The position numbers and the translations under genes are program-made. A stretch of DNA of 64,000 nucleotides, from assembly GCF_964204645.1 (NCBI RefSeq), contig NC_134030.1, forward strand, positions 14,446,110-14,510,109, read 5' to 3'. The notes below the pieces were generated by a model that saw nothing but the letters and a program-made list of their open reading frames with translations, ran no database searches and was not told the origin of the DNA. This document shows, piece by piece, positions 1-64,000 of the stretch. How positions within the stretch are numbered: the stretch's first letter is position 1; each line of letters begins with the position of its first letter. Source of the stretch: Tubulanus polymorphus. Its lineage: Eukaryota; Animalia; Nemertea.

Positions 1-26
1 TCCATAAGAAATATCTAATTACAGAT

Positions 27-239
27 ATGGTTACAGTTACTAATAATTATGGAGATAAATTAGTTATACACTTAGAATATGAAGGATTAAAAGGAAATAC
101 ATATAAATTCAGAACATATTTACCGGATAGATTTCATAGATTATCAAGTGAAGACTTAGAAGAATTATGTTCTGGAGATTTCTATTTCGTATACAAAGGT
201 AAGAATGAAAATGGGCACCATGAAATAGATTTCGAATAA
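27..239 (+). CDS. Polinton hypothetical protein (may extend upstream)
   Basis: ORF with the same orientation and composition as neighbouring Polinton genes; no motif recognised. Confidence 0.45.
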   Translation: MVTVTNNYGDKLVIHLEYEGLKGNTYKFRTYLPDRFHRLSSEDLEELCSGDFYFVYKGKNENGHHEIDFE

Positions 240-256
240 GAAAATATGTAAAATAA

Positions 257-1017
257 ATGGTAGAATTAAAAGAATACAGAATATTTGTTGATTCTAGAAG
301 ACTTACAGATTATAAATCACATAATTTACTAGTACAATTAGATAGAGAATTCAAGAATTGTGTAGATTTAAAATTAGTTAATATAAGTTTATGCAATTCT
401 TTTTATAATATATCGAATAAAACTGTTGAACATAGAGCCTTTTTAATTTTTGATAAAAGTAAAAATGAATGGTCCTCTATATTCTTAAAACCGGGGTTAT
501 ATAATTTAGATACATTAGTACAAGAAATTAATAGAAAAGCCTGGCACAAATTAGGTAGTAGTTCTGGGTTTGGTATTAGATTTTTAAAAAGTGAGAGTTC
601 TGATAGAATAAAGGTAAGGTTGTCTAATAGTGAAAAACATAAATTTATGGTAAAAAGCCTATAGCTAAACTGTTAGGAATTCTTCCAGATAGATCTTTTA
701 CAAATATTGACGCTACTACACCAAACTTAATACCTTACACACATTTTTATATTTATTGCAGTTTAATCGATCCTACAAAAACATTCGAAGCAACTAAAGA
801 TATAACTTGTAATTCTGGTTTACTAAACATTTTACAATTGAAGAATGTTAAAGAATTTGGAACGCAAATAAATTATAATTTAACAGAATGTGATTTCAAA
901 CCATGCATTCCTCATTTTAATAATTTTAGATTAGAAATTAGAAATCATAATGGATACTTAATTGATTTAAATAATTTCCCTGTAATTTATGAATTAGTTA
1001 TAAGATGTAGAGAGTAA
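257..1017 (+). pseudogene. Minor capsid protein (penton), frameshifted near 660
   Basis: N-terminal part IFVDSR...NSFYNIS...PGLYN continues in another frame as LAKLLG...FYIYCSLI...LEIRNHNGYLIDLNNFPVIYEL, ending at TAA 1015-1017. This is the typical Polinton penton pattern. Confidence 0.8.
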
Positions 1018-1034
1018 TTTTTTTCACTATATAA

Positions 1035-1373
1035 ATGAATATAACTGTTGGACCGAGTATATGTTTTGGGTTTGATTTTAAACATGGTAAAGAAATAAGA
1101 ATTAAACTAAATGATGTAATTACTGATATAAAAAGTAAATCATTTAACAATGCACCAATGATTGATAAAGAAAATTATAATATAGAAAAAGTAATTGATT
1201 TAATTAAAACGCCTTTAGAATATTATGAATTAAATGAAGATGGAATTATTGATGATATTAAAAACATATTAACGAAAATATATGATAATCATGAAAGTAG
1301 TAATGAAATAAATGTTGAATTAATCATAAATAAGTTAACTAAATATTTTGATGATAGTAATTTTTTTGAGTGA
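1035..1373 (+). CDS. Polinton hypothetical protein
   Basis: Starts at the recurrent ATAAATG motif; no recognisable domain. Confidence 0.55.
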   Translation: MNITVGPSICFGFDFKHGKEIRIKLNDVITDIKSKSFNNAPMIDKENYNIEKVIDLIKTPLEYYELNEDGIIDDIKNILTKIYDNHESSNEINVELIINKLTKYFDDSNFFE

Positions 1374-1587
1374 TAATAAGTGGATAATAACTGGATTATA
1401 TAATGGAGCATTACTATCAGTTGGAACTGTTGGTTATTCAATGGTATTAAAAAAAGTATTCAAAATGGGAAGTGTTAATGTTGATAGATTTGATATAAAT
1501 GATATTTTAAAATTAACATTAGCAGTTACTTTATCTAATTTAACTATTGATTATTTGGAAAAACAAAAATATATTCCTCCCATATAA
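1348..1587 (+). CDS. Small hydrophobic Polinton protein (start uncertain)
   Basis: Two hydrophobic/amphipathic helices (GLYNGALLSVGTVGYSMV; DILKLTLAVTLSNLTIDYL), similar to small proteins in invertebrate Polinton structural modules. Confidence 0.55.
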   Translation: MMIVIFLSDNKWIITGLYNGALLSVGTVGYSMVLKKVFKMGSVNVDRFDINDILKLTLAVTLSNLTIDYLEKQKYIPPI

Positions 1588-1611
1588 ATGCGTAATTATT
1601 TTACTAAATAA

Positions 1612-2034
1612 ATGGCTTCTGCAGTTATAACTATAATAGAATCGGCAATTGTTAACGCTTTGGCATTTACTGGTGGTGGATATTTATTTAAACATATTGA
1701 TGAAAATAGTTCATTAGGAGAACAAAGAAGACATAACTTAGCATTAGAGAAATACAATAAAGCTGCAGAAGAATATAGTGAAAAGAGGCAAAACTATATG
1801 GATTATATTAACAAGGAATTATATGATCAGAAGATTTCACATAGAGATTTTCAATTAGTTGATGATGCAATGAGTTTATATAACGCGGTAACCAATAAAG
1901 AAAAATTACATCTATACAAACCTAAATTATCAGATTATTATACCCCAAGTAAAGAACAACAGAAATATGAAATAATTTGGATTTTAGGTGGAACAGTTAT
2001 TGTTATATTTGTAGCACATAAATTTACTAATTAG
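1612..2034 (+). CDS. Polinton membrane-associated protein (N-terminal amphipathic helix, coiled coil, C-terminal TM)
   Basis: ATAAATG start; AIVNALAFTGGGYLF N-terminus; C-terminal IIWILGGTVIVIFVA. Confidence 0.65.
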   Translation: MASAVITIIESAIVNALAFTGGGYLFKHIDENSSLGEQRRHNLALEKYNKAAEEYSEKRQNYMDYINKELYDQKISHRDFQLVDDAMSLYNAVTNKEKLHLYKPKLSDYYTPSKEQQKYEIIWILGGTVIVIFVAHKFTN

Positions 2035-2053
2035 TAATTTTTTTTCTAAATAA

Positions 2054-2422
2054 ATGGAAGATAAAGTTGATAGTATTGATATCATTCCTCATGATATAAA
2101 TAAAACTAAATTAAAAATATATTTAGGAAAACAAATATTAGAATTTGAAAGTGACTTAAAAGTTAAAAAGAAAAAATATTTAAAATCTAAAATTATATAT
2201 TATCTTATTATCAGTGGTTCAGTTACAATTAGTTCTGTAACATTTTTAGCAATATTCAGTCCATTAACACCTTTAGCTATATCAATTGGCGTATTAGGAT
2301 TAAGTTCAAGTGTTTTAACTGGTATAAGTTCAAAATTAAATATAAAAAGTAATAAAGAAAAAATTAAAACTAATTTAAAAGAAATTAATAAATTAAAGAA
2401 CACACTAGATTATATGGTCTAG
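2054..2422 (+). CDS. Polinton two-TM protein (probably truncated by a premature stop)
   Basis: ATAAATG start; hydrophobic hairpin followed by a basic coiled coil. Confidence 0.55.
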   Translation: MEDKVDSIDIIPHDINKTKLKIYLGKQILEFESDLKVKKKKYLKSKIIYYLIISGSVTISSVTFLAIFSPLTPLAISIGVLGLSSSVLTGISSKLNIKSNKEKIKTNLKEINKLKNTLDYMV

Positions 2423-2502
2423 TTTAAATGGACATATAACAGTTGAAGAACAAGATAAATTATTAAAAGAATTAATGAATTATTAATTTTTTAATTATAT
2501 AA

Positions 2503-3914
2503 ATGGTAGATAGTTTTCCAAAAGCTTTCCAATATAATAAATCAATTAAATATAATATTCCAGCAATAGATTTTGATAAAGATATTACATATAGAAATGA
2601 AGTTTTAGATTCATTAACTAATTTAGAAATTTATGTTACTGAAACTAATAATTTCAATTCAAGATGGAAAATATATTTCATGTATATTTAATTAAATTTA
2701 TAAAATTGAAAGATGAAAAACAATGGTTATTAAAATCTAATATGAAGTATTGGCAGAACCAATTAAATTTTGCTGTTTATTGTGCAACAACAGGTTGTGG
2801 AATTAGTTGGAATGATCATTTGAATAATTCTAAATATAAATTAATTCAAAGTTTATTTAGATTTCATAAATACTTTCAAATAAGAATAATATTAAATGAA
2901 TTAGAGTGCGCTTTACCAGGATCTAGGTATTTTAAAGAATTAGATAATAATATTAATTTATCAAAGTTTTATAAAATTTGTAATGAATTTAATATAGATA
3001 TAAATAATTCTGATTTTAGAACAAAAATTGGAACAATAAGATCACTTCCTTGCCCTAAAAAGATTGCAGAATATTGTGCACTTCCCATACCATCTAATTA
3101 TATCTTTTATATTATTTATTACATCTTTTATAATAGCTATAATAATAAATTAGGTAATGGTAAAATAGAAACTAAGGATTTAGAAACATTAATTTTCAAT
3201 AAATTACCGAAATTTTATGATAATTTAAAACAAGAAAACAATAATGGTTGGGTTTATTTCATTTTAGAAAATAATGAAGGTTTTACAAAATCAGGTATAC
3301 AAAGAATAAATCAATCTATTAGAACTTATTTGATATGTATTCTAGGTGCACAAGTTGAAACAAGATCACCGATAATTTGAAATTTGAATACATCATTCGA
3401 TACACAAAAACAATTTAAAGTTTTATTTGAAGATTCCAAACATAATGATAAAAATAGATCGATTCCAGAAAACATTGTAAGATATCAAAATTATTTAGAT
3501 AAATCACATATTCGATTAAATTATTGTATAGGCCCTAATCTATTAATTATTTCTAATGATTTAGTATTAAAGATGGGAAATATAATTGGTTATAATAATC
3601 TAATTAAAACTGCAACAATAAATAATTCATTTGGGTTAAATGATATAAATAAAAAGATTATTACTGCTCCAAAATTAATGGAAGGTGAAAACAATAAAAA
3701 ACATATTCAATCAACAGAAACTAAAACTATGAATATTAAATTGAATAATGATTCTAAAATAAAAGATTACAATACATCAGAAAATATAAAAACTGATATT
3801 ATTCAACATGATATAATTAAACTAAATGATGATAATAAATCCCATGAAAATGCTAAATTAGCTTTAACTTGTATAGGAATTGTAATCGGAGGAATATTAT
3901 ATTTTAAATTTTAA
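2503..3914 (+). pseudogene. Polinton conserved uncharacterised protein, broken into three ORFs
   Basis: ATAAATG at 2503; frameshift near 2670; in-frame TGA at 3378-3380. Contains YWQNQLNFAVYCATTGCGIS and RINQSIRTYLICILGAQ blocks and a C-terminal TM. Confidence 0.6.
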
Positions 3915-3930
3915 TTTTTTTATTATGTAA

Positions 3931-5395
3931 ATGGATGTAGGTGGAGAAGATATTGGAATGGATAATTTTGATGAACCTGGCATAACTGATGAACAACAAC
4001 CTGAATTTAGTGAAAGAAGTTTTAATGATGGTAATGAGCCAGAATATAATAATAATTAAAATATGCCTGATTATATTAAAAATGCAGAATCACAATTAAA
4101 TCCTGAAAATTTAGACCCAGATTTAGTAAAACAAGATTTAGATAATTTAAACAAAATACCTAAATTAGAAGATTTAATTGAAAAATCTGAACTTAACATA
4201 AATGATGAAGACGTTGGACTTTTAGCAGATCAATTAAAATTTTTAGATAATGGTAAATGTTATTATCGTTGAAAGGTGATTATTATATTGATATCACTTC
4301 TAAAAATAATAAAAAAATATTAGCGGAATCAACTTTGAAAAGTTTAAAACCAGATAAAATTAAAATAATAAGTAATAGTAATGAAATAACTGATGTTACA
4401 CAAAAAGAAATAGATGATAATATAGACGTATTTAAACAAAGAATTAATGAATTATTTGAAATAATCAAAAAGAAATCAGAAACAGAAACAACTTCTGAAC
4501 AGAATATAACTTCCAAAAATAGTAAACTTAAATCAAATAAAGTTCCAATTGAAAAACTTTTACCGAATGGATTACTTGATGCAACAGATCAAGAATTAGA
4601 AGATTTAGATATATTTTCTGATAAAGCAATTAGAGAAATTATTAGAATAAGACTTGCATCTGATAAAATTGCGCATGATAAAAGTATAAGAGATTTTAAA
4701 ATTAGAACTTTGGAAAAAGACAGAACTGATAAAATTAAAGAAATAGAACAATTAAAATTAGATAGAGATAATAAAGTTATTGAAGAAATTGAATTTAAAA
4801 AAAGAAATGCATATTTAGAAAAAGAAATTGATGATTTAGAATATAACATAGAATTACAAAAAGAAGAAATTAAATTATTATTAAAATCATATGATTATAA
4901 TATTAATAGATTAAAAGTTATTTTTAAAGATTTGTTAATAAAACCAAATTCTGACATATCATTGAAAGATAGAATAAAATTATTATTTAAATTAGAAGGA
5001 ATAACAATTCTTTCAATTCTAACAGCTTACTTACAGTACTTACAGTTACTATGTTATTTACAACAATTGGTTTAGCAATATCAAATGCTTTAAAATCTAC
5101 TCCTACTCCAAATAAACCAGATAAACCCCCAGGTAATAATTCTATACAAGATAAAGTTAAAGATGGTTTAAAGAAATTAGCAAAATATTTATGGGAACTA
5201 TCTAAAAAATCTGCTGCAGCTTTACCAGGAATTATTGCATCAATTGTTGGTTTTATATTGAAATCTGCTGGGAATATTCTTAACTATGCTGCTGAACATA
5301 TTATTTTATTTTTAATTACAGTTGTAAGTGCAATTATTTTTCGGTTAGTGAATATGATATCAAAAAGATATCAAGAAAAAAATAATAAAAAATAA
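3931..5395 (+). pseudogene. Polinton coiled-coil/membrane protein upstream of MCP, disrupted
   Basis: TAAATG at 3931; fragments 4063-4272, 4257-5075 and 5051-5395 overlap at frameshifts; hydrophobic C-terminus. Confidence 0.55.
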
Positions 5396-5419
5396 ATAAT
5401 TAATTTTTTTGTTAAATAA

Positions 5420-6671
5420 ATGAGTGGGAGTTATTTCAATCCTTCTAAGATTTCTAGAATATCTAATGCTATTAAAGCAGAAAGATCACATCATATAATT
5501 ACACATAATCCTTCTAATATTAATCCTGATGAAACTTTATATGTTAGAATTCCTAGATTAACACAAAATACTTTTTATGTTCCAAATAGTATTTATTTAT
5601 CAGCTGATATAAAAGTAACTGGCCATGATAACAATTATGTTGTTGATAATGTTGGAAGGTATTTGATTAAAAAGTTAACTATAAAGATTGGTCCAGAAAC
5701 AGTTTTCTCATTAGATGATTATAATTTATTTATGCATTATAAAGATTTATGGTTAACTAAAGAAAATAGAAATAATATGATATTTCAGGGTATTCAATCG
5801 GAAAACCATAATAAATTAAGATCTGAAGCCAATAATGCAGTAGTAACTAATGCTGTAGATAATTTGATTAAAAAGATTTATGGATGCAAATATAAAATTC
5901 CATTAGACTTTGAATTGATAAATAATAATGCACCTTTATATAAATATGTAATTCAAGAAGATATTATATTTGAGATAACATTTGCTCCTTCCTGTAAATG
6001 AAATTGTATTATCTAGCGTTGTTAAAGATATGGGTTATAAATTATCGAATATATGTTTAGAATATGACACAGTAACTAATGAAAATATTGCTAGCACAAT
6101 TCAAACTCAATACAATCAAGGATTTTCATTATTATATGATTATATTGATAAATTTAAAACTGTAACTATTAATGTAAATGATGAAATTATTAATGAGAAT
6201 ATTAACTTCCCAAGAAGATCTATTAAAGGTATATTAATATTTTTTACCATTGCAACATATTCTAATGGTGCAATACAGGTTGATAAGTATTATAATCCTG
6301 AAATAACAAAAGTAGAAATAACTATCGAAGGAATAGCAAATAAAATATTTTGTCAAGGAATGAGAATGATAGATCAATGGCCAGAAATTAGAAAACATTT
6401 TATGAATGAAAAAGTAAAATCATTTGAAAATTGTAATATTAATCAAATTGATTATTATACCGGTAATAAATATGCATTATGGTTAGATTTTAGAACAACA
6501 GAGGATAATTCATTACATGGTTCTGGGAAAAAATTACAAAACACTGAAGATGGAATACAATTATTCATGACAAAGAAAAAAGGAAGTCTAAATTTTAAAA
6601 TGCACATTTATATTATATCTGACGCGCAATTAAATATTGTAAATTCTCAATTAAATAGTGTTATGTATTAG
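5420..6671 (+). pseudogene. Major capsid protein (double jelly-roll), single frameshift near 5990
   Basis: About 416 aa when joined. Motifs HNPSNINPDETLYVRIP, YKIPLDFE, YKLSNICLEYD, INFPRRSIKGIL, YNPEITKVEITIEG, LWLDFRT..DNSLHGSG and ISDAQLNI match invertebrate Polinton MCPs. Confidence 0.85.
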
Positions 6672-6703
6672 AATTTTAACTTTAATAAATATTTATTATA
6701 TAA

Positions 6704-7829
6704 ATGGAAGGTGGAATATATGAAATACAAACTCCAAGTGAAATGATATCAGATATATATTATATATTACCTTATGATGAATACATTAAGTATTTTGGAG
6801 ATTACTTTAATCAATTCAAATATAGAATAAGTAAAATAAAAGATAATATTGAAACTAAAATAGAAAATTATATTGAAACTAAAATAGAAGATAAGAATGA
6901 TATTGAATATAAAATAGAAGATAATATTGAAACTAAAATAGAAGATGTAACAGCATCTACATCTTATAATATACCCTCTACATATGATATTGAATCAAAA
7001 AAAGATTATTATAATCCAAAATATTGTGTGTAAGAAATATATATCATATAAAAATTGGGCATCACATAAGAAATCAAAGAAACATATAGAAAAAGAAAAG
7101 AATAATAATGATAATAATATATCAGTTAGTAATATAAAAGATAATGTTAACCCAATTGAAACTAATGATACCATAGATAATATAACAGATAATGTAATAG
7201 ATAATGTTAACCCAATTGAAACTAATGATAATGATATAACAGATAATGAAATAATTGATGATTCTAAAAAACATTGTAACATTTGTAATTTAGATATTTC
7301 TAAAAGTAATTTTTCTAAACATAAAAAATCTAAGGGGCACATAGAAAATGAAAAAGAATTAATATGTGATTATTGTAATAAAGAAAATGAACCTGTTGAT
7401 AAAATTACTCATTATAAATCAAAATTACATCTAATTAATGTTTATAAAAGAGTGGGTATGTTACCATTGTTAGATGAACCAAAGAAATATATCAAATATT
7501 TTAATCCTGAAACTAAACAATATCATATATTCTTTAAGTTGTTATTTGATAAATTATTAGCTTATGCAGAAGATAATCCTGACCAAATATATACATTAGC
7601 GTATAATGGACACCTAGATTTATTTAATTTATTAAATGATTTTGAATTTGATTTTGATGGTGATAATTCTAATGATTACTTTGAAAAATTAAGAATAAAA
7701 GCTGGATTAAGTGATGATGAACGTAGAATGAAGGATGAAATAGAATTAATAAATATGCCAAAGACTTCTGATGAATTTGATATAAACAAAGATGATTTTA
7801 TAAATGTATTAGAAACAAAATTAGAATAA
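6704..7829 (+). pseudogene. Multi zinc-finger protein (CxxC...HxKSKxH repeats), frameshifted near 7010
   Basis: Three CxxC-x9/10-H(K/Y)KSKxH units; internal tandem repeats (KIEDNIET; DNVNPIETND). Confidence 0.6.
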
Positions 7830-7862
7830 TTATTATAAAACTATTTATATATATGTAAAAAT

Positions 7863-8125
7863 ATTTATATATCTATGCACTAGACGTATGAGTAAGAAAG
7901 TAAGAACCCAAGAATCCTTGCCAAGAAATATAAATCATAAACATAAATTATAAACATAAATTATAAACATAAATTATAAACATAGTTTTAATATATAATT
8001 TATTCATTATTATATATTTCATTTAATAATTCATATTTCTACCGAATCCAAGATTCTTGCCAAGAAAGTAAAAAGGTAAGAATCTTACTTTCTTACTCGT
8101 ACGTTTAGTACATAGATATATAAAT
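7863..8125. repeat. 43-bp inverted repeat enclosing short direct and tandem repeats, between convergent genes
   Basis: 7863-7905 matches the reverse complement of 8083-8125 with 3 mismatches; about three copies of TAAACATAAATTA lie inside. Confidence 0.8.
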
Positions 8126-8156
8126 TAGTTTCTATAATATTCCAAATTATAAATAG

Positions 8157-8768
8157 TTATTTTATAAATTTATATTCATAGGGAAATTGAAGTCTCAGTA
8201 ATAATTTTGAAACTTTATTATTCTTTAATTTATTCATATATTCATCATGTAATTCAGTAGGTATAATTTGATTTTCTTCCAATGATTGTTGCATAGATTT
8301 TCTATCTTTGTTATAAAATAAAACTAGAAATCTTATATTCTCCCTAAAGTCTTTAACAATTGAATGATATTTTTGATTTAAAACCCATGTTGTTATCCCC
8401 AAATGTCTGCCAGAAAAAGCTAAATAGCATAACTCACTTTCTCTCACTTTTGAATCATGTAAATTAGCGCAATCATCTACAATGAATAATGTATTTGATC
8501 CTTTATAAGTATCAATTGCTATTTTTATACAATTATCTAAATTTTCTTTTACTGTTTTAGGATCTAATATAATAAACTTTTTTATCTTAACTATATCTCT
8601 ATTATATGTTTTATTCATTTCATAAGTAGGACAAAATAATATTATATTATCAAAATGATTCTTATAAATAGTTTCTAACAAATCTAATATGAAATGTGTT
8701 TTACCACAGTTTGTTACACCAGTAACTAACATATTTTGCGGTTCAAATATAAATAAATCTTTATTCAT
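8157..8768 (-). CDS. A32/FtsK-like DNA packaging ATPase
   Basis: Walker A GVTNCGKT, Walker B FIVDD, the GRH motif and downstream Q. ORF intact. Confidence 0.92.
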   Translation of the reverse strand: MNKDLFIFEPQNMLVTGVTNCGKTHFILDLLETIYKNHFDNIILFCPTYEMNKTYNRDIVKIKKFIILDPKTVKENLDNCIKIAIDTYKGSNTLFIVDDCANLHDSKVRESELCYLAFSGRHLGITTWVLNQKYHSIVKDFRENIRFLVLFYNKDRKSMQQSLEENQIIPTELHDEYMNKLKNNKVSKLLLRLQFPYEYKFIK

Positions 8769-9818
8769 TTATTCTTTTAATTTTACTAGATAAAATCCAT
8801 TCATTAAATTTATCTTCATATCCTTTATATTTCACCAAAGAATACTTTTTTCCTTTAAGAGTTTTTGTTTTCAATACTTTTTCTATTTTGTATTCTATTT
8901 CATCTGGGTTTGGTACAAGTGATAATTCTTGTTCATAGAAATAACCTAATATTTCTTCATCTTTTAGATCTTCTAATTTATAAACAAATGGTTTAGTTAA
9001 TATTATCTTTTTGATTTTAAATATTTCTTCAGTAAAATTTGGAGGAGTATAACCCTTATAAAATGTTTTTCTATATTTAGATATTCTAACATGTTGTCCA
9101 ATTTTAAATCTAGGTTCACCGAAATCAAATGCTCCGTATAAATTATTCCAAACTATTTCTGAATTATCTTCTTTTCTAGCTTGTATAGGTTTCATATTTA
9201 TAGAACTATGTTTAGAATTATTATAACCTTTCACTAAATCATCTAATATATTTATAGACTCATCGATATATTTATATGTTTCATTAGCAGTAAAATATTT
9301 CTACATTCTAGTTTTCAATGTTTTATTAAATCTTTCTATAATAGATGCTTTTTTATCTGAATGTGTTGAAAAATAATCTACATCGTTATCAGATAATAGT
9401 TTTTTGAAATGTTTGTTATGAAATTCCTTACCTTCATCAAATTGTATCTTATCTGGAATAGCTTCTTTAAATATAGATTTAAAAGCATTTGTCACTTCTA
9501 TTCCAGTTTTATTTTTGAGTATAACATTCAGTGTCCAGAAATATCCTTTGTTGTATTCTTCTAAGTTCTTCATGTCAATTAAATCTGCTTGCCATTGTTG
9601 ATCGATATATGAAACCATAACTTTTCTTGTTAAATAAGTTTTATCCATTTTCTTGTGGATTTGATAAGTTGGTTGATTTTGTAACCATGATTTTAATTCA
9701 CTATATTTTATACCACCATAATCAGATTTAATTTTATTCCATAATTCTGAAACGTTAGAATATGATACTTCACTTTCTGGGTTATAATATAAATCTCTTA
9801 AATATTGTTCTTTTTCAT
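8761..9818 (-). pseudogene. Polinton retroviral-like integrase with C-terminal chromodomain
   Basis: ATG at 9818; QWQADLIDM, IQFDEGKEF, KASIIERFNKTLK; C-terminal YKIEKVLK...LVKYKGY..KFNEWI. Frameshift near 9650 and stop at 9301. Confidence 0.9.
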
Positions 9819-9824
9819 CTTATT

Positions 9825-10196
9825 TTAATCCATTAATAATAATTTGGATTTAGTTTCAATGACTTTATGATTTGACTTATTTTCTAGTATGATAGGTTTA
9901 TTATCATTGGAATCATTATTGTTATAATCAGATTTATACTTATATTTATATATTACACCAGATAATATAATAATTGTGATTAACCCAATTGTAATATATA
10001 AGTAATTATTTCTTCCACTATTAGAAGAATTAGATGGATTATTATTTGAATTAATATCAGATAAAGTCTGTGATTCATTTATATCAGTTAATTTCTTTTT
10101 CTTAGCTTTTTTTAATTCTGAAGATCTTTTACCTAATTCTCTTGCCCATTTAATTTGTTTCTCGGATCTAGCCTTTTTCTTAACTCCATCACTCAT
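9825..10196 (-). CDS. Polinton basic protein with one TM helix
   Basis: ATAAATG start; RSEKQIKWARELG motif; TM YLYITIGLITIIILSGVIY. Confidence 0.6.
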   Translation of the reverse strand: MSDGVKKKARSEKQIKWARELGKRSSELKKAKKKKLTDINESQTLSDINSNNNPSNSSNSGRNNYLYITIGLITIIILSGVIYKYKYKSDYNNNDSNDNKPIILENKSNHKVIETKSKLLLMD

Positions 10197-10578
10197 TTAT
10201 TTTAGTTAATTTTTGTTCTGATTCATTTTCTGTTTCGACGTTTGGTTGTAGTACATCTGTTTCGTCATTACGTGATTTATATTCCATAGGCTTGATGTTC
10301 GAAAATGTTATGACGCCAGTAGAAATTAATGTCATAACCGATCCGGGTTTCATAGCATCTAATTCTTGAAAAGTAATTATTTTTCCCAAGAAATCCTTAG
10401 ATTTCCCGCCAGCAATTAATAATTCAAGATGATGCTTACAATATAAATAGTATTCATAATCTATATTACAATTAACTTGAGCACAATTAGTTACAACTGT
10501 ATCTTTATTATCACTTATACCCAAATCATCTAATGTCTTTTCAATATCAATACTATTCTTATTAGATTTCTTTGACAT
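10189..10578 (-). CDS. Polinton hypothetical protein
   Basis: ATAAATG start; its stop overlaps the next gene start. Confidence 0.55.
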   Translation of the reverse strand: MSKKSNKNSIDIEKTLDDLGISDNKDTVVTNCAQVNCNIDYEYYLYCKHHLELLIAGGKSKDFLGKIITFQELDAMKPGSVMTLISTGVITFSNIKPMEYKSRNDETDVLQPNVETENESEQKLTKINE

Positions 10579-10991
10579 TTATATAGGATAAAAATAGCAA
10601 GAAAAATATAATAAGTATTCTTCAAATGATACTAGTATCTCTTTGGCGTTAATACTAAATTGACTAGGTCAGTTAAAGTTAAAGAATTTCTATTCAAATC
10701 TATTCAAAATCTATTCAATCTAATGTCAATTAGAATTACCAAAAGAAAATATTAAAAATATAATAGAATTCACTCGCTAGTTGAAGTTATTGTTTTTTTA
10801 TTATATTTTATTTAAATTAGGATTTAGATTATCTCACTACTATTGTTTATCTATAGGAGCAGTAACTATAACTGTCCAAATAAGCCATTTCGGATTCTCG
10901 ATAATAAATCCTAAAACTGAAAATAAATTCAAAGAAACGACTGGTGGAAATATTATTTCATAAACACATATATTTATTATGTAAATTTTAG

Positions 10992-11332
10992 CGATCGATA
11001 ATAGAACAATGGAGAACAATAGAAATGCGGTCCAATCGGACCGGTTATTGCGCAATACACAGTTATATTTTTATTCTGTAAACTACAACATTCAAACATA
11101 GAACTGTAACCAATCAGTATTGAGCAGCTGTTTCAGTCAACAACGATCAATAATAGAACAATGGAGAACAATAGAAATGCGGTCCAATCGGACCGGTTAT
11201 TGCGCAATACACAGTTAACAGTAAACAATCAATACAGAACAACCGCCGCCATTAACAACGATCAATAATAGAACAATGGAGAACAATAGAAAAGCGGTTC
11301 AATCGGACCGGTTATTGCGCAATACTTAGTTA
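10992..11332. repeat. Three 74-bp direct repeats containing palindromes
   Basis: Copies at 10992-11065, 11144-11217 and 11259-11332. Each contains CGGTCC-AATC-GGACCG (one substitution in copy 3) and TATTGCGCAATA. Confidence 0.9.
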
Positions 11333-11414
11333 ACAGTAAACAATACAATATTAAAACAGATATATACAATCGAGATTACATTTTTTGATATCTATATTAC
11401 ACAGACCTTCAGTA

Positions 11415-11881
11415 TTATAATTTTATCCAGAATTCTTTAATTACTGGATTGTTTCCAATCATTTCTTCAATTTCTGGTAAATATCTGACTACTTCACTAA
11501 ATGCTAATCCTAATATTTTGAATTTTTCATATTTTATTTATCTACCTACTCTTCTCAGTTTTCTTTCAAAACCAGCACTGATATCTCCACTCATTTTCTT
11601 AGTTTTCGATTCTTTGAGTCCCAACAGCAATTTAAGTCGCGTTGCTGGTAATTTTGGTAATTTTAGTTCGCGCGGTAATTGTTTATTATGTATTACATCA
11701 CTCAGAATTTTCACCATTTCTTGATGATAGTCCAAATGTTCTTGTAATTTTGTGAAGTTTGTTCGTCAATTACGAGAGTTTTATCCTCCATTTCTATTGA
11801 TTCCTGTGTTTCACTATCTATCGTTTCTGGTTCCTCATCCGTTGGTTGACTTGGAATTTCTGGTTCATCTTTGTGTTCCAT
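11415..11881 (-). pseudogene. Polinton hypothetical gene, disrupted
   Basis: MEHKDEPEIPSQP... from 11881; shifts frame into ORF 11538-11735 and reads past a stop to ...KEFWIKL. Confidence 0.45.
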
Positions 11882-12219
11882 TTTAATCTAAAAGATGTCG
11901 TGAAAATGAATTACTGTACTTAAATATGTTTAAAGGTTTCCCTACTTCATAATATATGTACTTACACTTAGATTTAGAACTGTAAACTGTGTTTTGAGAG
12001 AGAATATCCAATACGTACTATGTATGTGAAAGTTGATTTCTAACTGCCGACGTGGCGCACGTTCGACCAAACTAATTACTTCTGCACAGATGTTCTTTAT
12101 GATGAAGTTAATTATTTCTTTAGAATTGAAAACAAGATATATTTGGCAACATATGTTTTAGTAGTAAGCAAAAGCTATGTATTATAGACATACAAAGCTC
12201 AAATAGAATTGCCAGCTTT

Positions 12220-12888
12220 CTAACCACTGGTCAAAACCTCAGAATGCGGTTGATTCTGTGAAATACTATTCCATAATTCAACAAATGTCTTTGCTTTATC
12301 CAGTTGATCTAAATATAACTGTAAATCTAGTTTATTAGATTTGATTATGTTTTCCTTCTTTTCTAAAGGCCTTAAATTTTTCCAATTCCAAATAAGTTTT
12401 TTATTGTATTCATCATTCATGTCAAATTTAGAAATCGGCAACACGTGATCAATATGAAAGTATTCACCATAATTATCTATATTCATTTTATCATCGAATT
12501 GATGTATTATCCATGATTTGAGAAATTCATCTGAACAACCCAATAAATTAGATAGTGTTTCTGAATGTGTTTCTTTGTTGAATAATTGTGTTAATCTAGA
12601 TCTTAAGCATTGTTTTAATCTAAAATTAAGATCTGTTTGATATCTTTCTCTCATATATTCTGTCATATAATCATTATAAGCATCTCTATTATCTTCTCGA
12701 TATTGTTTGGTATATAGTTTAAAACAAGTTTTACAACAATATTAGAAACCATCTTTGCTAATCTTACGCTTACTAAATTCTGTTAAAGCTAATTTATCTA
12801 ATTCACATTTAGAACACTTCTTGTAGTATATATTTATAACACCAGTGTTATTTGTAATATTGATAGTTTGTGGTTGTTCTTGTTCCAT
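12220..12888 (-). pseudogene. HNH endonuclease with N-terminal zinc finger (giant-virus/phage type), one internal stop
   Basis: ATAAATG at 12888; CSKC...KDGF*YCCKTC, then LRSRL...LLGCS...FHIDHVLPIS...NWKNLRPL...EN..K. In-frame TAA at 12742-12744. Confidence 0.8.
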
Positions 12889-13149
12889 TTATTATACATA
12901 TTTTTTTACTAAATTGATTTTAGAAGTTCAATGATTTATATCATGTATTATTTCAATCACACTTTACTAACACTTTTAATGTTTAAAAATCTAACTCACA
13001 CAAATATGAATATTGAAATAATGTTGTAAATATATACTTTTATATCTATTCTATAAGAGCTCACACTTTACTCACACTTTTATATTGAATAATCTATCAA
13101 TTTATATGTTATTCATATATATTTTATTCATGTATATAAATATTTTAAG

Positions 13150-13417
13150 AGTAATAGGGATAATAGGCTTTCAAGCTAAAGGTTGAACGGGCGGGTGAGT
13201 AAAAAATGAAAAACATAAAAAATAATAACAATTTCTACTTGAATTAGGAGTGAAACTCATAAAAATGAAAAATAAATTTGAGCGTGTGAGAATTTATTTT
13301 TCATTTTTATGAGTTTCGCGAGTAATTCAAGTAGAAATTGTTATTATTTTTATGTTTTTCATTTTTACGAGCTCGACCGTTCGACCTTTGGCTTGAAAGC
13401 CTATTATCCCTATTACT
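13150..13417. repeat. Right terminus of Polinton 1: 268-bp imperfect palindrome (hairpin TIR)
   Basis: Begins AGTAATAGGGATAATAGGCTTTCAAGC and ends GCTTGAAAGCCTATTATCCCTATTACT; arms pair up to a ~12-nt loop near 13279-13290. Confidence 0.93.
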
Positions 13418-15069
13418 CACGTTCAACATCTCGGATCACTTCTCTGGCGCTGATCACCCAGTATCGCGAGGATAAACTTGCCAACACTTGATTTGTACCA
13501 CCAACATGATGGTATTTCTCGTGGTGGTGTCTTACTATCAACTTTGTTACGTGGTGATGCCTTGGTTATGTGATCGGATTCTTCACATCGTAAGCTAAGA
13601 ATTCTGCATATTTTAATCTTCCTTCGCATCTTATCAAACCTTCCTCGTCTAATCTTGGCTTTTAACTGAGGAGTTTGCTGTTTGATCGTAAACTTTTTCC
13701 TTTAACCAACAAGGAGTATTCTTCTTTGAATGCTTCGTTCTGTCATCTTCGAATTATCTCTTCTTCGATGTTTAGTAACTCATCTGCAGACAGCTCGCCT
13801 TCACTCCTCTCAGTTTTCGGTATTCTACAATTGTCGATGAATCTGTGTACCCACGCATGAACGCGCAATAGACGATTCCATTGTGAATATCGTTCTGGAT
13901 TCAAACGCCAATCTTCGTCAGTTTCTTTAGGTTTGATAAGCATCACGAATTCTGTCTCCCTGGAGATGACTTCTTTCTTCAGTTCTTGTTTGGCTACCTG
14001 GCTTGTCTCGACTCGATTCACTGGCCACTCGTCTTCATTCTACACGAGAAATCTTGGACCAGTCGACCATATACTATTCTCATCCGCCAGTTCATCTGCG
14101 GTCATACGCATCGATGCTAAATCGGCAGGATTTGCTTTCGTAGGTACGTATCTCCATTGTATTGGTCTGGTCTTGCTTTGAATTTCACCGACTCTGTGTG
14201 CTATAAACGTCTTCAGAGTTCTACTTCGGTTTCTAATCCACCATAACACATTCAAACTATCTGACCAAAAGATGACTTCCTTTATATTCATCTCGTATAC
14301 CTCAGTAATTCTTTCAACCAGTCGCAATCCTAGAATGGCTCCCATCATTTCAAGTCTTGGTATGCTACTTGAGTTCAAAGGAACGACTCTTGACTTAGCT
14401 GCGATCATTCGGCTTGAAACGTCGTCTGTACCCGTGTACGTGCACACCGCGTACACAACTGCACCGTAACCATCTTGTGATGCGTCTACAAATGCGTGTA
14501 GTTGCGCCTTCTTTGGTGTTGCCTCCGATGCGACTCGTATGCACCTAGGTATTCTTATATTCTGCAGATCTTTTAGTTCTGCAAACCATTTCTTTATCTT
14601 CTTCTCGAGATCTGGATTCAGCTCTTCGTCCCATTCTACACCGTCCACCCACATCTCTTGCATGATTATCTTAGACCGTAAGATAAATGGAGTGAGAAAT
14701 CCGAGTGGATCAAACAATGAGGATATCTTTGATAAAACCTTTCTTTTGGTGTACGCAAATCCTTCATCTGGACTCGTAGCTTGGAATTGAAATGTATCTT
14801 TCTCTGCTTGCCATGTTACACCCAACGTCTTAATCTTAGGAAGATTCCCATCATCTAGATTGATCTCCGCTACTCTATTTTCTTCAGGTATTTGTCGTAA
14901 TACCTCTAAAGAATTCGACATCCACTTTCTCCACAACTGAACTAACTGATCATATAGTTCGATGGCTGTTTCGATATCTTCCACTGAATCCATACTCTCA
15001 TCCATATACGTCGAGTTGAGTACAGTCCTCGCTGCCAATGGATATCTATCTCCATACTTCTCAGCGTTC
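13418..15069 (-). pseudogene. BEL/Pao retrotransposon pol fragment (RT C-terminus, RNase H region, start of integrase)
   Basis: STYMDE, LFDPLG, LHAFVDAS, AKSRVVP, IPRLEMMGA, WSDS, NPADLAS. Cut on the left by Polinton 1 and on the right by the Gypsy LTR. Confidence 0.9.
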
Positions 15070-15414
15070 TGATACGTCGGAGACTAGCTCAGAAATGTTC
15101 CAGGTTCCGTAAAATGAAACAATGTCCAATCATGAATTTTAGATATACGAGTTTATTACAACCGACTGGTCCCGATGAGTGTGGATGTGAGAATGGCGAA
15201 TGATCGAGGGAGGGGTGCTACTATATGTTCTAAAATGATAGGAGTAGAGAATCTCTCACCGTCGGGATCGGAATTCCTTACCCGATACGGTAAACTGACC
15301 GACGGTTCAACTCTCTACATGAAATGAATGAGGAGGTGAAATGAAGATGGATCATGGAATGAAATGATGTAAATACATACACACAATCTACAATAATACA
15401 TGGGCTATATATCA
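15070..15414 (-). repeat. 3' LTR of Gypsy A
   Basis: TGATACGTCG...CTATATATCA, a direct repeat of 26562-26906. PPT GGAAGGTGGGGC lies adjacent on the minus strand (about 15418-15429). Confidence 0.95.
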
Positions 15415-15567
15415 GTTGCCCCACCTTCCAAGGATTCGACCCCGAATCGTTAAAATGAAATCATAATGCATATAGTATAGATGCACATAGCAGATGAACA
15501 ATTGACTGATAGTAAAGCAAGGTTAACAGCAAAATGTAAATAGTAGATAATATGTAGACAGTCGGCA

Positions 15568-16358
15568 GCACAGGGGTTTGGCGATGGGCTTGGATTTTAT
15601 TTCCGGGTTGTTGATAATCTCGCGAGAATGGCGCTAAATATGAACTGCGAATAAATTCAAAATATCACGGAAATACCTTGTGTTTATATTGTTTATTTAT
15701 CCGCTATAAAGTTTCGATAAACAATTGGTCGTTTAAGAATCATTATCAGACGGTCGCCACGCTACTATATAAAAGAACAAGGGATGAAACGCCAGGCCTC
15801 CGCTGTACTTAAATTTTCAGCCAGAAAGTTGGGACAGTCACGTGACATTCTGATGACGTCATCGCATTTAAAACTTCAACATGAAAAGTTAACATATTCA
15901 CAGACCGATATCAATTGTCAGATTGTGATTCATATGAAATAAATAACTTATACAGAATAAATCATGATGAAATATACAATTCATAGTCAAAAAATGCATC
16001 TGAATGTAAGTTATTCTCAAATATTTTTCGTATCATAGTTTCCGTCTTAGATGCTTCGGGTTTGCATTCAGTCAAATAAGAAGCGTTAAGTCACGTGACT
16101 GTCCCAACTTTCTGGCTGGCACGACTTGAACTGCGTTTCATCCCTTGTGATTTTATATAGTAAAGCGTGACGACCGTCTGATAATGATTCTTAACGACCA
16201 ATTGTTTATCGAAACTTTATAGCAGATAAATAAACAATATAAACACAAGGTATTTCCGTGATATTTTGAATTTATTCGCAGTTCATATTTAGCGCTATTC
16301 TCGCGAGATTATCAACAACCCGGAAATAAAATCCAAGCCCATCGCCAAACCCCTGTGC
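15568..16358. mobile_element. Non-autonomous fold-back DNA transposon (MITE) inserted in the Gypsy A 3' region
   Basis: TIRs of about 280 bp starting GCACAGGGGTTTGGCGATGG; flanked by duplicated TCGGCA (15562-15567 and 16359-16364). Confidence 0.88.
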
Positions 16359-16834
16359 TCGGCAGTATGTAAATAGTGAATAATAAATCTCATATGTAAA
16401 CTCGTATGTAAATAGCAAACAATAAATCTCAATCCCCTGGATCACTACACAAGAAAAAAAAAATTAATCCTTGCATCCGCATATCCGGTGATCGCAAAAC
16501 GCAGTCAGTCCATAATTGTACATGGTATTGACTCGAAACGAATGGTCTAACTGTTCACTTCATTGACGCTGTACGCAGTTCTTTTCGAATCACCCGCGAG
16601 ATTATGAAAGACCCAGCATAGTAGCTATGATAAAACGGATTGTAGGCGTGTCGATAATTAGATAATTACGTGTCCGGTACAGGTGAGTGGATCAGCCAGA
16701 ATAACACTCACAGTTCGCTGCGGCTGGTGCCACAATAAATTACTTGCATCACTGACACCTCACGCGATAAGCGGATAGATAAACACCTCGTGCGAGATTC
16801 CTCCGACCATGACGTAACGCACTGTTTATATCTG

Positions 16835-16838
<4 letters not shown>

Positions 16839-16877
<39 letters not shown>
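16839..16877. repeat. (TA)n microsatellite
   Basis: Directly visible. Confidence 0.95.
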
Positions 16878-16880
<3 letters not shown>

Positions 16881-18087
16881 ACCAGTATTCAGTACACCAA
16901 GTGGTTAGGTGTTCGCTAATCGTCTTCTGCAGCAAGGCAATGCTTCGTCTTAAAAATACCGGCAAACCGTTCAATGATTGAAAGTAAACATGGCCTTCAG
17001 CGAGCATAACGTGTACTGGCCATTCGCTTTCCGATGTAATTTACCGCCATATAAGTCGGAAGTGTATCGATATCGTATCTTAGTCGGATTCCGAACGAGC
17101 GTCGAAATGAAATCGTTAGACCGACGAAATACGCAAAAGTCCAGCATCTGTTCACCGCAAATTTTGTTCACCGCTCACGAGTTGTGGATTCTACGCATTC
17201 CGCTGTTTTCGAAGTTTTCTCGCAAGTGATCCAGAGAATCAATTTTATTCTACGCACAATAAATCTGAATATAGCAAAACGTGTTTTTTTTTTTTTTTTT
17301 TTTTTTTTTACATTTAATTTATCTAATCACTAAATTTTCGTCACTAATTTATCGCCTTTACCCAAACGCGTCAGTTGATTATCAAGATACATTTCGTTAC
17401 AGCAGACTCTCCCAGAGTGACCTAATCAATTATGTCTCACAGATTTATTATCATTTAGATACTTTTACCATAAACGTACTACGTCTTAGCCGTATAGTAT
17501 ACATATTCATTTTCTTAAGCTTCTTTAATACTCTTAGTACATATATGTATTTTCTTTCTTTAAATTTTACTACTCTCGATATCTGTGAAATTCAGTAATA
17601 CTTTAACTATACGACACAAATATCATTGTTTAACACTATATTTTCACAAAGTAATTCTTTTCGTACATTTTCATAGTATTAAGTTAGATTAAGTCACTAT
17701 CCTCATTTTTATGTATTCTGTGAAGTGCTCGACCAATTTATATAACTAATATTCGAGATCGAAGTTAGTAGGGCTACCCTAACAAATCCATGCTGATGAA
17801 ACTCGTGAAACTGTGGGGAATCGAACCCCCTACTGTAAGACATGCTTGTCCCAGCAGTCGCCGCTTCCAGGATCACGGTCAAGCATAGTTCGGCAGGCGT
17901 GAACTCTGTTTAAAACCCAATCCGATAGTTACGTAGAAGTAAAGTAAAGTAAAAAGGTAAACAACTAGCATATCGATCAGTATCATTCGAGGAACAATCT
18001 TCCGAGTAAGGAAAGTAATGTTGTTACTTAGGGCTGCAACAGCATGTGCTAGATACCTGGTAACATATGTTACAATAATAATCTAAA

Positions 18088-20607
18088 CTAAACATGCGTC
18101 ATTACAGGTAATGCAATCATTCTGCCGTCAGGGAACGCTAAGTAAATAAAAACAGAGAAATCGCTGGTTAAAATCTGGCTAACCCGACGGGCTGCTAACC
18201 ACGGTAGTTTAAAAGTAGTGTTCAACTTAATCGGTTTGGTGTTCCCATCAGATTTTGCGATGAGATGCGATTCTCGCCAATTTATGATTAGGCTAGGTAT
18301 CCATCCCCATTTTACATTCACGGCAAGGCCAGTCGGGTGCTGATTCATGCAATATGAATGTGGGCAATCGGGCAGCGTCAGCAGATCGATGTTCATGCAA
18401 TCGTCTAGTGCTGATAAACATAAAACTAATTTACAACCAAATTGCCTCTGGTAAAATCTTTTTAACAGAAGATGCGCAACCACAACTAACACATGTGAGA
18501 TACAAATTAAGATCAATAGACTAATAAAAATCCGTTTTTCGTCCTGAACGGTTGACAATATATTTTCCAGGAGTGACGCACTATGAACTGAGTCGTCATC
18601 GCTAGTAGGTGGTCCAAAATGTAGCGGGTGCTTATTTGAGACTAGTTTAAATACGTTGGTCGCAGGTAGTTGACCCGATGTAATAACGGCTGCAGCTATT
18701 GTTGAATGAGTTCGCCGCATAAACATAATTAAATAAGTTGAAAATGCGAGTGAAATTAAGCTTAGAAATAGAGATATTGACGCCAATAATCGATCCTGAC
18801 TTATTCCAGGAATAAATGAATCAGTATTTTTCCATTTCGCAGATAGAAGCGCGTCCGCCTTAGTAGCGAATAGTTTTACATTTTTGTGACCATTTTCTGT
18901 CAGTTTCTTGAAATTAGCGGTGAATTGTCCCTCATTGTGAGCTACCTGGTTCCATTTATCTCGAACTAATTTAATCTCCGGTAGAGTCACTTGGTGAATT
19001 TGAGACGAGTGACTTTCCGTATCCAAAATTTGTTGCCTCTTATTAAAATCAAGATGCTTGAAAAACAACAAAATAACTGGTAGATTGATTGGGTGTGAAT
19101 ATATCGGTGACATATCATTTTTGTGACAATTTGTGATTTTTGCGGGGATTTTGAACTTTGATGATGTTATTCCGCAACCGCACGGCAGTTTTATCAGGCA
19201 CATTGTGCATGCGGTTATAGCTTTTACAGGCTTACCAGGGCAGGTCATGGACCACGACGAGTCCCTGCCGCTTGCTAAGTATGTTCCAGATCCTAAGTCT
19301 AGGGCGCCCTCATAGAGCCCGGATTCTTGATACCTAATATCACAAAGACGCATGATGTTGTTGTGATCATTGAAAAAAAGTGCGCTGGCGCAACTAGATA
19401 CCGAACGCGACCTCATGGACCTAGCTGTCGGATAGGTTTTCACCCCTTTACCTTCACACGTGGCATAATCGCCCGTGTCGAGTTCAGTATAAAAGTCGCC
19501 CGAATTAGTTACACCTATGTATGCCGGTAGGTCCTTTATTAAAGTGCAGTTATCTGATGAGGCATTGACTGGTACCGGAATAGCCGATATCGAATATATA
19601 TTAAATTTGGTGCTAATTTTGGAAATTGGAAATTTGACTGTAATATAAATAGCTCTGTCTGTCCTGGTGTACAGAATGTCCCGAACCTGATAATAGTGAC
19701 CAGGGTCCGAATACGATATAGAAAAACCTGGGTAATCTTGGGATAGCTTATCACGGATCGACCCAATTATATGGGCTATAATTTTGCTAGGCACTAAGCT
19801 CATCGGCAAATAGCCGTCAACCAGGGTTTGGACACCTGATAGCCAATTGCGTGCCTCGAGTTCAATTTGCATGGCTGCCTCCTGATAGGCTGCAAAATAC
19901 TGAATGAAATTGCTGATAACGGAGACTGAGGTGCTAAGGTCTGAAATTCGTGCCGAGTTACGCGAAGATAGCTGTGACAGCTTTACAAGATTGGTCTGCA
20001 GATTTGATATTAAGTTATGGTTATTTCCAATGGCTGTCATGACGTTTTTGAAGCGAGCCGAAGTTAAATTCATAAATGACGACATTTCGTTACCTTGTCG
20101 AATGAGTTCATTCTGCGTCAATTTGGCAAAATTTTCGAGCTTCTGCACGTGGCCCCGTATCTCGTTTACTTCGTCTTCGGTGGCCGTTCCAAACAAGCTT
20201 TTGGATATGCTACCCACAAAATTTAATAGGCCCCGCTTAGAGCGGGGGGACACAGATAATTTTCTGGGCATCAAAAGCTTGATTTCGTTTGACACCGATT
20301 GAAATTGTGACGCTGACCGATTGCGTTGCTGGGTTAGTAAGTGTACACACTCGAGTAGTTGGTGACATACGTCGTCAGCATTTGGCGGACAGACCGGTGG
20401 TTTAAAAGAGGGGATCGGATACTTAATCCAAGGTAGTGAGTACGTGTGGCTCCAATATGAACCCGCATTATCAATTTGGCTTTGGAAAGAGAAAAGGATG
20501 CCGTAATTTTTCCTCAAAATAACTTTTTCGTTGCCGATTTCACCATCTACTCGATTGAGCAAAATAGAAAGGTTAATAAAAACTGATAAGACTACCGCGT
20601 CGATCAT
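18088..20607 (-). CDS. env: Envelope class I fusion glycoprotein (baculovirus F / errantivirus env-like)
   Basis: Signal peptide; furin site RSKR followed by fusion peptide GLLNFVGSISKSLFGTA; heptad region; Cys-rich ectodomain; two C-terminal hydrophobic segments. 839 aa with no interruption. Confidence 0.9.
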   Translation of the reverse strand: MIDAVVLSVFINLSILLNRVDGEIGNEKVILRKNYGILFSFQSQIDNAGSYWSHTYSLPWIKYPIPSFKPPVCPPNADDVCHQLLECVHLLTQQRNRSASQFQSVSNEIKLLMPRKLSVSPRSKRGLLNFVGSISKSLFGTATEDEVNEIRGHVQKLENFAKLTQNELIRQGNEMSSFMNLTSARFKNVMTAIGNNHNLISNLQTNLVKLSQLSSRNSARISDLSTSVSVISNFIQYFAAYQEAAMQIELEARNWLSGVQTLVDGYLPMSLVPSKIIAHIIGSIRDKLSQDYPGFSISYSDPGHYYQVRDILYTRTDRAIYITVKFPISKISTKFNIYSISAIPVPVNASSDNCTLIKDLPAYIGVTNSGDFYTELDTGDYATCEGKGVKTYPTARSMRSRSVSSCASALFFNDHNNIMRLCDIRYQESGLYEGALDLGSGTYLASGRDSSWSMTCPGKPVKAITACTMCLIKLPCGCGITSSKFKIPAKITNCHKNDMSPIYSHPINLPVILLFFKHLDFNKRQQILDTESHSSQIHQVTLPEIKLVRDKWNQVAHNEGQFTANFKKLTENGHKNVKLFATKADALLSAKWKNTDSFIPGISQDRLLASISLFLSLISLAFSTYLIMFMRRTHSTIAAAVITSGQLPATNVFKLVSNKHPLHFGPPTSDDDSVHSASLLENILSTVQDEKRIFISLLILICISHVLVVVAHLLLKRFYQRQFGCKLVLCLSALDDCMNIDLLTLPDCPHSYCMNQHPTGLAVNVKWGWIPSLIINWRESHLIAKSDGNTKPIKLNTTFKLPWLAARRVSQILTSDFSVFIYLAFPDGRMIALPVMTHV

Positions 20608-20891
20608 CGTGTATAACTGCGTAAATATTCTGTGCCTGAAATAGATTTTGAACAGTTATAGTTAATTCATGGATCTAGTAAAAAAACACATTCTCCTTCA
20701 TGTAGCGCGTTCAATAAAGTTTTATCTCTCTGTAATCAATAGATAGCATGCATGAGTACCAATTAGCGATTCATATCGTCAAGTGATAATAAATAAGATA
20801 ATAGTGTATACATATACGAGTAATAAAGGGATATGGGGTACAAAGTCGGATATTGCGTGTACTTAGTGTCCGATGGGTTATTTTTAGCCGA

Positions 20892-23800
20892 TTAGCGTTT
20901 TCTTTTCTTAACTTTTGACAGTCTAAGTGTTTCTATCAGCCGTTTGTCGAGTATGTTGCTGGCTGGCTGCCAGGACGGTGGATAGTCGCCGACCCACTTG
21001 ACTAAATACTGCCGTTTATTTTTTCGCTTCCGCGATTTTAACAAACACTCTACGGAATAAGTTTCGTCATTTTCACTGTGATCAGTCTGGGCGTTGTCGG
21101 GGAAGGTCTGGTCTACCTCGCCGATCTGATTTGTTTGCTCACCGTCGTCGTCTGACCGATCTAGGTGTCTGTCTTTTGGGTGGATATAGATTTTGAGTCT
21201 GTTTGCATGGACTGGGGCTCGCAATACCCTTCCTGCCTGAGTTTGTTAGTATATAGTTGACAGGTGATACCTTCTTGGTGATAATGTACGGGCCATGATA
21301 CGGGTGTAGGAGTTTCTTAGTGAGGCCCTTGATGTTTCTAGAATTATGGAGCCAAACTAAGTCACCCTCCGCGTACGGTGGTTCGGTGGCCTTAAATCGA
21401 TAATCGTATTGTTGTTTTGTCTTTTGTTGGGTTTTCTCTAGATTTAGTTTGGCCCATTTACGTGCCTCCATTAGTTTGATAATTACGTCGTTGATGTATT
21501 CATTCGACGACTGAAATTCGTGTTCGGGTGGCAATAGCATTACGTCAATTGGCATGCGAGCTTCTCGTCCATGCATCAGATAGAACGGCGTATAACCCGT
21601 GCTTTTGACAACTGAGGTTCGGTATGCGTGGAGCATAGCAGGAATAAACTCATCCCAGTCAGTTTGTTCAGAGTTACAAAACATACTTAAGCCTTGGACC
21701 AGAGTCCCGTTGTACTTCTCCGTGAGGCCATCAGTACACGGATGATAGGATGACGTACGCGCCTGATTGGTTCCACAAAGCTCACACAGTTCTCTGACTA
21801 GGGAAGATAGAAAATTTTGACCTCGGTCACTAAGGATTGTGCCGGCTGCACCATGACGACAGAAAATTTCGTCAAAAAGTATGCGGCCGATGACTGGCGC
21901 AGTTATTGATTTCGTGGGAAACGCTTCTGCCCATCTAGTTAAATAGTCAGTAATAACGACGATATATTGATTCCCTCTCTTTGAGCGATGTATTGGGCCC
22001 ACGCAGTCGATAGCAATTCTGTCAAAAGGGGCTGCAACAGCAGGTATTGGTATCTGCGGTGCTATCTTTTTGTGTTTTGGTGTTTTTCGGGTAGAACATG
22101 GGACACACGATTTGGTCCAGTGCAATGTGTCCTCATACATTCCAGGCCAATAGTATTTTGCTCTAATTTTCTCATATGTTTTTTTCAAAACCAAAGTGGC
22201 CCCCCGTCACGTCATCGTGATATGCGGCGAGGATGGAAACCCTTAGCGACGTTGGTAAATATATTTGCATACCGGAGGGATTGTTTCGCCGTTTACGGTT
22301 TAACAACCCGTTCCGGTCTACGCAGTAAAATTCCGAACTTAGGATCACTTCTCTAGCTTGTCTGTCGTCGGCAGGAAGCTCGCGAGATACTAGATAGTTT
22401 ATAAGGTCGCAGGACCTAGGATCGTCTCGTTGAGCCTGAAATATTATAGGGATTTGGTCGTTCAATATGCGGGTTGTCCCAGTATCAAGTACTGGTGCGG
22501 ATTGTGAATCGGGATTGTCCAGTGCATTTACATATTGTCGTCTAGACAGGGCATCGGCATTGCAGTGTACGCGGCCGGCTCTGTGGACTATCTCCATGTC
22601 GTATTCTTGAAGGGCTAAAGCCCAACGACATAAGCGACCCTGGGGTTCCTTCAGTGTCATGAGCCACCTTAGGGCATTGTGGTCGGTTACGACTCTGAAT
22701 CGGCGCCCATGGATGTATGGTTTAAATTTCTTAATCCCCTCCATAATTGCGGCCATTTCGCGTTGCGTCGTATCCCAGTTCTTTTCGCAAGGTAGAAAAT
22801 TTCGTCCACCGTAGGCAATCACGCGTTCGTTGCCGTCAATACGTTGACACAGAACAAGACCAATCGCGGTCGCGCTTGCATCAGTGTGCAGCTCGAAAGG
22901 TTGGTTAAAGTCCGGAAAGGCTAGGACTGGAGGACTCGTTAGCCTGACTTTGAGCTCTTGGAATGCTCGTTCGCAGTCCCCGTTCCACTCGAACTTAGCA
23001 TTTTTTCTGGTGAGTGCGTAAAGTGGACTACATATTTCGCTAAATTTTTCAATAAACCGACGATAGTATGTCGCTAGACCGACAAAGGCTCTAACGTCTT
23101 TCAATGTTGTGGGGACTGGGTACTCGTTTATTGCTCGACATTTCTCTAGGTCAGGCTTGATGCCTTCACCACTGATAATATGGCCCAAATACAAAACGCT
23201 GTCGAGAGCAAAATGACATTTATCGGGTTTTAACGCGAGGCCCGCATCTCGAAATCTCATAAAAATCTGTTCAAGGTGAATTAAATGTTCCTCAAAAGTT
23301 CGTGAAAAGACGACGACATCGTCTAGATATATTAAACAGATTTTCCAGCTTAGGCCTCGGAGCACATTCTCCATCAATCTCTCAAAGGTGCCTGGACTAT
23401 TGCACAAGCCAAATGGAAGACGATTGAATTCGAATAGGCCCCTGCTACAAGCAAAGGCGGTAATCGGCTTGGATTCCTCGTCAACTTCCACTTGCCAATA
23501 TCCTGATCGTAAATCAAGAGACGAGAAATATTTTGGTTGTGTCGCACCGAGGCTATCGAGAATATCGTCGCACCTTGGCATTGGGAATGAATCTTTGCGT
23601 GTGATGGAATTTTCTTTACGGTAGTCAACGCAGAATCGTGTTTGGCCGTTTTTCTTTTTTACCAAGACGACCGGGCTACTCCAGGGGGAGTTTGATTCGC
23701 GTATGATATCTGCCTTGACCATTTTGTCAACCTCATCTTCCTCTATTTTTCTCATTTCTGGGGTTCTACGGTAGGCTCTTCGTCGAATCGGTGGGTGACC

Positions 23801-25051
23801 TTGAACGTCAATATGGTGTTTGATTAATGAAGTGTTGCCTAACTCACTGTCGTCATTCGCGAAAACGTCGCGATATTCGCTAAGTAGGTTCGTCAGTGTC
23901 TGTTTCTCGCCCTTCGTCAGCTTGGCGTCGCTCAAGTCCACGTTAGGTGGGTTTAGGTTTGGCTTATCGTTTCTAGTATTTATGTGGCACATATTGCATC
24001 TTTCCTGGCTGACTGGCGGGGTGTCAGTTTCTTCCAGGGTTGAGTGAACTTGGAACGACTCAGTCGACAGGTGTCCCAGTGTTGTACCCTGCAACATCTG
24101 TATAGGATTGACCGTAGGGTTACAGATTCGAAAAGGGACAGTTTGGTTCTTTACTAAGGCAATTATTTTAGCCCCGATTAAGCTCGACTTTTGTAATTGT
24201 GTACTTGGGTCTATGTAGCACTCCGTGTCATCTCTAATTCTGTCGACGACCTTAGCAGGGATAACTATTTCATTGAATGGGGGGACGACTGTTGTCTCTT
24301 GAATGCAAATTTTAGTGTCACTAACTAGGTCGAACTGTCTCTGTAATGATAGTGGTCTACTCCCTGGAAATTGAATGGTACCGACCCCCAGATCCAATAT
24401 AGCGTTGTGGGATGTAAGAAAATCCATACCTAAGATGACATCATAGGCCAACCCTGAAGCTACGTGCGCGTCAATCGGGAAGCCTATGTTACCAATATCC
24501 AGACTGAAACTTATTTTCCCTAACATTTTAATCGGCGAGCCATTGGCTGAATGGACATTGCGACTTGTGGGCAGGTCCAATTGTTTATTCTTAAAATAAT
24601 CTAAAAATCCAAAAACATTTTCACTTATGACAGTTATCTCGCTTCCACTATCTACGAGGACAGTGACGGTGTTAGTGCCAATTTTCCCGTGCACTGAGTT
24701 AGCTACTGAGGCCAGAATTGTCTTTGGCCTATCGGCATCAACCGTTGGATTACGGGCGACATCTGAGTCGACTGGCCCCAAGACCATATCAGGGTCTCTC
24801 GATGCATTCCGTACATTAGCTACAGAATCTTGAAGTAGAGTCCGGTAAAATAATAGACTAGAATCGAGTTTAGACATTTGCGAGGACACGTAAGATAAAG
24901 CATATTTCGATTTCGAGTATAAGTATGTAGTGAGTATATATGAATAAGATATAAATAATGATGCAGTAGATATGACAAATATGTGTGTCCATCCTAACAC
25001 TGTAGCACAAGATAATTTCACAATCTTAATCATACAAGTAAAATTGACCAT
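20892..25051 (-). pseudogene. pol: Gypsy A pol: protease-RT-RNase H-integrase-chromodomain, frameshifts near 22180 and 21225
   Basis: LVDSGS; YLDD; HTDAS...NADALSR; HHCC zinc finger; IAIDCVGP/SDRG/GLTEKYN; GPY motif; chromodomain YSVECLLKSR...YLVKWVGDYPPSWQP. Confidence 0.93.
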
Positions 25052-25127
25052 TCCCGAATAAATTTCTCTCGGGCTCTTAAGGTATCTGGCGTAGGATTTA
25101 GATTGGACAGCCCGAATGAACCCACAT

Positions 25128-26312
25128 TTAGACGGGCTTCACTAAGTTTCCCCGCTTCGTCGAATACACGTTATCTGTTAGCGCACCCCGTGGTTGGTAG
25201 TTTTGATTTCCGGGATTATGATAGTTCGAAGGGCGCCCACGACGCGATCGAAAATCACGCCCATCTCTACAATAGGTTGCCGTGTGACCGACACGATTAC
25301 ATCGGCCACAAATAGGATCACCCGAGGTCGTTCGCTGGTTCCTATACTGATCAGGAGGACGAAAGTTCTGGGGAGGTCGTTGGTTGCGCATTTCCCTCAC
25401 CTCGTTTCTCAGGGAAGCGATCTCATCCCTTAAAGATTGGACTAGTGACTTATCGTCAGACATGGCTGCAACGGTTGCTGGCGGATCAAGCTGGTTAATT
25501 AATTCAGCCGTCAGTGCGTGGTTCACAGCCTCGTCCACATTTTTAGGGTGCTGTGTGATGACGAATTTCCTAATATCGGACCGAAGACCAGACATAAAAA
25601 TATGAAGCCGAGAAGCGGCTGGAGTACCCAGTTTAGTAAATTTTGAAGTCAGGTCTTGAGAATAGGGGCGGACTGGCTCGTGTGGACCCTGTTTTCGGCC
25701 AAGAAGTGGCTGCTCTTGTACCCAGTACAAATCTTGAGGATCTAGCTTCGTTTGTAACCCCGCCTTAATAACAGAATATGTAGGGGGGTCTGGACCAGAG
25801 TGCTGGGCCATTACATCGTCATAGTGGTCGCGTGCAACACCTGTCAAATAGACTGGGAGCGCGGCGGCCTTCATGTCGCTACCCCAATTGTTCAGCACGG
25901 ATAGGCCTTCAAAGTCTCTTATGAAACGAGAAAAATCCTCCGAGGCCGATCCAGAAAATTTATCTAATTTCGGTGGCTGGAATGTGGATCTCTGAAGACG
26001 GTGCACAATTGAGTCGATAGACCGTATATATGGTTCGGTCTCACGAGCAGTAGTTGGACTCGGTACAGAACCTAAAGGGGATTGCGGACTCGGTGATCGG
26101 GGCCGTGGTCCTGATGGAAACGGGCCGGTCGGACCGAGCCGAGAGATGGCCGTGCGAGGAGTACTCGATGAGAAGTGCACCGCTGTTGCGACATTAGAGG
26201 GAGATGTTACAGCCGGGAGGATCTCCCGCGTAATCGCTGCGGGTCGGACAGTGACCGTCCCCGAGTCGGTGCTACTGTCGCTGGTACCGGTCGATACATC
26301 TGTCACCTCCAT
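25128..26312 (-). CDS. gag: Gypsy A gag
   Basis: Capsid-like KFSGSASEDF...LTGVA; CCHC knuckle CGRCNRVGHTATYC. First ATG at 26312. Confidence 0.88.
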   Translation of the reverse strand: MEVTDVSTGTSDSSTDSGTVTVRPAAITREILPAVTSPSNVATAVHFSSSTPRTAISRLGPTGPFPSGPRPRSPSPQSPLGSVPSPTTARETEPYIRSIDSIVHRLQRSTFQPPKLDKFSGSASEDFSRFIRDFEGLSVLNNWGSDMKAAALPVYLTGVARDHYDDVMAQHSGPDPPTYSVIKAGLQTKLDPQDLYWVQEQPLLGRKQGPHEPVRPYSQDLTSKFTKLGTPAASRLHIFMSGLRSDIRKFVITQHPKNVDEAVNHALTAELINQLDPPATVAAMSDDKSLVQSLRDEIASLRNEVREMRNQRPPQNFRPPDQYRNQRTTSGDPICGRCNRVGHTATYCRDGRDFRSRRGRPSNYHNPGNQNYQPRGALTDNVYSTKRGNLVKPV

Positions 26313-26540
26313 GATAAAAATATAGGCAACGTGGATAGGTTCAAAGTAATATAGGTACCAAAAATATAGACACAATAGCTAATAACCCGAAAGCAAGACG
26401 ATATCGACTAGACAAAAAACAGTGATCATTAAATAGGACTGCAATAAATCAAAATCATTAGCGGTAGAGCACACGCTTGGTAACAGCAAGAAAGTGTCTG
26501 AAATAAAGAAACTGATGGTTAGAAAAAATAACACTCACCA

Positions 26541-26559
26541 GGACCGTGGTTCTCTACCA
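26541..26559 (-). promoter_or_regulatory. Primer-binding site of Gypsy A
   Basis: TGGTAGAGAACCACGG begins 2 nt inside the 5' LTR boundary; resembles a tRNA-Ala-type PBS. Confidence 0.7.
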
Positions 26560-26561
26560 AA

Positions 26562-26906
26562 TGATACGTCGGAGACTAGCTCAGAAATGTTCCAGGTTCC
26601 GTAAAATGAAACAATGTCCAATCATGAATTTGAGATATACGAGTTTATTACAACCGACTGGTCCGGATGAGTGTGGATGTGAGAATGGCGAATGATCGAG
26701 GGAGGGGTGCTACTATATATTCTAAAATGATAGGAGTAGAGAATCTCTCACCGTCGGGATCGGAATTCCTTACCCGATACGGTAAACTGACCGACGGTTC
26801 AACTCTCTACATGAAATGAATGAGGAGGTGAAATGAAGATGGATCATGGAATGAAATGATGTTAATACATACACACAATCTACAATAATAAATGGGCTAT
26901 ATATCA
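26562..26906 (-). repeat. 5' LTR of Gypsy A
   Basis: Direct repeat of 15070-15414. Confidence 0.95.
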
Positions 26907-27063
26907 GTTCTTTCGAGAAACATATTGAGCAAGAAATGGCGATGAATTTACCCCAAACACGACTCGATATACATCTGGTGGCTTGTTCGTCTGCAGGTCC
27001 CGCCATAGGAATCTGTGGTATGGCCTATCTTCAGGTGCTATAGATATTTGAAGATACATCTCT
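26907..27063 (-). pseudogene. Continuation of the interrupted BEL/Pao RT
   Basis: Minus strand reads [21 protein letters not shown]...[20 protein letters not shown], joining across the GTTC TSD to AEKYGDRYPLAARTVL. Confidence 0.88.
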
Positions 27064-27382
27064 AACGCAGTCTCAAATGTTTTGTTACTTTCTCAAAATG
27101 TATCAAAAATTTAACTAATTTTTAGTTCATAAGTCCTCAAATATTCATTAATGAACAGTTAAAAATTGTTGAAACATGTCGACTCTGCCGTAAAATCAAG
27201 CTATTAACGACCCCGTTTGTGGGATAATGTCGGGCTTTAGAGAACATAATGCCCCCGAGGTCTTCACATTTACAGATAAGATTACGTAAGCGTTTTGCGC
27301 GCAACACGCGGTAGGCACACAATAGAAATCTGAGCCGCGCGTTCTTTGATCATCACCTATTAAGAGGACCGCTATTGTGAAA

Positions 27383-27558
27383 ATTGACTGCGGGAGGAAT
27401 ATTCCTCCCGAAGTCAATCGATGGAAACTTGACCAAGGGGTCCGATATTCAAACAATTGACTTTGGGAGGAATATTCCTCCCAAGGTCAAGCGAAGAGAA
27501 TTTGACCTTCAGGTCTTATATTTAGAATATTGACTTTGGGAGGAATATTCCTCCAAAT
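27383..27558. repeat. Three palindromic units at 73-bp spacing (probable transposon subterminal repeats)
   Basis: TTGACT(T/G)(T/C)GGGAGGAATATTCCTCCC(A/G)A(A/G)GTCAA at 27383 and 27456, with a truncated third copy at 27529. Confidence 0.85.
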
Positions 27559-28691
27559 CTCTTAACGATAAAAATCTGACCTTTTAAAATGATAGGTGTT
27601 GGTGATTTAGGTGATTTGTTTTAAAAAAACAGTACCTAATAGAGCGACAAAACATCGCATTACTCATAAAACCTTTATGTACGAACTCCTCTGATAATTA
27701 CGCTGATGAATGATTGACGTACAGCTTACGCATTAAGTAAAGGCTATACGTCACGAACGTCGCGATTTTATAGGGTCAGTTTAGACTGTAAAATTTGTTA
27801 ATTTCGTTTATTTGTTTGTATTTGTTTTACATCGTATAGAGCTTAGCTTAACCCCACTGGACAATTCGTTTAACCTCACCACGTGGTGGCATTTTAAGTT
27901 TTGTCCGTACTAGTTGTTAGAATGTCTTTTTCTCGTCTGTGACTAGTGTCGATCTCGTGATTGGCATATGACGGGGGTTCGGAGTTTTGCTGAGAGCTTC
28001 CTCGATAACTTGTTGTATTTCTTGCATTTTGCCATGTCCCTTTCATGTTTATTTATCAAAAGAATATATCAATGTTCATTTAGTATACCGTTTCGTTACA
28101 TATAGGGCAAGCCATCAAGGGCCCAACGACATAGGTCCTATCTTTCATCGGAATGGATCATATTGTGTGTCAATACGATGTAGAAACGCTAAGTTCATTT
28201 ATTAGGCATTGTTTAAAAGTGACAAACCTTGAATTAGAATGGGTAATTAGACCGAGCTCAAAATATTCTATATAGGTCAGACGACTATTGTAATAATCAA
28301 TTCGTGAATTGTCTACGTTGGAATCATTTCTAGAAAGTAAATATTCACACATCAGATTAAGGTTAGATTTGCACTCGTGCATAGAGGACGGCGCATTCAA
28401 AACTCGCAGCGAAAAAAATCTTGTCGGTCCAAACAAACTAGAAAATTATGATTTTCAAATACAAAAATGTCAGATTTATCAATAATATTTCTTTCTCTAA
28501 TTAAGGCGTCTATCTGATCCCATGACCGCTACAACATTGTAATCCTTGCTACGGGCCTGGAGAGCTGAAAATCCAACCATTGTGAATGGTTTTATCCACT
28601 GAATAATGAGCAGTTATTGAAAAACGACACTACATTATATTATTTCTATTGGTGCAGGAAATTGTATTCACAAGATCAAACTCTAGTATCC

Positions 28692-28745
28692 GTCAGACCT
28701 ACGAGCAATTATCTAATTAGTTAGATAATTGCTCGTAGGTCAGAC
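28692..28745. repeat. Near-perfect palindrome (collapsed MITE remnant?)
   Basis: GACCTACGAGCAATTATCTAA-TTAG-TTAGATAATTGCTCGTAGGTC. Confidence 0.8.
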
Positions 28746-31233
28746 AACCATGCCTGATAAATCATCTCCATTGTGAATCAGAATGAACAACATAAGACTT
28801 GTTTCGATAGATACTTGAGAAATGGTATATTATATATCGTTCTTCAGCTTAACATACAATCAAATGAATTAGTTTTAGATTGTCTATACTTTCTTCAATG
28901 CGGTAGTCAACCAAATCGGACATACACCATATACGCGGTCTTCTTTTGAGTAGGCTTTGCTAATTTTACATATAACTGTGACACCTGGATGGTCAAGTGG
29001 TTCGATGTCTGTGGCCGAGAGAGTTTCAGTGGATTCTCGATCTATAACGACTGCGCCTGAGACCTTTCGAACTGCCTTTTCACAAGATATAAGTTTGTTA
29101 TCCTCGGTTATCAGAGAGATGAAAACTCCGTAATTCTTCCAGTTTGTTAGAAGAATATCTCCAGCCTAAAAATTGAATTTGAGATCATTGTCTTTTCAAA
29201 CAACATGTATATGTAATGTCATGAAGTAATTTGGGCTTTTACACTTACGTCGACCTTTAGTTTTTTTTTGTCAATTTAATAGAATATCCTCTCCGAGTAC
29301 AGGGTTTATCTGTACATCCGAAATATCCATCGCTGCAACGACTGAAATTAAGATGACATTTATTACCGATTGAGAATTTTAAAATGACTTGAGCACAGCC
29401 ATTAATTACAGTCAAATTTAACACAGTCAAATTTTGTTCTGAATTCATTTTGTGATCAATTAATGTATAATCAGGTTTACCTTTTCCAGTGAGGGAAGTT
29501 TCATTTTTCTTTCTCTTTAATGGTGGTTGTGCCTAATAAGATATTTCACATTTAGAGTTTTACCAAAAAAATTCTTCTTCCGATAGAGATTATCAGTTTA
29601 TTTAGTCATGTTTTACCTGCACATCGGCCAATTGTTTCCTGAATCCAGCGTTTTCCATTTTCAATGTTTGATTCTCTACTTTGAACGATCTAACTAATTC
29701 AATTAACCGTTTATTTTCAAGCTGGAAAGTAAAACAAATATCGACTTCACAAGTAATATTCATTGCGTTGAACGTATAAACAGCACGACAATTAAACCGA
29801 TGAATGCATAATTGGCTTAAACGTCTTTAATTGAAGAACACGCTGTACCAGAGTATTAAAACATGTTTTTGTTTACAAATGTTTTTGAACAAAGAAGCAA
29901 AAGACTATTATGTTCCTCAAGAAAAAGAGAAGTTATGACGTAATGAATAATGTATCATCTATACTTACATCTAGATCATTACACTTCAGATCAGCTTTGT
30001 TTTTTTCTCCCTCACATTTTCTTAAATTATCCTGAACATAATTCAATTTAGTGTTGATGAAATAGACAAATAGATTATGATAATAAAAGCCTGAACAGAT
30101 TTTCTTTTTTAATAATTACCCGTAAATTTAGTGTTTCTCGCATTAACTCTTTTTCTCTACTAGACTGTTCGATTACATTTAAGTTCTGTACAATACACAA
30201 GTGAAATTCGTTACCCTTCAGACAAATATCGAAGCTTATAAAATCGAATTCAATATGATTTTCGAAATGATTTTGATACCTCGTTCTTGTCTTGTAATAC
30301 TGATTCATCGTTGCTTGAGTCGTTGGTGTTATTTGCTAAACTCATCTAAGACCGAATGAATGAAAAGAAATGGTAAGTACTATTAAACGTATAATTCTCC
30401 GTAAATAATTATCTGCTCTCATTTGTGACTAACAATAACAATAACAATAACAGATTATTCTGAATGCAATGTGTTAAGCATTGAAAAGGCCTTTATGCGC
30501 TTCCCTGATAAGACGGTACGAAACACATGTAATCACATGCATGTATCCCTGTTCTTTTAATCACCTCGAGGTTTGATGTATCTTGACCAAAATCATTTTC
30601 ATCATCATTATCACATAAGTCGTCATTTTCTGAGACTTTTGATTGTGCCACTTTCTTTTTAGCTGTTGTTTTTGTCTTAAGGAAGACGTCATATTCCCTG
30701 TCAATATGTAGATAGATGTATATGTATAAAAACAACGATTTTTTTATATGCATTTAATTAAGTAAAAATTTCTAGAATTTGTATACCCTCTTAGAAGTTT
30801 ATAACGGGAATCTATCAGACATCTTGCACTAGACAATTGATGGTTAAGTAAAGCGTAACAAAAAGTAATTGACCTGTTTCAGTTAATTGTGTGAAAACGA
30901 TCAAGCACTAAATGATTAAGTTACTACACTACCTTTTACGAATCAACACATTAACAATAGGCAATTTCACAAGTAATAACGATCGAGGACATTTAATCCA
31001 CTAAATCACTTAAGTTATGGAACCAATTATGTTGCTTTTACATATAAATATTCGTGTGATCCACTTCTTGCCATCATATATGCATTTGGATTATCCTACA
31101 GGACTTTGGATTACACTTTCTTTACGAAGAATAGGGATATTGCACGGAAAAACTCTTAAGAATGGACTTAGAAGCAATATGATTACAAATTAAATGGGAA
31201 CCTATATAATATGTATTCAAAAAGTCGAGATCA

Positions 31234-31417
31234 TACGGAAGCCCCTTGGTGACATACGAGATAATTTTTTCACAATTTCGACTTATTATGTCGAATTTCG
31301 ACTTAATATTGAATTTCGACTTATCATGTCGAAATTCGAGTTATTAAGTCCAAATTCGAGTTATCAAGTCCAAATTGTGAAAAGAATTATCTCGTACGTC
31401 ATCTAGGGGCTTCCGTA
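31234..31417. mobile_element. MITE with internal tandem repeats, in an intron
   Basis: TIR TACGGAAGCCCCT/AGGGGCTTCCGTA; 6-bp TSD AGATCA; internal ~21-bp TCGACTTA...AATT repeats. Confidence 0.88.
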
Positions 31418-33994
31418 AGATCATGTCTAGGTTTTACCTCTTAATATCCTTGATGTTCGTGGATCCTTCAATCAAACTTGAAAGCCTCTCTCGTAAACAC
31501 CCGGATAATTCAATCAGTGGTTTAGCCAAGTAGAGTGTCAGTGGATTTGTTCTTGTCGAATTTTTAACTTGTTTCTGTCCAGGAATCTTTTCCTCGTCCC
31601 ATTTTTGCAGAAACTTCACCCAAAGGTCACATTCAGCCTTGCTGAGTTGCGCAAATTTGAGCGTTATCCTATATTTGTTATTCAGCTGTCGTCGCTAAAA
31701 TTAGAATAAGACAAGTGATAAAGTGTGAAATCTGGAATGTCAGTGTAATTTCATCTAGTAATCATATCAGCAATATGTTCAACTCGAATAATAGATATAA
31801 TTATATAATAGGTATAATATAATATACCGGTATCATTTATATCATTATCTCCTTCAAATCACAAATGGTTATGGGCTTCGCTTACTGTTTTGCAATTAAA
31901 CAATCGAAGACAATTTGTCTTCCATGTTTCAATTATTTCTTTGCCAATCGGCGTAGGCCCATTCATATCGCTCCGCTCAGCAGTGCTGTACAAAGAGCCG
32001 CGTGCCACCATTATTCCGTCGGCAAATGTGGGTTTTAGAATTATCTGGTTAACATCGTTATGCTCCAGTGCAAGTACTTTGCACGATGTATCATCTAGAT
32101 TAGAATACACTTTCACCAGTACATTTTCAAGATGACTACCGTGTTTGCCTGAAATTGGAAATAATTTCATATTTTATAATTCATTTCATAACATATCTAA
32201 ACCACGATAGAAAGAAAATTTATCAAATCAAATTTCAACCGAGTGATTCCGCGTCTAATCTAGATCTATCGACTCTAGATCACAATAATTCCTTTGGTTA
32301 CGTGTACATTAAGAAGGAATTAAGAACTAAGAGAAGATAAGAAGGAAATTTACTACAGAGACAGAATTTTGCTTGTAGGAGTATGAGTCGCTTGATTGAA
32401 TATGTTCATTTATACTACTGGCTAATTAGTAGTAACAAAATACCTATGTACACAATTCATTCCTAAATATTTTTATAAAAAGTATTGTTATCTTGGGGTT
32501 TCTATATCTAATGTTCAATAATCTAATACACGTAATTTAAGTTATCTCGTAACCATATCAGCATAGAGAAGATATATCAGGTGAACAAGAAATTGTGAGT
32601 TCCCCACATATTGCAACTGGAAACACAAGGCTGGAACACAGCTTGAGATTTGATTATTCGTTCCATGTCCATGGCGGTAGCATTAATTATCAAAATTATC
32701 ATGATTAACAGTGCATTCGAGTTCAGTTTTTTACTCTAATTTTTGATAGAGACTACATTTTTACGAGTGGATATTTGCCGTGGGGATTTTACCAGTTTTA
32801 ACTCATTCACATATTAATGGATCTTACCTTCACTTATCAGCTCTTGAATAGCTTGCCGGGCGTGATTCCCGCCAATAACTTCAAATTCTAATTCTTTGAG
32901 ATTGTTCAATTGAAAATCATAACAATGTACCAGCATGATATTGAAATAAGCTTCAGGATTCTTGTCAATTGATCTTTTTATATTCTCTATGTGCGGCGAA
33001 CATAGAGGTCTAACTAAGTTTTGCCAACGTGGTGCTTTGAGTTGGTTTGCGCGAACAGTAAACACCCCTTGAAAATGTTCATCGATGGCATCTGTAAGAA
33101 AATTTAAATTATCTCTTGTAATGTTTGATATCACTGTAATGATATAATATTGATATATACAGTTGTAAAAGAAGCAAATATACTGGTACACACTTTTGAT
33201 AAGGGTTTCCCGTGGAAAATTGAGCTTTTTCTTTTGGGTTTCACCTTCCATTTCATTTGCACAAGTCTGCGTATCTGTTCGGCTTTGATCATCGTCTGTA
33301 TCATCATAACTCGTAACATCGTTACTGGTGGCTGAAATACATATCAGCAATAAGTAAATTGTTTAAATGGTAGGGATATTACTAGGAAAGTATTAATAAT
33401 CTACGTAATTGGTTTCGGTTACTGCTAATTCAATGGTAGGATAAAACCCACAGCGCATGTATATAACAAATTTATTTTGACGTTTCAACTCAAAAACTAA
33501 GGCCGTCAGGGTCAAAAGCCTAATTATACGGCCATGATGTAAACCACTCACACAATACTAAACAATGCCGAACCAGTTAGCACTCACATGCAATTCGCCA
33601 GAAAGCGCTCTTGTGATTGTGATTGGATACATATATATCCCAATGATTAAATGATGAATTAAATCATTAAATTGCATTATCTGAGACGAAAGCCTACCAC
33701 TACCAGTTTTCGTTTGGGACGTTTGTTAATAGAATTGTTGAAATAGGTAATTTACATACTTACTCCTCTCGCTACAATATCGGTAATCCAGATAGGACAA
33801 ATGAAAATCTTTGTTCGTTGAATGATTTCCGAAACCGTCTGGTGCGCTAAAGTATTCTAGTTTAAGATTTTTAGCCGACATACGTTCCAGTAATGCCTAT
33901 AATATATGAAAAAAGGTAATATTATAATTGGAAGACACGGATTTTTTGCCGAGTTAAAGGTATACATCATGTGATTTATATCCAACTTACCAAT

Positions 33995-36900
33995 TGTAAA
34001 CGCCTTCCCTGTTAGACTACGAACGACGAAACGACTGTATTAGAAGACGTCTAGTTTATTTCTCACCCACAGTACAGGGCTCAACAGTATAAATACTTGT
34101 GTTCAATGATGTGTAAATCACAAACTGCTTTAACATATAAAAGAGAATTCATGCTTGAAATGGTATACACTGAATACAGTTAAATCCAGATTACAGCATT
34201 ACTTATTCACTATTATAGTATTCACATCCTCCCGCCGCCAAATGGCAGTGTTTTAATACATATAAGAAGATTTTCAATTGGTCTTCATTAAAATTCAAGT
34301 ATTCGTATACAGCTTATTACAACATCATACATGCTTACAATTACATAATAGTTACAATATAAATTTTTCGTGAACCTCATTGATTACTCATTATCCTCCC
34401 GCCCCGCCAAAGTAGCGATCTTTCTACGAGCATCAATTGCAGCACGCCGTATTGGCCGTACGAAGGAATTAGTATCAATTGAAGAGTCATCGATTTCCTT
34501 ATCAGGAACCGGAAGAGTAGAACATAAAATTTCCAATGGAAATAATTTAGATATTGGTCGTGATGTAAAACCTGAAGAAGTTTTCAATGAAACTGACCTA
34601 ACCAAACCATCACAACCCTTATGCAGCTCTGTTATAATCCCCAATCGCCACTTTGTACGAGGTCCCTCATCGTGAATTTGAACTACTTCACCTATCACCG
34701 GAGGGTTGAAACCACGACCTTTGGTTCTATGAAAATCTCGTAAACTCAATAAATACTCATTCTTCCAACGTTTCCAAAAACCATTAAGTAATGTTGATAG
34801 AAATTTTAATCTATCAACCAACATAGAACGATCAACAATAAAATCGGGGTCTAATAAATCTTCGGAAACGTCAGGATGAGGTAAAGTTGTTAATTTATGA
34901 CCACACAAAAACATAGATGGAGTTAACGGCTCTGGGTCTCCAATTTCTGTTGAAACGTATGTAATTGGTCGGTCATTTAAATGAGCCTCTATATCAATCA
35001 ACAATGTATTCAGTTCATCGAAAGTGATCGAAGCTCTACCTAACACTTTCTTCAAACAGTTTTTAACAAGACCAACGATTCTTTCATAGAATCCACCGTG
35101 CCAGGGGGCACGTTTAGGTATGAATTGCCACATTATCCCGCGATCTGCCGAAAAGCGAGATACTTCTTCTGATGTGAATAATTTTTTAAGGATCTCATTT
35201 GCACAAGTGAAAGTTGAAGCGTTGTCCGAAATTAGGCGTTTAGGTAGAGATCGTCTAGCCACAAACCTTCTCAACGCTAACAAAAATTGCTCAGTTGTTA
35301 GGTCACGAACCAGCTCTAAATGAACTGCGCGGGTGACTGCACACGTGAACAAACAGACATGACATTTTCGATCACCATTTTGAGATTTAACAGTCATTGG
35401 ACCAAGGTAGTCCACACCCGTAAAATGAAAACAATTAGATTGCGTAACTCGACTAATTGGTAACGGAGGTGGATTCGGCAAGAAAAATGGTCGACAATGT
35501 ACTTTACGACAAACCACACACCTCATCAGATAACGTTTAACAAGTTGTCTGATTTGAGGAATCCAATACTTCTCACGAATTTTGCAAATTGTAGAGCTCA
35601 AACCGTCATGTAAGTTGTCGAAATGAGCACGACGGATAAATAATTTCGTCAAATCATGATACTTAGGGAGAAGTATTGGATCCTTCGCAGTATCCGGTAT
35701 CGGTGCGTTTTCGAAACGCCCGTGACAACGAATTATATCATTTCTATCTATGTACAGTTGTAACTGATTAATGATAGGTAAGCGGTGTGAACCGTTTTTA
35801 TTACATATTAACTGTTCTCTAATTTCCGAAAACTGCTCAAATTGCATGGCTTTAACTATCTTAATATCTGCATTCTCAATTTCTTCAGCCGTAACTGAAG
35901 ATGTAACACGTTCGCTCACTGCTGCACGGCAGTTAGATATAAATCGATAAACTAATGCTGTAACTCGTAAAAGTTTCGTCAAAGACGAATGTTCTCTAGC
36001 AAATAAAAAGTCGAGCATATGACTCCTATCTTCTGAAACAGGAGATTTAAGATTTTGCTCTCCTATTGTTGATGATGAATGAAGCGCCAGAAGTGATAGT
36101 GATGTAACCGGTTTCTGTTCACTAGTTAACCATTTAGGTCCTTGGAACCATTCGGAATTTTGAACTAGGTTCGATTTATCAAATCCCCGGGTAAGAACAT
36201 CTGCAGGGTTTTCTGAAGTTGGACAGTAATACCAATTTTCTCCCACTAATTTTCGAATCTCATTCACTCTATTCTGAACAAATTCAGGCAACTTCTTCTT
36301 AGACTTTATCCAACATAGAGCAATTTGGCTGTCACTATACAAGTGAACAGAAACCGGTGTAACATCCTTTAATGCTTCACTAATATGATGAGACATCCTA
36401 GCTGCTATTAGAGTAGCTAATAACTCAAGTCGAGGTATCGTCATATCTTTTAAAGGAGTGACAATATCAGTGTACTTTCAGTACCACACTTAAGATACGA
36501 GACGGCACTTTATGCCATCTTGCTGGCATCCGCAAATGTATGCAGTTCTATCCTATTTGAATCCCTGTTATGAAAGTAACATCTTGGAATATGAAAATCA
36601 GAAACTACATTTAATTCGGATGCTATTTGCTTCCATTGTTGACACAGATCAGAAGGCAATGGCGTATCCCAATCAAAGTTTTGTCTCCACAAATTTTGAG
36701 CGAAAATCTTTGCCTTTATAGTCAATGGAGTAATCAAACCTAAAGGATCGTAGATTTTTGACAAGTTCTGGATAACTACCCTCTTAGTTAAAGGCACATC
36801 AGCATCAATAAATTTTGGTTTTAGAGATAAAGTGTCTCGATCTGTGTCCCAACGAATGCCAAGCGAGTCTATAGTCAAAGAATTCTCTAAGACGCCATCT

Positions 36901-39900
36901 ATACCGGCGAGCTTGCGAGTTTCTTCGCTATTTGACGACCAAGATCTTAAATTGAATCTGCCGTCAGCTAGTATCTTACGTGACTGTGTGTAGTAAGTTT
37001 TGGCGTCAGCTTCAGAAGGAACTGAAGTCAAAACGTTATCAACGTAAATGTTCTTACTTAAATTAGAAGAAGTCTCATTACGATTCTGTTTCAGATGATG
37101 CAGTACTGTGCTATTCAAAATGAAAGGAGATGAAGTTGCTCCAAATAGCACTCTTTTGAAACGGTATATTTCAAATTTTGAATTTGCATCATCTGCATTA
37201 CTAAGCCAGAAAAATCTAGTCGCATCCCTGTCTTTCGGATGTAAGCCAATCTGCAAAAAAGCCTTCTCTATGTCGGCGGCCAATCCGACGTCAAAGAAAC
37301 GGAATCTCAATAGAATTGATGTCAATTCATTTAATAAAGAAGGGCCCGAATCAAGACAATCATTAAGGCTAGGATTATCCGAAGTCCGAAAACCGCAATC
37401 GAAAACGATCCGAATTGGCGTGGTTTTTTAATCTCGAAAGACAGGGTGATGCGCCAAATAGCGGATTCTATCAGACTTTGATAATTCAGAATCTGACACT
37501 TTCTCGATAAACCCTTTCTCTAATTGATCAGAGATTATGTTAGAATACACTCTCAGCATATCTGGAGTTCTCGCTAAACGTTGCAAAGTACCACGAGTAC
37601 GGTTTGTGACTGCATTGTAATTGGTTGGCAGAGGAGGATGATCCTCTCGCCACGGAAACTTTGCTTGGTACCTGTTATCCCTTTCTTTATCGATATAGTT
37701 TGAACAGTAATTATCAAGAAATTTCTGATCGGAATCATGTGTACACTCTGGCATTATACCTATAGACTCTAATGACCAAAAATCCGATGAATCAGGTTGA
37801 GAAGTAAGATTGATTAAAACATTAATCGAATGAAATAAAGAAAGGTCAACAGGGCCAGCAATCAAATAACCTAATTTAGATTTTAGAGCAATCGGGCCAG
37901 ATTTCGTTCGAATAATTTCATCACAAATGAACTGATAATAGAAATCTGCACCGATGAGTAACTCAACCTCAAAATTCTCAGAATGATCGATAGAATGGGC
38001 TAACGTAAGCCCTTTAAATTCGGGTATTTCAACAGTACTAGCAGGTACCAATAGTGGTTCAGTAATCTCGTCTATCACTAAAGCTTGAATAGTAACAGTC
38101 GAGCCATCTATGCAATGGACACGAATATCAACAACATCAAAATATCGTATCTGAGAGTTAGAACTAAATGCCGAAACTTTCAAACTATAACGAGCGTAGA
38201 TTTCTAAATCTAATGAGTCTACAACCTTCCTAGATACAAACGTTCTTTGTGACCCGTCGTCAAACAAAATATTACAAATTTTAGATTCATTTTGACCTGC
38301 AATTCTAGCTACTGCTGTTTTCAACAAAACAGAACTAGCCTGAACTGAATGATTATTTGAACTCTCATATACCGATGAATCTGTACAATTATAGTGATTG
38401 ACTGACAGTGTAGGTTGTTTCGGTTCGGTTTGGGTGATGATTGTAGAATCACCTGGCGCATCTCTAGACTCCGGTAGAACTATATTACCGTAATTCGAAG
38501 GTTTGATTTCTGGAGTAGGAGAAATGATACCTTGTGTACGTAGTTGATGAGTTTTCTCTCGAGTAAAACATAGACTTGAGTGATGTTTCTTCGAACAAAA
38601 ACGGCAGCGGCCAGATGATTTACAATCTTTCACTAGGTGATCACCCAAACAGTTGAAACACCTCCTTGCTTCTCTAACTAATTTCAACCTCTGTTGAATA
38701 TCGGTGACAGTAGGGCAATCTGAAGAAAAATGTGCAGAATTAGTACAGAAAATACAAAACTTTCGTTTCTCTCTTGAAAATCTCTGACTTTGATAAGTCT
38801 TTCTGGGATTCACTGACTTGGCGTTTGTCAGTAACGAGGTAACATCAGCGTCACATGCAAGCTTAGAAGAGGAAACTTCATTGAATTTATCGCACGATTC
38901 GAATATTTGTAACTCCTCTAATATGGCACAACGAAGTTCATCTAATGACCAATCGGAATGTAACTTGTTACACGAACGGGCGATTGTTCGACGAAAATTT
39001 AACGGCAATTTTTCCAACATAATTGGCACTAATAACGAGCCATACGAGGATGGTGATCTACCGACGGACTCCAGATGACGAATATAACTTTCGGTTTGAT
39101 CATAGAAATGTCTCAGTGATACATGATCGTTAGATGGAGGAGATATTTCTAATAAAGCACGTAAATAACCTTGTTCAATTTTCTGAGATTGGCCGAATCG
39201 CTGCTTCAGTAATTTAATGGCTGTACGATAATTCTCTTCGGTTAATGGTAACCCGTCTATACAGCCTTTTGCTTCTCCTAATAACTGACATTTCAAATAT
39301 GCAAATTTTTCGACATCAGAGAATGAACTGCTACTATGTACTGCAGCGTCAAACAGACCCCAGAAGGTTTGCCAGTTCAAAATATTCCCGTCAAACTTGG
39401 GTAATTGTAATTTTGGTAATGTCGATTTTTGAATATCAGATGTATACCTTTTCGGAGTAGATTCAGTTTTCGTGAGTTTTTCTATACTTTTTGAGTATGT
39501 CATTATTTCTCCAAATAAACCAGATAAATACGTCTCACCTTCCATCACGTGCGACGTTATATCTTCATCGGACTCCAGAAGTTCAAGTAACTGTGCGTCG
39601 ATGTTTTCCAGTTGCGTCAATTTCCGCTTGAGAGTTTCTAATGCAATGGTTGCTTTCAGGACATCTTGTTTTTCGACGTGGGTTTTCGCATCCCCTAGAA
39701 TTTTTGTCGCCACTCCACGGTTTGCCGTTCTGCTGGCTTTCTGCTTTTTCAAAGAATCAGACATCTCGGATTCAGACTCGGATTTCACGTAGCAGTTTTC
39801 TCAGTTCTACAACTCTACGGCTCGAGGGACCATGTAAACGCCTTCCCTGTTAGACTACGAACGACGAAACGACTGTATTAGAAGACGTCTAGTTTATTTC

Positions 39901-40065
39901 TCACCCACAGTACAGGGCTCAACAGTATAAATACTTGTGTTCAATGATGTGTAAATCACAAACTGCTTTAACATATAAAAGAGAATTCATGCTTGAAATG
40001 GTATACACTGAATACAGTTAAATCCAGATTACAGCATTACAGTATTCACTATTATAGTATTCACA
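33995..40065 (-). mobile_element. Full-length BEL/Pao LTR retrotransposon
   Basis: LTRs 33995-34226 and 39833-40065, near-identical; 5-bp TSD CCAAT; PBS TGGTCCCTCGAGCCG; PPT GGCGGCGGGAGGA. Confidence 0.95.
34384..39788 (-). pseudogene. BEL/Pao gag-pol polyprotein split by two frameshifts
   Basis: LPKLQLPKFDG gag; triple Cys/His knuckles; LFDDGSQRTF protease; ADIEKAFLQI/YVDN RT; LHTFADAS; TGVDYLGP/ISDNA/GGFYER integrase. Confidence 0.93.
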
Positions 40066-41640
40066 CCAATATCAGCCCATCCTTTTTTCCAGGACGCAAA
40101 CTGCGGATAGTGTCAATAACTGTTGTTGTTCCATTTTTTATTTTAATCAGCTGCCATTTTTTACATTCGATTCATATCCTATACTCCATTTCGTAAGATC
40201 CATGCTTATTTTATAATCCATATCCAATGATCTTTGTATCATTAACTAAGTTGATAACGTTGCAAGCTCGTCAGCAAGAATACTGAATTTAAAAGCGACT
40301 GCGAATAATCTTTATACTTGTGTGCTTCTCTCCGAGAATGCAATTTGATGTCTCGCGCCTTCTTATGGGGTGGCATTTCGCACCCTAAGCGCCTAAATTT
40401 TTATCGCGATTAAGCGCTTTTTGTTTTAATCATTTATGGCTGCATTCAAAACGCTTAATATGTCTACAACTTTTAGATCAACAATATTTGCTATCACATG
40501 ATCATCTCAATATCCATTCACTACACATGGATAATTGAATAATTAACGATTATTTGATATATTTTAGAATTTTGATCGATCTATAAATCTTTTTTATAGA
40601 TGAAGATTCCCTGCATTTTTTGTCTGATATATCCAAGTCACAATGTATCTGTAAGTTTGACAAGATGACTTCTACATTTTAACCGATTTGTTTTCATACA
40701 TATATTGACTTATACATATTATCTATATGGTAGTTGATGAGTCTCTTGACTTCATGTCTGATGTTTCGGAACTTTACGGACGAGGTAATTGAAATATTCA
40801 ACTCTACGTATTCCCCTTCCAATGCATTTTTGAGCAATTAAAAAAACAACGTTTGAAATTCTGGTTTTCTGAAGCTTTTCAGGATGACATTCATATCGAA
40901 GGGAAAAACGACACAATGACAGAGAAATCTAAACGGAAATTTCTCCCAGGTATCACGCAGCATTAAAACCATGAATAAATTATCTTTATGAAATATATGT
41001 ACGTAGAATTATGAGTAAAAAACTAATATTTATGAAATCTCCCTTTAATAGGTGTAAGTAGTACACCTAAGAAATGCAAGAGACATAGAGAGGACAAGAA
41101 TCAGACAACTAATATGTCCCCGTCATCTACAATATGTGAAACAAGAGGTAAATATAAAAGCTCTGAGATGATTGTTTTTCTATTTTTGCATAACAGTTAT
41201 TAGAAAAGTTTTACTTGCTTTGCAGAGCGTAATGTGTATTCATTTACAGACGACGAAAATGCAGATGATTCAATCCCGATACTTTCAGCTATCGGACAAG
41301 GAACTATACTGCGTAAGGCTGTAATAATTTCTGGGCTTCAAATGCAATCTTTCGATTTTATAGTTATAGTAGATCTAATGATGATGTGAAATGGGATTAT
41401 ATTTTAAGACAATAACGTGCATTCATTAACTGATGTTGAAGAAAACACTGATTGTGTTAGCTCGGGTGCCTCAAGTATCGACCACCAATGTGCAGATCTA
41501 GGTGAGTTCCGTAATCAATACAGCAATTCAGAATTGTTATTGTATGTAGACTGACATAAAGACAGGCCTATGAGACACTCGTTTGTCCGATAGCACAATA
41601 GAAAACCGACGAGTATTTCAAAATAACCTTAATCAATATA

Positions 41641-41682
41641 ATCAGGGAAGTGTAAACACGACTCTCATTACACTTCCCTGAT
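41641..41682. repeat. Short inverted repeat (MITE remnant) in an intron
   Basis: ATCAGGGAAGTGTAA...TTACACTTCCCTGAT, flanked by TA-rich sequence. Confidence 0.6.
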
Positions 41683-42222
41683 ATAATAGAGTAAAATACC
41701 AATGCGTAAACAAAATTGAAAATTCATAACTCATATATAAACTGGTGTTAGTAATACAAACACCATTGTTTGGATTTCATTTGCCTAGTCTGTATAAGAA
41801 AATGAAAATGACAATAACGAAAGCATAATAAGGAATAATTACTAATTACGATATCATTTTAATTCTAGCGCTACGAGTTTTTTTTTAGTTGATTGGATTC
41901 GATAACAATTAATGTATTTTTCATTGAAAAAAGTATAAGTGGTTTTGTACCAAGAGGGATACATATTTATAGGGTATTTTTACCTGTTACTGAATGTAAT
42001 ACTTGAACAACTTTTCAGAACGTGACACAATGTATCAACTGCAAAATGACCACATTATAGATGAGAATGCCACTGGAGTAAATGTGATAATACCGCATAT
42101 TGTAAAGAAGAATATTGAAATCAAGGCTAAACGTAATTTTCTTGAGACTAATTCTTTTCCTTTTCATCAAACGTTTCATATTTTTGAATAGATGTTTGAT
42201 ATTTGCCAACAACATTTTTCAG

Positions 42223-44519
42223 GACCGAGCGAAAGCCAATTGGACCGCAAGACAAGCGATGTTGTTATATCTGACGCATTGAGATCCTGTTGTAAAGAGT
42301 ATTGCACTCTTCATTTTACAGTCGCAGAAACGAAAGCCATTAGGACTAGATTCTGGAGCCTCTCTATTGAAATGCGACATGAGCTGATCACATTTGCTGG
42401 CCAATCAAATGTATCAATGCAACATCAACAAACACGAAGAAGATTTATCGTTAACGGTCACCAAATTTGTTTTTCTGCGTGGTGTAGTATTTATGGAATC
42501 AGTAGAATGACTTTCTACCGCATAGCCGCTATATCTAATCTGACAACCGGGCGTGGAATTAGCAACACTACACAGTTTGCGATAACGTGGTTACAAAGGG
42601 AACTCAGTTTACGGGCAGAATATGCCCCCGATAAAGATGAGGCTTGGTTGCCACGGGCTTATGACAAGAGCGATCTTTACAAACTTTACGTTGAGGAATG
42701 TAATGGCAAAAATTTTGACAATTAGCGAAATCTTCTTTCTACCGTTTATGGAAAGATAAATTCTTCTTCGTCAAGAAAAGAAAAGTATATATTGGTCTAG
42801 TTAGAAATTTTGACGCAAATGTTTACATGATATCGATGATGTTAAAATGATCAAATTCAAATTTTTAGGGAAATCAATTTTCGAAATGTTCTACCTGCGT
42901 TGAGATCGCAAGAAACATACAAACTTGCCACATGAGTGAGAAAGACAGATGGAAGAAACTTAAAGATTCACACATTCAAGCTGTGATGTATGTTAACTTA
43001 ATGTCATAAAAAAACAATCTAATCTGCTAAACTATTCGGTTACAAATAGTTATCATTACATTCAATAATGAATTCATTTATTTTCAGGCTGGAAAGATAC
43101 GCATACAACATGCGGAAAAAGATGGCCATCGAAGAGCCTCAAGAATATCTCAGCTTGATAATTGATGGAATGTATCAAAATAAAACATGCATTCCACACT
43201 TTGTTGGCCCCAGGTCAAAGGTATGAGGGCTATGAATATTTCAAAGCCGTTTCGCAATAATTTTCAACAACGAAATCTATTGTTTTTTAATGGAAAATCT
43301 ATGTTTATTGTTAGGAAATGTCTGCTGCCGAAGTTTTGAAGACTCATGTCACCGGTGTAATTAGCCATGGCCATAATTTTCGCAAGTGCTACGTCGACGT
43401 GTTACAATACAAACACGATTCAAATCTCACAATAAATATCCTGGTGAAAACGTTATGGAAATTATCGCAGGTGACACATGTTCTTAATTTAGCATGATAA
43501 TAATAGGAGTTATAAATTTTGAACTACTAGTCCGTTGGCAGTGAATTCAGTGATACGTAAAATTACGATAGAAACGCAACGAGTAAAAATGTCATAGTTA
43601 AATATTCGCAGTATATATTCCAAAAACTTCACGATCGATTTCGCAGTTATAAGAAATAAAACCACTGGAAATGGAGAAATTTAAACATAATATGACATCA
43701 GTTTTCCATTTGGAATCATCAATAATGATAATTTTCATTGGTTCATCACATTTTACCTGAGCATTTCATTTGTAATATTGAAAAATATTGATTACAGAAT
43801 GGAAGATTGCCAAGAACACTTTATGTGCAAGCTGACAACTGTAGCCGGGAGAATAAAAACAAATATGTTCTCGCTTTCCTGGAGTTATTAGTTCGAAGGG
43901 AGATCTTCCAACAGGTAAAACTTATCGACATCAATTCTGTTTTCTAGGTATCTCTGCCAGTAACGTGTTTACTTTACAACAATACGTCCTATTTTACAGG
44001 TCCAGTTGAGTTTTTTGTATGTTGGGCATACGCATGAGGATATTCATCAGCTATTTAGTGTAGTCTCTAAAGTACTAGGCAAAAACGAAGCATTAGACTT
44101 GCCTGAGCTGTTATCGTTACTGCCCCTTGGAGAGGAAATAGAAGGACTCTACAACTACAGGGATTGGTTAGGACCCAATATTATCGACGTTGCAAACCAC
44201 AGCCGGCCGAATATATTTCTTTTCAAAAGAAGTGGTAATGGGCGCTCTGTAGATCTGTTCTACCGGAAAACAAGTCGACAGTCATGGAATGTTGTAAAAG
44301 ATGGAATTCTACGCTCCATGCCTTCTGGTAAACCCAATCTTTTGTTGCAAGACTACACTGATTTCGAAGTCGACAAATTGAGTAGAAATATTACTACTAG
44401 ACTCTCGCGCTTTTTACCCGATCAAAAAAGGGTCTGGTGGGAGAAGTTTCTTAGTGAAATTACGATTCTCCGGTCTGATGCCGATAAACTCGAATCGAAG
44501 TCAAAAAGGGCAGCTGTAT
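42223..44519 (+). pseudogene. Intron-containing DDD-type DNA transposase (Sola-like); more 5' exons probably from ~40650
   Basis: Exons 42223-42784, 42869-42987, 43088-43220, 43315-43470, 43798-43914 and 44000-44519 give FSKCSTC, IIDGMYQNKT.IPHF, HDSNLT, YVQADNCSRENKN and FLYVGHTHEDIHQLFS. Stop at 42723. The usual DGMDQ and DIDQ motifs are substituted. Confidence 0.8.
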
Positions 44520-46887
44520 GCGGTTCCTGAACTTCGCTGAAAAAGCTGAAACACTGAAAAGCTGAAACGCTGAAATGAAAACGCTGAAATTTCAGGGAAT
44601 TTCCGAAAAACGCCGAAATTTCAGGGAATTCCCGAAAAACGCTGAAATCGTGCTAGGTACCGACAATACACGTTTTGAAATGTTTTCCGGGACGGTGTCC
44701 GCTGACGAGTCCTGAACCGTGTTGTATGCTCTACCTTCGGTTACAGAGACATGCCTTAAGGTCGTCGTCATGATCGATTGCGGATTGCGTGGATTGTTAG
44801 ATGTGTTTTTTGCCATAGTTTTATGTGCATATACGGGTACGATTTAACAATGAAGTTATCACTTCATTTGAATAAATTCTTAATTACAGTAATATTAATT
44901 CACAATATTTTTTCTTATGTTTGGTGATTTCTTGCAACTTATCATTGCCAAGTCTCATACAAGTAGTTGCTGAATGAAAGTACAGTTAGGCTGAACCCGA
45001 TAACCCAAATCAAGTGCTAGTATGTAACTTATGATTATTTTGATTCTATTTTCGGTGTCATTTTCGGTGAAATTTGTTAATAATGGTTCAACCGTCATAG
45101 TATACTGTACTTAGCATTGCTACGATTGGGTGCCATATTTCTACAATTTTTACTAGGAGGAAGGAATCTTTAAGTGTCTTTGTTCCCGGGTAGGGTACGG
45201 GGTAAAACCTGGTTTACTTTTTCTTTCGACTTGCCGGAGACTACTATCTGCAATGTATGGCATGCTTTGATTTGTCTGGCCTATAGGAGTCGAACGATAT
45301 TTTTTCCCATACACAGGCTTGGCTTTAGTGTAGATGAAGGCTAGGCACTGCACATTGTGGATTGACTGGAACTCTTAACTCACAAAATTAAACGAGTCAA
45401 CAAGAAAGATCCAATAATTGGACATTTGTCTAACTATATTATTTAACAGCTTGAAATAATACATAACACATTCTGCAAGAGTACACAAAGGAAATCAGTT
45501 CTTACATTATATCAGAATCAATAGTTCGCTTAACTCTGGCTAGAATTCTGGTTCCATTGCTTCATATTCTAATGAAATCCACTAGCATACCTTAGAATAT
45601 CGCTTAGCTTAAGACTAAAAATTTGGTACCAGGAAACAGGGAAGAAAAGTGGGTGTACTGTACATCCGCAATTGACTTATTTCTCTCTGGTTGAATCAAG
45701 TTATTATTGAAATAGCATTCGAATAGTCATTTTATTTTTAAAAATTGTGTCGTTCAGCTATCCTGCTGCAAATTTCGCAGTTGAAGTTTACTGGTGCCAT
45801 CTGACTTCTCAGTATCTCAAAAAATTTGCACATTCTAAGCCTGAATCTAAAAATAGAAAAAGGTGCATTTTAGTCGGATATAAAAGAATAGTGGCTAATA
45901 CACCCACTATAAAGCCTATGGGGTGGGCCTAGTTTGAAAGCACTGAGGTCCGAGAGAACAGCACTTAGTAAATAAATACTGAAATTAAACTTACAAAACA
46001 CCCAGTACTTGAGATGATGTACTTGACAAGAAGTGTCTCCAGCTAAGCAAATCAACTTTGTCTATGACTCCACCTTTTATAGATTCAGTAGTAGTCTAAA
46101 AATAAGAATCGGTACATTTTTCTAACAGTTGGTATGTCATTTCTTCAAAAAAGGCTAATTATTATCACGCCACAACAAATAAATTATTCACAGTTGTTGA
46201 ATGGTTTGCCCGATTTAGATTAATTGGTTGACGCTAATCAGTATGACCCATACGTAGGGGCCTACTGCATGCCATTGGCGTCAATCCATTCCATTCCATT
46301 CCACTGTGAATTAAAAAGAAATTTAGTTAGATCCCTTTTGTCCAAAAGCTGCATCATTTATATAACTAGCTGTCAAATTTAATTTACCTCCTCCAGAGAA
46401 TACCATAGTGACATAGTCCGTCGCCCACCAACGTGTTGACAAAAGAAAAGTTGCTCCATGTTTTTTATACATGAACGTTCAAATAAGATATTTTGCGTCT
46501 TGCAGGGAATATTGAGCATAGTGTTTAAGTTGGCTTACACGGTTTGTGAATGGGTTTTCCTCATTATGCTGCCTGTATGCATTAAAAATCCGGATTTAAA
46601 AGCGAATTAATTTGTCCAACAAGTGGCCCTCTAGAAGTATACTCCACACATACTGTCCATGCCTGTCTCTGTAACCGAAGGTAGAGACTAAAACACGGTT
46701 CAGGACTCGGCAGCGGACACCGGCCAGGAAAATATTTCAAAACGTGTATTGTTGGTACCTAGCACGATTTCAGCGTTTTTCGGGAATTCCCTGAAATTTC
46801 GGCGTTTTTCGGAAATTCCCTGAAATTTCAGCGTTTTTATTTCAGCGTTTCAGCGATTCAGCTTTTTCAGCGAAGTTCAGGAACCGC
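44520..46887. mobile_element. Non-autonomous DNA transposon with ~235-bp TIRs
   Basis: GCGGTTCCTGAACTTCGCTGAAAAAGCTGAA...TTCAGCTTTTTCAGCGAAGTTCAGGAACCGC; GCTGAAA micro-repeats inside the TIRs; TAT on both flanks. Confidence 0.9.
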
Positions 46888-46895
46888 TATCGCGC

Positions 46896-48448
46896 ATGCC
46901 CTGTCGTCAGTGCGAGAGGATTGAAGGGATCTGTTCTGAAAAACAAACACCAATATCTGTGAGGAAACGAGCAGTTAAGAAAATGACAATTCACAACGAC
47001 ATGCCGTATTCCTACAGCGAGTTCTTACCGTCGTCAGAGTGGTCACTCGAGAATATGAAACTAGAACAGGGGAAAGAAAGAGACTTGAAATGGGTCCTTG
47101 CTCACATCCGAGATGATGAACGCCCCGGATGGCATCAAGTTTCCTCACAAGGTGTTCCCTGCAAATTTTATTGGACCCACTGGAATGATCTGAAAATGAT
47201 TGAGGGGCTCTTACACATTATAAAGAGAAGAGAAGGTTACCCGGACTCAACTCTATTAATCTTACCTGAAAAGTTTAGGAAGCAAGTCCTCGACCATATT
47301 CATTCATCTGCAGTCGGGGGTCACTTTGGTGTCAAAAAGACCCTCTTTCTATTTCACGATCGTTTTTTTGGCACGGTATCGGTGATGACGTAAAGTGTTT
47401 CTGTAGAGGGTGTGATAAGTGCGCTTCAAAGAAGTCCTCAAGTAGATTAAAAGCACCCATGAACAACTGTCTGGTAGGTCAACCTATGGAGAGAGTATCG
47501 ATGGATATATTGGGTCCATTACCTGAAACATATGATGGAAACATCTATATATTAGTTATTGGTGACTATTTTACGAAGTGGATCGAAGCATACGCAATTC
47601 CGAACCAAGAAGCAGTAACTTGCGCCCGGAAACTCGTATACGAGTTTATTACTCGATTTGGCGTCCCCAGAATCATACATTCGGACCAAGGTCGAAACTT
47701 CCAGTCCAAGTTGATGGCGGAAGCGTGTGAACTCCTTCAAATCCATAAAACCAGAAGTACCGCATTTCGTCCCCAATCGAACGGAATGATCGAACGTTAT
47801 AACCGAACACTGTTTATGTGTCCGTCTATTAAGGTTGAAGTAAACCAGATGGACTGGGACCAACACTTACCATACGTCACCATGGCGTACAGGGCGACGA
47901 TACACGATGCAACTGGGTTTAGCCCAAACCGATTTATGTTGGGTCGCGAAATTGACCTACCCATTGACGTTATCACAGGTGGTCCTCGCTGCGAAATTCC
48001 AGTCCTCAGCAGTCAATACGTTATTGAAATGAAGCACCGGTTATCAGAGTCTTTTCACGAGGTCCGCATACAAACTCATAAGCGAGCTGAAAGAAACAAA
48101 ACACAATACAATGTCAAATCTAAACCACACACATTTGCGATAGATTCTAGAGTATGGCTGTATACCCCTTCCACAATGTCGGGTAGAACGAAAAAGCTAT
48201 CATGCTTATGGTCTGGGCCATGTACCATACTTGAGAATTTTAACGATGTAATTTTTCGTGTCAGGCTTCCCTCCGGGAAGGAGAAATGCGTCCATAGTGA
48301 CCGATTAAAAGAGTATCTCGTAACTAATGATGTCTTTTCTCGAGGCAACGATGTTTCACCTAGTGACGATCCAAATCTCAACTGTCAACCGTACCAAACG
48401 AGAACTGGGCGTCCTATTCGCCCACCCAAACGCATGGGTTGGGACTGA
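46896..48448 (+). pseudogene. Gypsy B integrase, frameshift near 47370
   Basis: H..GGHFG..KT zinc finger; VSMDILGP, IHSDQGRNF, NGMIERYN; WSGP; VHSDRLK. Confidence 0.92.
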
Positions 48449-50134
48449 GACTGCTGTTCTAATCTCTGGTCTGTTTTCCTTCCTTTCAGTTGAAGTCATG
48501 AAGACTAACGCAATGAAAGAGAACCGACGACCCGCGAATTGGTACTGCAAGTATTACAAGCGAAAGTTTTCAGCCAATTACAACAAGAAGAGACATCTCG
48601 AATTTTATTGTGCACCGTACAAATCTCGGGCTGGTTCGTCTCCGTTTATATTCAAGAGGTTCTATAGATATATGACGTGCGGTAAAGGAGCGGAAGACCG
48701 GGAAGAGGTGAAAGCTCACATAGAAACCAAACACTATAAGATTTTCAAAGACAATGGATCGAAATACTTAGGCTTAATCAAGCTGCTCGAAGAATCAGAG
48801 TCGAAACCGGTATTAAAAAGCGCGGTCTCGAAAATAAATACAGACCCCGCAACCGCGGCCGTAAAATCGACAACGAAAGATGAAGAAAATTTTGCAGACA
48901 TGCCGATACTAACCTTGGACGACATGGACATCGAATTTGCTTAATTGTTTGATGACCTCGACGATGTCATTCCGGAACCTGCCGATTCTGTTCCAGTTAC
49001 GAAACCGTCCGTGAACGAGGACCATGTATCACGAACTGTATTGATAAGTAAGAGGAAACCCGTCGAACCGGTAGCCATTAATAATCAAATTCCGATTCCG
49101 TCCAATTCCGCATCTTCCGTTTCTACAGATATGCCCACCGCGAACGACGCGTGGAAACTAAATCCTTTAGACAACTCAACAACAGCGCCCAGCGATCCGC
49201 GAGTTCCGATTCGTGTCATTCTGTGACAGTGGTATTGTTGAGTTTCAACAGCAGTCTCAATTCATAGGCAGTGCTGCCATCTTCTAACGATATCATAAAC
49301 TATTCCGCATTCATTATCCAACTCATTCAACAGTGCCATCTTTCGTGATAAAACTTTCGAACTTTGTTCCAGCGTCAGCTTTCATATAACTTTTTGTACT
49401 GAGATTGAACCTTAGGAAAATTACGACTAATGCGCGTCAGTTGCTCGTAAGTATTTGCTTTTGCGAGCAACGACTGCCGCTGAAGAACATAATTCAAAGT
49501 TAATGTTACATTTTTATGGGAAACTGTCACGTATAATGTCCTTTTGTAATTATTTCGGTTGAATAATGATATTTTTATGGGCAACGCTGTTGCGCTAACG
49601 ACAAATTAACGGGCTTTGGCAATGTCGTTCGCTAATGAGATGGGTTGGAGAATTGACTATATATACTGGGGTTTTTGGACCGTGGGGGAGACCGCTAGAA
49701 ATTTTTAGATCGTTGAGATCAGTTCGTGAAATAAAAGTAATTTTGAAGACAGGAACTCTGTGTGTTGCGACTCGTTTATTCTTGGACGTTTGTTAACATT
49801 CTATCACTCAAGTGGAATTCAAAGATCCCGTTAGTGACAAATGGTGGAGAACCTGGCGGGCATTTTACTTGAGTGAGGTATCGAGCTATTTAACAAACCA
49901 ACGGAAACAAAGATAATTCGCTGGAACAACACAGGAAGTAGGAACTCGAGAAAACGCACGGAAAATGGATTTTGGTAAATATTGAACAATACTTGTTATT
50001 TGATTTTGATTTCGTCGTGTGCGTAGAACAATTTTCTGTGGATAGACCGAATATTTTGCTGTCTCCTTCGGTCTATCGTACATTTAATTGACTTAATATT
50101 GAAGAACCTAGAAATTATTTGATTGAATTCGTGT

Positions 50135-51100
50135 ATGCCGGTCGAAACGAGGTCTGGAATGGACCGCGCATTGGCAGATAGACTAGCTGAAATGACAGCC
50201 AAAATTGACGATAAGCCAATGGGCATGACTCGTCTACAACCGCCACAGTTTACCGGTACGGTAAGCGAAGACGCTAATATTTGGTGGCGGCGGTTCACCC
50301 AATATTCTACTTTCATGGGCTGGACCAATGAAAAGAAACTTAAAGCAGTGGGGCTGTTTTTAGATGGACTTGCTTCGGCTTGGTATTGGACCGTGGTCGA
50401 GGCAAGCAAGTCAAAAGACGCAACCGTTAAGACAACGGCGAATAGTATCTTATCAGATATTGACAACTTTGAAAGGGAATTCAAAAAGAAATTCGATTCT
50501 GGATCAATGAAATGGGTGCGTGAGCAAAGTTTAATGAACAGAAAACAATTACCGGGGGAATCGTTGGACGTCTATCTTCAAGACATCCAAATACGTTCGG
50601 CGGCTCTTGAAAAGAACGATCATGATTTAATGGTCCTATTTATCAATGGCTTGGCGGACAATTTGAGAGCGTTTGTCGTATCTAGATCACCAACAACTAT
50701 GGACGAAGCCGAACAATACGCGCGCTTGTATGAATCCGTGTTGGCGCTGCAGGCGAAACCGCCTCCAATTGCCGGCATCATATCATCCACTGAGAACCGA
50801 AATGAAATTTCGGATCTCAGGGATGAAATCAGGAATTTGAGCCGGGAAGTCTCGAGACTTCAGGTACAGGTCCGGAGGCAGGATAATAACCTGCCGCCAC
50901 GAAACTTCAGATCTGCTTCCGGATCTGTAGTTTGTGGTAGATGCAATCGAGTCGGGCATCACGAACGTAATTGTTTTAGGCAGAACGGTAGTTATCGGCC
51001 GGATAGACGGTTTAATAATTCTAACAATAATTTCGGTAATCGTTCCAACGACAATCCTAATAGATTCAGGCCGGGAAACAACCCCAGGCCCGGATTTTAG
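50135..51100 (+). CDS. gag: Gypsy C gag
   Basis: PPQFTG...FLDGLASAWY capsid region; CCHC knuckle CGRCNRVGHHERNC. Confidence 0.9.
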   Translation: MPVETRSGMDRALADRLAEMTAKIDDKPMGMTRLQPPQFTGTVSEDANIWWRRFTQYSTFMGWTNEKKLKAVGLFLDGLASAWYWTVVEASKSKDATVKTTANSILSDIDNFEREFKKKFDSGSMKWVREQSLMNRKQLPGESLDVYLQDIQIRSAALEKNDHDLMVLFINGLADNLRAFVVSRSPTTMDEAEQYARLYESVLALQAKPPPIAGIISSTENRNEISDLRDEIRNLSREVSRLQVQVRRQDNNLPPRNFRSASGSVVCGRCNRVGHHERNCFRQNGSYRPDRRFNNSNNNFGNRSNDNPNRFRPGNNPRPGF

Positions 51101-51116
51101 GGGATGATTCCGAGCC
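51073..51116 (+). promoter_or_regulatory. -1 ribosomal frameshift signal (slippery site plus putative pseudoknot)
   Basis: G GGA AAC in the gag frame; the -1 frame is open into FLVDTGA. Downstream pairings CCCC/GGGG and GGCCCGGA/TCCGAGCC. Confidence 0.75.
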
Positions 51117-54100
51117 ATTAGAAATTAAATCCCCATCTCATTGTGGTAAGAGTAAACTGATAAAGAACGAAATATTTCCAGGCTTTACTTCCAGTACAAA
51201 CGATCAGACTATTAATTCTATTCCAATTTTAGCAACTGTTGCATTAGCAGTTCCTGGAAAGATTCATGGTAATTCCACCAGTTTCCTTGTTGATACTGGC
51301 GCGTGTGTTAGTTGTATTAGCCAATCACTGTATGATTCATTGAATGAAAAGCCTTCGCTAATTCCAGGAAAATATGCAAATGCGCACACTGTCAAGGGTG
51401 ATTCATTTCGCTTGGCCGGTATTGTAGAATTAACGATCGAGGTCTCCGGGAAACCATTTTCTCACGAATTCTATGTGGTTCCAGGATTGGTTCAAGATAT
51501 TATCTTAGGTGTAGATTTTCTGGAAAAATATAAAGTTTTGATTAGTTTTGAAGACAAACGAATTTTCATAAAGGGTGAGACTTCGGTTGCTATAAACGGA
51601 ATCCATAATATGTGTGGTGCTGTAAAATTGAAAGTAATGACTGATTTATCTATTCCAAAATTATCACAAGTTATTCTACCGGTTAAATTATGTGAATCAC
51701 TTCCAGACGGAACCACTGGAATGATAGAGGGATATCCTGGTTTATTGCACAAATACCATGATCAATTATTGGTTGGTAAATCATTATGCACAGTAACGGC
51801 TAATACAGTACCGATGCTCGTGTTGAATTGCACTGATGATGATATAATTATTCATTCGGATCAAAAATTAGCATTTTTCTTGCCACAATTTGGTGATAAA
51901 GGAAAACCTGCTTTTGATATATGTAGCGGAAATAATGGAGAATCGAAAGTAGATTCGTCGAATCAAATTGTAACAGTGAATGGTTTGGAAATTAAACAGA
52001 CCGCTAAACCGTTTTTATCCGCTGATGAATTACAGGGTAGTCCTGATATCGATTTAGAAGATTCAGATTTAACTGATGTACAGAAAAGTGAGTTAAAGAA
52101 TTTATGCATGGAATTCAGGGACGTTTTTGCTAATAATATTCGAGAAATTGGCCGTACAAATTTAATTACACCAAAAATTGAAATTGAAGGGCCACCAATT
52201 AAATCACGACCCTATCGATTGGCTCCTGTTTTAGAAACGGAATTAGAAAAACAATTAGACGACATGATGGAAATGAAATTGATTGAAGAATCATCGTCCG
52301 AATGGAGTAGTCCTTGTATTCTGGTTAAGAAGAAGGACTCTACATATCGGTTCGTTGTAGATTTTAGAGCCTTGAATTCTCGAATGCGTAAGGATCATTA
52401 TCCACTTCCATTAATTGATTCATTATTGAGTAAGTTAGGTCAGAAAAAGCCGGTTATTTATAGCAGTTTAGATCTTTTCTCGGGTTTTCATCAGATCGAA
52501 ATTGATCCTCAGAGTCGGGATTATACTAGTTTCATAACACCGCGTGGTTTATATCGGTATACTGTTCTACCTATGGGATGTAGTATTAGCCCTGCAGTAT
52601 TTTCTAGATTAATGTCAAGGGTTTTACACAGACTAACGTACGATATATGTCTTGTATATTTAGATGACATAATATGTTTTGGCTCCAGTTGGCAAAATCA
52701 TTTGGATAACTTAAGGCGAATTTTCGAAAGACTTAGACAGGCTGGCTTAAGGCTGAAGTCTAGAAAATGCGAATTTGGGAAGAAAGAATTGAAATTCTTA
52801 GGTCATATTGTTACACCGGAAGGTGTTAAGGTTGACCCCGAAAAAATTTCGGCTGTTGTCAACTACAAAGCCCCTAAAACAGTTAAGCAGATACGTAGTT
52901 TTGTTGGGCTTGTGTCCTATTATCGGGCTTTTGTGAAGGGTTTCTCCGAAATAATCAGACCTCTCACGGCTTTAACTCAGAAGGGTAAACCTTTTAATTG
53001 GACCGAGGAATGTCAACAGGCATTCGAAAAATGCAAACAAATTTTGACTACAGCTCCAGTCTTAGCATATCCAAATTTCAATGAAAAATTCATATTATAC
53101 ACTGACGCTAGCAATTATAGCGTTGGATTCGTTCTTTCTCAAGGAAAAGACCCAGAGCGAGTTATATGCTATGGGACTCGATTATTCAATAAAGCCGAAC
53201 AAAACTATACTGTCAGTGAGAAAGAATGTTTAGCGGTAGTTTATGGTGTAAAGAAATACGAGCCCTATTTGTATGGCCAGAAATTTGAAGTAGTTACGGA
53301 TCATAGTGCCTTGAAATGGCTAATGACTATGAAAGATCCGAACGGTCGTTTAGCTCGCTGGGCAATGAAATTGTCTCAGTATGATTTTGATATTGTTCAT
53401 AGAGCGGGGAAGAAACATTTAAATGCAGACGCTTTGTCGAGACCGGTATATTCAATCCCAACAATTATTGGTAGTAACGAGGATGGATATCCGTTTCAAA
53501 TTGAAATTGGTGGTAAAATGAATGAAAAAACAAATGATTGTAAAACTTGTACTTGTGATTTTCAGTGTGGATGTGTAGATGATATTATTGATATTAACAA
53601 TAAGGGTTTTTCCTTATCTTTTGAATCGCCTCCTGATGCCTATAACGCGCGCGATGACGCACGCGTAATGATAACTAATAATAATAATGAATTAAGCGCT
53701 GAGGATATATTAAGGAGTAATAGCTCCAATGAAAATGATTGCAAGGCTGTGGTCAACGCTGGACGTGACACAGACACCTTGTACCCCATGGGGATAAATA
53801 AAAATGAAGAAGAGATAAATGAAACTGAAATAGGGATCAATGAAAATGTACAGGGGAAATATAATACACGCAATGGAATGAACGGAATGAACCTACAACT
53901 AGGAACTAGTGGTCTCTGTGCTTTAGAGACTCCTAAAAATATTCCTAATACTGAGGAACATGATACTGATTGGGAGGCCGAGATGGCGGCTCACGAAGCA
54001 GCCACTAATAGAAACATTCTGGCAATATCCCCGCGGGTTCCTTCGCCACCGAGTGTTCCGAATCCATTAGTACCCCAGAGGGGCATCAATTTACTGTACC

Positions 54101-54123
54101 CCTCGTTGTTATCAAGACCTTGA
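51073..54123 (+). CDS. pol: Gypsy C pol (protease, RT, RNase H, low-complexity tail), uninterrupted
   Basis: LVDTGA; LDLFSGFHQI; YLDD; YTDAS...NADALSR; then about 230 aa with no HHCC or DDE motif. Confidence 0.92.
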   Translation, partial: GKQPQARILGDDSEPLEIKSPSHCGKSKLIKNEIFPGFTSSTNDQTINSIPILATVALAVPGKIHGNSTSFLVDTGACVSCISQSLYDSLNEKPSLIPGKYANAHTVKGDSFRLAGIVELTIEVSGKPFSHEFYVVPGLVQDIILGVDFLEKYKVLISFEDKRIFIKGETSVAINGIHNMCGAVKLKVMTDLSIPKLSQVILPVKLCESLPDGTTGMIEGYPGLLHKYHDQLLVGKSLCTVTANTVPMLVLNCTDDDIIIHSDQKLAFFLPQFGDKGKPAFDICSGNNGESKVDSSNQIVTVNGLEIKQTAKPFLSADELQGSPDIDLEDSDLTDVQKSELKNLCMEFRDVFANNIREIGRTNLITPKIEIEGPPIKSRPYRLAPVLETELEKQLDDMMEMKLIEESSSEWSSPCILVKKKDSTYRFVVDFRALNSRMRKDHYPLPLIDSLLSKLGQKKPVIYSSLDLFSGFHQIEIDPQSRDYTSFITPRGLYRYTVLPMGCSISPAVFSRLMSRVLHRLTYDICLVYLDDIICFGSSWQNHLDNLRRIFERLRQAGLRLKSRKCEFGKKELKFLGHIVTPEGVKVDPEKISAVVNYKAPKTVKQIRSFVGLVSYYRAFVKGFSEIIRPLTALTQKGKPFNWTEECQQAFEKCKQILTTAPVLAYPNFNEKFILYTDASNYSVGFVLSQGKDPERVICYGTRLFNKAEQNYTVSEKECLAVVYGVKKYEPYLYGQKFEVVTDHSALKWLMTMKDPNGRLARWAMKLSQYDFDIVHRAGKKHLNADALSRPVYSIPTIIGSNEDGYPFQIEIGGKMNEKTNDCKTCTCDFQCGCVDDIIDINNKGFSLSFESPPDAYNARDDARVMITNNNNELSAEDILRSNSSNENDCKAVVNAGRDTDTLYPMGINKNEEEINETEIGINENVQGKYNTRNGMNGMNLQLGTSGLCALETPKNIPNTEEHDTDWEAEMAAHEAATNRNILAISPRVPSPPSVPNPLVPQRGINLLYPSLLSRP

Positions 54124-56253
54124 GATGTTGTAGAGAGGTTCATTCCGTACATTTTTGGGGAGGGGGGATGATTTCGATATAGGCGATAATGTCTATATGT
54201 ATGGTTTCGATAATTAGACGATGATATGAAATGGATTATAAAGGATGATAAATAAATATATTTGTCATAGTAAGAGGCATATTATAATGAAGAGGCGCAA
54301 TGAGTACTCGATTTTGATTGTATGTTTGTAATAGTGTAAGTCAGGCCTGCGTATTTTACTTGAGTGAATAAATTGTAGTGGAATATGAAATGATATTATA
54401 TGTTGAATATTGTATTTATCTAGGCGAGCGTTTAGGCAGCATCAGAGCTCTTGCGGTGCAGAAGTGTTTTGAGAGGCTGGGTGCGGATGACCCGTTCGGC
54501 CTTCACGTAATGTGCTAGTAACCTCTTACGTGACTCTGATGTAGGCTGCTTTTAGATTAAAAGTTACGTATGTACGTAAATTGTAGTGTGATTATTGTAA
54601 TGAAATTGAATTGATGTTTGAGGATGTGCGTGTGATATGGTAGTGATTATGAAGTTATATCTGTAATGTTTACATTTAATGGCTTGTATTAGATATCTAA
54701 TTGATAGTGTCTCTTATAATCATGTATGGTTATTGGTATTTACGATATATAATGATGTAGGTGTATAACGTATATGTGTTAAAAAAAAAAAAACAAACAA
54801 ACATTCTTTGTGATGTGTTTAATGTCTTGGTATAGTGTGCTGTGTTCACCTATTTTCGTATAATGATACCTACTATTATATATTATGCACATGGATTGTG
54901 GATTTCATCTTATATTCTTATAGATATTGTTCATTTTAAACATATAAGTATAATGTATAAGAAAATAATTACTTACCGTTTGTACGGTTGTGTTGGTCGC
55001 TTGTAATCCATGGCGTATGCTGTATCTGCCGTTGCGCGCCGGTATGATGCTTTGCTACTCTTAAGGGCCATTAGTCAAGATTTATGACTCTGTATCCAAG
55101 CAACCATTATTATCGGATGTTAATGTTTTACATAATGGTGTTGTAGTTGTATCGATGAATGGAAATTTTTTTCCTGTCTCATATCATGATGACCTTATGT
55201 CATTTTTTACTTAACATTTGACTTGTATTTGTATTATCCAATTCTAGTCCCTGAGGACAGGGCCTTTGCGGAAGGGGGGTATATGTGACAGTGGTATTGT
55301 TGAGTTTCAACAGCAGTCTCAATTCATAGGCAGTGCTGCCATCTTCTAACGATATCATAAACTATTCCGCATTCATTATCCAACTCATTCAACAGTGCCA
55401 TCTTTCGTGATAAAACTTTCGAACTTTGTTCCAGCGTCAGCTTTCATATAACTTTTTGTACTGAGATTGAACCTTAGGAAAATTACGACTAATGCGCGTC
55501 AGTTGCTCGTAAGTATTTGCTTTTGCGAGCAACGACTGCCGCTGAAGAACATAATTCAAAGTTAATGTTACATTTTTATGGGAAACTGTCACGTATAATG
55601 TCCTTTTGTAATTATTTCGGTTGAATAATGATATTTTTATGGGCAACGCTGTTGCGCTAACGACAAATTAACGGGCTTTGGCAATGTCGTTCGCTAATGA
55701 GATGGGTTGGAGAATTGACTATATATACTGGGGTTTTTGGACCGTGGGGGAGACCGCTAGAAATTTTTAGATCGTTGAGATCAGTTCGTGAAATAAAAGT
55801 AATTTTGAAGACAGGAACTCTGTGTGTTGCGACTCGTTTATTCTTGGACGTTTGTTAACATTCTATCACTCAAGTGGAATTCAAAGATCCCGTTAGTGAC
55901 AATTCACCGGCATGAACTGTGGGGCGGCATTATTTCGATTGAGGGTCGACCCGGTGACCGATTTGACTGCAAATTTTGTACAATTCAAGAAGATATGAAA
56001 GACCGTATGATCGAAAAACTTTGCGCCTAATTCGTGATCGTAGAAGTCCTGCTGACTGTTAATGTAATATTGTTGATGTAACGTATTTTATGTGATAATG
56101 TATTTTTCTATTTTATATGTAGTTTGTCGCCTGTTCTGAATGGGGACATTCAGGGCTGGTGGGGGGCTGTGTAGCGGAAATTCCTGTTAAATAGTTTAAA
56201 ATGTTGTCGTTATAATGTATAGTTTCTGTTTTTCCGCTGCGGAGCCCTCCTCA

Positions 56254-56760
56254 TTTTTAGGGTTTTCTGACTTTCGTCGAAAACCCTCTTGAAATTCTGT
56301 TGATTATTATTATTATTTATTTTCCGCCGATTTCGTCAAATAAAATTCATCTTCATTCAGATTCGGCAACTGACAGCTTCGAAACGAGATGTATAAATTG
56401 ATACTGTAATAACGGTCTCTCTGAACCAACAGATTGTCTGTACTTTCCATCCTATTTGAAACTTAAAAATACTTATTAGGTTACTGTAAATAAAGAATTG
56501 AATTGAATTGTTAGACAACAAGCACCGGCGAAATAACAGTTTGTGACGTCATTTAGTAAGTAAATAAAGGAGGGCTCCGAGAATTTCCAAATCACGGGGA
56601 CTATACTGGGGTTAGACCATTCAACCAAAAAGAGGATTGCTCCGATAAAATCCAAATCATCTCATTTTATTTTTTTCCATCGAATACCCGGTAATTAATT
56701 TTTCCTTTCGATCACATGCATCCAGAAAACCCGTTATCGCTGCTTTGCAGCTATATTTTT
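56254..56760 (+). mobile_element. Non-autonomous Helentron-type (HINE/DINE-like) element
   Basis: T-rich ends; 5' hairpin AGGGTTTTCTGAC...GAAAACCCT; short (ATT)n; 3' subterminal IR CAGAAAACCC followed by stem-loop GCTGC-TTT-GCAGC. Confidence 0.7.
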
Positions 56761-58136
56761 TTAATTGTTATGTTTTTTGGGCGATAATTAGCTCGCCCCT
56801 TTCATTTCACATTCTGTGCACCTCATTTTCTCTGCATATAGTAATATAATTAATTTCAGCTTTTAATAATCAAAACTTTAGGTTGATCACTTTTCGCTCT
56901 CACCTTATTTTACTATGTTAGATCCCGATTTACTATTTGTATAGTCGTCTAAACTCTTAAACTCGGAGCTTTTGCGCGGCGGCCATTTTTTTGTGCTGTG
57001 TGACGTCATCCTCCTTGCACGGTGACGTCATACTGCGCGGAATCTATAAAAATTGGTCAGCGCGCGCAAACGTCACTCTCGTCTCGACCTACATTGATTA
57101 GAGGTAAACAATAACACGCACTCTCCTGGCCTGGGGCAACCCAGGTCAGGCCGGGCTCTGACGTTAGTCAACTCGACGATATGTATCTATTTTTAATGCA
57201 TCGGGAATAGTCAACCTGGCAGCTTTTTCCTTTCGGATGAGAGAGACATGCGTCGTGAGATCTGTCTCTTCTTTTTAATTTTATGCCATGGGCATTATTT
57301 TGGGTCTGGCCTAAATTTAGCGACCATTGAGTCATTAATCGTGGATTTTTGCAAGGAGAGATCCTTGCACTAGCCTCTTTTATAGATAATAGATTATAAA
57401 TAATAAATAATTTATAACTAAGATAGATTATGATTTTTTTTGAGACCATTTATTTAACCTTTTTATTTGAATGAGGTGTACAAATTCAATTATTGAGATA
57501 AAAACTTCAAGAAAAATCCACTTTCTTGAGGCCAGGTCTCAAAATCTAATTCTTTATGAAGTGGCGAGTGTCGGGGTGTCTTTAGACACATAGATGGGGG
57601 CAAGATACAACGCCAGGACGAGGAGATCGTGCAGGGAGGCACTCGATATGATGTTACACCGTGAGGACCTGAGGAAAAGATGCGCCGGAGCTCGGGTGAC
57701 TGTGAGGTTCCGACATCGAGTCAAGGGCCCTGACTCGATAGACCTCATGGCGGACACCTGTCCTGTCTGGTCCGTGTAATTGGGTCAATAGTTAAGACTT
57801 ACCTCTGACACTCGCTTCCTTCTCCCCTTTTCCTTTTTTACGAACTATAAACTTTTTGTCTCTGAAGCTGTCCATCCCTACGGCGGAAACTTTCTGAGGA
57901 TTTCCCCTTTGTATTTCCACTCCCCGGGACTACAGGACCAAGGCGGACCATGTAGCCACGCTTATTGAGGAGACATGATGATCACGACACCTATCGGTCG
58001 CTACCAGAGGATGACACTAAACCGCGGACGCGTACCGGCTACAAAAGTTTTAGTTTCTGTTCACATGTTTCGACTTATAAATATCCAACTTGTATGTTCT
58101 ATCTTTTAATACGGGCCATGTGATTAACTGCGTATC

Positions 58137-58403
58137 AGTAATAGGGGTTTAGTTGTTTCAGGCCAAAGGTCGAACGGTCGAGCTCGTAAAAAATGAAAAA
58201 ACAAAAATAATAACAATTTCTACTTGAATTACTCGCGAAACTCATAAAAATGAAAAATAAATTCTCGCACACTCGAATTTATTTTTCATTTTTATGAGTT
58301 TCACTCCTAATTCAAGTAGAAATTGTTATTATTTTTATGTTTTTTCATTTTTACTCACCCGCCCGTTCAACCTTTAGCCTGAAACAACTAAACCCCTATT
58401 ACT
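58137..58403. repeat. Left terminus of Polinton 2: 267-bp imperfect palindrome (hairpin TIR)
   Basis: AGTAATAGGGGTTTAGTTGTTTCAGGC...GCCTGAAACAACTAAACCCCTATTACT; loop TCGCACACTC. Confidence 0.93.
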
Positions 58404-58487
58404 CTTAAATGTTATTCACATATATATGAATAACATTTAAATCATTGAACTTCTAAAATCAATTTTAATAAAAAATATAGTATTAAA

Positions 58488-60487
58488 ATGGAAGCAAATA
58501 AATACTACTGCCCAACATGTAATATCGATATAGACAAGTCTCAAAAAGCAAGACACAATAAAACTATAACACATTTAGAGAATAAATTGAAACTAGAATA
58601 TAAGGATGATATATTAGAAACTAAATTAGAAGAATTAAAGAATGAAAAAGAAACATACAAACATACAAATGTGATACACGTAATCAATCATTCAGTGATA
58701 AAAGATATTATAAAGAACATTTAAAATCTATAAGTCATATTAGAAATAAGAATAATGATATTTTAGGTGAAGATTATTTTGATAATGATAACGATAAGAA
58801 ACAGAAGACAATTAAAAGAATAAAAAATAAATTAAACAATAAAAGACCATATATGGAAGATGTAAGAAATTATATTAATTCATTAGATAATAAAAAAGAT
58901 ATAGAGATAACCGAAGCATTTAAAAGTGATATTGGTCCAGCAGCTATTGAGTTTAAATTTCATAAAGGTAAAACATTAGAAGAAAATAAAAAACATTTAG
59001 AAAATATGAAAGAAATAATAAAAATAATTACAGATGTTGAATATCCTAAAATTAGTATATCTTCTAAAGTAAAGTTTATAAAATCTGAAGATAAACCAAT
59101 ATATAATATAAATTCTCATTCACAACATATTATATCTAAACAACATATAGATGATAAATTAAATAAATGTTATAATGAAATAAAAACTAAAATAGAAGAG
59201 AAATATTTTGAAGGATCTGGTTTAATATTTGATGAAATAATATTTATAACTTTACATGTTTATAACACAAAATATAATAAGTTAACTAAATCAAAACCAA
59301 TAGATGAAAATAATTTATCATATTATAAAGATGATAGTATAAATGGAACAAGTTATATTAAACTACCATTTAAAACTAATGGTGTAATAAATGTACAAAA
59401 TGAAGATGATAAATGTTTTCTATGGGCTATAATAAGTTGTTTACACCCAGTTGAAGATTATAATAAACATACTTATAGATTAACTCATTATAAACAATTT
59501 GAAAATAATTATAAGATAGATAAGTATCCTGTTAGAATTAAAAATATTCCAAAAATAGAAAGAGATAATAATTTAAAGATAAATGTATTTGATTTAATTA
59601 AATAACCAAACAGAGAACTGAAGCAAAAACTGATTTTGAAAAAGATTTTTTTAAGTTAATGAACAATGCGTTCTATGGTAAGACTTGTGAAAATATTAGA
59701 AATCGAAATGATATTGAGTTAGTTAGTAATGGTAAAAGGATAAGGCATTTACAATCATATCCTAAGTTTAGGTAACAGAATATTTGATGAAAATTTAGCA
59801 GCAGTTAAAATGAGAAGAACTTCAATGAAGTTCAATAAACCTATTTATGTTGGCGCTTCAGTTTTAGAATTATCAAAATTACTAATGTATGAATTCTATT
59901 ATAATATATTACAACCTCATTTTGGAGAAAAACATATAGAAATACTATATTTTGATACTGACAGTTACATATTAAAGATAAAAACTGATAACATAACAGA
60001 TGATTTAAAAATATTAAAACACCATTTTGATTTCAGTAACTATCCAAAAAATCATGAATTGTTTAGCAATGATAATAAAAAAGTTCCTGGGAAGTTTAAA
60101 GATGAATTAGGTGGTGAAGAAATGATAGAGTTCATTGGTATTAGATCTAAAATGTATAGTTATAAAACTAAAGAACATGAAGCTAAAAAGTTAAAAGGAA
60201 TTACCAAAAGCGTTGTTGAAAAGAATATTCATTTCAAAGATTACATCAATTGTATATTTAATGAAGAAGTTAGAAAACATAAAATGAAATGTTTAAGATC
60301 TGAAGATCATGAAATGTTTATTGAAGAAATTGAAAAGATAAGTCTAAACCCATTTGATGATAAAAGATATATTTTAGATGATGGAATCCACACAGTCGCC
60401 TATGGTTGCAATTTAGATGAATATATAAAATTCAAAAGAGAAGAAACAAAAGAAAATGAAATTATGAAAAGAATTCTAACGTGTTAA
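58488..60487 (+). pseudogene. Protein-primed family B DNA polymerase with N-terminal zinc fingers and a large internal deletion
   Basis: EGSGLIF, SYIKLP, INVQNEDDKCFLWAI, then a direct jump to FEKDFFKLMNNAFYGKT, KPIYVG..VLELSK, YFDTDS, GKFKDE, KLKGI and PFDDKR. The exonuclease and motif A regions are absent near 59605. Confidence 0.9.
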
Positions 60488-60735
60488 TAAATTTCAATAA
60501 AAATTTGTATAATAAATGGAGAGTAAACAAGTACACAGTGAATTCTTAGATAGAATTAAAGATACCACAAATGTAAAACCTGTAGATTATAAATTCAAAA
60601 AGTTAACAGAATTAACAATTCACAAGAAATATTTAATTACCAATAAGGGAAAAAAAATATTTTAAAGCGTAAGGTTTCAGCGAACTCTAACTCTTTTTGA
60701 ATTTTAACCTATTTTAATAAAAATTTGATATATAA

Positions 60736-63012
60736 ATGTGCACAAGATTAATTAAAGTTCCCGCGAAAGACATGAGTAATAAATATATAAATTCAATATT
60801 ATATTATTTAACTGTTAACAATAATTTAGCAGATATTTCAGGAGTAAATATAAATGAGTATTATAAATCTGAAAATAATGAATTAATTGAAACATCAGAT
60901 ATATTTTGCGATAATATAATGCTATATAAAATCATGTTAGAAAAAGAAATTATAAAAGAAAATAGAACAACTTTTCTAAACATTAATCAGAGAAAGATAA
61001 CACATTATGAAATTAAAGAATGTTTTAATCAAGGAGATATTATATTGGATAACTTAACTATAAAAATTACACGTGTTTTAACAATTCATGATGATAATTC
61101 AAAATCATATATATTAAGTAGAATTAATCAAGAATTAAAATTAACAGATTATATTGCTGTATTTAAAATTTCATTATGCAATCAAAATTTAAATGAATTG
61201 ATACAGAAAATGGATAATATTGAAAAATTATTAAATGAAAAAAATTACAATATATTAGATGTAGATGTGACACAAGATTTTAAAGGATCATTTAATTCAG
61301 ATGAAATAAAATCAATGTTCGAAAATAGAAAATATAAAATTCTAAAAGAATTTTCCAATAGTTGTGTTTCAGCATTACATAAGGATGATAAAATAAAGAT
61401 CTATAATAAAACAGCATGTCAATTCAAATCTCCTGGTGTAAATATAAATTTCGGTTCAAATTTAATGAGTTACATAAATTGCTATCAAGAGAGGTTAAAA
61501 GAATCATTTGAAAAATCAATTGAAACAGGATTGATTAGAATTGAAATAACAAGTATTTCATTTAAAAGAGGATTAAAAGTGATGGGAAAAATAAAACAAT
61601 ACTTAAAAAAAGAAAATATTTACTATTCACCTACATATTTACAACTTAAATCATTATTTGATGAGGTTCAACAGACCGTATGTATTTATGATTTGATTGA
61701 AAAATGCTTTTATTTCTGTTATTATGGTGATTTATTAGCAAGGAAATTTATAGGATATAAATCTAGGATAAGTAAAAATATTGAAGAGTCCTCCTTTTTA
61801 CTTATTTTATCAATGTTTACAATTAAGAATATCCCATGTTTATACCTAACAATTAATCAAAATGATGATAAATCAGAATTCATTATTGAAGCAAAAAAAT
61901 ATATTAAAACTGAAGGAGCAACTGTTATATCTTCAACTAATTCAATGTTTACAGTATTGAATAAATTTATATTTAGATTTAAATTACGTGAAACAGGAAT
62001 TAGTTTTACAACTTTAAAAAAGAGATACAATATAAAATCTAAACCTTTTTATAAATTAGATGCACTTGATATTGAAGAAGATTTTGATTTAAAATTATTA
62101 TCTAAAAGTGAATTTAAAAAGTTAGAAGAAATGAAAGAACTTAAACAATTACAAGAAGATATAGATGAAAATAGAAATAAAATTTGTAATGAATTAAAGC
62201 AACAATTAGATATTGATAATGAATTATTTGAGACAGAATTTAAAAAACTTGAAATAATTCCTGAAGTAAAATTAAATGATTATACTCCTAAAATATCTGG
62301 AATTGACAATAATACAATTTTTGAAATTAGAGGTTTTTCAACTCAATGTAAATGTATAACAGATCTTTATTTCAGTTATATTTTAACAGATCAAGGCTTT
62401 TATGAAACTACTACTAATTTAAGAGAATTATTGATAAAAACATTACAATTAGACGTATTAAATAATAATTATTTTGAATTGTCTTCGATCGAAAAAATCA
62501 TCGAAAAGTTAAAAATAGGCGTTCATAGCCCTGATAGACACTTTATTTTATCAAAATTAGAAAAACCTATTTTCCAAGTAAAGAAGATAACACACGATCA
62601 TTTTGAAATAATTGATAAAATGGATTTTGAATTGATGAAAAAATATACTGAATATTTAAAGATAAATTCTAATGATTTCATAAATGTATGTGATATACGT
62701 AAAGAATCTGATTATTTAAGAAAAATGAAACTTAACAATATGAAAATTAAGCAATGCGAGCGTTTAGAACTATTAAAAGATAATTCTGAATATAATATTG
62801 ATTTCATTAATCCTAGATATTTTAGAAATAAATTGCGCCATCTAATTTTAATTCATAATGATGAAAATATTTACATATCAAATGAATTTTTCGATAAAGA
62901 AATGATCAAGAATAATATAACAGAATATCAGGTGATAAAATTGATTACGCACAAGCAAAAATATAATTCTCAGCGGCATAAAGAATTAGTAGTAAGTTTA
63001 ATTGTTATTTGA
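60736..63012 (+). CDS. 758-aa protein; putative Rep_trans/phage gpII-like rolling-circle initiator domain
   Basis: Intact ORF with ATAAATG start (existence is secure). Function is inferred only from the ordered motifs DVDVTQDF, KIKIYNK and LIRIEIT. Confidence 0.55.
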   Translation: MCTRLIKVPAKDMSNKYINSILYYLTVNNNLADISGVNINEYYKSENNELIETSDIFCDNIMLYKIMLEKEIIKENRTTFLNINQRKITHYEIKECFNQGDIILDNLTIKITRVLTIHDDNSKSYILSRINQELKLTDYIAVFKISLCNQNLNELIQKMDNIEKLLNEKNYNILDVDVTQDFKGSFNSDEIKSMFENRKYKILKEFSNSCVSALHKDDKIKIYNKTACQFKSPGVNINFGSNLMSYINCYQERLKESFEKSIETGLIRIEITSISFKRGLKVMGKIKQYLKKENIYYSPTYLQLKSLFDEVQQTVCIYDLIEKCFYFCYYGDLLARKFIGYKSRISKNIEESSFLLILSMFTIKNIPCLYLTINQNDDKSEFIIEAKKYIKTEGATVISSTNSMFTVLNKFIFRFKLRETGISFTTLKKRYNIKSKPFYKLDALDIEEDFDLKLLSKSEFKKLEEMKELKQLQEDIDENRNKICNELKQQLDIDNELFETEFKKLEIIPEVKLNDYTPKISGIDNNTIFEIRGFSTQCKCITDLYFSYILTDQGFYETTTNLRELLIKTLQLDVLNNNYFELSSIEKIIEKLKIGVHSPDRHFILSKLEKPIFQVKKITHDHFEIIDKMDFELMKKYTEYLKINSNDFINVCDIRKESDYLRKMKLNNMKIKQCERLELLKDNSEYNIDFINPRYFRNKLRHLILIHNDENIYISNEFFDKEMIKNNITEYQVIKLITHKQKYNSQRHKELVVSLIVI

Positions 63013-63069
63013 ATTGAAACATATAAATATTTAACATTTTATAAACTGTTTAATTTTTCTCTTAAATAA

Positions 63070-63267
63070 ATGGATGGTTTCATCCCAACTGGGAAAAGTG
63101 ATTTGAAACATTATCTTGTAGCAGGAGGATTAATATTGGCTGCGCTTTATTTATACTATGAGAATATTAGTAAGGATTTGATGAATGAAAATATAAAATT
63201 GAGCAAGAAATTGAAAAAATTAAATGGAAATAAAAATAATCATAAAAAAGTTATTGAATCAGATTAG
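63070..63267 (+). CDS. Small Polinton membrane protein
   Basis: ATAAATG start; one TM (YLVAGGLILAALYLYY). Confidence 0.55.
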   Translation: MDGFIPTGKSDLKHYLVAGGLILAALYLYYENISKDLMNENIKLSKKLKKLNGNKNNHKKVIESD

Positions 63268-63287
63268 TGAATTAATTAAATAAATAA

Positions 63288-63590
63288 ATGAGTGAAAATA
63301 TATTAAACTTATTACATCTAATATATAAAAATCAACAGAATATTAAATCAATTATTATGCTTACAGGTTTATTTTCATTCTCAGTTTATACTATAAAACA
63401 GTTGTTAGAATTCTATGATTGCTGTAAAATTAGATACACTGAATTAATAGAAAATATGAATTATATTTCAGATAGATTGAATAATATTAAGTGTTGTGAA
63501 ATTTGTAATAAAAGATATAAAAATAAAAAGAGTTTGAGAAATCATAAATATATTCATGAATTAGATGAAAAATTATATGAATCAAAATAA
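63288..63590 (+). CDS. Small protein with TM and C2H2 zinc finger
   Basis: ATAAATG start; CEICNKRYKNKKSLRNHKYIH. Confidence 0.7.
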   Translation: MSENILNLLHLIYKNQQNIKSIIMLTGLFSFSVYTIKQLLEFYDCCKIRYTELIENMNYISDRLNNIKCCEICNKRYKNKKSLRNHKYIHELDEKLYESK

Positions 63591-63670
63591 GAAATCGACT
63601 GTTAAATTAGCTGAAAATATAAAATATATTAGTTGAAATGTATGAAAAAAAGGGGGTTGAGGTATCAATA

Positions 63671-63743
63671 TATTAGATACCCTATTAGATACCCTAATAC
63701 CATGTATTAGATACCCTATTAGATACCCTAATACCATGTATTA
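63671..63743. repeat. Short tandem repeat (34-bp unit x2, built from TATTAGATACCC)
   Basis: Directly visible. Confidence 0.85.
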
Positions 63744-64000
63744 AATACGTATTAATGGTATTGAATACATATTATGCTTTATTTCTGAAAATGAAGTAAC
63801 AGAAGTAATTTATGTTTTAATTCATTCGAGTATGATATTATAAATTCTTTACACTTGACTAGGATAATACAAGAGTGATATTAGTTAGTTGGCTTATTCA
63901 GTAAGAGAAACAATGAAATAATACTAGAGTGATACTAACAGTTAAAGTTATTGAATTTCTTGTTAAATATATTTGAATTCTAGTCAATTCTTGTTAACCA

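Follow-up and report, generated by a model that had tools for sequence, protein, structure and literature searches.

Nicking initiators with a TBP-like fold have been placed in bacteria (Rep_trans) and in archaea (Rep-Arvir), and eukaryotic ones are not mentioned in the available text of two studies from 2026 (PMC13107129 and PMC13595969). The active-site residues of RepD, a pT181-family Rep_trans protein, are D46, D142, D146, R189, Y191, K193, R212 and E214 (PMC4797284, available text). Rep-Arvir (DUF7845, PF25227), from archaeal viruses and plasmids, was recognised as a TBP-fold initiator by structure alone; it has three acidic residues and one essential tyrosine and works with a hairpin origin, and HUH enzymes, according to the same source, combine an RRM-like fold with a His-x-His motif (PMC13107129, available text).

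The DNA analysed here (the window) is a stretch of 64,000 nucleotides from the nemertean Tubulanus polymorphus containing parts of two Polintons, elements A and B (Table 1). Element B carries an open reading frame whose product would be a metal-dependent tyrosine nickase with a TBP fold, likely from a eukaryotic branch of the superfamily and carried by a minority of the hairpin-ended Polinton copies in this genome; we give this reading a probability of roughly 0.6.

Table 1. Features of the two Polinton elements and of the predicted nickase gene (window coordinates).
Feature	Position	Strand	Evidence or remarks
Element A, sister Polinton	1-13417		Capsid-like gene in two pieces, A32 ATPase, integrase with chromodomain, terminal palindrome 13150-13417
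Element B left terminus, 267-nt imperfect palindrome starting AGTAAT	58137-58403		Folding, comparison
Decayed B-family polymerase region	58488-60487	+	Zinc-finger-like start, several frames, motifs alone
Small Polinton gene, 5' part, cut short	60517-60645	+	3' part in sister element at 3-239; 60621-60649 matches 3-31
Module left edge and A/T-rich leader ending TAAATG	60646-60735	+	Loose ends at 60640 and 60645; leader resembles those of the element's other genes
Predicted TBP-fold tyrosine nickase ORF	60736-63012	+	Intact, 758 aa
Predicted nickase domains			Core about aa 45-300; second alpha/beta domain about aa 310-445; then charged linker and C-terminal third
FCDNI; D59, predicted counterpart of RepD metal ligand D46	60904-60918	+	D in 127/127 covering rows
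DVDVTQDF; D177 and D181, predicted counterparts of RepD D142 and D146	61258-61281	+	Conservation, hhalign
KIKIYNK; Y223, predicted nucleophile; K221/K225 resemble RepD R189/K193	61390-61410	+	Conservation
GLIRIEIT; R268 and E270, predicted counterparts of RepD R212 and E214	61528-61551	+	Conservation
Pair of small ORFs downstream of the nickase (65 aa; 100 aa, weak C2H2 zinc finger)	63070-63590	+	Read depth above that of the nickase gene
Short tandem repeat, 34-nt unit, 2.3 copies	63671-63748		
Stretch resembling 10650-10719 (element A right arm)	63919-63988		74% over 70 nt; 80% over 50 nt, E 3e-4

The predicted nickase and its family

The preliminary description of this locus had reported an intact 758-aa frame in an otherwise decayed element, and both points held: the 758 codons are open (chance about 5e-37 at the local base composition, in DNA of 22% GC) and the neighbouring polymerase lies in several pieces. 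Its three motifs were found where it had placed them, with the Tyr223 codon at 61402-61404, 46 residues past D177, and FCDNI was added as a further motif. The caveat that an aspartate stands where arginine was expected, two residues before the conserved D177, was also correct; D175 occupies the place of RepD R140, and the family has aspartate there in 112/135 rows.

A 23-row profile searched against 1.84 billion representatives identified 991 family proteins at 50% clustering (E at most 0.001), with 616 at 1e-10 and 285 at 1e-30. Word-index searches had yielded 7 relatives of the window nickase, and a metagenome scan gave 15 homologous loci among 204 candidates, at 22-29% identity. The family alignment of 135 rows consisted of the window protein, 6 earlier relatives and 128 of the 147 newly listed matches, the remaining 19 being short fragments. 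D181, Y223 and G265 were invariant (135/135 each), as was D59 (127/127), and D177 (133/135), K221 and K225 (134/135 each), R268 (133/134) and E270 (132/134) were nearly so; all seven key sites were kept in 121 of the 126 rows covering them. Given that the aligned proteins are the best-scoring matches, these figures are upper bounds. The residues on which the preliminary description had relied are thus kept across the homologues, together with D59 as a third predicted metal ligand. In a FastTree phylogeny of 145 rows the window protein fell within a clade of six (support 1.0).

The structural model of the nickase (pLDDT 95) is a two-lobed TBP-like beta-sheet that matches RepDE and inovirus G2P with modest scores. 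It supersedes a model of aa 87-445 built from 8 sequences (pLDDT 69), in which the D59 strand and half of the sheet were missing. The structural alignment begins with model residue 51 on RepDE 39 and ends with model residue 293 on RepDE 237, at the same 23-residue offset from E270 and from RepD E214; D59, D177 and E270, which may surround the tyrosine as metal ligands, are conserved and the end points fit. Of the traits of the superfamily, a two-lobed TBP-like sheet and an invariant tyrosine in Y-x-K between a D-x-x-x-D strand and R-x-E are present. The predicted fold and active site are very probable, and the protein is likely a tyrosine nickase of the Rep_trans/Rep-Arvir superfamily.

Judged by its sequence the protein is not Rep_trans itself, because an aspartate replaces R140 and PF02486 finds no match; the preliminary assignment to a Rep_trans/gpII-type nickase was supported by the TBP-like fold and the residue set. 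PF02486 matched neither the window protein at E 10, nor 6 relatives, nor 61 further homologues at E 0.01, whereas the control, relatives of RepSTK1, all carry it. The family keeps neither R140 nor A144 of Rep_trans, the latter being threonine in 121/135 rows, and the corresponding R124 and A128 were invariant in a control alignment of 102 rows. The solved Rep sequences showed no sequence match to the window protein, and the best domain E-value of the family profile against 103 Rep_trans/gpII proteins was 0.012; in a control comparison, Rep_trans and gpII profiles also scored low against each other (probability 0.35%, the gpII alignment being 5 close sequences). The RepSTK1 structure, which we take to be 4cij, was not among the matches listed in any fold search.

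With Rep_trans (pT181-family RepC/RepD, RepSTK1 and MOB-T relaxases) the family shares the sheet, the order and type of RepD residues D46, D142, D146, R/K189, Y191, K193, R212 and E214, a DFKGxF stretch following the acidic strand (hhalign placed DVDVTQDF onto RLDxAxDDF of the RepSTK1 family) and, like Q184 of RepSTK1, a glutamine at Tyr+5 (97/135 rows; cysteine in the window copy). It differs in a distance of 47 residues from tyrosine to glutamate in the nickase, as against 17-23, in a protein length of 500-1200 aa with long C-terminal parts, and in that it was not found in the prokaryote genomes searched. Inovirus gpII/G2P provided the best named BFVD match (A0A8S5VFN8, E 6.6e-5, probability 0.99), but with a TM-score of just 0.20-0.24; a weak match to PHROG 702, 'replication protein', covered the acidic strand in 1/7 relatives (E 0.052), and the profile comparison with 5 IKe-like gpII sequences was non-significant and out of register.

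Parvovirus Rep/NS1 resolves hairpin ends by tyrosine nicking. The window protein would resemble it, as well as Helitrons and Replitrons as far as the available descriptions go, in using such nicking for transposition or hairpin-end resolution. Unlike HUH nickases it has neither an RRM-like fold nor His-x-His; no histidine is found among the family alignment columns conserved at 70% or above, and no helicase domain was found in the nickase. Rep-Arvir was likewise recognised through its structure, but has a KHYYM-type motif and a wHTH domain (available text of PMC13107129), and PF25227 matched neither the window protein nor 61 homologues.

Searches of Pfam, PHROGs, NCBIfam and PDB sequences gave the family no name, the best lead being PHROG 702. 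Pfam matches above the cut-off were absent from the 61 scanned members apart from one chromodomain (P0047 aa 45-85, E 1e-5), and nickase aa 451-758 had none; Dicty_REP, the Rep of Dictyostelium nuclear plasmids, was absent among the Pfam matches for the 61 homologues and the window protein. Chromodomains are common in chromatin-targeting mobile elements.

In IMG/VR the family was encoded by 0/2, 0/181 and 0/69 candidate stretches and 0/44 pattern matches, and in GTDB by 0/42 candidates and by 0/121 among the matches listed; tblastn gave no match to the family in 50,697 phage records (query P0006) or in plasmids. These were exact-pattern or single-query searches and therefore do not prove absence. 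An IMG/VR scan for relatives of the window polymerase gave 0/1. One broken family copy (L015) was located in animal host DNA beside Ig-domain and L1-type ORFs. The family is probably eukaryotic.

Homologues often stand alone on contigs of 2-8 kb, and tandem repeats flank some of them (L001, L004). The 18 neighbouring ORFs from 7/15 metagenome loci gave no match to a polymerase, rve integrase, ATPase or capsid, a weak test given that Pfam also misses the window polymerase and that the loci span 1.2-9.5 kb. A small convergent ORF with no Pfam name directly follows the nickase gene in L001 (2054-2323), L004 (3273-3620), L005 (3475-3900) and L010 (2320-2622).

Host Polintons and minority carriage

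The Polinton call is sound because element A encodes an A32 ATPase (E 4.5e-12) and part of an integrase with chromodomain, shows a weak capsid match and bears a terminal palindrome 89% identical to that of element B. Polinton ends start with 5'-AG. The host elements resemble Polintons and adintoviruses in their PolB motifs, A32 ATPase, rve integrase with chromodomain, capsid-like gene and long terminal repeats starting with AG, and are unlike them in the nickase as a non-core gene, in the 267-nt palindromes at the termini and in the capsid/integrase block that element B seems to lack. The polymerase motifs KLMNNAFYGK (59653), KPIYVG (59837) and YFDTDS (59948), which we take to be those of a B-family enzyme, lie in separate frames, and Pfam, NCBIfam, PDB sequences and plasmid tblastn left the pieces unnamed; the label 'polymerase' hence rests on these motifs and on context. 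Since 63919-63988 resembles the right arm of element A, element B seems to skip the capsid, ATPase and integrase block, as the sequence suggests up to the end of the window shortly after 63988.

Several further features were observed in the window. The domain of the small Polinton gene at 3-239, possibly an OB fold, has a Y-L-P-x-R-F motif and is the C-terminal domain of the nickase relatives P0003 (aa 966-1038) and P0010 (aa 955-1020). A two-frame gene beside the right terminus of element A (12223-12888, minus strand) has no Pfam match and a motif HIDH...N...N that we read as HNH-like; the two gene blocks of the element converge on a 54-nt inverted repeat spaced by 177 nt (7852-8136), and the element also contains three copies of a 115-nt repeat (10950-11331). 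Between the Polintons, 14000-55600 is a nest of LTR retrotransposons made up of Pao/BEL pieces and gypsy elements. One carries a baculovirus-F-like env (18088-20607), and in another pol opens with a weak dUTPase match (51610, E 7e-4). Taken together, the Pao, gypsy and env-bearing elements suggest an animal host. The same interval also includes three copies of a 73-nt repeat, each with an internal palindrome (27362-27554), and an element with inverted ends of about 200 nt made of short tandem units (44520-46887). A short, highly repeated host element at 56723-56759 had very high read depth and thousands of loose ends on both sides.

Read depth was obtained from genomic reads of another sample under the same species label. 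Depth averaged 609 across the polymerase and 31 across the nickase gene, a ratio of about 0.05 (at most 0.14 from bin to bin), and most hairpin-ended copies in the species thus lack a nickase copy at 88% identity or above. At 60640-60645, 360 reads exit into the 3' part of the small gene (as at 3-239) and 75 cover 60650, so that about 83% leave; therefore the module starts at about 60646, truncates the small Polinton gene and occurs in no more than about 1/6 of copies. The nickase had been described as lying next to the polymerase; the two do share an element, but the small gene that the nickase gene cuts lies between them. Read joints indicated that many module-bearing copies have internal deletions. 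One sequencing run, guessed to be RNA, had zero depth over the nickase gene and was uninformative on expression.

The nickase is not a core Polinton gene, being carried by a minority of copies and absent from element A at 1-13417 (the left arm of which lies outside the window). Because of this minority carriage we consider it a likely accessory, either a passenger or a replacement module. Third-position differences amounted to 4/11 in the nickase and 6/7 in the polymerase (P 0.07, among 18 of 211 rows of differences); there is a weak hint that the window copy is young rather than selected. The gene shares the codon bias and leader of the element (60711-60738 is 90% like 60491-60518), and the C-termini of P0003 and P0010 match the interrupted domain (scores 70 and 63; 0/500 shuffles), and the nickase clade may therefore have a long tie to Polintons.

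Hairpin ends and competing explanations

The reported fold-back, at 58137-58403, was confirmed (-103 kcal/mol, z -24.9, 0/200 shuffles). Both window termini start with AGTAAT and have unrelated flanks and the same hairpin orientation (n = 2); they are whole 267-nt palindromes with the same arm mismatches, and read depth indicates a large family. Among the homologous loci, L005-L007 form one lineage (75-94% DNA identity) of small contigs ending in fold-backs. Perfect arms of 23 and 22 nt lie at contig ends (z -8.6), L007 has a 77-nt pair at its opposite end, and the inverted ends of L005, about 1,045 nt long, stop at the same arm. Closed hairpin ends can take this appearance in an assembly, as can collapsed repeats. 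No Polinton gene was found on these contigs, and the family itself may therefore process hairpin ends. A dispersed repeat of 220-430 nt lies between genes in this lineage (L005 1-9506, L006 4686-4782, L007 1-288 and 5579-5661), and the contigs resemble hairpin-ended linear plasmids or minichromosomes. Weak palindromes were seen in L008, L010 and L013 and none in 9/15 loci, mostly short fragments.

The preliminary description had regarded the nickase as a part of Polinton replication that resolves the 267-nt hairpins, which would have to occur in trans from few carriers. Although the termini are strong, conserved palindromes, the gene has the leader motif and composition of the element, the C-terminal domain of P0003 and P0010 resembles the interrupted one, the L005-L007 homologues sit on fold-back-ended contigs and RepD nicks a stem-loop (PMC4797284, available text), we consider this unlikely: nickase depth is some 5% that of the polymerase, the module truncates a core gene, two ends of equal orientation give no flip/flop pair, the palindrome sits entire in the genome with the AGTAAT ends expected from an integrase, and no relatives were found in IMG/VR. 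Given the depth ratio, the idea that this Polinton lineage needs the nickase for its hairpin ends is not supported as proposed; part of it is salvaged by the fold-back-ended L005-L007 lineage and by the two close relatives fused to the small Polinton-type domain. For most copies a role in Polinton replication is unlikely.

Still less probable is that the enzyme serves as transposase to a separate transposon of the copy-and-paste type. Such a transposon, equivalent to Helitrons or Replitrons but non-HUH, would have entered a single Polinton copy that later multiplied passively. The sharp left junction at 60645 within a gene, the solitary and sometimes repeat-flanked homologues, the broken copy in animal DNA and the several deleted copies in the species would all be expected of such an element, but no terminal repeat or target duplication surrounds 60646-63070, a Polinton-type leader is not, and the interrupted gene is not resumed to the right, where the sequence looks like the distal right arm of element A, as replacement or deletion would explain more readily than a clean insertion. 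The least probable explanation is a TBP-like DNA-binding or transcription factor, comparable to giant-virus TBP and early transcription factor domains, with a chance or vestigial likeness to nickases. TBP chains do score above RepDE in VIA, the BFVD matches include viral TBP-like and early-transcription-factor proteins, and sequence matches to PF02486 or solved Reps are lacking. However, an invariant tyrosine with three near-invariant aspartates, a glutamate and basic residues in the order and spacing of RepD is hard to explain in a non-enzyme, and Rep-Arvir gave the same pattern of TBP and inovirus Rep matches and proved tyrosine-dependent (PMC13107129, available text).

We thus prefer a TBP-fold nickase carried by a minority of Polintons. 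In this enzyme D59, D177 and E270 would hold a divalent metal, and Y223 would attack one DNA strand and remain linked to its 5' end, the freed 3'-OH then priming synthesis or being rejoined. As a rule the family would most likely serve to initiate replication of its own small mobile DNA or to resolve the termini of that DNA, as the L005-L007 contigs suggest. The nickase was likely captured by a Polinton sub-family that seemingly lost the capsid/integrase block, while ordinary copies would use protein-primed replication and rve integration. We infer action of the nickase at hairpins at slightly less than even odds.

Implications

Module exchange at the ends of PLVs is described in the available text of PMC11296320. 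Within the accessible literature, the search turned up no description of a Rep_trans-like family from eukaryotes or of one borne by Polintons, and the available main text of a bioRxiv preprint (10.64898/2026.10.13.758929) does not mention Rep_trans, rolling or TBP. A broader and tentative reading is that the family is the missing eukaryotic branch of TBP-fold rolling-circle endonucleases, running unnamed small hairpin-ended linear replicons or transposons, and that here one such enzyme replaced the capsid/integrase block of a hairpin-ended Polinton, whose replication would be passing from protein priming to a nick-primed, rolling-hairpin mode. Should the enzyme form covalent links between protein and DNA, it would offer a non-HUH route to DNA tagging. 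The family, which numbers about 1,000 clusters at 50% identity, lacks a Pfam model and keeps its predicted active site intact, would extend the superfamily to a third domain of life and hint at eukaryotic mobile DNA of a sort not yet catalogued, and it would mean that Polintons exchange replication modules.
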